From the IMG/VR virus record IMGVR_UViG_3300021256_002084: a DNA stretch of 64,000 nucleotides; one strand, given 5' to 3'. The stretch is from an uncultured virus (IMG/VR IMGVR_UViG_3300021256_002084) (Duplodnaviria; Heunggongvirae; Uroviricota; Caudoviricetes). Within the stretch, counting starts at the first letter, position 1. Each line of letters opens with the position of its first letter. Below are positions 1 through 64,000 of this stretch, piece after piece. A model generated the notes under the pieces. The model saw only the letters and a list, made by a program, of their open reading frames with translations, was not told the DNA's origin and ran no database searches. The position numbers were made by a program, and so were the translations under genes.

Positions 1-903
1 CGTAGAAACACTGTTGATATTTGCCTGAAGCGTATTTACATTCTGAGAGATTGTAGTATTTACATAACCTGCCAATGTGCTAACGTCAGTGCTGACATCT
101 GCAATACGCTTATTCAATGCGTTGACGTCGTTGTCTTCTTTAGTAATCTGATTCTTTAGCCGTGTACTTACATCATCAATCTGGCGCTGCAAGTCAGTAA
201 CGTCAACAGAAATCATATCACTTACCTTGATGTAAGTCTCTGAAGACTTATCATCAGTAGGATCGCTGTCATCATCTTTAGTATTCCAAACAATGTGCAA
301 ATACACATCACCAGCAGCAGTGTCCCAGTTCGGATCACCCTAACGAGCAGTCTCTGTGTAAGTATGAGTTGCTGCATCGTAAGTAGCCTTACAAACGTGT
401 ACGTCGTCAACTACTTCAAGTTCGGGAATATCAATCTGAGCACTTCCAGATACGTTCACGTAAGAGTTTCCATCAGGAGCCATTGCAGCGAGTGCGTATG
501 AAGCGAACACACCAGTTGCCGGGTTAGCAATCTTATTGATTTTCCAGAGAGTGCCTGTGAACTTATCCTGAATAACTTTGATACCGCGGCTAGCATCAAC
601 CATCTTAGTCTTATCAGTAATGTCACGCCAATAAGTCAAATAGTTAGTAGCGCTTACCGATTCTGTTGAACCAGGATTGTACGGAGTAGCCTTCTTACAT
701 ACGAGAATATTTGCATCAGAACCGTCAGATGTTCCGACGACGACAATCAAACCCTTGTATGCACGTCCGTATAAAGCGCTGGACGTCTGTGTCGCCGGTG
801 TGATATATAAATCTGAAAGCGAATCGATGTATGTTCTGTCATCCGCAGGAACTTGACCCTGGAATCTTATACCGTCGTTAAATATTTGTTTATTTGTATA
901 CAT
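1..903 (-). CDS. Putative virion/tail-fibre-like protein, 3' end outside window (TAG=Gln at 340-342)
   Basis: Frame stays open through TAG 340-342 to base 1 (...ETAR-Q-GDPNWDTAAGDVYLHIVWN...DVSTRL...ADVSTDVSTL), coiled-coil-like tail; N-terminus resembles that of 946..2214. Confidence 0.7.
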
Positions 904-945
904 AGTACTTTAAAATAACTTCGATTAATTTTTATATATCACTTA

Positions 946-2214
946 TCAGACTTTTTTGAATACTACCTGAACGTTCGTGATACCTGCTGCTTTCAAGACG
1001 GTGTATGACTTGAAAGTGCCTGTCTGTCCGAGCGTATTAGTAATGCTTACGTTTGAACCCTGAGTTACACCAGATTCAACATCGAATGTGTTCGTAGCAG
1101 TGTTAGATGCAGCATAAATACTGTCAATCTTGTATGTCTGTGGACAATAGATGTGGAATACCTGAGCGTCTGTTGTGTTAGCAGGCCACTGGAAATAATA
1201 AGTGTGAGTAGTATTGAATAGAATCAATTCTGATGTCGGAGTCTTTGTGTCGTTTCCGGCGAAAGCACCAGGATTAGTATTTCTTGCACTCCATGCAGCA
1301 GATACTGAAGAATAAGTCTTAGTAGCATTACTGTATGCACGCCATCCGGCCTGGAAAGTTAATGTAGTAGACTTCAGTGTATCTGTGCGTGTGTTTGCAT
1401 AATAATTACCAGAACCATCGCGAGTATTACCGCGAGAGTCTACTGGATGAGTACCAGCGTTCTGTGCTTGTTCTGCATAGAAATAACCGTTGATGCCCTC
1501 TTTTGCTTTCAGTGCGCTAGGAAGTTCGGTACCACCAGTTGTACTATTTGTGCTATTGTAATAGTACTTGATAGTTCCCTGATTACTCAAAGCGGCTTCT
1601 GGACCTTTAACGCTGCTATTGACAGAAGAAACCCACTGCCATTTTTCAGGAGCGTATGTAGTACTGAAGTTAGCAGATGTCGGATAATCAGCACCGACTT
1701 CAACTGCCTTACCTGAAGCATAGTTGCCCGTCAGTGAAGCACTGAATGAAGCGTCTTGAATCTTATGAGGTGTACAGAACTCAAAAAGAATCTGTTTCAG
1801 GATCTCAGAGAACGTCATTGTCTCCAACTGACCGATAGTCGTTCCGCTAGGAAGATTACCAGTTGGAGTAATAGTATACTGAGAATCAGGATCAGAACCT
1901 CCGTCAAAATGCATACTGTCGAAAATTTCTTTATCGAAAGACTTCCAGTAGTTCAAGTAATTCTGCTCGTTTACAGTGATTTTGTTGCCCTGGAGATATG
2001 GTGTAACATCCTTCAGAATGAGAAGTTGAGCATCAGCAACCACAACTGTAGCAAACTGATATATATTTCCATATAGTGTGCATCTTTCGGGACTGCCGGC
2101 ATTCACAAAGATGTCAGAAAGATTCTCAAGCTGCAAACGATCGTCCTGGGGCGCAGGACCTATCACTTTAACGCCGTTGTTTACTGGAATCGGATTATCA
2201 TATATTCTAGCCAT
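946..2214 (-). CDS. Putative virion structural protein, paralog of 2240..4117
   Basis: 422 aa, Ser/Thr-rich beta-type; shares FDGG...GTTI..LE...SE..ILF, WR.YSNAT and C-terminal K.AGITNV blocks with the neighbour. Confidence 0.7.
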   Translation of the reverse strand: MARIYDNPIPVNNGVKVIGPAPQDDRLQLENLSDIFVNAGSPERCTLYGNIYQFATVVVADAQLLILKDVTPYLQGNKITVNEQNYLNYWKSFDKEIFDSMHFDGGSDPDSQYTITPTGNLPSGTTIGQLETMTFSEILKQILFEFCTPHKIQDASFSASLTGNYASGKAVEVGADYPTSANFSTTYAPEKWQWVSSVNSSVKGPEAALSNQGTIKYYYNSTNSTTGGTELPSALKAKEGINGYFYAEQAQNAGTHPVDSRGNTRDGSGNYYANTRTDTLKSTTLTFQAGWRAYSNATKTYSSVSAAWSARNTNPGAFAGNDTKTPTSELILFNTTHTYYFQWPANTTDAQVFHIYCPQTYKIDSIYAASNTATNTFDVESGVTQGSNVSITNTLGQTGTFKSYTVLKAAGITNVQVVFKKV

Positions 2215-2239
2215 AATTCTATATTACTGTTGTTACATT

Positions 2240-4117
2240 TTAAGCATTTGTTGAAGTCGACTTCACGTAAAGTCTGACGTTTGTGATACCAGCAGATTTT
2301 TCAATCTCGTATACATTATAGAGATTACTTACGTCAAAACGGTTTACGATTTCTACTTTCTTCGGATTACCCTAACCATCGTATACTTGAGTTACGTTAC
2401 AGCGAGCAGTCCATTCGTAATTTGCACCGTCGTGAGCAGCACCAATTTTGTCGATGATGATATTATCAGGCAGATATACATAGAAATGTTCAGTATGTTT
2501 AGTATGACTGTTCCACTTCAAATAGAGAGCACGTCCGTCAACGGCAAGACCCTTTGAAGCAATCTTTGCATCCTCATTGAAATCTTCTTCTGGTTCTATG
2601 TTACGAGTGTCCCAAGCGGTTACATAATCATTGTATGACTCAGTAGCGTTTGAGTAGATACGCCAAGCACCGGCCAAACTGTAGATAAGGCTAACATCCT
2701 GCGTTTCGTAAGTAGGATTGGTAGTGTGATCCTCACCAGTGAAGCAAAGGTAGTTTACAGAATGAACCTCACCGCTCTCGCCCTTCTTGTAGTATACTTC
2801 TTCTCCAGTAACCGGGTCGATATAAGTTTCGTTACCGAACTGGTCTTTGGCATTTGCAATTCCTTCGAAGTGAATGATACCGTAGTAGATTGACTTATCT
2901 CCTTCTTCGATACGATATTCATCGTAGTGTTCCATATAGCCACCCTCGTTGAGCACGGGATAGATATCCCAATAATCCTGCGGGTGTGTATCGTCATAGT
3001 GACCATGAGCGTCCCAAGGATGCTGCTTGTCGTTGATATAGTAACTGGTATTTGTCCATCTCTGGAGAACCTGAGGCTCACCAACTGGCTCACCGTCTAC
3101 TGTCAACTGCCATGTATCAGGAACAAAAACCGTTTCGAAGTCACTCAACAGAGGGTATGGAGAACCGATTTCGATATATGCGATACCGTCAACGCTATCT
3201 TCCTTTGTGATACCGTTTTCCTTGATATATTCATCAGTAAACTTAATGTATGACTTAGTTTCTTCTTGAGGATTGACTGAAGCGTCCTGGAAGAGCATAC
3301 GTGCGATAACTTCAGATACTGTGATATGCTCAAGATCTGCGATTGTCGTACCTTTCTTGATACCACCGAGGTCATCAAGAGTAGCCTGGTCGTCGGGACG
3401 GTCGCCGCCGTCGAAGAAATTGAAGTCCTTACTTTTACGAACTAAGGTAATAGAAGCGGCAGTCACTGAATCAATTTCTTCCTGACCGCTAATCTCGTAG
3501 ATATTTCCCTGACGATCGCGATATACTCTCGTAGTTGGAGTCAAAACGCAACTTCCTGCGGGAATAGTACGGGTCTCAGTCTGTTCACCGGTAGCGGCAT
3601 CAATGTAGATCTTCTCATATGGTTCGTAGTCATACTGCCACTGATTGTCCCCATTCTTATAAACCGTAACTTCGGTTGTTGTAGAATAGTCACCATTGTC
3701 AGTATCCTTCACGTGATGTACAGTAGCCCAATACGTGTACTCTGCTCTGATACCGAGCAGCTTAGATATAGCGTCGATGATAAACTTATCCTTCACGCTA
3801 ATTAGACCGTTCTTGTATGATGCTTCAGAACCGTCAGATACATCGTGCAATGTCAGAGTAAAATCTGTAATATCAGGAATCTCGGCGTCTTCTATTCTGA
3901 CCACAGTCCCATCCGGTCTTGTGAACACGAATGTTCTATGCATCACATAGTCGTCACCCTGAGATGTCACTACATCAACTTTGACATCTGTTGGCTGTCC
4001 ATTGAAATAAAGAGTGTTAGCGAGTTCGTCCAGATAGATAGATTCTCTGTACTCTTCCTTCAAAGCAATCAACTCCAAATACTCAGAAGTTCCTTGACCT
4101 TTTATAAAATATAACAT
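2240..4117 (-). CDS. Putative virion structural protein (TAG=Gln at 2372-2374)
   Basis: Read-through adds GNPKKVEIVNRFDVSNLYNVYEIEKSAGITNVRLYVKSTSTNA-TAA, homologous to the C-terminus of 946..2214; GATAAATA at 4197-4204. Confidence 0.75.
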
Positions 4118-4229
4118 CTAACAAAAAATAAATTAATTTTTTCAGGTTTAAAACTACAACAACTGTTGATTGAATGTAGAATCATTAGATTTTCTTTATT
4201 TATCATTGTCTGCATAGCGTAAAAATGAA

Positions 4230-4260
4230 AAAGCAGGTTGGCGTGAAACCAACCTGCTTT
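4230..4260 (-). terminator. Intrinsic terminator after the prohead protease gene
   Basis: 12-bp inverted repeat aaagcaggttgg/ccaacctgcttt with a U-run on the minus strand. Confidence 0.7.
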
Positions 4261-4282
4261 GTCGATATTTGAAAATATCTTA

Positions 4283-6181
4283 TCAATCAGCCATATCCTC
4301 AAGCATCTTAAAGTAGTCCATAGAATAGCCGAGATCTCTTGCTGTCTCAGAAGTAGCGCTTATTTCAGTAGCGCTCTCATTAATCTGATACTGCTCGTTA
4401 AGAGAACGACGGATGATGCTGTCGTCGTGCTTCTTCAGACCAGTGCGGAGCCAGAAAATATCTGCGTCTGCCTAAGTCTGAATATTCACATACTTAGCAC
4501 TTTCTTCGATAGCGTCCTGAACGTCCTGAGGAGCAGCAACATACAACTTCTTGTATTCCTCGCTGGCAAGTTTCAGCCAGTTCTTCAGAGCCTTCTTCTC
4601 GTTAATCAAAGGAGTAGTCCACTGTTCGTTAATAGCCTGGACGTCGAAGATAGCGTGTTCCATAACGTAGTTATAAACCTTGTTCTTGTCTGCGGGCTGC
4701 AATGCTGCGAAACGGGCAAAATTCTCATCACTCAGAGAAATAGCGAACGGATACATACGTACGATAGACTCTTTGACATCAGAAAGTTTCTTAGCTTTAT
4801 CGAGCAAGTCCTTGTACTTGTCCATATCCTTTTCGGTCTTCTTCTTGATGTCTTCGCTCTTGTCAGCATCATTCAGAACTTTATTGTCTTTCTTATCATC
4901 GGACTTCTTGCCATCTTTCTTCTTAGTGTCAACCTTTGGTTCTTCGCTAGCAGGAATAGGCATCGGCATATCAAGAGTAGTTGAAGGTGCAACAGTATTG
5001 CCGTTTGCAGAACCGTTAGCAGTATCCTAGTTGCCGGAAGCGACGTCATTGTTAGAACCGACATTGACATTGATGTCCTCGTCAGTCTTGTCTTCATCTA
5101 CATCAGACTCTTCAGAAGTTTCCTCTTCGTCTTCAGCAGGTTTTGCTTCAACGTCAAGAATTTCTTCACGCTTCTCTTCTGCGCCATCTTCAGTCTCATT
5201 CTCACCATCGACACTGAATGCTTCGATGCCGAGAATCTTAGCACGACGCTCAGCAAGTTCTTCGTCAGTCAACTTATCTTCTTCCTCAGCATCGTCCTTC
5301 TTATCGTCTTTCTTATCGTCAGCATTCTCTTCAGAAGAATCTTTCTTCTCTTCTTCTTCCTTAGCTTCATCGTCATCAGACTCATTGGTCTTAATCGGAT
5401 TAATATCTGCTTCAGGAAGTTTGAACTCTTCATCTTCTTCAAGCAAAGGCTTTGATACCTTCTCAAGACTTGAGTTCTCCATCAGAGACTTTTGCCACTC
5501 GTTCAAAGCAGGAACGTCGACGTCAGACTCAACGACAGAAACGCTCTCATCGAGAATACCGAACTTCTTGCTAGAAGCACGATCGTTCTTTATTGTAATT
5601 GCTGATTCATTCAAATAATTCTTCACGTTATTAGCCAATGACTCTTCGACTTTATGAAGACGGGCCTCAGCGAAACCGGGAGTACATACAATATCATAGG
5701 TGAAAATCTGTTCAATGTGAACTTCCTTTGTTCTAGCGTCTACCTCACCGGCAGCACGGGATGAAACGAACAAGGGATAACCTGCGTCGATAAGTTTACG
5801 AGCAATCTGACCATTAGGTGTGTCAAGTACTTCCAGTTTACCCATTACACAATGAGAGGGCTGATCATACCAGAGGTCAGTAATCATATGAGATGCTTCT
5901 TTCATCTGAGTGTCGAAGCGATCGATGGGATGGTCGAGTTCTCCCAGGATGAACCCGTTAGTCTGAATATTCTCGCGCAGATATGAAAGATGACGTAGAA
6001 CTTCTTGCTCTCCGTATATGCGGTTGTTACGGTTGACAACAACGTGGTCATTAGTCGAACAAGCGGTGAATACGCCCTGGAAGATGTACTTCTTTGCACT
6101 TGGAGTACTGTCAGCAGCCTCGAAGATCTTCAGGGGAGACTTTGACTTACTCTTTATGACTAAATTTTTCTTTTTTGACAT
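4283..6181 (-). CDS. T4 gp21-like prohead core protease with long acidic/scaffold-like C-terminal extension (TAG at 5027, 4472)
   Basis: Motifs FQGVF, NRNNRIY, GELDHP, SHMIT, LDTPNG, VSSRAAG, YDIVCTPG; ORFs 5027..6181 and 4472..4969 are in frame and continue to TGA 4283. Confidence 0.85.
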
Positions 6182-6213
6182 AATGTTTATAAACTTGCAA
6201 ATTTACTTTTACT

Positions 6214-6221
6214 TATTTATC
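6214..6221 (-). promoter_or_regulatory. T4-type late promoter motif GATAAATA (representative copy)
   Basis: Same octamer, oriented with the downstream gene, at 4197, 6214, 6271, 29286, 29329(+), 31088, 31114(+), 35642, 41791, 42663, 43857, 46952, 50442, 53724, 57962; one base from T4 TATAAATA. Confidence 0.75.
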
Positions 6222-6301
6222 AATGAAAAATCCGGCTAAAATTAAAATTGCCTTGAAAATCTCATCAAATTATTTATCTTGAAATTTTCCAGGCAATAAA
6301 T

Positions 6302-6330
6302 AAAGGCATCCGCATTCATTAGATGCCTTT
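6302..6330 (-). terminator. Intrinsic terminator
   Basis: aaaggcatc/gatgccttt inverted repeat just after the TAA of 6350..10687. Confidence 0.6.
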
Positions 6331-6349
6331 ACAATTTTGAAACAAATCT

Positions 6350-9300
6350 TTATTTTGCAACGTTTTGCTTCGAATTGCTAACCTCTCCGTACATACCAGT
6401 AATAGTGTCTCCTTGACCAAACTTGTAGTTATTTTCGTTCAAGATACTCGGACATCTGAGCATGAATATGACGACATTATCATTATCATAATCATAAGCA
6501 CATCGAGGATAGATTGTATACGCAAGATTGTATGGTAGTTTAAATTTATCGACACCATTTTCCGGCTGTCTATATTCACCACAACGAATCAAGTCATATG
6601 CATCAATGAACTCATCGTGATTACTTGTGTTCTGATAATACTTCGGATATTGCCACTTCAACTGTAAGAGTAACGAATCATACCATCTCTTATCGAGAGG
6701 TTGAGTTACACGGAATAAATCGGGTTCGACGAATTCTTTCGCATCTTTCTCGACTAATACTTTCTCAGAATTATTCTCTTTAGTTTCCGTAAGCGAATAT
6801 ATGTCAAATGAATTATACTGTCCTTCGTCCAGTACATCGTCAAGGAACATATAACCGTTGCCGTACGCTGAGAGATGTCCGTCGAATAGTTTGCTGTTAT
6901 ACGAGACGTACTGCTGCGACTCTTTGTTCCACATACGAACCGAATTACTCAACTTAGTATCACGAATCTCATATGCATAATGCTGTTCTGTATAAATTGG
7001 AGCACGATTTTCATACTGAGCATAACGACTTGCATACAAGTTCTCTCTTTCACTTTCCGGATTTATGGGATATGGAAATATCTTGTTATCTTCTTCTTTT
7101 CTCATATTATATAATCCAGAATTAGTATATACGACGCTCATATAATTCTTATTTCGACGAACTGTGTCAATCTTATCAAAATCTGCACTTTCATAGAACA
7201 AATTATCTGGAGACACAAGCTCTCGTAATCCAAGAACATCAACCGGACTGATATTCATTGTCTGGATATTATCCTAGAAGTATGACTTATAAAGTTTAAA
7301 GTCAAACCAGTTGACGTGCTGTGAAATGAACAGACTGTTGCGTTCAGCGTTCGTCAAGTCGGCTCCGACTTTCATCTGTTGTCCGTCAGACAATGTATAT
7401 GAATCTGGGACATATTTGCTGAGACTCATATAAATCTACTTCTAATTCTCATCAGTGTAACTCTCTGCTCGATACTCTCTCGGAGATGCTGTATAACTTA
7501 TAGGACATATAAACGCATTGAGAGTGTTGCTTGAGTAGAGATAATCATAGTAGTTCATTGTACCCGTCTGTTGCAATGCTGCAAGATTATCCGTTCCGAC
7601 ATAGAACTTATATGGTTCGGCTTGTTTTCCATCGTCGTACTTGATGACGATATTCGAAACGTAGAACTTGAAGAACAACTTCGCAAACAACGGATTTCCG
7701 AATTCCAGATTAACACAGATACGATACTTACGTCCATCTGAAATATCTGAAAACTTGATGTCGTTGAGCTTGATTGTAATGTCTTCGGCGATACCTGAAT
7801 CGAGAGTTTCTGATTTCGTTATGAAACTAGATGCGGAAATATTCACGTATTCATTCTGACTAGTTGTAACGACAGCATCAGGTACACTTGCGTTATAGAG
7901 TTCACTCTGATTACATTCGCGGACGTCTGAAATCGTATTGTTGATAACGGTCGTCTTGATGCGCACATAGTTAGAACTGTCTTCGAAATCTGCTTTATCC
8001 GGATTGTAATCGCTGACATTATTATTGATATGCAGAGTCGACATCTTCTGTGCATTCTGTATACTATACTTCTTGATAATGTCATAGTCGTAGAGAGAAT
8101 TCTTTATCTCCAAGTCCATTGAAATGCTTGAGTCTGACACATAAGAACCCCAGCAGTCGCGTCTGAAGTCAGATATGTTAATGTCTACGAAGAACTGGAA
8201 CTGATTACTCAATACACCATTCTCGACTTTGTTAGCATTCTCCAAGAACTCAATATCCTTATGAAGATCCAAATCGACTTTCGGGAGACAACGTTTCTCT
8301 GTATAACCGGGTTGTGTGAGTTTATAGAATGACTTACGTTCTTCATTCTTGTATACGTACACTGCTGTTATAGTAGCATTACGCTCTGTCGTGTTGTTAG
8401 AGATGCCGTTGAGCAAGTTATTGAACAAATCGCATCCTGAAACTTCAGAGTTCTCAGAACCAGCATACTTGATGTACTCTTGTGTCGTAGACATAACGTC
8501 ACCGGCTGAACCCATCGTCGGAAGATTGCTCTTTGCGCTTCCTTCAATACGGAACAACTTATAACCGCTTTTTGATGATTCTGTAATCTTCTTTATCTGA
8601 TTAACACTATACCACGAACTTTCATAAACCGGCCATTCCATATCAATCTCTGTAGAGTTGATGAAGATACGAACGCTTTGCTCATCTATTTCTTCAGGAA
8701 GATATATGTCAGTGTAAACTTCGGGATTAGCATCAGCAGAAATACCAGACGTCTCGAATATAGCGACATCAGTCTCTTCTTCTTTCTCAGGACTTACTTC
8801 CGACACAATCTCGTATTTGCTGTAGTCTACGTTGTACTGGAATATAGTATGGTCTGAATAAAGTGTCACACCACCGGTCTCACGAATCCAGAACAGAATA
8901 TCATAGCAAGTGTCGTTTCCGTATTCTTTCTTCAGAACCACACTCTTTCTCATAGATGGCGTAAAGTAAAGCATCCTAGCGTTGCTTGCAAGATGAGAAT
9001 CTGCTGCATCAGTTTTCTTGAAACAGAGAATATTGAATCCACATTTGAAATCGTCGAAATCGACATCATTGAGTATCTGGTCGTTAGTGACTAAGACGAC
9101 GTTTGTCTTCTCGTTATAGTTCTCTTCTGTAATCGTATATGCGTGACCGCTTGTATCCGTGAATATATGTTCAGGGTTCAACGTATCCGTTGCTTCGATG
9201 TTCCCGTTGTTTCCTTTCTTAATGAACATATTCTTAATCTTAAGAGGTATACTGACAGAAGAGTCTGTATTCACGAACTTAGGATTGACAGAAACTTGAC

Positions 9301-10687
9301 CAATTTCATCTTTATGCTCAGCAGTGAATGTCATATAACCGTATGCACTGCTGTCAACATAAGAACGCATATGAATAAGTTCGTTATCATTGAACTGCTC
9401 TTCATTATAAGGCTCTTCTCCTTCAGTCTTCTGAATGATACTAGTATCTAAATCAGATATAATACCCAGATTAATTGCTGAATTGCTCATATAACTCAGC
9501 AACTTCGTAAAGTTGCTGCCGTAAGCATTCACATATGAAGAGTCGGCAGCGGTCGTCGTCTTATAGAAACCGCTGACAACATTACTGATTGTGTAGACAT
9601 AGTCTATACCGTCGATGGTCGTATCACTAACGTACTTGAATGTAAACGGATCTGTAACACAAGCAGCATTGACGAGAGTCTGTAAGTCACACTCTTCAAG
9701 TTCGGCAGTGATGTAAACCATATAGTGAATGATATTATCTACTTCAAACTGTTCCTTGTCTGTATAAAAATAGATAATGTCGCCCTCTTTTATTGAACTT
9801 GACAAATGGTCGGCTACATAGATAGTCTCTGTGATAGCAGACTTGGTTTTCAACAAATCGATTTTTATCTCATCGACGAGTTCTTTGTCCCAAGAGACAA
9901 TCTCATCAATAGTTGGATTGTTAATATTGTGAGCGCTGCTGTCTTTGATATTCGGAAATACAGAACTGTCCCAGCGCAGACTCTTCTCAGAATCAGAGAA
10001 TGTATATGAATGTCCGTTGTCAGCTACTGAGAACAAATCAAATCCTTGAGCATTTCTGTTCACGTTCTTACCAGGACGTATGAGAACAGAATCGTCATAA
10101 TATACTTTCGGTTTTTCATATGGATACGGTGTGTCACTGCTTAGCGTCACTTCAACAGAAGGTTTATTTGTGAAGTCTTTTCTGCTGTATTTCTGCGACT
10201 CTTTCCAGGGAGCGCCAGTTCTGTTCCACGAACTATCGTTTCCAGAAACATCCTTACCAATACCGTTGAAGTCTACTTTCACGTAAGTCTAACTGTCTGA
10301 CTTTCCATCTTCATATGAATCATCGTAGAATTCTTCTTGAGAAGGAACTGAATCACGACTACTAACTTTAATATCAAATGTATCAGACATTCCGTGATAC
10401 AGATTCACGCTCGTATTGAACACGCCAGCAGGATCGTATGAAGCATATTCTTCCTAATGTTGCAATACATTAGCCAAAGAACTTGTTGCATAGACACCAG
10501 TATACAACGAACTGTCTCTCGCAGCGATACGTACAAGATTATCGACGACAATCTCCGAATTTTCAAAGAAGTCGTTGATATAGCCGATGTATATATTGTT
10601 ACCGCTATTACCGTCCTCGCCTCGCAGACCTCCAGTCATCGCTACTCCAGGCAAGCCGTGGTTCTTCTGATATAGTTGTCTCTTCAT
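6350..10687 (-). CDS. Large putative virion (tail/baseplate) protein, about 1445 aa with 5 TAG=Gln
   Basis: ORFs 10454..10687, 7442..10282 and 6350..7258 share one frame; gaps contain only TAG (10454, 10289, 7442, 7436, 7274). Confidence 0.75.
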
Positions 10688-10694
10688 ACTTTAA

Positions 10695-12563
10695 TCATTC
10701 CGTACCATATTCTTTAATGACGAATTCTGTCTGACCTATGACAGATACTGTCCAGTTTATCTGTGAAGGATCGTTATAACTACTAAGTATAATATAAGCT
10801 TCACCGCCAGGTTCAATAACATCTTTATTCGAATTACCGGAATCGCTGTTTGGTACTGCATAGTAATACTCTCTGTCGACGATTGTAGCATCGTATCCCT
10901 CTTCAGACTCTTTGTTTAGTTTTCCGACGAACCTGAACATAGCCGTGTCTGGAAGTTTATAAACAGATTGACGATTTTCGTTTTTAATCTTGAACTCTGT
11001 ATCATACCGTTCTGTTACATATTTCAAAACATCTATTGGAAATCTTACTGCTTCTTTACCATTTCCTGCAATTATTTCATACTTCCATCCAAAATTTCCA
11101 TTCTATAATAACTCGATTTTCTCAAGTTCGTAGTTCGTATAATCATGTTCTTCATTCTTTATTTCGATATTAGAATCTCCATAAACAATATTATAAAAAC
11201 ATTTTGGAGCACTTATCCATAGTTCAGAAGCGTCGCTGGGGACTGTTAAAGTTTTTACTATATAAATTCGACCACCATTATATCCGGGGACATATTTTGC
11301 TTCTTCTGTGCTTCCTATCATATTATACGGATTATCATTCTCGTCTTGTACTAGCCAATTTCCATCGATATCTTTTTTAACAATAGAATTATAAGAATCT
11401 GATACTTCATTTTTCAATAATCTAAAAGTCTTTCTTGGATTATTCTCTGAAGTTCTGAATTGAAGTTTGAACTCCCAAGGCAAATTATTTAATTCTCTAC
11501 TATTATAGCAAGCGTGTATTTTTATTGTTTTATATTTCTTTTCTGGAGCGTAATCCATATTATACTTCCACAAAAGATAATCAGTATCGTTGTATATCAA
11601 ATCATCTGAATCAATCTTTTGTTTATTATCTGGACCATATGTAGAATTATCGTTAATGCTTCTCCAGTCAATATTATCCCAAGTTTTATTGTAATAATAT
11701 ATTTGATTAGTTAAATTATTCTAAGGATAGAATTCGTATGAAACTTTATACAACTTACCGTCTTCCTGTGATACAATCTGCCAGTTGAGATTATCACATA
11801 TCGAACGGAATGTAGTCAGGACTGCTTCGCCCTTGTTCATCTGAGTGTATACTTTAGAGTACTCATCATATGTAATCGAACTGTTTGTGTCAGAATAAGC
11901 GACTTCCAGATCCGCATTCACTAGGATAGGGTTGTCAGACTCAATCATAAAGCACTTGTTGTTCGTGTCATACTGAATCCTGAACTGCACATCAGCCTGA
12001 CCAGACTGAATACTCTTCAAATCGATGAACTTGATATTCTCGTCATTGCTTATCTTGTCTGAAATGATAGTCATCGGCGACTCGATGCCGCTAAGTTCTG
12101 TATCAGGCAACTCAGAAACATTGATGACAAATCCCTTGTAGTTAGTCGTATCAAGCACGAGGCGTTCATTCGAATCGACGAAACCGTTCTCTTCGTTATC
12201 GACTGTTATACGTCCGGCGAATTCGAAGAACTCATCGAAGTTATCAGTGCTGATGGTATCACCGGCTTGTATGATAGCAGATATGTCCTTTATCTTGTAG
12301 ATATAGCCGTTCGGAAACAAGAAAGAATCCTCAGTCATATAACTGCGGCCGATGTACTCCGCAGAACCCAATGCAGTACTACGACCCTGACGAATATACG
12401 AAGCGAACGTCTGAAGATCCGAAGTGTTGTCAATGTCGAACTGACTGATGAATATAGACGTACCGCTAAGACCGGATTTACCGTCCTTACCGTCTACTCC
12501 ATAAAGCGAAATGCCCGGAGCAAATTGATAATTATTCGTTTTCTGTGAAACTAAATTCGTCAT
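10695..12563 (-). CDS. Putative virion protein, about 622 aa with 2 TAG=Gln
   Basis: Three track ORFs in one frame joined at TAG 11721 and 11103; N-terminal PGISLYGVDGKDGKSG resembles the N-terminus of 6350..10687. Confidence 0.7.
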
Positions 12564-12568
12564 TTGTG

Positions 12569-15500
12569 TTAGTACTTGTAAATTTTAAGTTGCGGATGAA
12601 CTGTCAGACCGCGTTCCATTGCTATAGTGATGACCAATACCATATCGTTGTTCTCGATTCGTGTCTCTGTATCAAAGTCTTCAATGACAGACCACGTGCT
12701 GTATCCTTCCGGCTCACTCTTGAACTGAACATCCATAGATTCTGTCGAATTCTTGTATCCGTATAGGACGACTTCACGCTTTCTCTGGGTATTGAATATC
12801 TTCGAAATTGTGTTCTGTATGTAATTCGCTCTCGATGTATCTGCATCAGACCATCTGTCACTGTTCTGCCAGTTGTTCTTGAACGTCTCATCGCTGTCAA
12901 ACAAAGCATATATACTCTACGTAATATTTATTGTCATCCGGCACTGTTTCTTGTTCTCGGAATAGACATTATATGAACTGTTCAAGTATTCGACCTTCGG
13001 GTTGATTCTCGCTGAAGAGAAATCATCAATGACGATATACTCACCCTTTACGACAAGACACTTAGAACCGAAGAACGACTTGTCTTCGATCCCTGGGAAG
13101 TATCCGCTCTTGAGTTCATATACATCATTCGTCGAATACTTACGATAGAACTTGTTGTCCCAGTTTGCTGAGAATGCAGAACGGTTGTAGTCGAAGAAAT
13201 AGTTCTTGTAGACATCGAACTCGTTTGTCGTATCAAAGACTTTATTCTCAGTGTAACAGTTCAGTCTCTTGACTGACTTCACTTTCGTATTCGCCATCAG
13301 CAATGATATGTCTGCTGCGTCAGCAAAGTCGAGGTCGTTTATATGGAAGTTGATAACGTCATAGAACACAGGCATAAAGTATCCGAAATTGAACTTAATC
13401 TTATTCGGTGTCTTCATAGTAATATTCAACGGCTTATAAGAGTCAGTAATCGTAATACTTGTGACTATGCCGTTATACATAATGTAACACGTCAGATTAT
13501 CATCGAACGATTTAATATACTCTCGGATTTTCTCATCAACAGTACGGTCATCCTTAGAAACATCATTAGAATTCTTCAGAAGGAACGGACTGCTTGCACG
13601 TCCTTGATAATCTGTCGTATCATATGCGTTATTCAGATAATCAGCAACTGAGAATCTGTCGATAATCTTTTCGTTGTTATTATCTGTGCGCATAATACCA
13701 ACTTCCTCATTCTTGACATTCAAGACATTTGTACTGTCGTGCTCAACCGGCATATAGATATAATGCGGACGTATATTATTGTTGTCAGCCAAATCATTCG
13801 TACCATAGTCTTCTTGGACGAACCACGTGCTAACGTCATTAGCCAATACGCTCTCTTCATTACTCTTGTTTACGATAATCGTGTCAGAGAATCCGCAGAT
13901 AGTGTCTGTACGTATCTCATACGGCGCTTTCATTACTGAGTAATCTACAGACTCGCTAATATCTCCGTCGATATTGTGTATATTCGAATACTTCTTGAAC
14001 GCTGGGGTCAGATTGAACTTATGATTCACGAACAGAATGAATTCCTCATCAGCAGAAATATAGAGTTCATTGTCAAGAATCGGATTATAGTCATTGATGA
14101 AGAATACATCGAAGTTGTTGTACTCACCGATTCTCAGACTCTGATTGTAATACTCACTGTCGAACTTCAGACTGAACTTGATTCCGTAGTAAATAAACTC
14201 AAGTGACTGAATGTACGAGTTATAGTAACCGACAGCAGTATCAACCGGACCACTGCGATATATCATCTTCTTGATAGCATTCTTTATACTACCGTCTACA
14301 ATCCCATCCTTGAACTTCATCAACTCATCATTAATTTCTAAGAACGAGTCGGTCGTATTGCCGATGAACATATTTGTCGTATTATCGACAGCAGGAGACT
14401 GCGAATGCTCAGTGAAATAACCGACTTTCTGATAATCGTTCGTGATATTTTCTACATTAAGAACAGACGTTCCGTCGAGATATAGTCCGTTAGACTCCCA
14501 GAAACAGTTGGTCATCGGGACTACAGGAATATCAAACGAACTCGTCGCTTTCTAATCCCTATATGTGAAGAAATTATCATCACTCTGAACGGGCTCCGTA
14601 TTCTTGTAACTGAAGTCCTGATGATTTCCTCCATCCAGCATACGAAGCGTCATATCTGAACTGACAGTCAGTTTACCACCATAGAACACTTCTTGAGAAA
14701 CAGTAGAAGAATCAGCATCTGTCGTATAGTACATATCATTACCGCAGATGATGAACTTCTTGACATTTATCTCTTTGAATGAACCACTCTCGACAATATA
14801 GAGAATATCTTTATGTATGATGTTGTCTTCTCCAGACGACAAATCCACTTGTGTACCAGCAGGAATTCCAACAGTCTGCTCATTCTGAATGATATTGTCG
14901 TGACTCAAGTTGATTGACATATCGATGTCCTTGATTCCCAATATTCCCATTGCACAAATCTGAGCAGACTCAGAATTGAAAATAGAAATCGTATAGTTGT
15001 GAATGAACGGAGAATTATAAAAATCAACGATGCATCCGTTTAGATTATATGGAGACAGAATCGTATGACGTTCATCCTTTACGGTTATAATATTCTGAGT
15101 ATGAACGTGGAATTTAGTAAAATCAATATTTAGAAGAACGTTATCTGTCAAATAGTCGTTATCAACGCTCATCAGAAGCATAGACTCGAACTTCTTGTCA
15201 CTGACTTTCACAAGCGGATGCTTAATATACTTCAAAGTCTCTTGTAAGTCATCATAGACGACAAACGGATTCTTGAATTCATAAGGACACTTGAATTTGA
15301 TGATATTGCTGTATCTCCATCCGAGTGCTTCAAAACCGAATAACGAGAACACTCCGTATGTGCGTATGTAGTGCTTAGTATCCGGATTCAATGGACGCAT
15401 CACAGTATCGTGGTATCTTGAGAAATATCGGATGTTGTCTACAATCGTATTGTCTGAATCTTCATATTCGACGAAGTTTGAGACTTTTTTATTATCAGCA

Positions 15501-17752
15501 ATCTTTGTTGAATAGAACTTATCATCTAAATCGTACGCTTCTTTGTCCCACTTGGAAATAGTGACTTGATGACCGGCTTTTATCATCTCATTCTTAATCG
15601 TCTCAACGTAAGAAGTATAGTTCAGATCCTTGATGCTGTATTTGCCAGAATAGTAGATAACATAAGTATTCTAATTCTTTTCCAAGAATATCTTCTGGAA
15701 AGTCGGTTCCTCATTGTTGTTAGGAGCGGCGATGTGCTGGAAGTATACATTCTCTTCAGAAGATACAATGCCAATGCTATCTTCAGTCTTTGCTGTTACT
15801 CTGACGAATGAGTTGAACTTTCTGATACAAGCACATATTCTTTCTATCTGTTCACTGACTGAAGCAGAAACCGTACTATCAGTCAAAGACTGAGTGTAGA
15901 ACGAAAGCCTGTAGAAGTTGCTCGCAGCGTATAAGTCCGGATTCTAATCGTCTCCGTGAATGAATAAATCGGGATTATTCGTAGAAATGTAAGGGAATAT
16001 GAAGTCGTCTGTATCAAGAAGACGCTCGTCATTTGAAGCAATAATCTCAAGACAGATGTTTTCATATATATTCTTCGGTTCGTTATATACATTGAAGCCG
16101 ACGAAACGCAGATGCTCTCCGTACTTCAAAGGCTTGTCGAACGAAAGCGTAATGAAAGACTTGTCGTCTTTCTTCCATGTTATACTTTCAGAACGGACGT
16201 CAGCAACATTGCCGTCCGGATTATCGAGTACATTGTCATTAATAAAGTTCTTGACGTCATTCTCAGTTTCGACTCTCGCTGCCTGGTCGTTCGTCACCAT
16301 AAAGATGATTCTGTCGTCGTATTCATCACTAAAAATCCTGTTAAAGAGTTCACTATCCTTTATCTCATTATCATTCTCATCGAGTTTGACAATCCTCGGA
16401 TTACCCCCGTTGTAGTCTGTGATGATACACTGATATTGACGGAACTCATTCGCTGTCAGATAGAGTCCAAAATAACGATGCATCGAGAATTCGTCAGATA
16501 CTTCGTCATTAAACATAAACTCCATATTCAGGATATATGGATAAAGAACGTTGTTGCGCTCGTATCCGTTGATGATGTAGTTGTTGAAACGTTCCTGAAC
16601 GGCATCATCGCTTACAAGGATATTATTCGCAAAGTAAGAAGACTCAATCTTGTTTGTGATGATGCCTCTTGCTGCGTCAATACCCTTCCAAGAGTTCTGA
16701 CCCTGACGATAGTTTCCGGAAGTACGCTCGTTGTCCTGTTCAATGAACTGAAGATAACAAGAACCGTGGATGATGTTATTGATGCTCTTCGCATAATTAC
16801 GGATATACTGACCGGCAGCAGTGTAACTGCGTAAGTCGAATATCTTGACGACAGCAGATTCCTTCAGCATCTTCGTGAATTTATCCATATCGTCAATATC
16901 CGTTGAATGATAAGTCTCAGAGTTGTATATCTCATCAAAGCGGAAAATACAAAAGAAATCAGGGACGTTCTTGCCGATATGCAAAGGAGCGAGTATTCTC
17001 ATATTCTCCGAGTACATATCGTCCATATTCGTCTCTGCACCATACTCATAAAGAGTGTCATACTGCTTTGACTAATCCTTGTAGAACTTGTGGGGGTTCA
17101 GCGAATCATCCGGTGTCTTATATAGTTCACTCATCGGAAGTTTCGAGAACACAGTCATCACGTCGTGAGGATAATTGCCGTCTGAAGAAATAGGATACTT
17201 GCGATATATACGGTTGTTCAATACGCTCGACGCCTTGAATGTGTCCATATAAAGATTACCCTCATTGTCTACGACGATCTTGATGTTACCCGTCAACTTA
17301 GGATTCGTACGCAACAGCATAAAACTGTTCAGACGACCGTTAGTGTTCTACTCTTCGTTGGCGTATTCCTGAAGTTGCTGAGTATCGTCGTCAGAAACAT
17401 AGATTACAAGTTCTCCGTCTCCATCCAGAATCTATGAACCATTCTTCTTAAACTGTACAGTTATCTTTCCCGTACAAAACTTCTTGTTGAGTTCAGGCTC
17501 TATACGGAAATTGAATATGTATGGTGAAGCATAACTCTTAATACTTTGACCGATTCCTTCTACTGCTATACCGTTGATGAAAAAATTGTATTGGTGTTCA
17601 TCATAAATCTGTGTCTCTATATCTCCGCTTATTTCTGAAATATAAGGTACGATATAATCGCCATCGCTCATTGCCGACATCTCGAAAAGTTTCTAGACAT
17701 CGACAACGAGGATGTTATTCTCAGGAGTTATGCTTGCTATATATTTTGCCAT
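12569..17752 (-). CDS. Very large putative virion (baseplate/tail) protein, about 1727 aa with 8 TAG=Gln
   Basis: One frame from ATG 17752 (MAKYIASITPENN) to TAA 12569; only TAG interruptions at 17693, 17432, 17348, 17072, 15944, 15671, 14552, 12917. Confidence 0.8.
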
Positions 17753-17788
17753 CTCTTATAAATTTCTACTCAACTTTTAATGAATGGT

Positions 17789-20700
17789 TTAATCTCCGGA
17801 ACCAGAGTTAGAAAGTTCCCCGATCACTTCTGAAAGCGTACGACGGTTGCCACTCGAATCAACGAAAGTCAAATCCTTAACGTGGAGAACCATATTACGG
17901 GCATTCATAACACCCTCATAGTTCATATCACTGTTGAGGTTGATAGTCCTCATTTCAGAAAGCGTCAATGTCGTCATCTTTTCTGCCTGGAGAGATGTGA
18001 GTTCCGGCATTATCATAGTCTGTAATTTGTTCATCTCTATAGTCTTGATTCCTTCACCAGAAGTGAATGTGTCGCTATTTGTTCCACTGAATGAACCAAG
18101 TTTCTAGACATAGTCTCTGACGCTGATTTTCTCAGAACCGTTGCTTGGATTGACTAACATAACATCATACACACCTATAGCAGCGTCTGTCTTCTCATGT
18201 ACGCCGTCGAATGTATTGATAGTCATATAGTCATTATTACCACCGGTGAGAACGTATGTTTTTGCAGTATCACTGTTCAACATAATCTTCGGAACAGTAA
18301 CCTAACTCTTTGCTTGCAGATAACTTAAGCGAAGTTCACTGTCAGTTCCGCTAGTGTAATTGTCATTGAGTTCAGAAATCAAGTTGTTATAAGTATCCTG
18401 ATATGTCTGAAGTTCATTAATCTTACTATAGAGGGAGATAGAAGCACCGGCGTTATCAATATCAGGCTGCAACAGTACGTTAGCGAATCGTGCGTTCACG
18501 ATATTACCGTCTGAATCTTTAGGCTCAAATGTAGTACCGGATGTCAAAATGTATTCGTTGCTCTATACTTCGTCAGCACTCAACTTAGTGAAGTTACCGT
18601 TCTCTGTCGCAAGACGTCCGCTCGAACCAGTCTTTGTATAAATACTGTCGAAATCAGACTTCAAGTCTTCATATTGTGTCGTAAGAGAATCAATGCTATC
18701 GCTATTTGACTTCACATCAGCAATAACACTCTTTACGGAATCAGACTCACCAGAAGTCATAGACTCAGTGATAATGACATCCGAAACCCTTACAGTACCC
18801 AAGTTAGAACCTGAGAAAGAATCAGTAACTATGATACCGCCAGTTCCGTTCGGACGTACAATGGCTGTAGCATTGTCTTCGTTCAAACGAAGTTGACTAG
18901 CCTATAGTTTTCTTTCTGCAACATTGACAGCATATGTACTGATAGTCTGCTCTGTTGTAGTTACACGCCCTCTCAAAGCATTGATGTCACTATCGTGATT
19001 GTCCGCTCTTGTAGTCAAATTAGCAACATTTGTACTAATATTTCTAACATTTGTTGATAAATCATCTACATCCATCTACAGAGCAAATGTAGCAAGAGAT
19101 TCATTCAAACTATTTTCAGGGGTTCCGAGATGAACATCTTTCACGAGAATGTCACTTGGTTCAGAGAAATCGTTTGTCGTATTATTAGTGACTTTCAACA
19201 AGTCATTCTGTGCTACAAGAGCAACTTTCTCGTTGTTGCTCGTATCAAGAACGATGAACTTCTTCGCTTTAATGTCAGCGTGAGCAGCACCCTCTTCGTC
19301 TCTCTAGATTCTTACGATTGCGTGTAAGTCAGCACTGACGTCCTTGATATTCTGATTAAGGTTCGATGTATCAGAGATGAGTTCTGCAATCTTCTCGTCA
19401 TACCAGCCGTGTTTCTCAGTAGCGACTTCAGCAACTTCGTTGGCAACCTTAACTGCATTCTCACTTGCTTCTACGATGGAAGTGTACTGACTCTTCAGTT
19501 TGTCAATAACGTCCTGAAGACTTACAGAATTTACTACTGTAGTTCCAGCGTCTGACAGACCAGTCTCTTCGACAGCAATATTCTTAGCAATATGCTTGAA
19601 GTACATACCGTTGACAGAATTCGTATTGGGAATAGTGTCATCGAGGTGTGTTGTAACACCGAGACTGTCGAGGTTATTAGTGATAGTGATTGTCAAAGCA
19701 TCATCATTGACGTTCTTAATCAAGTCAGCCATCTCATTTCCTGTAGCAAGAGTGCTTGGAAATTCCATAATGATGCTGTTAGACCACTCAGAACGCAGAG
19801 GATTCTCAGGATAACCGGCTTCACTGATAGTTCGAACTTTTATCTCAACCTTTTCTCCCTTTGAAATGGCAATATCAATCTGGTTGATATTCGTCTCTGT
19901 TCCGTCAGCGATGTTCTCGGTCTTCCAAACGTATCGACCCAAGTCTTCGTCGTAAATCTTAGTCTTCAACGGTCCTTGAATCACATTCCAGTCGGTAAAT
20001 GTACCAGTATACTCTGTTCCGTCCGGAGCAGTATATGTGAATGTATTCAACTGTGAAGCAGTATTGTCTTCACGAATATAACGATATGCAATATCGAAAC
20101 CTATGATTTCCTCAACGACAGTCTCCGCTTCATCCCTATACTTATAATCGGGAATCGGGAAGAAACCGCGGATGTGATATTTCGGTTCTGTAGTGATAGC
20201 AGAATTCTCACGGACGATAGACTGGAATGAATTCACCAGAGTCGAATATGTCGTCTGAAGATTATTCAAATCAACGATGTTCGTAGCAATCTGTTGCTGA
20301 ATGCTGTTATATCGATAAAGACTCTCAGCAGACTGAAGTTCTGTCTTCTGAGCAGCAATTGTAGACTTCAATGAAGAAATCTGCGACTTAACTGACTCGA
20401 TTTCAGATGCAGTGTTCTTGACATCTGTCGTATCCATAGCAGCATTAATCTGCGTATTAATCTATACGACACGGAAATCGCTGCCGTTCAGTGTGGGCAC
20501 ATTGGGAATCTTACCGTTCCAAGCCGTCTGACGATTTTCCTTTGCTTCAGCAATCATCTTTGAGCCCCAGTCTACGATGAACCTCGAATAGTATTCATCA
20601 AATGACATAGCACTCTGACCAGTCGTTCCGCTAAGAATCAGTTCATCAGAAGCAAACTTGATTGGAGTAGACCAGGAATTACCGAGAAGATTATAATCCT

Positions 20701-21661
20701 CTGCAACGCCCTTGAAATAAATGATATTCAATTCGTGAGCACCGAAACGAACCTTGATAGTCTTATCACGGAACGGATCCTCATAATAATTGAGCGTAGA
20801 GAATGTTCCGGGAGTCTGTACGCCGCTCACTCTCTTCAAACGAACTCTCATCAAATTCTGATCAACTTCACGAATTTCGAAGATAGACTCAGAATAACTT
20901 ACTCTGTCTCCTACTGAAAGGACGTTGTTCTGACCCTAGTCGACTCCGTCTGTAGAAACAGTATAGTAACTGATTGAATCTAAAGGATACCAGACGTTAT
21001 CGTCAATAAGTATAGGGTCGTCGTTGACTACAAAGCCACCTCGCTTGAGATTCTGAACCAGAGGCATATTGATAGTCTCTTCATCCTCATAGTACGAAAC
21101 ACCCTCTTGAGTAAGACGTGTCTTGAGTGTTGTGTAGTCATAAGCATTCTGACTTAAATCGCTTTCCCATAAAGCATATGCGTTACTATCATTAGCGTCG
21201 AGAATAATTCTAGTTACACGGACACGGTCAGCAGTATCTTCGATCTGACCAGTCAAATCTATATTGACTTGAGCACCTGGAAACATCAGTTCCTCGAAGA
21301 ACCAGTTGCTGTCAACAGTAAACTCAGTAGGATCCGCGAGACCGGTAATCTGCTCAGGTGTATGGGGAACGCTAGTCAGACGAATTGTCCTGCGACTGCC
21401 GTCTTCGAGATTTATAGTCCCATAACCCTTATGCAGAGAATCGATTGACTCTTCTACTGCCTTCAACCTGTTGATGATAGCGTCATAACTAGGCAACTGA
21501 TACTACAGTTTTTCTCCATCCTCATTCTCGTAGTCAAAAGTAGTGAACGTATCATTAGTCGTCATCGCCTGCTGCTGCGCTTCAAGCATAGCCAGTGTAT
21601 TCACACTGTTCTTAGTGATGGCATTAATATTCTGTGAAAATGAATTGATATTCTTACTCAT
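17789..21661 (-). CDS. Large putative virion protein with coiled-coil segments, about 1290 aa with 9 TAG=Gln
   Basis: One frame from ATG 21661 (MSKNINSFSQN) to TAA 17789; TAG at 21503, 20936, 20462, 19304, 19076, 18902, 18563, 18302, 18104. Confidence 0.8.
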
Positions 21662-21663
21662 AG

Positions 21664-23355
21664 TTATTGTTTCTTGGGACTCTTATTATTTTTCTTGTTC
21701 TTAGAAGACTTCAGTTCGTCGAGTTCAGCACGCAGAGCAGTTATCTCGTCTCTCAGAGAAGCGATTTCAGATGAATAGTCATCCTGCTGTACTTGAGAAA
21801 CCATTGGTCTCTGAGTCTGCGCTGAAGCGCCGAGTGTATATACCTTCTTGGTCGTAGTCTTACGGAGTCTTGAAGCGCCCATAATCTCTGAATCATCAGT
21901 AGTATCCTGAGCATTCTCTCCGCCGTCATATGCTTCGAGTTCTGCTACAGCCTTAGCAACTTCATCTTCAATATACTGCTTCAGTTCTTCAGTCGCTTCG
22001 CTTATCGCTCCGTTTACCTTATCTGAGATACTGTTGTCAATCTGGACTTTGTACTCATTGAACTGCTCACGCAAATCGACTAAGTCTGCACGTATGGACA
22101 TATAACTATCCTGAATAGCACGAGTCGTCTGAACATTCGTGTTCATAATATCGATAGCACGATTCAGATTCGATAAAACGTCGTTGAAATCTTGACTGTA
22201 TATACTTGTTGTAGTCGTATTATCTTCGATACGAGCGTCAGTATTGTCATAGACACTCATCGTCTTGATATTGACACGGAACGAATATGAATTGCCGAAA
22301 TATGCATTCTTTCCAGTCTGACCCTTATATGACTTCTTCTTGACTACCGGAGTCAGAGTATAATCTCCGCTTGAATTACCCCCGTCAAGGAATACGATGC
22401 CGAAGAGATTCGTAGCAATCGGTTGTTTGTATACATCATTCAAATCATATACTGAATAGTAGAGAAGGATGGCATTGAACTTGAATTCGCATCCGCCTGC
22501 CATACTGTAGGGAGTACGACCGTCAGTAGTCGTAATTCCTGCAAGCATATCATCGAAGTCCACATTGACATCATCAAATGAATCAATATTGATTGTCCTT
22601 GCTCCGAGAGTCTGTAATGTGCTCTGAATAGTCGTCAAGTCAGTGATGACTTCGAAAGCATCATTCTCAGAATCGGTCTTATAGACCATATTTGTCGTAT
22701 CATCATATTGTGCAGTGATGCTGCCTAAATATGAATAGTCTGTCTCAGAACGACCTTGAATTGTAGATGTCTTAGTTCCAGTCGGATAAGACTTTCCTTT
22801 CTTGTAATTAACGTTATTGTTGTTATCTACAGAACGTAAGAACACCGGACCGTTGCCGTAGCTTGTCGGAATCGTGATATACGTCTCATTGAACATTCCG
22901 AAATCAGTAGAAAGCGAGTTTCCGCCGTCAATCGTACTGAAACACTGAATCATACGTTCTTTGTTTCCGCTCTCGTAGCAACGCTCACGATAAATGTTCT
23001 CACCGACTTTGTCTAACTTGAATGCTGAAGAACCGGAACCGCCGTGTGTTGTCATCCAATGCCAGAATACATTCTCAGTGACTGTATACGGTTCTTGAAA
23101 ACTGTAGTCGTTTTCATTCAAGAGTACAGTCTCAAAGTTCATAGCATAGTTCTGAAGACTCAGAGCCAGGTCATCGGGATTCGTCAGACTGAAGTTGTTG
23201 TTCGTGAAGTTCAACAACATATAGTTCGAAAGAGCGACGCCTCTCGTCTCTGAATTGATATTCAAACCGATGTCCTCAGATGCTGACGGGAATACGTAGA
23301 GAGTAGAACCAGTCTCTCTCATCGGACGTAATATAGGAGTTTTCTGTGAAGCCAT
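21664..23355 (-). CDS. Putative virion structural protein with C-terminal coiled coil
   Basis: 563 aa uninterrupted ORF within the structural block. Confidence 0.7.
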   Translation of the reverse strand: MASQKTPILRPMRETGSTLYVFPSASEDIGLNINSETRGVALSNYMLLNFTNNNFSLTNPDDLALSLQNYAMNFETVLLNENDYSFQEPYTVTENVFWHWMTTHGGSGSSAFKLDKVGENIYRERCYESGNKERMIQCFSTIDGGNSLSTDFGMFNETYITIPTSYGNGPVFLRSVDNNNNVNYKKGKSYPTGTKTSTIQGRSETDYSYLGSITAQYDDTTNMVYKTDSENDAFEVITDLTTIQSTLQTLGARTINIDSFDDVNVDFDDMLAGITTTDGRTPYSMAGGCEFKFNAILLYYSVYDLNDVYKQPIATNLFGIVFLDGGNSSGDYTLTPVVKKKSYKGQTGKNAYFGNSYSFRVNIKTMSVYDNTDARIEDNTTTTSIYSQDFNDVLSNLNRAIDIMNTNVQTTRAIQDSYMSIRADLVDLREQFNEYKVQIDNSISDKVNGAISEATEELKQYIEDEVAKAVAELEAYDGGENAQDTTDDSEIMGASRLRKTTTKKVYTLGASAQTQRPMVSQVQQDDYSSEIASLRDEITALRAELDELKSSKNKKNNKSPKKQ

Positions 23356-23375
23356 TATTTCTTAAATCCTTAGTT

Positions 23376-24026
23376 TCATTTTATTGTGACCGACTGAGCG
23401 GGACCAGCCTGTACGATAGCATTGTGCTCTGCATCATATAAGATGGGAACATAAATCCTCTATACAGCATTCTTATTGACGTGCTCGTGATAAAGCATCA
23501 GGACGATTTTCTCTCCGTCATGGCAAGTTCCGATGTTAAGAGGAATCTTGTGAAGTTCGAGTTGACGATAAATCGGATACTTGTATATGTCGTCAAGAGA
23601 AACACCGAGTACACGTCCGTCTCCCTTTACAGAGAAAAGCGCAGACATATCAAGTTCTTCAAGACCATTGACATAATTCTCGTTTACTGCTCCGTAAGTA
23701 GCCTGCGAACCGTAGACTGTTGTCTCGTTCTCCAATTTAGACAATCTCGTCTCAATGTCTTTAAGTTCGGAATCAATCTGATTATACTTGTATGCGATAG
23801 AAGAATTAAGGACGATTCCGTTGAAATTCAGATTCTGGAAGTAACCCGTGTGTGCTATCACACTGTTACAGTTGACATCAACAGTCAGTTTCGGATTCTC
23901 TCCATTCGTGTCGTACGTAAAGACATAATTGAACTCATCCTTAACTGCCTGATTATTCCTGTTTATTATCTCAGGGAGATTTCCAATCATCGTCACGATT
24001 GAAACATCAATTAAATTATTATGCAT
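23376..24026 (-). CDS. Hypothetical virion-block protein (TAG=Gln at 23460)
   Basis: ATG 24026 (MHNNLIDVS); read-through adds RIYVPILYDAEHNAIVQAGPAQSVTIK to TGA 23376. Confidence 0.65.
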
Positions 24027-24152
24027 TCTTTGTTTAAACAAAAATCGATTTGTTTATTTATTCAAGAAAATCAGAAACTCGGACGTATAACCGGAAAAAG
24101 ATTATTCAGAAACGGACAAAATCGAGAATAATTCGAAATAATGATTTTCTCT

Positions 24153-24275
24153 CGCGTATACGCACACGCACACACGTACGTGAAATTAATAAAAACTAAA
24201 TATTTTATAAATATAATTTATATTATAATATTATAAATTAAAACTAGGCGGGTGGGAGTGCTCGCGCACCCGCCT
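24153..24275. other. Structured non-coding region at a divergent strand switch (candidate replication origin/regulatory hub)
   Basis: 30-nt alternating purine/pyrimidine tract 24153-24182, nearly pure A/T tract 24183-24243, GC hairpin aggcgggtg/cacccgcct 24246-24275. Confidence 0.35.
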
Positions 24276-24443
24276 TTATATAAATTATTTTTTGTTTTTC
24301 GAAAACGAACTCCTTAACCCCTAACCCCTTACTTATGGTACGCAAAAATTTTGATTTAGTTTTCGAAAGTGCGAAATTTTTTTTTCGTGTGCGGAAATTT
24401 CCAGATTGTGTTGACGAATTTTCCGGTTTGAAGTACAATATAT

Positions 24444-24773
24444 ATGAAGATTCTGCATATACATCTAATCAACACACGTGTAGACGTAGGAGAACTGATA
24501 GAGAAGTTATCTAATTTTGGAATTCAAGTGAAATTTCTCAGTGACTTGAGTTTCTGTCCTCATTTCATCTGTACTCAAAATCCGGAAGACAATGAGTTCT
24601 TCGTTGATAATACAAACGACGGTCACTACGATTATCTTTGTAAAGAACACGAGATTATTGACTGTAGAGATGTTGATGAATTTATTGCTCAAGTGGGAGT
24701 AATGAAAGGAAATGTTGTTCTGGGTGACAAGAAAAAGCAAAAAGCGGAGATAAATTCTAATGCGCTCTTTTGA
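24444..24773 (+). CDS. Hypothetical protein
   Basis: 109 aa ORF preceded by TTGACG-17-TACAAT. Confidence 0.6.
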   Translation: MKILHIHLINTRVDVGELIEKLSNFGIQVKFLSDLSFCPHFICTQNPEDNEFFVDNTNDGHYDYLCKEHEIIDCRDVDEFIAQVGVMKGNVVLGDKKKQKAEINSNALF

Positions 24774-24845
24774 TAATGATAAAACTAAATTCAAAAATCA
24801 AAGTACAATTGTTAAAAGACAAAAATTTTAAACGTTTAAAATAAA

Positions 24846-25616
24846 ATGGCAAATAAGAAAACCAAGAAAGAGAACACAAAGCCCGCAAGCGAAGAGAAGC
24901 AGCAGTACACTCAGGAAGAACTTGAGTTCGCTCGCATCAACTTGCGTAAGAATTTCAATGAGAGATTCTCGAAGTGGGCTGTGATGGAACCTGAGGACGC
25001 TGACGACGATTTCATCGCTCAGGCTAAGAAAGACCTCGAAGATGCAGTAGAGGATCAGAAGAAGAAGACGTACAACATTGGTGATGCTGCTGACGGCATT
25101 GCACTGAAGACTGCTGAGTTCCTTAAAGAGTGGAACGAGAAGTTCAATTATTGGGAGAAAGGTTCGTGGCGAGGACTTATCCGCTTCAACGTCGTTATCA
25201 GTGAGATTATCGAGAAGTTGAAAGCCGACGACAAGATGAATCTCGATATTGATTATCAGACTCTCATCTTCTTGTACAACTCGATGATGAATCCCAACGG
25301 TATTGGTCTTGAGACTGCACGTCAGATGGCTATCTTCGAGAACTACAACGAAGAGACTGATGCTCCTTTCGAAGAGAACATTCCTGTGACATATTCAGGC
25401 GTGCTGTCGAAGATTATCGAGCATATCAACTATCTCGGCGGCATTGACAAGAAATTGAATATTCTGCGCACACGTCTTCAGTACGCTTATATGGGTCTGA
25501 AAATGACTCTGAAAGTTACTGAGATTGAAGAGTTCGTAGAATTCAACGACGCAGTGACGGACAACGGTGTTGCAGAAGCAACAGAGGAAGAAATTCCCGA
25601 CACAGATAAGAACTAA
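24846..25616 (+). CDS. Hypothetical alpha-helical protein
   Basis: 256 aa ORF with genome-typical codon usage and an A-rich leader. Confidence 0.75.
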   Translation: MANKKTKKENTKPASEEKQQYTQEELEFARINLRKNFNERFSKWAVMEPEDADDDFIAQAKKDLEDAVEDQKKKTYNIGDAADGIALKTAEFLKEWNEKFNYWEKGSWRGLIRFNVVISEIIEKLKADDKMNLDIDYQTLIFLYNSMMNPNGIGLETARQMAIFENYNEETDAPFEENIPVTYSGVLSKIIEHINYLGGIDKKLNILRTRLQYAYMGLKMTLKVTEIEEFVEFNDAVTDNGVAEATEEEIPDTDKN

Positions 25617-25735
25617 TTAGAAGAAGTTCTTTTTCAAAATTATTATTATATTTCATCGGACGTGCAGACTATCGTATTGTGCGCCCGATGTTTCGTTTTC
25701 AGAATAAATAATAAAATTGATTTTCATTCTAAATA

Positions 25736-26986
25736 ATGATTCAATATTATAACGAAGACTTTGAAGATATTCCTTTCAATGAACTGAATGAAGACTTCCT
25801 TGATGATTTTAATCCAGACGATGCTAAGTAGTCGTCCAAGATTGTTATCGATAAAGCTGAAGAAGAACCGTTTAATAGAGAAGATTATAAGCATAATTTT
25901 AGGATTGGATGTGAACGCAAAGCACTGAGACCCGGTGGTCAATTGATGCGCGGTCAGAGTATGAAGACTAAAGTAGAACTCTATAATCGTCTGCTTGAGC
26001 GTATTCTCGTCCCATATCTTGATGGTATGCGCTATATTGAAGACTACAGAGCAGGATGGGAACCGACGTGGAGTAAAGATGACTTCACTCCAATCGAAAA
26101 TACAATCGATTTCTTTATGGACGAAGAGAGATTCAGAAAAGACATTTCGTTCGTAGTTTACTTCAATACATATGAAAACTTAAGACTGAAGCGTATTATA
26201 TGGATACTTGAACAGTTCTGGAACGTAACGCAAATCTTAGCAAAATTTGATTAGTTCGTATCTGTGCATTCTCACTATACAATGGACGACTGGATTTCCA
26301 GTGAATCCTATTGGTACGGAATCGACGTACATCGTGCAGTCGAACATACGTTCTTCGAGAAAACGAAAGAAGAGAAGACAGTTCGTCATTTTATTAGTCT
26401 CTTCAACAAGTCAAAAGAAGTTCAGAAAGAATTCAAGGAAATGTTCAAAAAGAGAAAAGACAGCGAAAACTTTATGAACTCAAATTATCACAAATCGTCT
26501 TTCATTTCGATATTCAAGAATCCTGAAGATTTTAGCAATGGGAAGATGTCTATAGAGCAGAAGCCTCTTGCAGCCGGAGAATATGACTACAAGCGCAGAG
26601 TCGTGTTCAGGATTCTCAAGAATGCTACAGTGAGAGTTCAATACAGTTATACGGATCCGACAATTGAGTTCTTAGTTGAGGGAACGCTCGAACTATGGAA
26701 TCCATTCAGCCAAGATGACTATTATCGTCGTAATGAGGAATTCGGTACAAAGCGTCTGGCAGAGAATTTTCAGCATAATGAAGTGGTCATACTGCCGGAG
26801 TTTCGCTGTATGCCGAAAAAGAAAGATGCAATAAATGTCAGTCTGCATGGAAGAAACATCAATACGCTGATTGTACGTTGTTCAGATGAATATATAGAAG
26901 ACGTGGAACATCTCAAAGCAATTATCAATCTGAAAGGGATTGAGAACGTCAATGAAATAAAATGGCAAGTCGAAGAAAATGAGTAA
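25736..26986 (+). CDS. Hypothetical protein (TAG=Gln at 25829, 26252)
   Basis: ATG 25736 (MIQYYNEDFEDIPFNELNEDFLDD) joins ORFs 25943..26254 and 26264..26986 in frame. Confidence 0.7.
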
Positions 26987-27944
26987 TAAAGTAGTTGTAG
27001 GAAATAGATTGATGCTCGTCGAGAATGAGCAACAGCAAGAAAGAAAAGACAACTGGCACTCTATTGTTAGTCTGCGTCCGAATAACAGAGGAAGCGAGAG
27101 TATAGTAACTGTCAAGAGTATGGTTCGTTTCCTGACGAAGAAATCTCAAGACGTCGAGAATTTTCCAGAAGGAATGACGCTTGATGAGTTCTATGTTTAT
27201 GGAGAAGTATTCAGTTCATATGATGACGAAAACGTAATTCATAAGAAGAGTATACGTCCCAATGATAAAGATGTTTCCGGTGTCATCAGAGTCTATGAGA
27301 CTCATATGAAGTTCACATTCGAGCATAGCGATTACGCTACGATAGATGAGATGATAGCATTGAGCAATTTTGTATACAGTATTGCTACACACAATCACGC
27401 ACTTGCCAGAGTAATAGACATCGACGGAAGTACGACGGAATCATATCGTCTTATGTTTAGCAAGAATACTGGTATTTCTGAATCGTCATTACTGAAAATT
27501 CACAACATGATAAACAACAACAGAGACTGGTACAAGGGTCCGAACTTCAACAGACTCTGGACAGAATGGAACAATATGGTCAATATGTCGTATGCTGCCA
27601 GATAGATGTTCTATGCTGTCAACTTCGAACCGGATAAATTGTGGCTAGCGTGTGACGATGAACAGAAAGTCGTGAAGATGGTCGTCTGGCCGAAGCGCAC
27701 CGTCAGTCTCGGAGAAATCACCAAAACGTACTATATCTTCAAGAACTATGTCTATCCTGACGCTGACGTTGATTTTTATCTGACTGTTCAGAGAGGTGGA
27801 AAGGTAGTGCTTGATACGAAAAGGACAGACTGGTTGAAAGATAAGAATTTTGAGATTCTCTTTATGAGAAAAGAACAGTTGATTCCAGGACGCGGAATAA
27901 GTTCGGAAGAACTTTTAGAAACTTACAAAGAATCGCATAAATGA
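26979..27944 (+). CDS. Hypothetical protein (TAG=Gln at 27603)
   Basis: ORFs 26979..27605 and 27606..27944 abut in frame across a single TAG. Confidence 0.65.
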
Positions 27945-27974
27945 AAAGAGGAAAGTAATCAAACTTCCCTCTTT
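27945..27974. terminator. Bidirectional terminator between convergent genes
   Basis: aaagaggaaagt/acttccctcttt imperfect inverted repeat. Confidence 0.55.
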
Positions 27975-27994
27975 CTTCTTATATAATCAGTTTA

Positions 27995-29257
27995 TTAATA
28001 AGTCTCATCGTAAACCATCGTGAGACGCTCCATCAGGAATGAACGCCATTTCTTGATGGTCATATCATAGAAGCGCACGTGATTTTCGTCGTTGTAGTTG
28101 TTTCCGCTTCCTACTGGAACAGCATTATTGGTTTGTAGAACATCTTCATTTGTCGTTGCAAAAGCCTGACGCTCGTCTCCGTTAGCCTTGATGAATACAA
28201 TATGTACAATACCCTTTGACAATGCTTTTCTAATCATCTTGGCTGACAATTTTGCCTTAATGCGAGTATCTTGCCCGACCGAATTGATACTAGTGATAAT
28301 TTCTACTTCAAACTCGTCGTTATTCTTAGTCTTTGAAGCCCAATCGAAGTTTTCGCTTTCGCAAACCATACGTACGCTAGATTTCTTGCCTTCCCAATCA
28401 CCACCGTCGATGTCCTGACCTTCATAGAATTCATCTTCAGAAGTTGTGTTCTCCGTCGTCTAGTCGTCTTTGATGTCAGCGACAAGTTCTGTCATATTAT
28501 TGAACTCGCCACCACTGATAATGCTTGCACAAGTATTTGCAAGTGCTTCGGTAGAGTTGAATGTTCCGGGGTTAATGATGGGAGCAGTTGTAGTTGAAGA
28601 AGATGTAGCGCTAGTTCCAGTATCCTTACGATGAAAATCATTCGGGTTGTACTTGCTCTTCAAGAACACGTCTACGATTTCTTTGACGTCCCAGAACTGA
28701 CGGATAGTTTCGTTTGCTGCGTCAGCTTTAGAATCAGCGTGCATCCATACAGAAGTGACATCGTCGTCGATATTAGAGATGTATACTATCACATAGTCGC
28801 CCTCTAGGAAGGTATCGAAATCAGATGTACGATTGACAACGGGATTCGGATACTTGATGAACTTCTTCTCAGCCGGAGCCTTCTTCATCTCTTGTTTTCT
28901 GCTCTTAATATCAAGAGGAATCAGCGGAGCGGCTTCAGCAGCAGTTTCTTCTTCATTATCACCAGCAGCGTCAGTTGAAGTAGATAGAATCTGAACATCA
29001 GGATTCTGTGCTTCCACTTTCTTCAGTACTTCATTCTCTTCGTTCGGAATTTCTTCGTTGATTTGACCAGCGTTGATTTTTGCGACAATCTCATCTGCAT
29101 AATCTTCGAAGTCCTGGACTCTCTTTAGTTTCTTGAGATAGTCAAAAGCAGTAATAGACTTGAGATAATCATTATCCTTCAATTTACGTCTCTGAGCAGC
29201 AGCCGCTTTCCACATAAACTCAGGAGATACTTCATTGATATGCTTGTTATTCTTCAT
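27995..29257 (-). CDS. Protein with C-terminal SH3/WYL-like (DUF2693-type) domain (TAG=Gln at 28460)
   Basis: C-terminus GIVHIVFIKANGDERQAFATT...VRFYDMTIKKWRSF resembles the phage DUF2693/WYL_2 pattern; two track ORFs are in frame. Confidence 0.65.
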
Positions 29258-29357
29258 ATTTTATTAAATGATGATGCAATTTCTTTATTTATCTTTCAAA
29301 ACCATCAAAGAAAGATGGATTGAGCGACGATAAATAGAGAAACAATTATCACGAACG

Positions 29358-29957
29358 ATGTCAAAGAAACGAATCTTAGAATCAATTCTTTCAGAAATAG
29401 AACAAAAAGTTACAGAACTCAATAGTCATTTTGTTCTGGAAGAGTGTTCATACACTATCAGTGACATCGACGGAAATCATAATGTCATCAATCTAAGAGA
29501 ATGTCCGGACGTTCAGAATTATATATTCAATGATGAACCATCAGACAAAGACATTAAGATGTTCAATCGCTGGCTTTCCCTTCATCGCAATGATTATGTT
29601 GTGCTGTATCACGGAACGTCTGCTAATATTCCCGTAATGACAGAAGGTCTCAGAAAGACTTCACTGAAGACAAAGAAATCTCTTCAGAGTGAAACTGGAT
29701 ATGTATATCTTAGTCTGTGGCCGGATTCAGCGAGAACATTCGGGGAAATTGCATATCCTTATGATGATGTGAAAGTATACGCAGTTATCGTCAAAGTCCG
29801 GGATTTACGTCCGGATAAGGATTAGTTGTTTAACAAACGTCGTTGGGACGATAGCAAGAAAATTGGAGATACACTAGCAGATTCTTTAGTCTATGGTCGT
29901 GGAGCAAGAGTAAAGAGAAACATTTATCCTTACGAAATAAGAGAAACAGAATTTTAA
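29358..29957 (+). CDS. Putative ADP-ribosyltransferase-fold protein (TAG=Gln at 29823)
   Basis: VVLYHGTS...GL...YVYLS motifs; read-through to TAA 29955-29957. Confidence 0.55.
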
Positions 29958-31081
29958 GCTTTAAGAAGATTATTGACAAGATAGTCAAGCGGTTTCTATT
30001 TTGGATTGAAATCTTTTGAAATAACTATCAATCCACAGTTATATGTGTTTCCGTCATTGTCAGCAATAACTCCGAAACTCAAGCACGCTATCATTGTAGC
30101 GAACTGAACACCATCTTCTTTGTACTTATCAGCAAGCCAATAAGAATAATAGTGAATTGTTCTCTTGTGATTAAGAATCTTATTGTAAATATATTGATGT
30201 TCCGGTTCTATCGGTTTATTGTAAAATTCTTTGAACTGACTTGTTGATTCATTATCATTGTTCAGATTATATATACTCGGAAGACCGGAAAAAGAATCTT
30301 TATGCTCTTTGTATATGAAAAGAAAGACACCATCTTCAATATTGATTTTATTTTGAGTTAGTCTACAGTCCATCTTGGACGGACCCGGCGTCCCCAATTT
30401 CAAATGGCTGGCATATATCTTCGTATCTACACAATTCATCATCTTTTCGACAAATGCTTTCTTCATCCAGTTCTCCTGGAAATTAAGAAACTCATCTACT
30501 TTCGCTTTTGAAATATCAGAATCTTCTTCTTTCATCAAAACGTTACAGAAAGTTATCAGTTTCCAGCGCATAGCATAGTCGTTTCTCTGAATGTTTCTAC
30601 TTTGCTGCTGTAATTGCATAACTAAAGAGTAATCTTCAAAGATGAGAGAAAGCCCTTCTTCAGAAGATGAATCGACGCATCTCACTTTATATCCATAGAA
30701 ATTTCTCAAGAACTTATACGGAATCCAGAGAAATTTAAATACTTGGTCGACTGTACGGAAAGCAGAGAATTCTATACCGACGATGAACAAATGTTCATTG
30801 AGCGTCGTGCAGAATTTATAGAGATAATGAGGGTAGTCGTTTTTAGTGCCATCGACAACAACAATATCAGAGAATGACTCGATGAAGCGATTTGCCGACA
30901 GGATGTCAGAAAGTCTGTCGACAAAGTATTCGGGATTCTTCAATTCTTCTTGCGCTAAACAAGAGAAGCAGAATATGTACTCATAATCGTCTGGCGAATT
31001 CTTGATTTCGTCAGCATCTACGGCAGTCATATCTGTCTTTTTCGCTTCTATATCGTCAAGCAAATCTTCGTAAACTCTCAT
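29954..31081 (-). CDS. Hypothetical protein of the YED(L/I)LDD N-terminal family (TAG=Gln at 29996)
   Basis: Read-through ends at a TTAA shared with the convergent gene; GATAAATA 6 nt before ATG. Confidence 0.7.
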
Positions 31082-31152
31082 ATAAACTATTTATCTGCTG
31101 AGTATTTCACAAAGATAAATATACAAATATTCTATTTTCAGATATAATTTAT

Positions 31153-31476
31153 ATGGATAGAGAAACAAAGAAAGAAATATACGATTCCGTAATGCAAGAA
31201 ATAGCGAAACTCGTCGAGCGTAGTCTTTTGGAATCTGAGAGTGAACAAGAAGATACTTATGTGATGGTCGCTTCGGATTATTTTGATGAAGATAAGAACG
31301 CTTGGGCGATTGATGCTTGGGACTCTCCAGACGATAACGCAGAAGGAACGACAGCAGCATACGTCGACAATAAGACATATGAAGTTATCTATATGTCAGA
31401 AGAAGCAGAAGAAAGTAAACTTGTAAACGAAGAAATAAGAGAGCTTATCAAACGACTCAAAGAAAGAAATGATTGA
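31153..31476 (+). CDS. Hypothetical acidic protein
   Basis: 107 aa; N-terminus KKEIYDSVMQEIAKLVE resembles 46147..46926; GATAAATA at 31114. Confidence 0.7.
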   Translation: MDRETKKEIYDSVMQEIAKLVERSLLESESEQEDTYVMVASDYFDEDKNAWAIDAWDSPDDNAEGTTAAYVDNKTYEVIYMSEEAEESKLVNEEIRELIKRLKERND

Positions 31477-31633
31477 TTCTCAATTCCATACAAACCGGAT
31501 GTTTCTTCTGATGTAGGAGATGTTTAGGAAGACGAACCGGTACACAGCCATCAATGAAGACAGACGCCATTCATTGATGATTACAAGCGAATTCAATTAT
31601 CAAAGAACATTCCAAGATAAGAATATGCGTTAA
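31469..31633 (+). CDS. Small hypothetical protein (one TAG)
   Basis: ATG overlaps the upstream gene end; 54 codons open if TAG=Gln. Confidence 0.35.
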
Positions 31634-31733
31634 CTTAAATACATCGTTTATTTCAGTAACCATTTTTGACAAGAAATCGTTTAGTCTAATAAACGATTTT
31701 ATTTTTGTAACTTATTTGATAATTATTTATATC

Positions 31734-31748
31734 TGGCATATTTTTTGC
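31734..31748 (+). promoter_or_regulatory. Sigma-54 (-24/-12) type promoter upstream of dnaJ
   Basis: TGGCATATTTTTTGC, GG-N10-GC spacing. Confidence 0.5.
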
Positions 31749-31819
31749 AGTAATGATATATAAGGAGACAAACTGTCAATTTTGCAGTATAATAAAAAGA
31801 AAATGTATACATAAACTAG

Positions 31820-32914
31820 ATGGACAATTTATACAGTATACTCGGTATCGACAAGAATGCGTCTGAACAAGACATTAAGAAAGCATATCGAAAGATGAGT
31901 CTTAAATATCATCCAGACCGAGTAGCATCAAAGAGCAAAGAAGAACAAGCAACAGCAGCTGAGATGATGCAGAACATCAACAAAGCATATGAGATTCTCA
32001 GCGATTCCAAGAAGAAAGAGATATACGATCTAACCAGTAGCGTAGAGCAAGCAGAGAAAGGTGAGATGGACTTCGGCGGATTCGGAGGATTTGGTGGCGG
32101 TATGGACATCAGCGATATATTCGGAGACATCTTCGGCCGCGGACGCAGTAGTTCGAGAAGTCAAGGACGTCCGGTGGAACCAGGAAGTAATCTGCAAGTA
32201 AGACTGAAAGTATCTATCGAAGAACTCTTCAATCCAAGAGAAAGGAAGATAATCGTCAAGCGTCAGGTCAGATGTCCTGAGTGTCACGGTAGTGGTGGAA
32301 AGACATGCATCTGTGAACATTGTCACGGAACTGGAATGATTACAGAAACCCAAAGACGAGGGTTTGCAATGATTCAGCAGACACGTCCTTGTCCTTACTG
32401 TAACGGAACCGGGCAGCAAGTCACAGAGAAGTGTAAGAACAAAGATTGTGAGAACGGATTCGTTAAGAAAGACCTTGAGAAAACTATCTTGTTCCCGCAA
32501 GGTGTTCAGAACGGACAGTACGTAGTTTATCAGAACGAAGGCAATGAATCAAAGACACCTGGTGGTCAAAACGGTAGTTTAATCGTTATTGCTCAATATG
32601 ACTTCGACAATAACATCTATACAGTAGAGGGTGCTGATGTTACTGAGAAAGTTTCTCTCAACTACGAAGACTGTATTCTCGGAAAGAGAATAACACATAC
32701 GCTGCCTGATGGGAAAGACATAACATTGTCTATTCCCGCTCTTACAGTTCCAGGAAAGAAATTCTTACTAAGAAACAGAGGTCTAAGAACGAAAGATGAT
32801 TACGGAAGAGAGATTATCGGAAACTACTATATTGAAGTAGTCTATAAACTTCCGGATGCGCTCAGTGAAGATGAAAAGTTGGCACTGCAAGATATTCAAG
32901 AATTGAGAAATTAA
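31820..32914 (+). CDS. dnaJ: Chaperone DnaJ
   Basis: J domain with HPD, G/F-rich linker, CxxCxGxG repeats, C-terminal domain. Confidence 0.95.
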   Translation: MDNLYSILGIDKNASEQDIKKAYRKMSLKYHPDRVASKSKEEQATAAEMMQNINKAYEILSDSKKKEIYDLTSSVEQAEKGEMDFGGFGGFGGGMDISDIFGDIFGRGRSSSRSQGRPVEPGSNLQVRLKVSIEELFNPRERKIIVKRQVRCPECHGSGGKTCICEHCHGTGMITETQRRGFAMIQQTRPCPYCNGTGQQVTEKCKNKDCENGFVKKDLEKTILFPQGVQNGQYVVYQNEGNESKTPGGQNGSLIVIAQYDFDNNIYTVEGADVTEKVSLNYEDCILGKRITHTLPDGKDITLSIPALTVPGKKFLLRNRGLRTKDDYGREIIGNYYIEVVYKLPDALSEDEKLALQDIQELRN

Positions 32915-32931
32915 TGACAAATTAAGCAAAG

Positions 32932-32968
32932 AAAGACGTCTAACTCAAATGCTGAGTTAGACGTCTTT
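32932..32968. terminator. Bidirectional terminator
   Basis: 16-bp inverted repeat aaagacgtctaactca/tgagttagacgtcttt between convergent genes. Confidence 0.8.
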
Positions 32969-32995
32969 TGTTTGTGCGAACATTATCAATTAATC

Positions 32996-33862
32996 TTATT
33001 CCGGCGAAAGGATTCTCTTGAATGGAATGAAGTTTCCTTCGGGATTATGCTCACGATGAGTGTTTTGATCGTCAAGCACAGCGAATACAATTTTCTTGAA
33101 AGCGTGCTTGTAGGGACGTTCGCTCATCACTTCTTTGAAAAGTTTCGCCATTTCTTCTGGAGGCGTTCCATACGCTCCACAACCGAATGCGCCAAGTACG
33201 AGAGAATCGTTCTTCCAATACAATGCGACGTTGAAGATAGTACGAATCTTGTTTCTTAGAATATCACGAGATTTCTCTTCCAATGTCCCATCAGCATTGA
33301 GTTTCGGATTCTTGATAGCAGCGCAAGAAATGACGTCAACAGTGAACGGAAGCATCATAAACTGATAATCAGTTTCTTCGCTTAAGCGGAAAACACTGAC
33401 AACGGGCGAATAAATCGCTCCGAAGTTGATGTCAAGCGGGTAGTGAACCTTACGTTTCTGATCTGCAAACTTCTCTATTGAAGGGTAGAGATTTGTTCGA
33501 CGACATAAGTTTTCTTCTTGAGCAGCAGAACCAGTCTTGACGCCGCCGCCAGGACGTTTGAATGAAGCCATATTCAGAACGGCTGGATAAAGTCCTTCAA
33601 TATTAACGAGTTCTTCGGCAACATAGAGACAATCCTTATTTATGACTTGAACGTTAGTATGCTCAAAGCGTTTGAACAACTTCTTATCCAATTTCTGAAA
33701 GAGATTTCTGTTGTAGATTTCTGCATCATTATAGTGCATATTGTAATCCTCTCGGAAAAGTTCTGTTGCTTCTCCGCTATCAGGATTTGTATACTTCCAG
33801 TTATTAGCACACGCAAGCGTTTCTTCGAACACTTTAATTCTTTCTTCTTTCGTCATCGCCAT
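32996..33862 (-). CDS. Bacterial-type PARG/macrodomain ADP-ribosyl hydrolase (TIGR02452-like)
   Basis: VLNMAS..PGGG...G..AQEE.LCR and LVLGAFGCGAY motifs. Confidence 0.85.
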   Translation of the reverse strand: MAMTKEERIKVFEETLACANNWKYTNPDSGEATELFREDYNMHYNDAEIYNRNLFQKLDKKLFKRFEHTNVQVINKDCLYVAEELVNIEGLYPAVLNMASFKRPGGGVKTGSAAQEENLCRRTNLYPSIEKFADQKRKVHYPLDINFGAIYSPVVSVFRLSEETDYQFMMLPFTVDVISCAAIKNPKLNADGTLEEKSRDILRNKIRTIFNVALYWKNDSLVLGAFGCGAYGTPPEEMAKLFKEVMSERPYKHAFKKIVFAVLDDQNTHREHNPEGNFIPFKRILSPE

Positions 33863-34509
33863 TCGTTTTTAAGTTTATCGACAAATGTTTTGGTCACAGT
33901 GAATGAGTTGTCGGCTAGTCTCGCCCAGAAGTCAGCGTACTGCTGCAAGTTATCGACATCTTTCTTTCCTGGAACGTCGCTGATGACACGGAACGCTACA
34001 AATTTGACATTATTGATATGACAGACTTGAGCAATCGCTCCGCTCTCCATATCAACAGCAATAGCATTAGGAACAACATCAATGATTTCTTGAACTTTGT
34101 CTCCAGTCACCAACCAATCACCAGAAGCAATCTTGCCGCAAACGATACAGATGTCGATATATTGGTTACAAGCAAGAGCTAGATTAATCAACGCAGCATT
34201 TGTCTCAAACTCAGCTGGCATATCTTGGACTTGACCCAATTCATTGTCTTCTCCGCAGAATACATCGTGATAGCGAACAGTCTCGCTGACTACGACATTA
34301 CCGACGTTCAAGAGTTGAGAAAGTCCACCAGCGCAGCCAGATGAAATTATAAAGTCTGGATGATATGTATCGATGAGTTTCTGCGTAGCAAGAGCAGCAT
34401 TGACTTTTCCGATACCCGACTTCACGACGCAAACGTCTGCATCGTTCTCGAACAAAGAATTGAGTTGGACGAATTCCTTGTCCATTGCAACAATGATACC
34501 GATTCTCAT
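33853..34509 (-). CDS. mtnN: 5'-methylthioadenosine/SAH nucleosidase
   Basis: IGIIVAM..E, SGIGKVNAA, SGCAGG, AVDMESGAIAQVC, RVISD. Confidence 0.9.
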   Translation of the reverse strand: MRIGIIVAMDKEFVQLNSLFENDADVCVVKSGIGKVNAALATQKLIDTYHPDFIISSGCAGGLSQLLNVGNVVVSETVRYHDVFCGEDNELGQVQDMPAEFETNAALINLALACNQYIDICIVCGKIASGDWLVTGDKVQEIIDVVPNAIAVDMESGAIAQVCHINNVKFVAFRVISDVPGKKDVDNLQQYADFWARLADNSFTVTKTFVDKLKNEWR

Positions 34510-34805
34510 AATACTTTCGCTAATCTGTAGTTAGTACTGAGTTGACTCTTCTCCCAAACGAAATTGAACGGAATCTTCTGGTCGCCGGCCATAGTAACCC
34601 AAACGATGTCATTAGTATCGTCGACGTTCTCGACCTCTAATTCAGCCCAAGGAAATACGTACTCCTTAGTAACTTCGTAGATTCTCTTCTTAGTAGCAAC
34701 GTTGAACAGAATGTACTTACGCATTCCGTGCTCAATGATACGTTTCTTCATTTCGGCGACTTGCTCTTCAGATAAACTGATGCTCTTGACTTTCTTAGTT
34801 TCCAT
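34506..34805 (-). CDS. Hypothetical protein
   Basis: ATG 34805 (METKKVKS) downstream of a host-type promoter; overlaps the mtnN start. Confidence 0.65.
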   Translation of the reverse strand: METKKVKSISLSEEQVAEMKKRIIEHGMRKYILFNVATKKRIYEVTKEYVFPWAELEVENVDDTNDIVWVTMAGDQKIPFNFVWEKSQLSTNYRLAKVL

Positions 34806-34858
34806 TTTATTTTTGATTTGATAATGCACGCTGGCTATATGCCTTTGTTTCTTGAGTA

Positions 34859-34890
34859 CAAAGGTAAGAATTATTTTTAAATGAGACAAA
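34859..34890 (-). promoter_or_regulatory. Bacteroidota sigma-A type promoter
   Basis: TTTG...TACCTTTG (-33/-7 consensus). Confidence 0.7.
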
Positions 34891-34932
34891 CAATCAAAAA
34901 GAAAAGTTGAGAATTTTTGGAAACTTTAACAA

Positions 34933-35634
34933 TCAATGACTTCTGAGTTCTTTCTGAATATGTTTGACAAACTTCTTAATTTTGTCGATGATATACAATT
35001 TATGATATTCTTTACGTTGAATCTTCATTACACGATTATCGTGCCAGAACCACATTAACATAGAATCAGCAAGCAGTTCGATGCTCTCAGATGACTTCTC
35101 GAATGTTGCATATCCATCACGTTCAAAGAAACTGATTGGATACATATGTCCGACTTCACGACCATCTTTCGTATAAATTTCTGCTTTACTATGAGAACCC
35201 CAAATGTGAAAGTCGTTGGCGCAAGCGTAGAAGAACTGAAGCATGTGCATTACGTTCCCATCAAAATTGAAATATATCCTGTAGCCAGCCATACCTCCGA
35301 TAGATAAACTCAGACGTGAACGTTCTTCTTCTGGAAGCATTTGACCGCCGATATAATTCTAAGCGTCGTTTGACTCTTGATAATAAATGATGTCGTCAGT
35401 CCAATAAGAGTCGAGATAAACGTCCATCTTTTCTTTTAGTTTCTACAACGGACGTTTATAACTATTCTCTATTTCATATATTTGATGCTTTTTATTATAG
35501 TCGTAATTTGTCTAATGGCCGATATAAAGAATATAGTCGAAGTTTTCTTTTGCAGAATCTTCGATTAATGTTTCAGTTGGACTCTTCTTACTGGTAGAAT
35601 CCAAATCATCAAGAATATCTTCGTATAAACGCAT
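34933..35634 (-). CDS. Hypothetical protein of the YED(L/I)LDD family (TAG at 35512, 35443, 35359)
   Basis: MRLYEDILDDLDS start parallels MRVYEDLLDDIE of 29954..31081; GATAAATA 7 nt upstream. Confidence 0.7.
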
Positions 35635-35640
35635 CACAGA

Positions 35641-36489
35641 TTATTTATCTCTCAGTCTAGTGATATAATCAATGTACTGCCAATCAAACTGTGGATTTCC
35701 CTTACTTATACAATCAGATAAGAATTGTCTGTACTTATATGCATCAAATGTATCTTTATCGCTCTGCACATATAACGACGGAACGCTTACAATCTTCTTT
35801 CTGTTATCGTATTTATAAAACTTAGAAACTCTGCTACGCTCTTGAAAATGACGTAACACTTGATGCATCTGAAGAACGTCTCTGTCTGATTCGATATCGA
35901 ACAATTCTTTGAACCAATCAGAAAACTTCCAGTATGTCGCTTCGTTTTTGAGTTGATCCAAATTCTCCAGAAGATTGCGTAAGAGATCTTTATAATGAGA
36001 TGATTTTATATTAAAGCAGCGCATCATTTTCAGACTATTGAGTCCAATGCTGACGCTTTTTTGATGATAATCGCCATGTTGATGAAACATCAAGACAATC
36101 TGCATCAACAATCTTGATTTATTCTTCTGACCGAAATTAAAGCCCATTCCGAACAAGCGTTTCTTTGTCGTCGGGAAGTCTGTATATCTGTCGCCGAACT
36201 TATCGTGAAATTCGATAATGTCTCCAATGAACCCATATATGAATTCGTCAGCATAGAATCCAAAATAGTCTCTGAACATCTCAAACGAATCCATATAACC
36301 ATATGATGGCGGGTCACAATACTTATCGTCATATGGCATATAAAAGAATAGCGACAAGTCGTATCCTTCGAAGAAATTCTCGTCTAAATACATAGACATA
36401 GGATACACTGGAACATTATCCTCATCAACTAACTCCCCAACGTTGAGACTCTTGGGTTCGTTGAAGAAATCATCAATCTTCAAATCCAT
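35641..36489 (-). CDS. Hypothetical protein
   Basis: Open ORF, ATG 36489 (MDLKIDDFFNE). Confidence 0.7.
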   Translation of the reverse strand: MDLKIDDFFNEPKSLNVGELVDEDNVPVYPMSMYLDENFFEGYDLSLFFYMPYDDKYCDPPSYGYMDSFEMFRDYFGFYADEFIYGFIGDIIEFHDKFGDRYTDFPTTKKRLFGMGFNFGQKNKSRLLMQIVLMFHQHGDYHQKSVSIGLNSLKMMRCFNIKSSHYKDLLRNLLENLDQLKNEATYWKFSDWFKELFDIESDRDVLQMHQVLRHFQERSRVSKFYKYDNRKKIVSVPSLYVQSDKDTFDAYKYRQFLSDCISKGNPQFDWQYIDYITRLRDK

Positions 36490-36491
36490 AA

Positions 36492-37184
36492 TCACTACTT
36501 AGACCATTTAGCAAATCCGTATATGCAGTTCAGAGACCAGAACACGAACTGAGCAGCCATACAATAATCACCAGCAATAATCCACATTACGACACTGCCG
36601 ATGTCAATAATGAGCCAGAACAACCATTGTTCACGATAACGAAGAATCAGCAATATCTGCGCAATAAATGCCGGTACTGTTGTAACGCTGTCTATGAACG
36701 GCTGAGTGTCGTCAGTATGTAGAAGAACAGAATACAAAGCGATGATACATATAGTCATAGCAACAATAGTCACTGAGAACCAAGTCTTAGTCATCTTCAA
36801 TGTCTCTACTACGGCAGATTCTCTATTGTAATGAGATAACCATATCCACATTCCAACAATCATCGTCACAGCATAGAACCCGTTCTCAGCAAGTTCGCCG
36901 TACAGACGCTGCTCGTATGCAAGGATACAATACGTAATGAGTTGCAGCCATCCGAAAACATAGAACATCCATTTCTTCTGACTGCATAATACGACACTAA
37001 TGATGCCGGCGCTTCCACTAATGAATGAAATCAATGAAGCATCAGTCGTCTTATATGCAATGTACTGGACAATCAGTCCGGACATCATAAATAGAAGCCC
37101 GAACCAACTATCAAACAGTTCATTCTTTAGAACTCTGAACAAGTTCTTGAAGTGATAAGCCAATTCTTCTAAAACGTCTATCAT
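36492..37184 (-). CDS. pnuC: Nicotinamide riboside transporter PnuC
   Basis: Multi-TM protein with P(F)IDSVTT, AQILL..RYREQW..W..ID motifs; ends TAG-TGA. Confidence 0.85.
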
Positions 37185-38278
37185 TTCAAATTCTGAATAT
37201 AGTCACGAACAATTTCAAAATTCTTCTCAAACTCACCACCAGTCAAATAAGTGATACGCTCAGATGGATAATCGAAGTTTCGTATCAGTTTCTCCAACTT
37301 CGCCATATTCTCTTTGCGTTCACTCATTGATGCTTGTTTCATATAGCGAGAGCCGTCATCAACGAAGTTCGGATTGCCGGGACGAACAACGAAGATATGA
37401 TCCCAACGAAAGTACTTCGCAACAGAACGAGCGTGTAGAGTCAATGCCTGGTAGTCGTCCATTGATATATCAATGTCCGGATCATAGACATATGCCTTAG
37501 CGTACATAAGCGTCACTAAGTTGTCAGTGTCCTGGATAGTGATGCCTTTCTGAGCGTTCATCACTGCTTTCTTGTACTCTTCGTACTGACCGGAGATGAA
37601 CTGATGAAAATCATTCGCCACGAGGTCGACGTCAGTGATGTTACGCTGCTCCATATAGATACGCCCGTACTCAACTGTCTTCGGGATGTTGAAGTACTTA
37701 GCAATATCATTAACGAGAGTCGTCTTACCCTCAGATGCAGTTCCGATGACCAGGATGTTCTTGACGAAGTATGGTTGGAACGTCTTCACAATCTGCGGAA
37801 ACCACTTCATTGGCTCCTTACGTATTGCTGTTCCGGAAATCGGATTCACACGATGAATGTAAATCACCGGTTCATCGATTGCAGTCAAATCATTAACATA
37901 TCTTTGCTCAGCAACATAGAAGTGATAATTTCCCCAGCAGAGTTGGAAGCGCTCGGCTCTCAGAATAATTTCAATCTGATGCTTCACTTCTTTCGTCCAG
38001 ACGTTCCAGTTATGCAGAGACATCGATTCGTCAATTCCCAGCTTTGTATCATTGACTTTGAGTACAGTTATCTGCTCGTCGCCTTTGAAGAACTCAGTGA
38101 CAAGAGCATATCGTTTGTTCAAATCGAGTTTGATTTCATTAGCACGAGGCTCATTATCATATCCGCAGACTACGACAAATACCTTGTCGCACTGCTTCTT
38201 TGCTTTCATAATGACATCAAGATGTCCTCTGTGCATCGGACAATAGCCGCCGAAACATATTCCAACTTTGTTAGGCAT
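37181..38278 (-). CDS. nadR: NadR-type bifunctional NMN adenylyltransferase / nicotinamide riboside kinase (no HTH)
   Basis: GGYCPMHRGH, ISGT.IR, Walker A GTASEGKTT, EYGR, DTD, DDGSR. Confidence 0.85.
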   Translation of the reverse strand: MPNKVGICFGGYCPMHRGHLDVIMKAKKQCDKVFVVVCGYDNEPRANEIKLDLNKRYALVTEFFKGDEQITVLKVNDTKLGIDESMSLHNWNVWTKEVKHQIEIILRAERFQLCWGNYHFYVAEQRYVNDLTAIDEPVIYIHRVNPISGTAIRKEPMKWFPQIVKTFQPYFVKNILVIGTASEGKTTLVNDIAKYFNIPKTVEYGRIYMEQRNITDVDLVANDFHQFISGQYEEYKKAVMNAQKGITIQDTDNLVTLMYAKAYVYDPDIDISMDDYQALTLHARSVAKYFRWDHIFVVRPGNPNFVDDGSRYMKQASMSERKENMAKLEKLIRNFDYPSERITYLTGGEFEKNFEIVRDYIQNLK

Positions 38279-38281
38279 AAC

Positions 38282-38659
38282 TCATTCAATATTAAATTCG
38301 AAAATCAAACCGTCATATCTAGAATCAGAATCTTGAGAGTCTATATCAACGGGATGCTGAAAACAAGAGACGTTCCATCCGTGTAATTCGTATAGCCTCT
38401 TTAGTATGCTGAGATTTCTGTTCAACGCCGACTTAACGTATTCTACGTCCCAAGGTTTTGTCGGATACAAAAGCCTATTCATTATCTTATTCACATTGAG
38501 AATCTGCTCTACAGAAATAGACTTACGAATCTTTCCGTATTCTTCTACTTCGTTGTCAGTCAATTGCAACGTGTGGTTGATAACATAAACTAATGAACGA
38601 TACTCAGGATAATACATTCTGAAGTCGTCAAACGGACTATATATTTCAATGTCTGACAT
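38282..38659 (-). CDS. Hypothetical protein
   Basis: 125 aa ORF tightly packed in the operon. Confidence 0.6.
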   Translation of the reverse strand: MSDIEIYSPFDDFRMYYPEYRSLVYVINHTLQLTDNEVEEYGKIRKSISVEQILNVNKIMNRLLYPTKPWDVEYVKSALNRNLSILKRLYELHGWNVSCFQHPVDIDSQDSDSRYDGLIFEFNIE

Positions 38660-38665
38660 ATTTCT

Positions 38666-38902
38666 TCACTTATGATGATTATGTTCACGAACTTGTTCAA
38701 TCGTATATGCCGGAAGAAAATACTTCTTGTCTGGACATCTAGAATTCTTCTTCAGATGTGTGAATCTCTCGTCGGGTTCGTTCGGACGTCCAGCGTCCTG
38801 TGCAGCCAACCACGCAGCCTCACAAGAATACGTCTTGTAATCACAGTTGATGTCTAACTTTCGACTGCAATTTTTACAAAAGGGTTTTCTTCCGATTAAC
38901 AT
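38666..38902 (-). CDS. Small Cys-rich hypothetical protein
   Basis: 78 aa with CxxC and further Cys. Confidence 0.55.
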   Translation of the reverse strand: MLIGRKPFCKNCSRKLDINCDYKTYSCEAAWLAAQDAGRPNEPDERFTHLKKNSRCPDKKYFLPAYTIEQVREHNHHK

Positions 38903-38913
38903 AATCCTAACGA

Positions 38914-41037
38914 TTAGAAATAGAACTTCAAATCAGCGAATACGCTCGTACCGCAGTTACGGAACCAGAGAACAGTATCATCTTTTCCGATTGCTGCATT
39001 GTAATAGTTTGTCCTGTTGAAGATATTATTGACTCTCAAGCCGGCTTCAATCTTCTTCCAGCGATAAGTTCCCTCTACATTGAACAACAGATACTCAGGA
39101 ATAGTATACTTGTTCTCAATGTCCATATACATCTTTGTATGATATTGGTTGTTAATTCCGACGCGCCAGTTAGATGCCTGATAACAGATTTCGTTATTGA
39201 ACGTGAACGCGGGAGTCAGAATATGAGTTGTTTCTCCGTAAGTCGCAGTCTTGATTCTGTTACGACCCAACGATGCATTCAGCACATAGTGAAAGTTGCT
39301 CCAGAAATTCCAGTCTACTGTTGCTTCTGCGCCATAACGATATGACTTGTCAGCAGTATCGTGTAAGGGCAGACCGTTTAAGCCGTATTGTCCGTTGAGA
39401 ACACGCTCATTGCGGAAGTTCATATAATACAGATTGACATTTGCCTTAATCTTATCCGTAGAGACTTCATAACCCAATTCGACATCGTTAGAACGTTCGG
39501 CCTTATTGGTTGTCAAGTCTCCGACGAAAAACTCATTTCCGCCGAACATATCTGTACGAGTCGGCTCACGGCTTACCTCAGCATAGCGCACATATAACTT
39601 ATTGTGATTGTCGATATTGTATGAGATTCCAAGACCATAGTTCACGAAGTCCCAATTCGTTCCGAAATCGTTCTTAGAGAATGACATCGCATCGTTCATA
39701 TGATCTGTGTATCGGAAATCGACGTGACGATATTGCACATTAGCATTAAAGTCAAACTTGCCTAACGTATAGTTGACAGCAGCAAAGACGTTAGCGTCAT
39801 TCTTGTAACCAGTATTATCATAGTATTCGTCTGAACTTACATTCTTGAAGTGCTCGCTGACACAGTCGTTCATAAAATGCTCACGCTGATATTTGTAGAC
39901 GTTAGTCCCGACAGTGAAGTTCAAGTCGTTGAAATAGAATTTGGCTGCTGCGTTCGCACCATAGAGATAATGCCGTAATCCGTAACTATATACAATGCCA
40001 GTCAGAGTCCAAGGCGTACCATCACCGTTCGGGTCAGTAACCATCCTGTTCATATAGTTGTCCAAGTCCATATTGTACCAGCCGTTCTGATATTGCAGAT
40101 ATGCTGATGCAGTCAGGAAGATGTTGTCATTGAACTTACCTTTGTACTGAATCTTGTTGACCGACTGAAACCATTCGTCTATATCATCAGCAACATTGCC
40201 GTTAGCGTGCTTGTTCGCAGCGAGTTCGTCAAGCGTGTTTCCAAGCCATCCCTGACAATTACGATGACGTCCGTTAAGTGAGAGAATGTCAATAGAATGA
40301 CGGTCGTTGAACCAATAACCGTACTTCAGTGTAAATGCCTGGGAATTGTTGAATGAGTTGTCTCTGAATCCGTCAGTCTGCTGCTGTGTAGCCTTAACGT
40401 GGAAAGCGTGGTGACCGCCAAGCAATCCGGAATTGTAAATCAGAGAAGTCTTATATGTATTATAAGAACCGGCTCCGATGTATGCATAGGAAGTTGTATC
40501 AGTAAGAAGATTCACTGATTCAAGATTGATGCTACCACCGCTGCTTGCCGTACCGTTGTTAGTCGCAGAAGAACCACGTTCGACTTTGATGCTATGCATA
40601 GATGACATCAAGTCCGGAGAATTAGCGAAGTATGTTCCGTAGTCCTCAGATTCATTCCAAGGCATTCCGTCCATAGTAACGTTGATTCGAGTCTGGTCGA
40701 GACCGCGGATACGGAAATAACCGTAGCCGAACTCTGTTCCGTTGTCGTCCATAGAGAATACATTGGGCATCTTTGCGAACAGATGCGACGGCTCCTGACC
40801 GTAGTTCTCAGAAATCAGAGTCTTGTTATCAATGAGATAACCGACATTGACGTTGTTGCGATACAGCGATGTGACAGTGACTTCGTCCAACTTGATAGTA
40901 TCACTGATGACATCTGCTGAGACGGGAACGTCTTTAGTGTTGTTGTTACTTGAGCGTGTAGTGCTCTTAATGTTCTCACTCTTTGCTGTAAAAGCGAAAG
41001 CGCTAATCAATGCGCAGATTAAAAATAATTTTCTCAT
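38914..41037 (-). CDS. TonB-dependent outer-membrane receptor (vitamin-type)
   Basis: Signal peptide MRKLFLICALISAFAFTAKS, TonB-box-like LDEVTVT, plug IRGLDQTRINV..DG.P, NNIFN, C-terminal F. Confidence 0.9.
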   Translation of the reverse strand: MRKLFLICALISAFAFTAKSENIKSTTRSSNNNTKDVPVSADVISDTIKLDEVTVTSLYRNNVNVGYLIDNKTLISENYGQEPSHLFAKMPNVFSMDDNGTEFGYGYFRIRGLDQTRINVTMDGMPWNESEDYGTYFANSPDLMSSMHSIKVERGSSATNNGTASSGGSINLESVNLLTDTTSYAYIGAGSYNTYKTSLIYNSGLLGGHHAFHVKATQQQTDGFRDNSFNNSQAFTLKYGYWFNDRHSIDILSLNGRHRNCQGWLGNTLDELAANKHANGNVADDIDEWFQSVNKIQYKGKFNDNIFLTASAYLQYQNGWYNMDLDNYMNRMVTDPNGDGTPWTLTGIVYSYGLRHYLYGANAAAKFYFNDLNFTVGTNVYKYQREHFMNDCVSEHFKNVSSDEYYDNTGYKNDANVFAAVNYTLGKFDFNANVQYRHVDFRYTDHMNDAMSFSKNDFGTNWDFVNYGLGISYNIDNHNKLYVRYAEVSREPTRTDMFGGNEFFVGDLTTNKAERSNDVELGYEVSTDKIKANVNLYYMNFRNERVLNGQYGLNGLPLHDTADKSYRYGAEATVDWNFWSNFHYVLNASLGRNRIKTATYGETTHILTPAFTFNNEICYQASNWRVGINNQYHTKMYMDIENKYTIPEYLLFNVEGTYRWKKIEAGLRVNNIFNRTNYYNAAIGKDDTVLWFRNCGTSVFADLKFYF

Positions 41038-41066
41038 TTTGTTTTGAATTTGAATTAAATCTGCGG

Positions 41067-41097
41067 CAAAGGTAGAAAATAATTCTGAATTACGCAA
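41067..41097 (-). promoter_or_regulatory. Bacteroidota sigma-A type promoter of the receptor-nadR-pnuC operon
   Basis: TTGC-N19-TACCTTTG. Confidence 0.7.
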
Positions 41098-41147
41098 GCG
41101 TTATTGGAGAAAAGCGCAATTTGTTAACAATATTTAACAAATAGAAG

Positions 41148-41219
41148 TACTCCGCCTGAGAATCGAACTCAGATTACGACATTGAGAGTGTCGCGTCCTG
41201 ACCGTTAGACGAACGGAGC
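41148..41219 (-). tRNA. tRNA-Glu (anticodon CTC)
   Basis: Cloverleaf GCTCCGT...CGACA-CTCTCAA-TGTCG...CTGAG-TTCGATT-CTCAG-GCGGAGT-A; CCA not encoded. Confidence 0.9.
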
Positions 41220-41227
41220 AAATAGTG

Positions 41228-41309
41228 TAGCGATGAAGGGAATTGCACCCATACGGATTTCTCCACTCGTTTTTGAGACGAGCCTGTCTACTAGTTCCAG
41301 CACATCGCC
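41228..41309 (-). tRNA. tRNA-Leu (anticodon CAA)
   Basis: CTCGT-CTCAAAA-ACGAG anticodon arm, long variable arm, A73; atypical A18 and G55. Confidence 0.85.
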
Positions 41310-41318
41310 GAATGATAG

Positions 41319-41402
41319 TGGGGGAAGCGAGGTTCCAACTCGCACGTCCATCTGGACAACGGGGCTTAAATCCGTCGCGTCTAGCCATTCCGCCATTCCC
41401 CC
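41319..41402 (-). tRNA. tRNA-Leu (anticodon TAA)
   Basis: ACGGA-TTTAAGC-CCCGT arm, long variable arm, A73; atypical C19 and G56. Confidence 0.85.
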
Positions 41403-41411
41403 GAATGCTAG

Positions 41412-41499
41412 TGGAGGTGGAGGGATTCAAACCCTCAATCCCGTTTGTATGGGCGTCCGGTTCTGAGCCGGAAGTGTATCTCATTTCCACCACACCTCC
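41412..41499 (-). tRNA. tRNA-Leu (anticodon CAG)
   Basis: TCCGG-CTCAGAA-CCGGA arm, long variable arm, A73; atypical A19 and T56. Confidence 0.85.
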
Positions 41500-41510
41500 A
41501 AATTATATTG

Positions 41511-41599
41511 TGACTGAGGTGGGACTCGAACCCACACGTCTCGTTTTAAGAGACATCGCGTTCTCAGCGCGATCCGTATACCAGTTCCGGCACTCAGCC
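41511..41599 (-). tRNA. tRNA-Leu (anticodon GAG)
   Basis: TCGCG-CTGAGAA-CGCGA arm, canonical GG D-loop and TTCGA T-loop, long variable arm. Confidence 0.9.
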
Positions 41600-41606
41600 A
41601 TATATA

Positions 41607-41657
41607 CAAAATAAACAACTCCGGATTGATTTCGTAAGATCCAAACCGGAGTTGTTT
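41607..41657 (-). terminator. Attenuator-type terminator immediately upstream of the first tRNA
   Basis: Perfect 12-bp stem AAACAACTCCGG/CCGGAGTTGTTT followed by ATTTT, 13 nt before tRNA-Leu(GAG). Confidence 0.8.
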
Positions 41658-41697
41658 CAGACTATATAATAAGTCTATATATAATTATTCGGAGATC

Positions 41698-41784
41698 TTA
41701 CATATGAACACAACGTAACTCAGCGAGAAGCAATAACTCCTCGTTCAGCAAGTTAAGTTCAATATGTAGATTCCTTGTAATCAT
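41698..41784 (-). CDS. Leu/Glu-codon-rich leader peptide of the tRNA array (28 aa)
   Basis: ATG ATT ACA AGG AAT CTA CAT ATT GAA CTT AAC TTG CTG AAC GAG GAG TTA TTG CTT CTC GCT GAG TTA CGT TGT GTT CAT ATG TAA; 9 Leu, 4 Glu (3 GAG). Confidence 0.75.
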   Translation of the reverse strand: MITRNLHIELNLLNEELLLLAELRCVHM

Positions 41785-41790
41785 CAATTC

Positions 41791-41842
41791 TATTTATCTA
41801 AACTAATTTGAGTCAAAATTCAATTTGCTCTTACTATTTATA
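41791..41842 (-). promoter_or_regulatory. Late-type promoters of the leader/tRNA unit
   Basis: GATAAATA at 41791-41798, 6 nt before the leader ATG; TATAAATA at 41835-41842. Confidence 0.65.
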
Positions 41843-41885
41843 CTCGTCTTTTTGATTTTAGTCTCTTAAACAGAGAAAATTTTTA

Positions 41886-42644
41886 TCAGAAACTGAAAAT
41901 TGAGTACATCAGACTGATGTTTAGTGACGGACGTAACTGCATATCCGATGTCAGACCGTATCCGATTGACGGGCCGATATGCCAGTGTTTCTGCGGGAAG
42001 CACTTCTTCAGAGTCTTAATCTAAGTCGGGTCGACAACAACACCTTCGATGTCCATAATCTGCACATACGGATTATTAGAGCGTGCTATAATCTTAATCT
42101 GCTTGTCTTTCTTTCCCTCAATCAAGTTGAATGTGAAGTTAACAGGAATAGACAAGTTGTTGATTGTTGTAGAAAACTGAGAAAAGTTACTCAGAACATC
42201 TGTTCGACCAGTCAGAGAATAGTATCCGTTAGTTTCATTCGCACTCCAGTAGAGATTCTTCCAGACATTGTTGAGAGAATCCTTAGACTGTCCGATTGAA
42301 TCGCTCTTTGCTGGAACTTCTTTGATTTCGTACTTAGTAACGATTTTCGTAACAACCAATGGGTTGTCTTTGAGATTCTTTATTTCTGCATAGAGTTCTT
42401 TATTCTGATTCTTCAAGTCCTTGATTTCCTGGATATAGAGATTCTTAGCGACATATGCAGAGTCGAGGATGTTCTTATAAACATATAGACTGTCTTTATA
42501 GATAACTGTCTGATTGTGTGCTGCGTGTTGATAATGACGTGCTGAGATATACATACCCAACGTCAAGAGAGACAATATGACAATAATCCAGTCTTTGAAA
42601 GTGAATTTGGAGATAATCTCCCAAAGATTTTTAAGAAAGTTCAT
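41886..42644 (-). CDS. Spanin-like lysis/membrane protein (TAG=Gln at 42021)
   Basis: N-terminal TM helix, coiled coil, and after read-through KHWHIGPSIGYG...PSLNISLMYSIFSF, an amphipathic beta hairpin ending in Phe. Confidence 0.6.
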
Positions 42645-42761
42645 TTTAATTCAATTTTCTTTTATTTATCGTCACCAAAGTTGCATATTGCGATTTAGAT
42701 GAACAAAAAGGACGTCTAACCATAAGATTGACGTCCCTTAATATGTTAAATGATAGTTATA

Positions 42762-43823
42762 TTACTTCTTCTTTGACTTTGTCTTTACGACTGGCTTCTT
42801 TCTCTTCGAAGTCTCTGAAGAATTTGTTGCTTTCTTGCGACCGCGAGCAGACTTCTTCTTAGTCTCTTCTGCTTCGGCTTCTTTAGCAGCGATGCGTGCA
42901 TTACGCTCGGCTTCGTACTCTTCGTCGATGTTCAGACCAGCAAGTTCTTCGGGTAAGTCTGAAGGGATATCTTCATCTGCGATGCCACCGAGAATATCAT
43001 CGAGTTCTTCGGATTCTGGTTCTGCTTCAACATCGCCTTCTACTTCATCTTCAGTCTCAACAACATCATCCTCTTCTTCGACGATGTCTTCTACTTCAGC
43101 GTCTTGTGGGAGAATTGGTTCGATTGTATCTTCAATCTCTTCTTCAACATCATCTTCGATAGCGTCTGCCGGTTCATCAATAACGTCGGGAATTGGTTCT
43201 TCTGTTACTTCGTCTTCAATTGGGTCGCTGAGTTCTACCTCTTTCTGAAGTTCTTCTGCTTGCTGTTGCTTTTCGGCTTCGTCGAGTTTCTTGCATTCTG
43301 CATTGAGTTCCTCGATTGCTGCTTGCTTTTCTTCTTCAGTCATAGGCTTGTTGTTCTCATAACCAAGGATAGCATTCTGAGGAACGTCAATATTCACAGT
43401 CTGCTGAGTCTGCTCTTCTACAGCCTTGGGTTTATCAACAAAGGAAAGTTTTTTAACTACTTTCGGTTTATCGTCACCAGCAAACTCATCTTCCATCTGC
43501 TTCACTTTGTCGTTCCATACTTTATCATAGTATGCTTTCTGTTCTTCGGCGAGACGACGTGATGCAGCCATCTGCTGCTGTTCCATAATCATCTGCTCGT
43601 GAGTGGGTCTCTGTACTACTACAGGGTCAACGTCCATATAAGTCTTCACCTGACCGTTCTTGTTGTCGATTACGACAGGACTATCAGAATACACTTTCTT
43701 AATGGGAACTTGTGGTGTGCCTGGCTGAAAGTACTTCGACCAGTCTTCTTTATTAGTCTCTTTAGTGCCAGATGCTCCCCATCCGGCATTAGGATTCTTT
43801 CCAAAATACTCAGAATAATTCAT
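42762..43823 (-). CDS. Acidic low-complexity protein with basic tail
   Basis: 353 aa, D/E-rich; GATAAATA at 43857. Confidence 0.75.
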   Translation of the reverse strand: MNYSEYFGKNPNAGWGASGTKETNKEDWSKYFQPGTPQVPIKKVYSDSPVVIDNKNGQVKTYMDVDPVVVQRPTHEQMIMEQQQMAASRRLAEEQKAYYDKVWNDKVKQMEDEFAGDDKPKVVKKLSFVDKPKAVEEQTQQTVNIDVPQNAILGYENNKPMTEEEKQAAIEELNAECKKLDEAEKQQQAEELQKEVELSDPIEDEVTEEPIPDVIDEPADAIEDDVEEEIEDTIEPILPQDAEVEDIVEEEDDVVETEDEVEGDVEAEPESEELDDILGGIADEDIPSDLPEELAGLNIDEEYEAERNARIAAKEAEAEETKKKSARGRKKATNSSETSKRKKPVVKTKSKKK

Positions 43824-43917
43824 AAAGTTCTCTTTTCTTAGAATTTTTATTTTACTTATTTATCAAAGAAAATGAGAGAACTTGTACAATTCTCTCAAAT
43901 TATTGATAATCTGTATG

Positions 43918-44430
43918 TCATCTATTAAGATATGCTCTGAATTTGTGGGCGATTCCCTTCCATTCGATACCGTCTTCATGACCGTAAATTTTCTTGAAAC
44001 AATACAAGATTTTATAGAAGAAATCGATGAGTTCGTCAGCAGTCTTGATAACGATGTCAGTCTTCAGAACGTCTTCATATCCGTCGTTGCGGAGAACGAA
44101 ATCGTTGCGATAATACTCGACGCCAAGACGCTCAATCAGTCTGTCAGTCTTTCCGGGTTCGAGATTGTCTCCAGCCAGGATGTCGAAATCTTTACGAGTG
44201 AGCTTGATAGCATTCAGAGGGATGGGTGCGAACATATCATTTTCAGCACCGAACTTACGGTATGTAGCCTTTCCCAGAACACTTATAATAAAGTCCTTGC
44301 GTGCTTGTTCTGCTTCAGCGGCTGCACGGGCAGCGTGACGAGCAGTTTTCAACTGACGGTTCAACTGTTCAGTTGAGTTTCTCTGATAGTAGTTCTCTAC
44401 CAATGCGTATACGTATTTGTTATAAATCAT
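43918..44430 (-). CDS. Hypothetical protein
   Basis: 170 aa ORF in operon. Confidence 0.65.
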   Translation of the reverse strand: MIYNKYVYALVENYYQRNSTEQLNRQLKTARHAARAAAEAEQARKDFIISVLGKATYRKFGAENDMFAPIPLNAIKLTRKDFDILAGDNLEPGKTDRLIERLGVEYYRNDFVLRNDGYEDVLKTDIVIKTADELIDFFYKILYCFKKIYGHEDGIEWKGIAHKFRAYLNR

Positions 44431-44432
44431 AA

Positions 44433-45545
44433 TTATACAATCTTATATATTTCTTTTATCGTTCCATCAGGTAAGTTCTGATGTTCGGGAAGATGAATCA
44501 AATCATAGTTGATGATATTCGGGACGATGTCTCTGAATTCTTTACTCTTCGGTCTCACTACCCACTCTTCTGACATATCAAAGTCTTCAAGATGACGTGC
44601 GTAGATATTGCATTTCTTCAATGCTTGTGCATAAGCCCAGATGTGAAACCAGCAATCTACGACCGGATACCCGTCTGCATCAAACGTCTGAGGATTCCAA
44701 AACTTGAACTTAATAGCATCATCGGAACAAGTGACGTTCATATGCATAAACTGCTCTTGATTGCTGATTTGCAGGAATATCTGCATAAACTTCTTAGCAA
44801 GTTTCGCAATTTCGAAAGTATCAAATTCTACAGCACCCATCAAGCGTCTGAACATTTGCGGTATAGCGAGACGATTGACTTCAATCTTATTGTCTCTATA
44901 TTTTCCGGCAAACTTATCATCATAGTATCTGATGAATTTGTCAGCCATCCAGTATTCATTCAAGAAAGCATCACGATAGAGTTCATCATCTGCTTGCGGG
45001 CACCAAACGGACTTGCTGTTCTCTTCGAGATTCTTGCTCTCATTGAACATTCTTTTCCATCTCTGTTCGAGTTTAGCGTCCTTAGCGTCTTTCTTCCACT
45101 GAAGTTCTATCTTACGGGCTTGATTATCGTATATGTCCTCGAAGTTATTGTTGTCTTCGACTTCATCAATCAGATGAGCGGAATGAGCGAAGACTTCTAC
45201 TCTTTGGTTAGTGTCTCTGTCTTGTATAACGAAATACTTTACGGCATCCGTGTCCATTTCATCCCATACATAATTGACGATTGGTCCGAAGCATTTCTTG
45301 TTATTCTTAACGGAGTGTCCGTAAATACATCTGCCGATATAAAACCCATCGTCTTCCTTTTCTCCGGTCTTAGCGACTTTCTTGTCGTTAGTCTGTTTGC
45401 GAATAGTAGGAGAGTCAAGTGGGATAATACGATATTCCAGCCCACAAGTATGTTGCGGACCGCGGTTGATGTTGGTCATCATCTCAGATGGGAGACCGAA
45501 CTCAAGAACCGCCTTGTCGAAATCGAAATCAACGCTCGGTATCAT
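44433..45545 (-). CDS. Hypothetical protein
   Basis: 370 aa ORF in operon. Confidence 0.7.
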   Translation of the reverse strand: MIPSVDFDFDKAVLEFGLPSEMMTNINRGPQHTCGLEYRIIPLDSPTIRKQTNDKKVAKTGEKEDDGFYIGRCIYGHSVKNNKKCFGPIVNYVWDEMDTDAVKYFVIQDRDTNQRVEVFAHSAHLIDEVEDNNNFEDIYDNQARKIELQWKKDAKDAKLEQRWKRMFNESKNLEENSKSVWCPQADDELYRDAFLNEYWMADKFIRYYDDKFAGKYRDNKIEVNRLAIPQMFRRLMGAVEFDTFEIAKLAKKFMQIFLQISNQEQFMHMNVTCSDDAIKFKFWNPQTFDADGYPVVDCWFHIWAYAQALKKCNIYARHLEDFDMSEEWVVRPKSKEFRDIVPNIINYDLIHLPEHQNLPDGTIKEIYKIV

Positions 45546-45553
45546 CTCTGTTA

Positions 45554-46117
45554 TCAGTCCTCTTTGCAGATACGGAAAATGTAGAGATACTTGTAGACGT
45601 CTTCCAGGATTCCGCTTGTAGCGTTACGACAACCCTCGTATTCAGCATCGTCCTCGTGAGCAGTCATAAAGTTCTGGAGACAAATCTTCAGTTCATTAAG
45701 CACGCAGATTGGATTGTCCTGTACGGGAAGTACAATCTGAGTGAAGTCAGAAGGGCAGAACTGAAAACCAAGAACACCCTGGATATTCTCAGCGATATCG
45801 TCCTTGTATGCTTCCAGTTTCTCCAGGAAATCGTCAAGAGCATTGTGATAACTCATATTGGGAGCAGCCCAGTGAAGTACACGCAGTTTGTCGCAGAAAG
45901 CGAAAATCTTACACATAAACACGATGTTGTCTCCGAGTTCTTCAGCGTCACGTCCCTCGCATTCTTTCTTGCAGCAACCGCTTTCTGGATCGCACATCTT
46001 GCAGCATTCATCGCCGATACACTTAACATCAGCAACGTACTGGACCTGTTCTGGTTCAATCTCCTGAGTGATATATTTCACTTGGTCTTTCGGTAAATAT
46101 GCAAAATTGTTATTCAT
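45554..46117 (-). CDS. Ferritin/Dps-like protein (DUF5856-type) with Cys-rich N-terminal insert
   Basis: LHW......H.ALD......D.IAE..QG pattern; CIGDECCKMCDPESGCCKKEC segment. Confidence 0.65.
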   Translation of the reverse strand: MNNNFAYLPKDQVKYITQEIEPEQVQYVADVKCIGDECCKMCDPESGCCKKECEGRDAEELGDNIVFMCKIFAFCDKLRVLHWAAPNMSYHNALDDFLEKLEAYKDDIAENIQGVLGFQFCPSDFTQIVLPVQDNPICVLNELKICLQNFMTAHEDDAEYEGCRNATSGILEDVYKYLYIFRICKED

Positions 46118-46146
46118 CTTTATATATTGTATAAACGTTTTCTATA

Positions 46147-46926
46147 TTATTTATTATTTTCTTTCTTTTTCAAGCGTAATCTGTCGTTAATTGCTTTCAG
46201 AGCATAGTCATAGTTACCGCCGTGCTTCTGCGCAAGTGTTTCAATCTTGCTGAAAAGTTCTACGACACTATTGAATGCAGAGTCGTCTTCAGAGATTTTC
46301 TTCAACATAGCAGTTATGTTCTTTGCTTTCTCTACCTTCTCTTCAGATGGTTTATTTTTTGTCTTCTTCGGCTCTTCTTCTGTTTTGTCTTCATCGAAGT
46401 AGTCAGCGCCCCATATAGCATCAATCAACGCTTTCTTGAACTTGTCAATATCTGAAGTCAGATTCTTGATTTCTTCCTGAACGTCTTTCTGCTATATGTA
46501 AATATCACGGATAACAACTTCGTTACCTTTAAGAAGATTGGAAAGTTTATTTTTGAGATTCTTCTTTGCTTTATCGCTCGTTGCTTCCTTAGCAGTACGC
46601 TTGATGAAAGCAATTTTCTGAGCCTTTGGAGCAAACAAGAATGAATATACGTCATTCTCAGTATCGTCTATACGCTGACCCAACCAAATCTGAGCATAGT
46701 CAAGATCCTGATTCTTCATTTTCTTAGCAAGCATCCAGAATTCATTGGACTTCATAAATTTGTGACGATATGTATAGTCATCTGAATCAGTGTCAGATGT
46801 ATCATTAATATCTTCATTGACGGGTTTTATATTCTTCTCTCTTTCTGTCATCAATTTTTCGACGACTGTTGAGAGTTGAGACATAACGCTCTCGAATATT
46901 TCTCTTTTTTCTTCTTGTGATAACAT
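46147..46926 (-). CDS. Hypothetical protein (TAG=Gln at 46492)
   Basis: Two track ORFs join in frame; N-terminus KREIFESVMSQLSTVVE; GATAAATA at 46952. Confidence 0.7.
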
Positions 46927-47028
46927 GTTATTGATATAAATTGATTTTAATTATTTATCTAATGTTTGCTGAGAAGAAAGATAAGTTTCAAGAAAAAGAA
47001 AGAGGACGCTAGAAAGCATCCTCCCGAA

Positions 47029-47619
47029 TTATTTGCGAGTTTTCTTGATTTCTTTATAAAAGCATTTCCGACAGAGTGTCACATACTTGTCTTCAGAACC
47101 GCATTCTACTTGAGCGCCTTCCGTGACTATACGTCCTTTATCGTCCATTCGAGCATTGACTGATGCTCTATTACCACATTTGCAAGTAGACTTCATCTCT
47201 TCCATTTTGTCTGCAATCTCAAAGAGACGCTTGCTGCCCGGAAACAGTTTAGTCTGGAAATCTGTTCTAAGTCCGTAACAAATGACATTGATATTCAGAA
47301 CATCTACAACTTTCGCTAGTTGGTCGACTTGCTTCTCAGTAAGAAACTGACATTCGTCTACGAGAATCCATTTATAGTCAGGGCCATCGCTCAGTGCTTG
47401 TGAGACTTTAACGAACACATTCTCTTCTTGCGAAATCGGGAGACATTGCTCTTCAACACTTAATGCACGAGAACGGATAACTCCAGAATCTCTCGTATCG
47501 ATAGTGCTTTTAATAAGCAGAACGTCAATTCCGCGCTCTCTAAAACCGTAAGCCTTAGAGAGCAACGAAAGTGACTTTCCGCAGTTCATACATCCATAAT
47601 AGAAGTATAACTTAGACAT
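47029..47619 (-). CDS. tdk: Thymidine kinase
   Basis: YGCMNCGKS, DECQF, YGLRTDF, Zn-binding CxC...CxxC. Confidence 0.95.
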   Translation of the reverse strand: MSKLYFYYGCMNCGKSLSLLSKAYGFRERGIDVLLIKSTIDTRDSGVIRSRALSVEEQCLPISQEENVFVKVSQALSDGPDYKWILVDECQFLTEKQVDQLAKVVDVLNINVICYGLRTDFQTKLFPGSKRLFEIADKMEEMKSTCKCGNRASVNARMDDKGRIVTEGAQVECGSEDKYVTLCRKCFYKEIKKTRK

Positions 47620-47635
47620 TAATTGATTGAGTGGA

Positions 47636-48355
47636 TTACTTTTTACCTGAGATAATCTCATCGATGATTCCCTTCGGACCGTAGTTGAGGGCTTCTTCTG
47701 CGCTTAACCAGCAGTCGCGATCGGCGTCTTTCTCAATTTCCTCGTATGACTTGCCAGTCTTCTCGGCTAAGAAATCGAAGAGTTGCTTCTTGTAGTAGAG
47801 AATCTCCTTGACTTCAATCTCCATATCAGATGCCTGGACGTGTCCACCGCCGAAACCTCCTAATGGCTGATGCAGCAAGATACGGGAACGCTTTGTTGCG
47901 AAGCGATGACCTGGAGTTCCGGCTACAAGCAGAATGCTTGCCATTGAAGCAGCAGTTCCGAGCGCAATCGTATTGATAGCAAGAGAATCAGACTCGATGT
48001 ACTCGAATGTATCAAGTATAGAGTTACCGCTTGCGATGCTACCGCCGGGAGAGTTGATGTAAACCTGAATATCTTTCGCATCATTCTCGTTACTCAGCCA
48101 GAGCAACTGTGCGTTGACGATGCTAGCCATTGTATCGTCGATCGCATCAGAGATGAAAATGATTCGGTCACGCATCAGACGTGAGAAGACGTCGAGTTGT
48201 GTCATATTCATCTGACTCTGTTCGATAATGTAGGGACTCTGATACATCATAGGCATCGACATATTACCGATATGCTTTCCGTAGTCGTCAATGACCATTC
48301 CGCTGATGCTTCGCTTGTCCATAGCGAATCTTCTGAAATCTTTAAAATTATTCAT
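47636..48355 (-). CDS. clpP: ATP-dependent Clp protease proteolytic subunit
   Basis: DVFSRL..DRII, YINSPGG, AASMA, HQPLGG, DRD. Confidence 0.95.
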   Translation of the reverse strand: MNNFKDFRRFAMDKRSISGMVIDDYGKHIGNMSMPMMYQSPYIIEQSQMNMTQLDVFSRLMRDRIIFISDAIDDTMASIVNAQLLWLSNENDAKDIQVYINSPGGSIASGNSILDTFEYIESDSLAINTIALGTAASMASILLVAGTPGHRFATKRSRILLHQPLGGFGGGHVQASDMEIEVKEILYYKKQLFDFLAEKTGKSYEEIEKDADRDCWLSAEEALNYGPKGIIDEIISGKK

Positions 48356-48439
48356 TATTTCTTGAGTTTGAAATTATTAATCGTTTCTTTGAGCAGCAGA
48401 GAAATCCACTACTTAAAGATGTTACCAAAGAATAATGAA

Positions 48440-49558
48440 TTAGTTTCGCTATGCGGAGAAGTTTTTGAGTTCTCTTTTTCTAGGAATGAATATCGAAGAC
48501 ATCAGATTCTCGTATTTCTCAAGAGGGCATACAACAGCGAGTGCTGTACCAATGCAGAATATCTCATCCAGTTGAGCAAATTCACCCAAATAAATGACAG
48601 AGCGTATGTATGTTGGCGACAGTGAACCGTTCTTCATCAGACACCAAGATGTCTTCGGACATGGATGTACACGCTTTGTCTTCAGTTTCTTCATCATTCT
48701 CTGTATCATCTGGGGAACTTCAGCCTTAGCATTCGAACCTATCTTATATTTCTCGAAATTGCCGGAACAATGAGCAGACAACCACATCTGAGTATCATTC
48801 GATATAAAATCATTGAAATTAATAGTATTTGACAGAATGCGTTCGCTAAGATTCAATCGTTTGTGGATTTCATCGACTTCTTCGTGTATCTTCCTATCAG
48901 CGCGAAGAGCATAGTTCTGACAATGGTAGATGTCGACTTTCTTCATCAGAAATTTGTTCGTTTTCGGGACGATGGTCTCCCACATTCCTTTCATATGTAC
49001 ATATTCTTCATAGTACTTTTCGGGAACTCCGAACATCCTACATACATTATTGAACTTAGATAATTCATTATGAGTTCTCCACTCACTAAACTGAGATGTA
49101 ATTGAACTATATCTCGATTCACGACGAATCTTCTCTGTATTCACATCTTTATAAACCGTCTCTTCGCAATTAGGAACGTCGCCGATGATACTTACAGAAT
49201 ATTCTGCTCCAAGAATTCTTAAATGCTCATTTATTCCATCAAGGAAATTGCAGATAGAATGTGCAGAATAGAAATGTGGATGTAAGCCGAATGTAAACAG
49301 TTTTGTCTTCCTGACTATTTCGTCTTCTGGCTTCAAAAATACGTCGCTGTATTCGATGTACTGAGAAAATGATTCTAAGACATCGTATATATGTTCTTTG
49401 ATATGTGAGTAGTCGTCATCTTTCTTATATACTTCGACATCTATTCTGACAGGATAGTCGTCAATGTCAGAAATATTGCCGCCATCACATTCTTTAATGA
49501 GCGTATCTTGAGCAGTTGCGCTTATATCGCTTATAGTCAATTCGTCGAGTAAATCCAT
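48440..49558 (-). CDS. Hypothetical protein (TAG three codons before TAA)
   Basis: 369-372 aa; N-terminal DLLDE resembles the YED(L/I)LDD family. Confidence 0.7.
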
Positions 49559-49576
49559 AATTCTTTATATTTGCGA

Positions 49577-49607
49577 CAAAGATACGAAATCTTTTCGAAC
49601 TATGCAA
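49577..49607 (-). promoter_or_regulatory. Bacteroidota sigma-A type promoter
   Basis: TTGC-N19-TATCTTTG. Confidence 0.7.
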
Positions 49608-49695
49608 GCATTCTCAGAAGAAAGTGAAATTTCGTTAGGATTATTTAACAAAAGAGAGACATCCGAACTGACGTCTCTCTTTTGAATTTGAATAG

Positions 49696-49914
49696 TTAGT
49701 TATTCGGGTTTCTCATTTTGATGAAATTTCTGTACTTAGCACGAGCGCAGTCATTACACGGAACATACAAGTCGAGCAATCTATCGTACATTTCCCGGAA
49801 CTTCTTTATCTGTTCGCAGTTGCTGTACATCTGACCATAGTAGTGAACATCTTCGCTACCAGTCCCGTTCTAAATGATGCTCTTCTTGAAGAAGATGTGT
49901 CTGTAAACCTTCAT
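49696..49914 (-). CDS. Small hypothetical protein missed by the track (one TAG)
   Basis: ATGA overlap with the upstream gene; 72 aa MKVYRHIFFKKSII-Q-NGTGSED...CNDC...; terminator follows at about 49650-49685. Confidence 0.55.
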
Positions 49915-50411
49915 AAGAACAACAGATAACCAACGTAACCCAATGCTCCAGCGACAGCAGTGATGCTTCCATATAAAGCAGCCAATGCTTTACGCTTCAG
50001 CGACGGGTAAACAATTGGGTTAAATTTCCATACAGCGAGATAAAGTACGCTGATGTCATCAGATGATGGATCCTCGATGTGGAAGTACTCAGGAAGACTG
50101 ATGTAGTTAGCGAATCCGGCGTCCTTACGCAAGAACTCTGATATGAAATACGTATTCTCGTTCAGTCGTTCTTGAATCATAAAATCATTCCGGCTAGCCT
50201 GAAGTTCAGCAGGGATGTTCGTCACGTACACCAGACTCTCCCGGTCATCAGCCAGTTTGAGGTTCATCTTCACGAATTTGCTCTGCGGATCGATGCATTC
50301 TTCACGCACAGTCCGCAGATACAGTTTCCTGTTCTTGTTATCGAGACTAATCTGACGATACATATTCATCGTCTCATAGTACCATTCTCTTATCTTTCTG
50401 AAAAATGTCAT
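49911..50411 (-). CDS. Hypothetical protein with C-terminal TM helix
   Basis: 166 aa; hydrophobic C-terminus; GATAAATA at 50442. Confidence 0.7.
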   Translation of the reverse strand: MTFFRKIREWYYETMNMYRQISLDNKNRKLYLRTVREECIDPQSKFVKMNLKLADDRESLVYVTNIPAELQASRNDFMIQERLNENTYFISEFLRKDAGFANYISLPEYFHIEDPSSDDISVLYLAVWKFNPIVYPSLKRKALAALYGSITAVAGALGYVGYLLFL

Positions 50412-50455
50412 AATAAGTTTCTTCTCTTTTCTTATTTACGTTATTTATCAAAAGA

Positions 50456-51553
50456 TTAATAAAAAGCCGACTCTTCTTCATCTTTATCGTGCGATGCATC
50501 ACGATAGACTATATAAAGGTCGCTGTACTTCTCCATAAGAGTCTCTTTCAAGACTTCCTTGTTCTTGTAGTAACAATTCTTGACTTTCGACTCAGTCATA
50601 TTCAGAGTCTCAGCAATCTCACGTAGAGTCATATCGTCTTGATTCTTCATCTTGCAGATGACTTGGAAAAGCGGATCCATAGTGAGAATCTCGTTAATTG
50701 AAGCATCGTGCATCTTCATCGTGACTTCCTCGAAATCGTTAGACTCAATTTGGTTTGAGTCATTGATGACGTAGTAAGTATTGTCTACAGTTGCAGCATT
50801 GTCACCGTTAGGATGCAGAGCGCTGGCAAACACATCATTGACGTCGACGTCGATAGTACGGTCCTGTCCGTCTTTCTTTAACTGGCTGAATGTGATGTTG
50901 CGTGCAATCGTATAGAGCCATGTGCTGAAGTTCGACTTGTCTGGGTCGTACATATAGCGCTTCTCCCAAGCGCGGATGAACGTTTCCTGAACCATATCTT
51001 CGGCACGTTCCCAATCGCCGATAATCTTAGTGAGGTGTGAGTGGACACCGAAACGGAATCTGTCCCAAAGAGTGTTGAATGCGTTCGGTGTAGGGTTCGA
51101 GTAGAACTTGCGCACAATCGACCTGTCGATTTCCATCTGCTTCTGCTTCTTGCTCAGAGACTTCGGGCGCTTGTTATCCTCTCGAATCGCAGCGTCTATC
51201 TTCTCGACGATGAGAAGAGACTGTTCATTTATATAAGGTGTGGGATTCACTGTGCCAACAGACGTCTGTGCCTTACGTCCGTTTTCTTTTTCTGTACTGA
51301 TTCTCTTTGCCAGTCTCGCTGTGCGATTGTTCGTCAGTTTGCAGTACTCTCGCTCTCCGATGCGATCCATAATGCTTGTGAAACCGATCTTTCTGGCTTT
51401 AGCCATCAGCCGGTTGTGGACTTTTTCAAATTTGGCGCGGATGTTTATATCCTCAATGCCGGCGATGTGCTCAAGAACAGTACAGAACATTCTGTCTGAT
51501 GGTCCCGCCATCTCACTCAGAAGTGACTGCTCAAATTTCGTTCTTTTCTTCAT
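50456..51553 (-). CDS. Phage-encoded sigma-70 family (ECF-like) sigma factor with N-terminal extension
   Basis: Region 2 AEDMVQETFIRAW...FSTWLYTIARN; region 4 MTLREIAETLNMTESKVK. Confidence 0.85.
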   Translation of the reverse strand: MKKRTKFEQSLLSEMAGPSDRMFCTVLEHIAGIEDINIRAKFEKVHNRLMAKARKIGFTSIMDRIGEREYCKLTNNRTARLAKRISTEKENGRKAQTSVGTVNPTPYINEQSLLIVEKIDAAIREDNKRPKSLSKKQKQMEIDRSIVRKFYSNPTPNAFNTLWDRFRFGVHSHLTKIIGDWERAEDMVQETFIRAWEKRYMYDPDKSNFSTWLYTIARNITFSQLKKDGQDRTIDVDVNDVFASALHPNGDNAATVDNTYYVINDSNQIESNDFEEVTMKMHDASINEILTMDPLFQVICKMKNQDDMTLREIAETLNMTESKVKNCYYKNKEVLKETLMEKYSDLYIVYRDASHDKDEEESAFY

Positions 51554-51670
51554 TATTATATATAGAGGGTTGCGTTTTGTCAGCCTCAGTTGGTAATATC
51601 AGAACTAACGTCAGAAGACATCAAATCTTTGCAGCATTAGATGATCTGTTATTTACACCGAAAACTGCTG

Positions 51671-51702
51671 CAAAGATACAATTTTATTTTTGAATAAACA
51701 AA
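51671..51702 (-). promoter_or_regulatory. Bacteroidota sigma-A type promoter of the sigma gene
   Basis: TTTG...TATCTTTG. Confidence 0.65.
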
Positions 51703-51731
51703 CTTTTTAAGAGAAATTTTTGTTTTGAACG

Positions 51732-53630
51732 TTATTTTTTTCTGAAAATTCCCGGTTGATAGCCCAATTGCTTCTGCCGGACGGTCAAATAGTCCAAAGC
51801 TTTATCTCTCGGCATCTCATTTCTGAACCTTGCGAGACGTTTGTCTTGCTCAGTAAGTTTGAACCATTCTTCCTTCGATTGTGGCAGGATGCTGATGCTC
51901 TTGTCATACCATTCTGACATCATTCTCTGATATAAATCACTTATCTTTTCGTCACAGGAACGCCACAATGCATCAATCTTTCTCATCTTGTCTACATCGT
52001 TCGGTAAACGCTCATCTGTATATGTCTTGACTTGAAATATCGGGCAAGCGAAGTCGACCGTCTTTTCATCGAAGTCTTTGTCGATGAAATCGTATCCTCC
52101 GATGGTATGATATACCTATTCATAGGGAAGATTCAACTGAATGAAGCGCTGATTAAGTTTTCCGCCCAATGCATTGTCATCGCAACTGTACCACTTCTTC
52201 TCGAATTGGCGTACAGTGCTAACAGAACCACATATCCTCTTGATAACGTTGATGTTACGACGAGAGAGAATCATCAGTTGACCACCCATATATGTATTGA
52301 ACGCCGAGAAATAACCAGCATACAACTTAGCAGAGAAGAACATACTGTCGTCGTGGATATAACTCAGGAACTCATTAATCAGAGGAACGTTAATCCAAGT
52401 AGAGTTATTTGTACGCACGATATAGTCAAAATCGACTTTCAGTTTATCAGTGATAATAGTGAACGCTTCGATAGTCTTCGAATAAGTGCGGAAGAATGTG
52501 CCGGTCTCAGGATCAGACTCAGTCTTCAAATAGATGATGTGATTCTTCATATCGACGTAAGTCTCCTTACCTTCGGGAGTCTCTGTATACGTCCAGAACT
52601 CAGCAGAGATTCCGGGATACTTCTCCTTGTCGTAGTTGCGCCAAGTCTGATTGCAGATACCTTCGAGCGTGTTGAATGGTTCTTGATTCGTAGACATTGA
52701 CAAGAAAAGAATCCTTTTATAGTCTTGAGCGGGGCGCAAGCGAGTCATAAAGTCAACTGCCGGATGTATGAACTGTCTCGGAAACTTCGTCACATCGACT
52801 GTGTTTCCCGGAGTATTAAACAGCATCAATGCTTTAGCGTCTTTGTCGTCTTCATCGAAATTCTCGAATGCCTCGACAGCACGGTCGATTAAGTCGTCAT
52901 ACTTGTCGAATACTTTTTTAGACGACCAGTTCTCAAGTTTCTTACGAATATCAGCACGAAGCCATGAGAGATGATGCATCTTCACTTCATTCCATTCGAA
53001 GATGTGATACTCTCCGGTCTTCACTTTCTTCTTAGTTCCGTCGGGATTAACTATTTCTTGAGTGCATACATAACGACGAGTAGGATCGCTCGGCTTCGGG
53101 AAGTCATTCGATTCGAAAGCGTGCCGATACTTCGTTTTTGATACCCAAGGCACGTACATACCGTCAGCGAATGGATATTTCAGATAATGAAGATAATCGT
53201 GATAATAATTGACGTACTGACAGTAAGTCATATCATAATCGTGTTCGTCAATCTGTTGAAGTCCGTAGTCGAATGCTTTCTTTGTGTAGTATTCATCAGA
53301 GTCGATTACAAGAACGTGCGAACAGCCGTGATCTTCAGCATCTTGGATAAGGATGTTGCGTTTCTCTGTCTCTTGAACACGAGCCGCTTGTGTAGTGTCT
53401 AATGAAATCTCTACGATGTTGTCGACCAGATGGTCTTCGTCACGAAGACGGAAAATCTCGTTGATGTCAATATTCAACATCGGATCTCCATGATAAGACA
53501 AGCGCTACAATCCGACAGACACGTAGTCAACAGACTCACGTATCGCAGATATTATATTATAAAGGTGTTCAGTTCCTTCGAAGCAAATGATTGCCAAACC
53601 AACTTTCTTGATGTTCTTGTAATTCGCCAT
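51732..53630 (-). CDS. Two-domain glycosyltransferase (TAG at 53505, 52116)
   Basis: ATG 53630; GT-A domain with KRN...HVLVIDSDE; second domain DYIVRTNNSTWIN...DDNALG paralogous to 54416..55456. Confidence 0.7.
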
Positions 53631-53888
53631 TTATATATTCAAATTAGTTTCTCGTTTTATGAATGTATACCTCACGCGCACACGTATACTTATATATTGT
53701 ACAGCGAAAGCCATTCTTCGTTTTATTTATCGAAGAGAAATATATATCTTGAAATTCAAACTTAAAGAAATGAACATTAAAAATAAAATTACCCGAAGAA
53801 CCAAAAGCGATTCTTCGGGCTGGAAATAATTATGACAGTTTTCTAAAGCAGGACGCTTTAAGAAATCTGGTCAGTGAAAGAAGTGATG

Positions 53889-54413
53889 TCAATCCTCTTT
53901 CTTTTCTTCCTTTTTGTTCGTCTGCTTCTTATTGTGAAACTTTCGGTTCTTTCCGTCGCCGTCGTTGCGTCTGCGGTACGGACGTATGGCAATTTCTGTA
54001 AAAAGTTTGTATTCTTCGTTATCTTCGAAGAAATTCTCGATAGCAGTCTTGAGTTCATTGCGCTGATAGTTATACATATAATTCAATACACTCAGCGAAG
54101 CTGGAATCTCACGCAGCAACTTATATGACTCGCCGTGATGCATAATGCGAATCTGACGGTCTTTGTCTATGAAAAGGAAATAGAGTTTCTTCTCAAACTC
54201 AAGTCCGCAAACTAAGAGTCCGGTTGCGTGATCAGTCTCAGGAGCGCTTGGGAAAGTCACATAGCGACCACCGTCTTTGAGAATGACGTTACATATTCTT
54301 TCTTTAGTCTGTTCGTAAGAAGCCTTTCTCTCTTCCCTAGTACGACGCTTCTTAACTGGCGTTGTAGCAGCAAAATCGACTGCAACTTTTTCTGTAAATT
54401 TAAAATCTGTCAT
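53889..54413 (-). CDS. Hypothetical protein with basic tail
   Basis: 174 aa ORF in operon. Confidence 0.65.
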   Translation of the reverse strand: MTDFKFTEKVAVDFAATTPVKKRRTREERKASYEQTKERICNVILKDGGRYVTFPSAPETDHATGLLVCGLEFEKKLYFLFIDKDRQIRIMHHGESYKLLREIPASLSVLNYMYNYQRNELKTAIENFFEDNEEYKLFTEIAIRPYRRRNDGDGKNRKFHNKKQTNKKEEKKED

Positions 54414-54415
54414 AA

Positions 54416-55456
54416 TTATAAACTATTTTTCGTTTGATTATTGTACATCTCTTTTTTGTTTTTGTCTCTGAAATACTGCATTAATTTTTCCGGACTGTAG
54501 TCAAATTTCTCTAAATCTTTCATCGCACGCTCGGCAAAAACAGAATTAACAGTCAAGAATTCGTCCTTGTCTATACTTCCGCGAAAACGTGCGAAAGTCA
54601 CTAATGACGGTGTTGTCGTGCGTATATATAGTTCTTCTGGAGTCTCATCGTCGAAGAACGTCTCAAACTCATCTGCACAGTCCTGCATCTGCTTTCCGAA
54701 TAAGATTTCATATTTCCGGTCATCATAGTACATACGGAAAGGAACTGCTATATAATCTAGGTGTATATGTTCCAGTATCGATTTAGTATCGAAATGCTCA
54801 CACTTTTTGATGCCTTTCCATACATCAAGAGGACTTATACCGTGCTGCTCGCAGTAGACATTGATAATGAAACCTATAGCATTGTCGTCGACGTGATAGA
54901 TACTGTTCTCTTTATCACAGTCACAGACTGCATCGACAGTCCTGTCGTATCGACGCAAAGACTCTACGTCGACTTCTTTGACAATATCTACCCATTTCTT
55001 CGGAATCAACAGAGAATTCCCTAAAGCATAAAGAGAAAAGACGTCTGGACCAGAACCGTTGAATACGCCTTGAATCATCGTTGAGAATATCCTGTCAGCA
55101 TCTTTGTCTGGAATCGCTTCGACGAAATGAATAAGATATGGGACGTTTATCCATGTAGAAAGATTTGTGCGGAAAATATAATCGTACTCAAGACCTATCA
55201 TATCCAAAGCCTGGAATGTGAGTCTCGTCTTGTCCCAAGTATGATCAATATCATCATTACAAGGGACGCTTATCTTGTGATTCGTTCGACTGATATGTAC
55301 TTGGTCATCAGACGATGCTGTGTACGTCCAGAAGTCTACATTCTCGTAAACTCCGGCCAATATATGCTTAGCATAGCACTGCTCACGAATCATCGCTTCC
55401 TCAACACGGAAGAATTCTTCGTTGCATCCCATTGCCAATATAAGAATCTTCTTCAT
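54416..55456 (-). CDS. Putative glycosyltransferase (galactosyltransferase/GT31-like)
   Basis: KT...F......YDYIFRTNLSTWIN and DDNAIG motifs. Confidence 0.6.
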   Translation of the reverse strand: MKKILILAMGCNEEFFRVEEAMIREQCYAKHILAGVYENVDFWTYTASSDDQVHISRTNHKISVPCNDDIDHTWDKTRLTFQALDMIGLEYDYIFRTNLSTWINVPYLIHFVEAIPDKDADRIFSTMIQGVFNGSGPDVFSLYALGNSLLIPKKWVDIVKEVDVESLRRYDRTVDAVCDCDKENSIYHVDDNAIGFIINVYCEQHGISPLDVWKGIKKCEHFDTKSILEHIHLDYIAVPFRMYYDDRKYEILFGKQMQDCADEFETFFDDETPEELYIRTTTPSLVTFARFRGSIDKDEFLTVNSVFAERAMKDLEKFDYSPEKLMQYFRDKNKKEMYNNQTKNSL

Positions 55457-55494
55457 TAAAAATGATACTCTCTTTTCTTGAAATAGTTACATAA

Positions 55495-57801
55495 TCATCT
55501 ACGCTTATGACTATTGTACTGAAAACGCTGATCGCGGAATAACGGTTCAAAAGAAGAAACTTTAATACCGAGTTTCCACAGAACGTAACTCAATGACATC
55601 TAATCTCTGTGACTATACTTTCTCAGTACTTCGGCCCACATATCCATCACTTTCCTGACTTTATCCGTATTCTTACGCACTATCACATTCGTCTCGTGTA
55701 ATCCATAGTGATGCGGGAACTGTTCTTGTCTGTAGAAATCAAGCTGCGGATTCAAATTATTCCAAGTATCTTTCCTGTACTTTACAATTGCTTCAGCCTC
55801 GTCGTATATACAGTCTCTCTTCGGATGTTTGGTGATGACGACATCATCGTCTGCTATCTTATCGACGAACTCATCGAGATTGCATTTGATAGTCAGGTTG
55901 CCGTCGACCCAAAGACATATATCATAGTTCTCAAGGAACTCATACGGCTTGATTTTGATGATGCGCTGCTTCTTGATGATTGAGAGACTTTCGTCGTTCG
56001 CTATAGATTTCGGTAACGGACGTATCTCCCAGACTTTTGACGTGAAATTAGTCTGATCCGTAAAGCAGACGTATCTCCATCCTGGCGTCACTACCAGAGG
56101 TTCTATCAATGCATCATATTTTCCAGTAATGCAAGTATAGCATATCTTGATTGAGGTTTCTTCTCTCCTCATAAGACGTCCTTTCTATATATTAATATCG
56201 TTTATCTTGTTTCCCGTCGTATTTACATCACACAGACGGTCGCTCTTTGCAGACTTTGTCGTATATGGTCGCATAGAACGGTAATCGGGAGTTCCGACGA
56301 CACGCACATTACGCTCATTCTCTATAATCTTGAGCAATATGTCATCTGTCGTAATGTAATCGTAGATATCTTCTTCTTTTATATCTTCAACGTGAAGTAT
56401 GTTAGCGGGATAAAGTACGCCACCGACGCCAGTAGCGAACAAATCGAAAGAAGGAACCGACTTGTCCTTAGACTGGAATATCCAATCTCCGTAGTTTTTC
56501 GGAGTTATTCCGTCTTCTTTATAAGTGATACAATGACAACGGCACGCACAGACAGTATTCGGATATTCGACGTGCGTACGATACAAATCCTCTATCATCT
56601 TAGAGTAATAGTGTTGATCATCGTCTACTGTAATGATGACAGCATCTTTGTACTTCATCATAGCCGGATAATACTTCAAGTGGGGACGATAGTTCTTTTC
56701 ATATATGATTATTTCTACTTTGCCCTCACGCTGAAGTTTAAGTATAGAATCAGGAACATATTGTTTATCGTCTTTGTATATGCTCAATACGACTAATTCT
56801 GGTTTAATGGTCTGCTGTGTTAATATCTCTCTGATGACATTCGGTGCATCATTCTTCAGTCTCTCCCCGAAAGATGTCAGAGATACGATAATGCGTTCGG
56901 TCACTTCGACTTTACGCTTCATCGATGAGAGAACGCCAGTTCGTCTCGCAGGATTGATAGGATTTCTCTGAGGAAACTTCAAATCAGTAGTTTTGTTCCA
57001 GTAATCAACAAACTCTTGCTTGCCCATATGAATTCCCCAAGGATAACGGCCCAGACGTTTATGCCACAGTTCTGGATTGTTATCAATAGCGAATTCAACC
57101 GCAGTTTTAACATCAGTATTCTCGTGTACATTATATAATATATAAGAAATATACTGATCCTCGACAGTCTTGAGACGTTCGTTGCGTTTCAACCCAGAAT
57201 CGGGTTTTAATATGTCAATCATTCTCTAAACCTTTCTGAGAGACAACCCACCATTTCCGCACGCTTCTTCTGGAATTCCTATAGAAGATGCGTATTCTTT
57301 CGTCCATGGCGCACCGATGTACGTCTTGTCCATAGCAACAAAATGCTTCAAGTCGTCAGCAGTTCCGAATATGTAAGCATCGAGTTGCAAGATGAGGATA
57401 TACTTCCAGGCAGTGAAATGCTTATAGAAGTCAGCAGACAAAAGCATATCCGAATATGAGTTCTTCCCGATGAAGTTTCTTGAAGGAAGTCTGAGATACT
57501 GCAATTCGACTCCAGATGCAATGGAATTGTAAACATCAGCCCTCAGAAGTTTGGGACATACAATACAGATGTCGAAATACTTACCGAGTTTCTCAACATT
57601 GTTCTTCAGATTCATCTGCTCGAATTCTAGAATCCTGTTAGTGTACGCAGGGATGACTATCAGACACTCTGAATTTTTCTTGGGTTTAATAATATCATTC
57701 GTCTATAGCGGAGCAACAGTTCCAGTAAAGTCGTTGTACGACTATCCTGTATTTCCAACAGACGATTTGTACACATTATAGAATTCTTGAAATGAATGCA
57801 T
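55495..57801 (-). CDS. Three-domain glycosyltransferase fusion: DUF5672-like + GT-A + DUF616-like (5 TAG=Gln)
   Basis: YILILQLDA, YIGAPW, GNGGLSLRK; IIVSLTSF..R, IITVDDD; YTCITGKYD, WVDGN, HPKRDCIYDE, RD-TAG-MS; one frame from ATG 57801 to TGA 55495. Confidence 0.75.
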
Positions 57802-57999
57802 TGAAATGTAAGAAACTTCGATTTTAATTATTTATTTTCAAAAGTTGTGCATTTTGTTTATAAACAAAAAAGAGCAGTTCCTTTGCCAGAATCTGCTCCG
57901 AGGAAATATATAATATACCCGGCCAAGGTTGGAATTTTCTTTCCTATAGATGGGACAAATATATTTATCAGAGAACGAAAATGTGAAAATTGAATTTTC

Positions 58000-58893
58000 T
58001 TAAATGATTGTTCTTTCCGTTTCCCATTCAACTGCCTTGTGCCCGCCGGTCACAAGAATAGCAGCCTCATCCAAAGAGCCGACTGTCGTTCCGATTCCGA
58101 CTGTATAGTTTTGTTCGTCGATGACTACATTCGGAACTAACATATGAAGTTCGTCTATGTTCACATCATCTGCTATCTTCGTGTTTCCCAAGAACATATA
58201 ACGTCCGTCGTTGAGTTTTATGCATTCTGCGTAGAAGTCTGGACCTTTCAGCACGTGCTTCTCTATGATGCTTTCTTCTTCGTCGAAATCGTCTTGATAG
58301 TCAGAATCATTACGAACAGCGCTCAATTTATGATTACTGAGAGATATGCGTTTTGAACGGGGACGCTTGATGTTCTGCGTAAGAGCGAATCTGCGCTTCG
58401 TGTATATCCCATTGAAACCGGCATACTCAATCATCATCATATAGTCATTGAAAACATCACGCATCAAGACTTTCTTATCGGGAGACAGATACGGTTCTTC
58501 TGGAATACTACGATTCTCCATCAGTTCAACATCACCTTGTTCAATTGCTTGAATGATAGCCAGATACTCAAGATACATAACCTCAGACTTCTCGAACTAG
58601 CCAACTGAACGTGTCAAAACACAAGCGTCTGAGAACTCACGATGTTTCTATATATGCTGCAAAATACGCTTCGACGCATCGCCAGTCTAACCGATGTATA
58701 TCGAGCGTTTTTCTCCGCGAGTTTCCGGCCATATGAGCGTATATAGAGCAGCTTGCTTGATATGACTGCACTTACGTATGTAGTCTTGGTCGTATGAAAT
58801 CAAGACAGTCATACACAGTTGTTTCTCCGGATAGACATACACACGAGTCTAGTCCGGACGTCCGTTAATCAAATAGCCGTCGATTTTAATCAT
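58000..58893 (-). CDS. GIY-YIG nuclease-domain protein (TAG at 58849, 58687, 58648, 58597)
   Basis: ALYTL...IYIG-TAG-TGDASKRILQH...YLE; C-terminus resembles DUF4357 (S...AA..V.G....W). Confidence 0.7.
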
Positions 58894-58902
58894 ATGATCC
58901 GA

Positions 58903-59190
58903 TTATAGATATTTCTCGTCGTTTACTGAAAATGAGAACTCGGTTTCGTGGTCGTGATCAACTACAAGTCTACGTGCTGGAGCATCTTCTTTACCCTTTA
59001 CGCATCCGAGATACATACCAAGTGTGCCGTAGCGCATTTGAAATTCAGAACACTCGTAATATTCGTTGCCTTTTGATGTTGCAAGTTCTGCGGCTATACG
59101 ACCGTTTATCTTGTTCTGAAAGTAGCGTTGTTTGTCATTGGAGTGAGCTGGTTGAAAGTTCCACTCAATCGTATGAAATGTACTGTACAT
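58903..59190 (-). CDS. Hypothetical protein
   Basis: 95 aa ORF. Confidence 0.55.
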   Translation of the reverse strand: MYSTFHTIEWNFQPAHSNDKQRYFQNKINGRIAAELATSKGNEYYECSEFQMRYGTLGMYLGCVKGKEDAPARRLVVDHDHETEFSFSVNDEKYL

Positions 59191-59316
59191 ATATTTCTCT
59201 CTTCTTGGGTTTTCCTTATTTATTATTAAATATATTCAATGTTGGACAAAATTTGTGATTTTGTATTCAAAAAGATTTAATTAATGTTAATGAAATGAAT
59301 TTTGTTCTCTGATTAC

Positions 59317-59347
59317 TTGCACACTTAAAGATAATTTCTTACCTTTG
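59317..59347 (+). promoter_or_regulatory. Bacteroidota sigma-A type promoter
   Basis: TTGC-N19-TACCTTTG. Confidence 0.75.
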
Positions 59348-59377
59348 TGCTCACAAAGAAATTAATACAATAAGCAT

Positions 59378-60274
59378 ATGATTGAAGAGTTCAATTCAGA
59401 AAAGAGACAACGCCAGATTGACGAATATCTAGCGGCCGATTACAAAATCGGAGATATGGTCCAGGTACGCGGAAAAGACTTGCTGTCGAACACATCTCAA
59501 GACTCAGACGCATGGAACAACTTAAATGTCGTCGGCATTCAACCGGACGGCAAACTTGAGTTGCGTCGCAGCGGCTATCGTCCCAATGATTATCACGGAG
59601 AACTGAACATCATTGACCCGAAAGAAGTCGAAGTCAGGAAAGACTGTTTCAAAATCGGAGTCAATCCATTCCCGGAAAAGGATTGGATGTCTTGCGTTCG
59701 TACGACCGGCTACGGATTCAGCCATATCTACTTCAAAATAGGAGAAATTATCAAGAACAATAATGTCGCAAACACTATCAACGGCATTGACGTTTTTGAA
59801 TATAACTTCAACCCATATGTGATTGATAGCGACGGCAAGAAACTCTACTACCAGAGAAATTATGTCTGGACGCTAGAAGACGAGCAAGCATTTATTGAAT
59901 CCATTTACAATAATCTCAGTCTCGGAACAGTCGTTTTGAGAAAACGTTCGTATAATTACGTGAAGAGCCAGGCAGAGAAAGGAAACAAAGAAGTGGGATA
60001 CTTTGATGTCGTTGACGGCAAGCAGCGTCTACACACATTAAAACGCTTCTTAAACAATGAGTTTGCTGATATGCACGGAAACTACTTCGGTGATTTCTCA
60101 ACATATGCTCGTCGTATGTTCTCTCAGGATCCAAACGGATTGAACGTCTTGGAGATTGAAGAAAAAGCGACAGACGAAGATGTGTTGAGAGTCTTTATGA
60201 ACGTGAACTACTCAGGCAAGCCAATGTCAAAGGAACATCTTGAATACGTGCGTTCGTTATTTAAGAAAATTTAA
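59378..60274 (+). CDS. DUF262 (ParB/GmrS-like) domain protein
   Basis: YQRNYVW, VVDGKQRL, F...N..GKP motifs. Confidence 0.8.
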   Translation: MIEEFNSEKRQRQIDEYLAADYKIGDMVQVRGKDLLSNTSQDSDAWNNLNVVGIQPDGKLELRRSGYRPNDYHGELNIIDPKEVEVRKDCFKIGVNPFPEKDWMSCVRTTGYGFSHIYFKIGEIIKNNNVANTINGIDVFEYNFNPYVIDSDGKKLYYQRNYVWTLEDEQAFIESIYNNLSLGTVVLRKRSYNYVKSQAEKGNKEVGYFDVVDGKQRLHTLKRFLNNEFADMHGNYFGDFSTYARRMFSQDPNGLNVLEIEEKATDEDVLRVFMNVNYSGKPMSKEHLEYVRSLFKKI

Positions 60275-60295
60275 CAACATTAACAATAAGCAGAT

Positions 60296-61039
60296 ATGAA
60301 GATTAAAGAGATTTACGAAAACATCATTGCTTTTCTGATTGAGAACTTTACAGCAATATGTGAGAAGTTCGAGAAAGCATCAAAGATGACTGAAGAAGTC
60401 AAGCGAATTTCTGAGAACATAAAGAAAGACATTGATACTCTCTGGAAGTCAATGCAGCAACATCGTCAGCATGAGGGCACACGATATGTCTTAGTCAATC
60501 CGGATGGGGAACTTGACGGTTATTTCTTCAACGACCAGGACTACGACTCAAAGTTGCGTGAGTTCTATACTACAGCAGACATCAAAGCCGGAGAACGTCT
60601 CTATATGGTCAACAACTACTATGAAGAAAAGACGTTCATCGTTTGCTATCGCATCTATAGTCCTTCAAAGAACACGATGTTCCTCGAAGTAAAGGAATAT
60701 AATAAAGACAAGAGTTATGCGGATCCAGACTGGTGCTACACTGAAGAATTCGACAAGTGCGTTCGTAAGATGGCTGCTGACGAAGCCTATACAGAACGTG
60801 CAAAAAGAGACTTCAAGAAGTATCATAACTGCGACGAAGAGAACGAAGACGAAATAGAGAAAGAGTTTGAAGAGCGCAAACTTGACTTAGTCGCCTGGCA
60901 GATTGCTGATCAGATTGATAAAGAGCATCGCACATATCTTCAGTTCGATTGTATCAAATATCGTGTACAAGCGATTCTTTATAAAGATGCCGGAAAAGAA
61001 TGGCATAAACCTCATCGTTGGGAGTACTCCGAATTCTAA
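60296..61039 (+). CDS. Hypothetical protein
   Basis: 247 aa ORF followed by a terminator-like hairpin at about 61058-61100. Confidence 0.7.
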   Translation: MKIKEIYENIIAFLIENFTAICEKFEKASKMTEEVKRISENIKKDIDTLWKSMQQHRQHEGTRYVLVNPDGELDGYFFNDQDYDSKLREFYTTADIKAGERLYMVNNYYEEKTFIVCYRIYSPSKNTMFLEVKEYNKDKSYADPDWCYTEEFDKCVRKMAADEAYTERAKRDFKKYHNCDEENEDEIEKEFEERKLDLVAWQIADQIDKEHRTYLQFDCIKYRVQAILYKDAGKEWHKPHRWEYSEF

Positions 61040-61143
61040 ACTTCTTCCATATTAAGCAAAGACGCCAGGAATCACGAAAATGATTTCAGCGTCTTTTTCT
61101 TTTGTCCGCATAAACTATTCTAGTTTTCTTGAGTACAATAAGT

Positions 61144-62400
61144 ATGATAAGCAGAAATAATACAAATACACAGGATACGAACAAGATTAAAGTATTTACG
61201 GCATTCTCAGGATATGACTCCCAGTGTCTCGCACTAAAGAGACTCAAGGACGAACATCCAGATTTCGACTACGAACTGGTCGGATGGTCAGAAATCGAGC
61301 CGAATGCTATCAAGGCACATAACATACTTTTCCCAGAAGCAGCAGACAAAAATCTCGGAGACATTGCTAAAATCGACTGGACGCAAGTTCCCGATTTCGA
61401 TCTCTTCACTTATAGTAGTCCATGCACCGACTTCAGTTTAGCCGGTTCTTTAAGCGGAGGCGAAGAAGGTAGCGGAACACGAAGCAGTCTTCTTTGGGAG
61501 TGTCGCAGATGCATTGAAGCCAAACGACCCAAGTACTTATTGCTTGAGAACGTACAGAACCTCGTCAGCAAGCGATTCTTCGACTTGTTTTGTAAGTGGA
61601 TAGACACAGTCAACGCTTTCGGGTATGAATCGTTCTGGACGACACTCAATGCCAAAGATTTCGGAGTTCCTCAAAACCGCGAAAGAGTGTTCTTAGTCTC
61701 AATACGCAAAGACTCTGAAGAAGAGAAAATCTCATTCAACTTCCCGAAACCTCTCAAGGTGAAGCCCGATGTCAAAGACATCTACGAAAAGCAAGTCTCC
61801 TCAGAATATGACATCGACTACAAGAAGATGATAGCGTGGGTCGCTAACAACCAGCAGAAAATCTTGGAGTATATATCAGAACGAAACAATATGGATATTT
61901 CCGAGATAGAAATAACAAATCCGGAAAACATCAGTATAATCTATAAAAGCAATACACAAGAAAGCGATATGCAGAAGAAAAAGAACAACCTCACTGAAGA
62001 AGAGCAGCAGTTGCTGGAAGAACAGGAAGCAGAGCGTGAACTGGAAAGCGCAGAACTCTCTGACTTCGACGATTCATTCAAGCCTACAGTTCTCAGTGAG
62101 GAAGAGAAAAGACGTCCAGTTAAACCGGTCATCGAATATCTGACTGAGGAAGACAAGAAGATACGTGGAAATGACAAATGCATCAAGATTATCCCTACGC
62201 CGACTCGAAGCGACGGATCTGCGCCCACACTGATGGCTACGGGTTATCAGTCAGCAGACTATAAGAACTTCTATTCAGTGGGACACTTCCCGAAACTTGG
62301 CGTCTTCGAAGTATGGCATCATAATCCGAAGAAACTTCGCAAGAAAGCAAATAAGACAGAAACATCAGAAGAAATATCTAACACAAACACACTTATATAA
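61144..62400 (+). CDS. DNA cytosine-C5 methyltransferase, motifs I-VIII only
   Basis: FSGYD (I), SPC (IV), ENV (VI), PQNRER (VIII); no recognisable motif IX/X. Confidence 0.8.
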   Translation: MISRNNTNTQDTNKIKVFTAFSGYDSQCLALKRLKDEHPDFDYELVGWSEIEPNAIKAHNILFPEAADKNLGDIAKIDWTQVPDFDLFTYSSPCTDFSLAGSLSGGEEGSGTRSSLLWECRRCIEAKRPKYLLLENVQNLVSKRFFDLFCKWIDTVNAFGYESFWTTLNAKDFGVPQNRERVFLVSIRKDSEEEKISFNFPKPLKVKPDVKDIYEKQVSSEYDIDYKKMIAWVANNQQKILEYISERNNMDISEIEITNPENISIIYKSNTQESDMQKKKNNLTEEEQQLLEEQEAERELESAELSDFDDSFKPTVLSEEEKRRPVKPVIEYLTEEDKKIRGNDKCIKIIPTPTRSDGSAPTLMATGYQSADYKNFYSVGHFPKLGVFEVWHHNPKKLRKKANKTETSEEISNTNTLI

Positions 62401-62480
62401 TTGATGTATCAAACATCAAAAAAGAACGACTCTTGATATACGATCGAGAGTCGTTTTTTATTTGTCAGTTATAAGACAGT

Positions 62481-63110
62481 TTACCCGAAGTCCACAATGA
62501 AATTCCCGTCACCGTATTTTCCGTAATGCTTACGAATGCGCTCGGCAAGTTCTGGCGTCAAGTCTCCATATACCATCTTCTCTCTCGGAAGACTGAAGTC
62601 CATTATAATGTTCTTCCCGTCTTGCTTACATAAGAAATCAATCAGGCTATCGACATCAGTAAACACTTCGTCATCGTGACAGATGCGGCAACGGAAAATC
62701 TCTTCTTTGTCACAATTCATAAACAGAACCGGACCGTTGCCATCGATTTCTGCAATATCGATATATGCGTCTCCACCGTACATATCATTAGACATAAAGT
62801 CGTCCCACTTCGCAAGTTCCTGTACGTTCATTTCACCAGCACGAACCTTGCTGAACATATCTATTCCTTTCTTGTACATATCGTGCAAGCGTGAATACTC
62901 AGCCTTAGAACTGCGCTGTTTAATCTCACTCTCACTCAGGCCGATGTCACGCAGATAGCGATACATCTTGTCATTGTACCAGGCATAGAAGTCCTCATAA
63001 GACTGAGAATCTTTCTCTTTCAGATTCTTAATCTCTTTGTCGAGCCAAGCGTTCAATTTCTCTTTCGGAATCAAGTCAGCTCTGTATCTGCTCCATGTCC
63101 ATTCACTCAT
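62481..63110 (-). CDS. Hypothetical protein
   Basis: 209 aa ORF; bidirectional hairpin at about 62420-62460. Confidence 0.7.
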   Translation of the reverse strand: MSEWTWSRYRADLIPKEKLNAWLDKEIKNLKEKDSQSYEDFYAWYNDKMYRYLRDIGLSESEIKQRSSKAEYSRLHDMYKKGIDMFSKVRAGEMNVQELAKWDDFMSNDMYGGDAYIDIAEIDGNGPVLFMNCDKEEIFRCRICHDDEVFTDVDSLIDFLCKQDGKNIIMDFSLPREKMVYGDLTPELAERIRKHYGKYGDGNFIVDFG

Positions 63111-63143
63111 AACTATATAATGTCTTAATCATTGTTGTTTGAC

Positions 63144-63611
63144 TTAATGTAACTCGTGCGTTATCTCGCCTCTCTTCGGGTAGTCGTCCAGATGAACTGT
63201 ATTATTTATGATGTTCAGCATCACTTTCTCTTCCGGAAAATCTGGGACGAAAGTCATAATGTCAGCATCTGATGGCATATAACCTTCGAAATCAATCACA
63301 ACAGGCTCTGTCATCAGACTCATTATCTTATTAATCTTTTCGGGAAACTCTCGGAAGCAAGCACTCGAAGATACAGTCCCGGAAGCAAACTCGCCACTTA
63401 TTGTGTCTATCGGACGGTCATCCATAAACATAATTCGCTTCAAGTCACTGACAGCGCTGAAGAACAACTGCTCAACAGTCATATCGCTGTCCTCAAAATA
63501 CTTGTTCTTATTGCCTTTCGTCACTACAGCATCGTAGAGGCATTCCATCACTGCAAGAGCTGCACTTTGCTTGTTCTTGATATACTTGAAATCTAATCTA
63601 TACTTTTTCAT
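63144..63611 (-). CDS. Hypothetical protein
   Basis: 155 aa ORF. Confidence 0.65.
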   Translation of the reverse strand: MKKYRLDFKYIKNKQSAALAVMECLYDAVVTKGNKNKYFEDSDMTVEQLFFSAVSDLKRIMFMDDRPIDTISGEFASGTVSSSACFREFPEKINKIMSLMTEPVVIDFEGYMPSDADIMTFVPDFPEEKVMLNIINNTVHLDDYPKRGEITHELH

Positions 63612-63626
63612 CTTTATTTGTCTTTA

Positions 63627-63809
63627 TTATGTTTGTCTTAACTGAGTTCCCGATACTGTGTCCAACAAGACTTTAAACGCGGCTTCATCTCCTATCATAT
63701 CATAGAGTTCTTCAGCGTCCTTGATAGTCTTTGCATAAACTTCCTCCCACTTGTCGTTCTTGTCACAGTAGGAGATGCAGTACCGGTCTTTCTGAGTGTT
63801 CTGAGCCAT
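63627..63809 (-). CDS. Hypothetical protein
   Basis: 60 aa ORF in operon. Confidence 0.55.
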   Translation of the reverse strand: MAQNTQKDRYCISYCDKNDKWEEVYAKTIKDAEELYDMIGDEAAFKVLLDTVSGTQLRQT

Positions 63810-64000
63810 TTTTAATTATCTTTATATTGATACGGTACGCCGTTAATCTTCTTAATGTTGTGCTGAATGACGCATTCTTCTTTCTCTCGTTTCATTGGAG
63901 TTCCGTCTTTCTTGCAAACTTTCCCGTAGTACGCCATCTGCGGCATATCCCAAATGTGAACCCCGAATCTCTCAACTCAAATCAACCGCATATGATCCTC

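Follow-up and report, generated by a model that had tools for sequence, protein, structure and literature searches.

Known Attenuators and the Layout of the Locus

In the leu, trp, his, thr, and ilvGMEDA leaders of E. coli and Salmonella, a promoter is followed by a short ORF in which codons for the amino acid of the regulated pathway abound, by alternative hairpins, and by an intrinsic terminator. In the pheM leader (the pheST attenuator) and in T-box elements, the supply of charged tRNA sets terminator read-through before genes of the decoding machinery, with the T-box binding uncharged tRNA directly and the ribosome not being involved. Among phage tRNA genes, whose purpose and expression timing have been debated for decades, the species 1 and 2 RNAs of T4 are stable small RNAs situated in a tRNA cluster. 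In published abstracts, phage tRNA genes are argued to serve codon compensation or escape from tRNA-cutting defences. The papers listed by our literature search do not describe leader-peptide attenuation as a feedback control on tRNA genes.

The locus analysed here is situated in a window of 64,000 nt, the whole stretch of DNA that was analysed, from an uncultured virus (IMGVR_UViG_3300021256_002084). On the minus strand, a gene-start motif precedes a short Leu/Glu ORF; next come a 12-bp terminator and its U-tract and then the cognate tRNAs, while a long hairpin surrounds the 28-codon ORF. We put the probability that this is a ribosome-sensing leader gating read-through into the phage tRNA-Leu array at about one half. 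The original prediction, made from the sequence alone, had proposed an attenuator of this kind; the features it had listed were all found at the positions it gave, and its interpretation as a whole is partly supported. The features of the locus, together with the evidence for each, are the following:

42644-41889 (stop 41886-41888), minus strand: upstream 252-codon gene, read through TAG 42023
41835..41842, minus strand: upstream second copy of the gene-start (putatively promoter-like) motif, TATAAATA; read in the sequence, kept in the related locus L071
41791..41798, minus strand: promoter-like motif GATAAATA, 6 nt 5' of the leader ATG; identical in L071
41698..41784, minus strand: leader ORF of 28 codons plus TAA (ATG 41784, TAA 41700-41698)
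41757..41774, minus strand: segment 1, 5' arm of the long hairpin (MFE structures)
41724..41743, minus strand: inner hairpin CGAGGAGU/GCUUCUCG with the loop UAUU (MFE)
41691..41709, minus strand: segment 2, 3' arm of the long hairpin, with the stop codon inside (MFE, inverted repeats, duplex models)
41681..41687, minus strand: UAAUUAU, pairing with the 5' AUGAUUA (41784-41778) in the full-length fold (MFE)
41658..41677, minus strand: small hairpin UAGACU-N8-AGUCUG (folding)
41613..41657, minus strand: terminator hairpin with a 12-bp stem, 41657-41646/41624-41613 (inverted repeat)
41604..41615, minus strand: U-rich tract UUUAUUUUG, which overlaps and then extends past the stem base
41147..41599, minus strand: tRNA array Leu-GAG, Leu-CAG, Leu-TAA, Leu-CAA, Glu-CTC (ARAGORN, Rfam)
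41599-41510, minus strand: tRNA Leu-GAG (ARAGORN)
41499-41411, minus strand: tRNA Leu-CAG (ARAGORN)
41402-41318, minus strand: tRNA Leu-TAA (ARAGORN)
41309-41227, minus strand: tRNA Leu-CAA (ARAGORN)
41219-41147, minus strand: tRNA Glu-CTC (ARAGORN)

The leader ORF (MITRNLHIELNLLNEELLLLAELRCVHM) contains nine Leu codons, with all six Leu codons represented, and four Glu codons. Segment 2 can pair instead with the 21-nt apical part of the terminator, which contains segment 3 (41645-41634). The tRNAs of the array scored 44-54 bits in Rfam, and the Leu anticodons GAG, CAG, UAA, and CAA serve all Leu codons that the phage uses, except for the rare CUA. The first gene, Leu-GAG, begins 13 nt past the terminator stem, a gap with too little space for a further promoter. 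NAD-salvage genes adjoin the tRNA array and would counter NAD-depleting defences.

Like the amino-acid operon attenuators, the locus combines a promoter, an ORF with matched codons, a stop codon within a pairing segment, alternative hairpins, and a terminator before the genes. In contrast to them, the regulated genes encode tRNAs instead of biosynthetic enzymes, the ORF draws on all six Leu codons in place of a run of a single codon and is probably leaderless, segments 1 and 2 flank most of the regulatory codons, the candidate antiterminator, formed by segments 2 and 3 (2:3), occupies the apical part of the terminator plus 3 nt of its 5' arm, and the sequence matches no Rfam leader family. The description of the locus as a trp/leu/pheST layout overstated the match. 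The pheM leader and T-box elements control genes for aminoacyl-tRNA synthetases, whereas here the product is the tRNA itself and no T-box match was obtained.

The motif GATAAATA is present in 15 copies in the window, compared with 4.04 ± 1.98 expected, and none of 100 shuffles reached this number. Nine of the 15 copies are situated at most 33 nt 5' of the ATG of an ORF of at least 166 codons, and two paralogous long genes have their ATG 6-7 nt past the motif. The leader ORF also lies directly past its promoter-like motif, with a gap of 6 nt, a placement expected for a leader-peptide attenuator. Transcription would start at GATAAATA, about at the ATG, leaving the ORF leaderless or nearly so. 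Modules in which a terminator is followed by GATAAATA are used elsewhere in the phage, and the leader hairpin therefore resembles the phage's ordinary terminators; other gene-end terminators in the window share the build of hairpin and U-tract.

Such a genome, consisting of promoter-gene-terminator modules of like form, would also accommodate a self-contained unit, equipped with both a promoter and a terminator of its own, that encodes a structured RNA of ~177 nt and perhaps a small helical peptide too. The tRNAs would then be expressed through constitutive leakage or phage antitermination, and the Leu/Glu match would be without regulatory meaning. In the tRNA region of phage T5, RNAI, RNAIII, RNA2H, and others are annotated as 'stable RNA with unknown functions' (NC_005859), a precedent in favour of this alternative. 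The leader shares with the T5 and T4 RNAs the position of a structured non-tRNA RNA beside co-oriented phage tRNA genes. We know of no codon-matched ORF or terminator ahead of the tRNAs in the T5 and T4 cases. An independent RNA unit leaves the tRNA array without its own promoter, and we regard it as a rather unlikely explanation.

The region upstream of the leader bears on a second alternative, in which the hairpins belong to the upstream gene, as its 3' untranslated region and terminator, and the ORF is open by chance and not translated. There is no convincing terminator between the stop codon of this gene and the leader, the first strong one being located at 41657-41613. However, two promoter-like motifs separate the gene from the ORF, of which TATAAATA is assigned a putative function by its likeness to GATAAATA, and both the codon enrichment and the synonymous-change statistics given below disfavour a chance frame. 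Moreover, an alignment-based search for homologues of the upstream gene found tRNAs within 3 kb at none of 48 IMG/VR loci, and the leader and array therefore lie outside the conserved context of this gene. An origin of the hairpins as part of the upstream transcript is thus improbable. RNA run X19 yielded one contig, on 41928-42100, and none covering the leader.

Leucine and Glutamate Codons of the Leader ORF

Codons 10-23 read as originally predicted, with 11 of the 14 being Leu or Glu codons cognate to the five anticodons. Over the whole ORF, Leu and Glu account for 13 of the 27 codons after the start, which ranks first among the 290 short ATG ORFs in the window (runner-up 0.385). Among 42,473 open frames from 300,000 structure-preserving shuffles, the mean number of Leu and Glu codons was 3.9 and the probability of at least 13 was 7e-5, ruling out the complementarity of GAG and CTC in the hairpin as the cause of the Leu and Glu mixture. 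The best 14-codon window reached p = 1.1e-7, at the top of 94 tRNA blocks, and the second-best block (3e-5) corresponded to an AT-rich stretch without a start codon. Values of p < 1e-6 were obtained in 0.05% of 2,142 and 0.03% of 2,969 mismatched controls. The codon match between the leader ORF and the tRNAs is non-random, and for a self-contained RNA it would have to be an extreme coincidence.

The Glu component of the predicted codon match is weak. Two GAG codons make up one side of the inner stem, and the GAGGAG/CUUCUC stem may itself account for the Glu codons; the close relative L071 retains the leader, with no tRNA-Glu in the sequence recovered from it. The leader is also rich in triplets complementary to the array anticodons, the anticodons GAG and CUC are mutually complementary, and GAGGAG is paired with CUUCUC in the inner stem. 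These properties could suit direct sensing of tRNA or of a protein by the leader, through T-box-like or protein-mediated antitermination, or an element for the processing or stability of the tRNA precursor, the codons being untranslated. Nevertheless, an in-frame start, a stop, and the promoter geometry are all there, and Rfam cmscan of 40000-43000 at E <= 10 returned the five tRNAs and weak chance matches, with neither a T-box nor any other leader family. The Leu-to-Leu swaps described below, which move between anticodons, fit a constraint on the amino acid or the codon set rather than on fixed RNA triplets. We consider direct sensing highly improbable.

RNA Folding and the Proposed Mechanism

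Folding of 41800-41600 gave -65 kcal/mol (z = -7.5), a value equalled by none of 200 shuffles, and the hairpin of segments 1 and 2 (1:2), the inner stem, and the terminator stem are all present in the MFE structure. A search for inverted repeats recovered the terminator arms as well as the 8 bp at the core of 2:3 (41701-41694 with 41641-41634). Of the three helices predicted originally, 1:2 and the terminator stem are thus recovered by folding and the 2:3 core as an inverted repeat, while the placement of segment 3 had to be corrected: it lies within the apical part of the terminator hairpin, outside the 12-bp stem, and the only stem bases shared are CGG 41648-41646. Since 2:3 takes just 3 of the 12 nt of the terminator 5' arm and the lower 9 bp remain free, the two structures are not clearly exclusive, and a pseudoknot of 2:3 with the terminator is conceivable. 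The 2:3 duplex has an energy of -15.4 kcal/mol, better than in shuffles (P = 0.004-0.013), and no other part of the leader gave a better partner than segment 2.

In a nascent-RNA model, the probability of 2:3 was 0.02 when no ribosome was present, rose to about 0.86 when the A site was at codons 10-13 or 23-24, and stood at 0.49 when it was on the stop codon. For an A site at codons 17-20, the nested model holds 1:2 around the ribosome and gives no 2:3. Equilibrium folding with ribosome masks showed no switch, the terminator having a probability of 0.98 in all 14 modelled states and beating any alternative by 10.5-18.2 kcal/mol; therefore, only a kinetic block could work. The predicted pairing of segment 2 with segment 3 under a stall is thus seen in the nascent-RNA model, for a ribosome on Leu codons 10-13 or near codons 23-24. 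The UAA at 41700-41698 is located within segment 2 (41709-41691), a placement that fits the masking of segment 2 by a terminating ribosome. Dominance of the terminator in every equilibrium state favours the alternative of a self-contained unit, as does a fold with 5'-3' closure, long and small hairpins, and a terminator, which is like that of stable small RNAs.

Another candidate antiterminator, the pairing of GGAGUUAUU (41740-41732) with AACAACUCC (41656-41648), was rejected as unfit for a stall-induced switch because it would be hidden under a ribosome positioned on the Leu codons. In the X3-type variant described below, A41734G makes this pairing perfect.

In the ribosome-sensing model, we infer that the ORF is translated, that 2:3 lowers termination, and that stalling turns the switch on. 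When no ribosome is present, the long 1:2 hairpin would occupy segment 2, and when a fast ribosome reaches the UAA, either the ribosome or the 1:2 hairpin would do so. With segment 2 occupied, the terminator would fold, and a leader RNA of ~177 nt would stop at the U-tract. When charged tRNA-Leu is scarce, the ribosome would be slow on the Leu codons and cover segment 1, allowing segment 2 to pair with the apical part and the top of the terminator hairpin and thereby slowing or weakening the terminator. RNA polymerase would then proceed into the four tRNA-Leu genes, plus tRNA-Glu where present, and the newly made tRNAs would lift the stall, closing the feedback loop.

If this model is true, the phage gauges decoding speed and produces tRNAs on demand, and the reach of ribosome-mediated attenuation goes beyond amino-acid and synthetase genes to include tRNA genes. 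It is possible, though we think it unlikely, that the leader is a candidate sensor of tRNA supply within an anti-defence island, with the Leu tRNAs made only upon a stall at Leu codons, for example when tRNA-Leu is cut by a host nuclease. With its small size of about 190 nt, the element is amenable to a direct reporter test.

Searches for Related Leaders

The source of the window is a giant gut phage, and its nearest named relatives are the Lak megaphages of Prevotella (MK250015-MK250029), in which the upstream gene is 44.6-45.4% identical (15 of 15 matches). TAG recoding and many tRNA genes are common to both. In contrast, neither a Leu leader nor a four-Leu array was present in six Lak-like IMG/VR contigs, where a similar leader was absent at all 93 tRNA blocks. 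It was likewise absent at 214 tRNA blocks of unrelated viral contigs, none of which scored below 1e-5. The tracking of anticodons by short-ORF codons, expected at other tRNA clusters under the original prediction, was therefore not found at these 93 and 214 blocks. The 14-codon window test on 94 and 214 blocks gave equal results for matched and mismatched combinations, indicating no general pattern, and the ORF test on 104 tRNA blocks gave one extra match, which overlapped a tRNA gene. In the T5 tRNA region, none of 17 upstream regions contained a convincing match, the best (0.0013) being a Cys-rich, zinc-ribbon-like ORF.

Exact DNA patterns (the 45-nt terminator and a 24-nt tRNA piece) had no match in IMG/VR, and a degenerate terminator pattern matched one IMG/VR locus and 31 GTDB loci, none of which was related according to blastn. 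Single-protein searches in IMG/VR for loci with both flanking genes found none, the alignment-based search of GTDB gave no locus, and GenBank phages searched by DNA yielded tRNA-Glu look-alikes only. In metagenomes, the degenerate terminator pattern identified 41 loci, one of which (L071) was related.

Natural Variation in Relatives

A single relative, near-identical, was recovered in full. The leader ORF of L071 carries R4K and one synonymous change in an Ile codon, its small hairpin has an intact stem with both changes in the loop, and its change in the 2:3 core, G41641A, retains the 2:3 energy at -16.4 kcal/mol. More divergence was seen in a variant strain (contig X3 record 9), for which 8 of 33 differences, probably those in 41752-41784, are not displayed. 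This variant bears 11 substitutions in leader codons 12-28, distributed as 4/2/5 over first, second, and third codon positions with no excess of third positions. Four of them fall in Leu codons, and all four are Leu-to-Leu. The amino acid changed in none of ten Leu/Glu codons versus five of seven other codons (P about 0.009 by simulation), and P was 0.005 for Leu/Glu retention when structure retention was also required, a test of coding constraint based on one variant contig and one lineage. RNA structure is hereby ruled out as the cause of the synonymous Leu changes, and the pattern supports selection specifically on the Leu/Glu codons in this natural variant. All five cognate codon types are retained, and the swaps cross anticodons (TTG to CTG, CTG to CTT, and TTA to or from TTG).

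For the alternative of a self-contained RNA, structure fails to account for these synonymous-only changes, and a functional peptide is unlikely to change five of seven of its other residues. On the other hand, the stems of the inner and small hairpins are retained in variants, as that alternative would have it; the inner hairpin folds at -17.0 versus -14.9 kcal/mol in the variant strain despite 8 substitutions in 37 nt. Conservation of the regulatory codons, with drift at the other codons, is thus seen in the X3-type variant. UAAUUAU (41681..41687) has no displayed changes in the variant strain. The terminator stem is identical in L071, X3, and X15, while the apical part carries 4-5 changes, which extend the stem to 16 bp (-25.9/-24.8 versus -20.4 kcal/mol). 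In the X15 contig, one U is absent from the U-rich tract.

Organization of the leader and the tRNA array

The tRNA array occupies 41599-41147 on the minus strand and is composed of tRNA-Leu(GAG), Leu(CAG), Leu(TAA), Leu(CAA) and Glu(CTC), as annotated by ARAGORN and scored by Rfam at 44-54 bits. Ahead of it, on the same strand, the leader ORF runs from an ATG at 41784 to a TAA at 41698 and encodes 28 residues, including 9 Leu and 4 Glu, with all six Leu codons in use. The original prediction held that codons 10-23 match the array, and indeed 11 of these 14 codons are read by the array's five anticodons. The region 41800-41600 (201 nt) folds at -65 kcal/mol (z = -7.5), a value equalled by none of 200 shuffles, and contains the following elements.

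Predicted RNA elements of the leader
41774-41691, minus strand: long hairpin (1:2), enclosing most of the leader ORF
41677-41658, minus strand: small hairpin
41657-41646 paired with 41624-41613, minus strand: GC-topped terminator stem of 12 bp, followed by UUUAUUUUG

The terminator stem lies 13 nt from the first tRNA, and therefore no promoter fits between them. The features were found where they had been placed and, together with the codon statistics, confirm the observation as beyond chance. We assign a probability of about one half to the reading in which the leader senses ribosomes and thereby controls read-through into the tRNA-Leu array. Both the contribution of Glu and the identity of the antiterminator in the proposed switch are uncertain. 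Separately, the ORF centre, GGAGUUAUU (41732-41740), is a mimic of the terminator 3' arm, GGAGUUGUU, able to pair with the 5' arm (41648-41656); an A-to-G change at 41734 in a variant strain makes this mimicry perfect.

Codon match to the downstream tRNAs

Among the 290 ATG ORFs of 20-40 codons in the six frames of the window, the leader ORF ranks first in Leu+Glu share (0.48, the next being 0.385). When the leader was shuffled with hairpin pairs and composition preserved, the 42,473 open frames obtained among 300,000 shuffles held 3.87 +/- 1.89 Leu+Glu residues on average and reached at least 13 with P = 7e-5; GAG/CUC complementarity in the inner stem was therefore ruled out as the source of the Leu+Glu enrichment. 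A test that required no start codon took the region ahead of each tRNA block and scored its best 14-codon window for the amino acids carried by that block's tRNAs. The score of the leader, 1.1e-7, was the best among 94 blocks (the window's one block and 93 from six Lak-like IMG/VR contigs), while the second best, at 3e-5, was an AT-rich Ile stretch without a start codon. Mismatched pairings gave p < 1e-6 in 0.05% of 2,142 trials and, in a second set, in 0.03% of 2,969. The match between leader codons and downstream tRNAs is well beyond chance.

The original prediction also suggested scanning other tRNA clusters for codon-matched leaders, and the blocks sampled gave no sign of a general pattern. 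The window's leader alone fell below 1e-3 in an ORF-based test of 104 blocks. Across 214 distinct blocks (888 tRNAs; 124 IMG/VR loci selected with a generic pattern for tandem tRNAs), matched pairings resembled mismatched ones, with p < 1e-3 in 9 (4.2%) versus 4.3% and none below 1e-5, and none of 17 upstream regions in T5 was convincing. One further match in the ORF-based test, obtained under a looser block definition, overlaps a tRNA gene. Among the papers listed by full-text literature search, judged by title and abstract, none deals with leader-peptide control of tRNA genes; work on phage tRNAs and tRNA-targeting defences, including PMC13056530, provides context only, and its abstracts and excerpts contain nothing specific to tRNA-Leu.

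Variation among related strains

The only full relative recovered, metagenome contig L071, shares 91.4% identity with the window over 884 nt. It has the same promoter motif and terminator stem as the window, keeps the small-hairpin stem, and carries two differences in the leader ORF (R4K and a synonymous Ile); five changes lie in the 21-nt apical part of the terminator. In its array (830-1200), ARAGORN identified Leu-CAG, Leu-TAA and Leu-CAA; the T loop of the Leu-GAG copy contains a 4-nt gap, and the sequence diverges at the expected place of tRNA-Glu, with no tRNA-Glu after Leu-CAA. Array content varies among strains. In another contig (record 10 of the public sequencing run X3), a near-identical tRNA-Leu-GAG with three differences lies directly behind a different tRNA, without a leader.

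Among the public contigs aligned to the stretch, X3 record 9 represents a more diverged strain that spans 41100-41784 with 33 differences; its analysis rests on 25 of these, the other eight presumably lying near the contig end, at 41752-41784. Codons 12-28 carry 11 substitutions among the differences listed. Four fall in Leu codons, each leaving Leu in place (TTG to CTG, CTG to CTT, TTA to TTG, TTG to TTA), with the five cognate codon types all still represented, and the other seven change five of the seven non-Leu/Glu codons (N14S, A21V, R24C, V26I, H27Y). All ten Leu/Glu codons were spared in 0.87% of 200,000 random trials with the same transition/transversion mix. RNA structure was rejected as the reason, as a stability requirement on the inner hairpin left the result unchanged (0.49% of 3,493 such trials; 30,000 run). 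The inner hairpin is itself kept (-17.0 vs -14.9 kcal/mol; random variants -10.0 +/- 4.0, with 5.8% of 5,000 as stable), and the terminator stem is unchanged in X3, in a second public run (X15) and in L071, with four to five apical changes that lengthen it to 16 bp (-25.9 and -24.8 vs -20.4 kcal/mol). In this one lineage, conservation is confined to the regulatory codons and the RNA helices and the remainder of the peptide drifts, which is the pattern to be expected of a leader peptide. The pattern speaks against both a functional small protein and a purely structural RNA. An independent small RNA or peptide unit whose terminator leaks is a possible but rather unlikely explanation.

Pairing alternatives and the proposed switch

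In the switch originally proposed, a ribosome stalled on the leader codons leaves segment 2 (41709-41691) free of segment 1 (41774-41757) to pair with segment 3 (41645-41634). This 2:3 pairing does form on a modelled stall in a nascent-RNA model with the transcript up to 41625, before the terminator 3' arm exists.

Probability of 2:3 pairing in the nascent-RNA model
No ribosome: 0.02
Leu codon 10, 12 or 13 in the A site: 0.86-0.87
Codon 23 or 24 in the A site: 0.84-0.87
Stop codon in the A site: 0.49

For codons 17-20 in the A site, the nested model allows 1:2 to close around the ribosome, a physically doubtful outcome. At -15.4 kcal/mol (9 + 3 bp), the 2:3 duplex outperforms 3,000 shuffles of either partner (P = 0.013 and 0.004), no other part of the leader pairs as well as segment 2 with the segment-3 part of the terminator, and a change in the 2:3 core of L071 is compensated by new pairs (-16.4). 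The proposal is supported in part, and other results weigh against it. Segment 3 corresponds to the apical part of the terminator hairpin, and of the 12-nt 5' arm only CGG takes part in 2:3, so that formation of the lower 9 bp may still be possible. In equilibrium folding, the terminator stem is present with P = 0.98 in each of the 14 modelled states and outdoes any alternative by 10.5-18.2 kcal/mol. Antitermination, if any, must therefore be kinetic, in that the hairpin would lose its nucleating top and GC pairs, perhaps with partial effect. A direct RNA-tRNA or protein-mediated element is a very improbable explanation of the leader.

The predicted promoter motif

As a motif, the predicted promoter is real: GATAAATA is found 15 times where 4.04 +/- 1.98 copies are expected, and none of 100 shuffles gave 15. 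Thirteen of the 15 copies are on the gene-rich minus strand, and nine lie at most 33 nt ahead of the ATG of an ORF of at least 166 codons. The motif often stands 30-40 nt past the previous gene's terminator, and at several sites that terminator is canonical (42712 to 42670, 47004 to 46959, 53791 to 53731).

Example gene-start sites of GATAAATA
42663-42670
43857-43864
46952-46959
50442-50449

GATAAATA is thus a strand-specific motif of gene starts, probably the phage's own promoter element, and may resemble the T4 late promoter TATAAATA. A phage sigma-factor gene is located at 50456-51553. Because the ATG of each of two long paralogous genes stands 6-7 nt past GATAAATA, the spacing seen in the leader ORF, leaderless or near-leaderless starts are plausible in this phage.

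Candidate leaderless mRNAs
29996-31081, minus strand: paralogous gene starting MRVYEDLLDD
34933-35640, minus strand: paralogous gene starting MRLYEDILDD

Phage, host setting and neighbouring genes

The source of the window is a large phage of a Bacteroidota host. Matched phage families include a ClpP-like head protease, thymidine kinase, sigma factor, PnuC and a NadR-like enzyme, and the stretch is present in public runs from animal gut, mostly ruminant, metagenomes. The nearest named relatives of the upstream gene (252 codons, 42644-41889, minus strand) are Prevotella Lak megaphages (15 of 15 matches, 44.6-45.4% identity). Its frame stays open for 45 codons past a TAG at 42023-42021 (minus strand), and this extension aligns with 252-aa homologues, which carry K or D at the TAG position; that the leader region is the 3' end of this gene is improbable. 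CAG replaces the TAG in L071 and in contigs of all four public runs compared. Readthrough of TAG fuses ORFs into frames of 1297-1728 codons without gaining spurious ORFs, and a single PHROG match (phrog_29329, E = 8e-70, residues 9-738) extends across three in-frame TAGs. On these sequence grounds, which besides the codon at 42023 concern 12569-21682, 6350-10690 and 55495-57831, TAG very likely encodes an amino acid, probably Gln. No suppressor tRNA was found within the window; tRNA(CTA) is present in related contigs, and the suppressor-type tRNAs are in line with stop-codon recoding across the phage group.

Suppressor-type tRNAs (anticodons TTA and CTA) in Lak-like IMG/VR contigs
L130: 947-1019
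L131: 11-85 and 920-992
L134: 6351

The tRNA array is followed immediately by a block of host-like auxiliary genes, which may be a NAD-salvage, counter-defence island.

Auxiliary gene block
32996-41097, minus strand: whole block, with NadR-like NMN adenylyltransferase/kinase, PnuC NMN transporter, PNP/UDP phosphorylase and microbial PARG
38914-41046, minus strand: TonB-dependent receptor

Ahead of the receptor gene stands TACCTTTG, which presumably agrees with the Bacteroides -7 promoter consensus.
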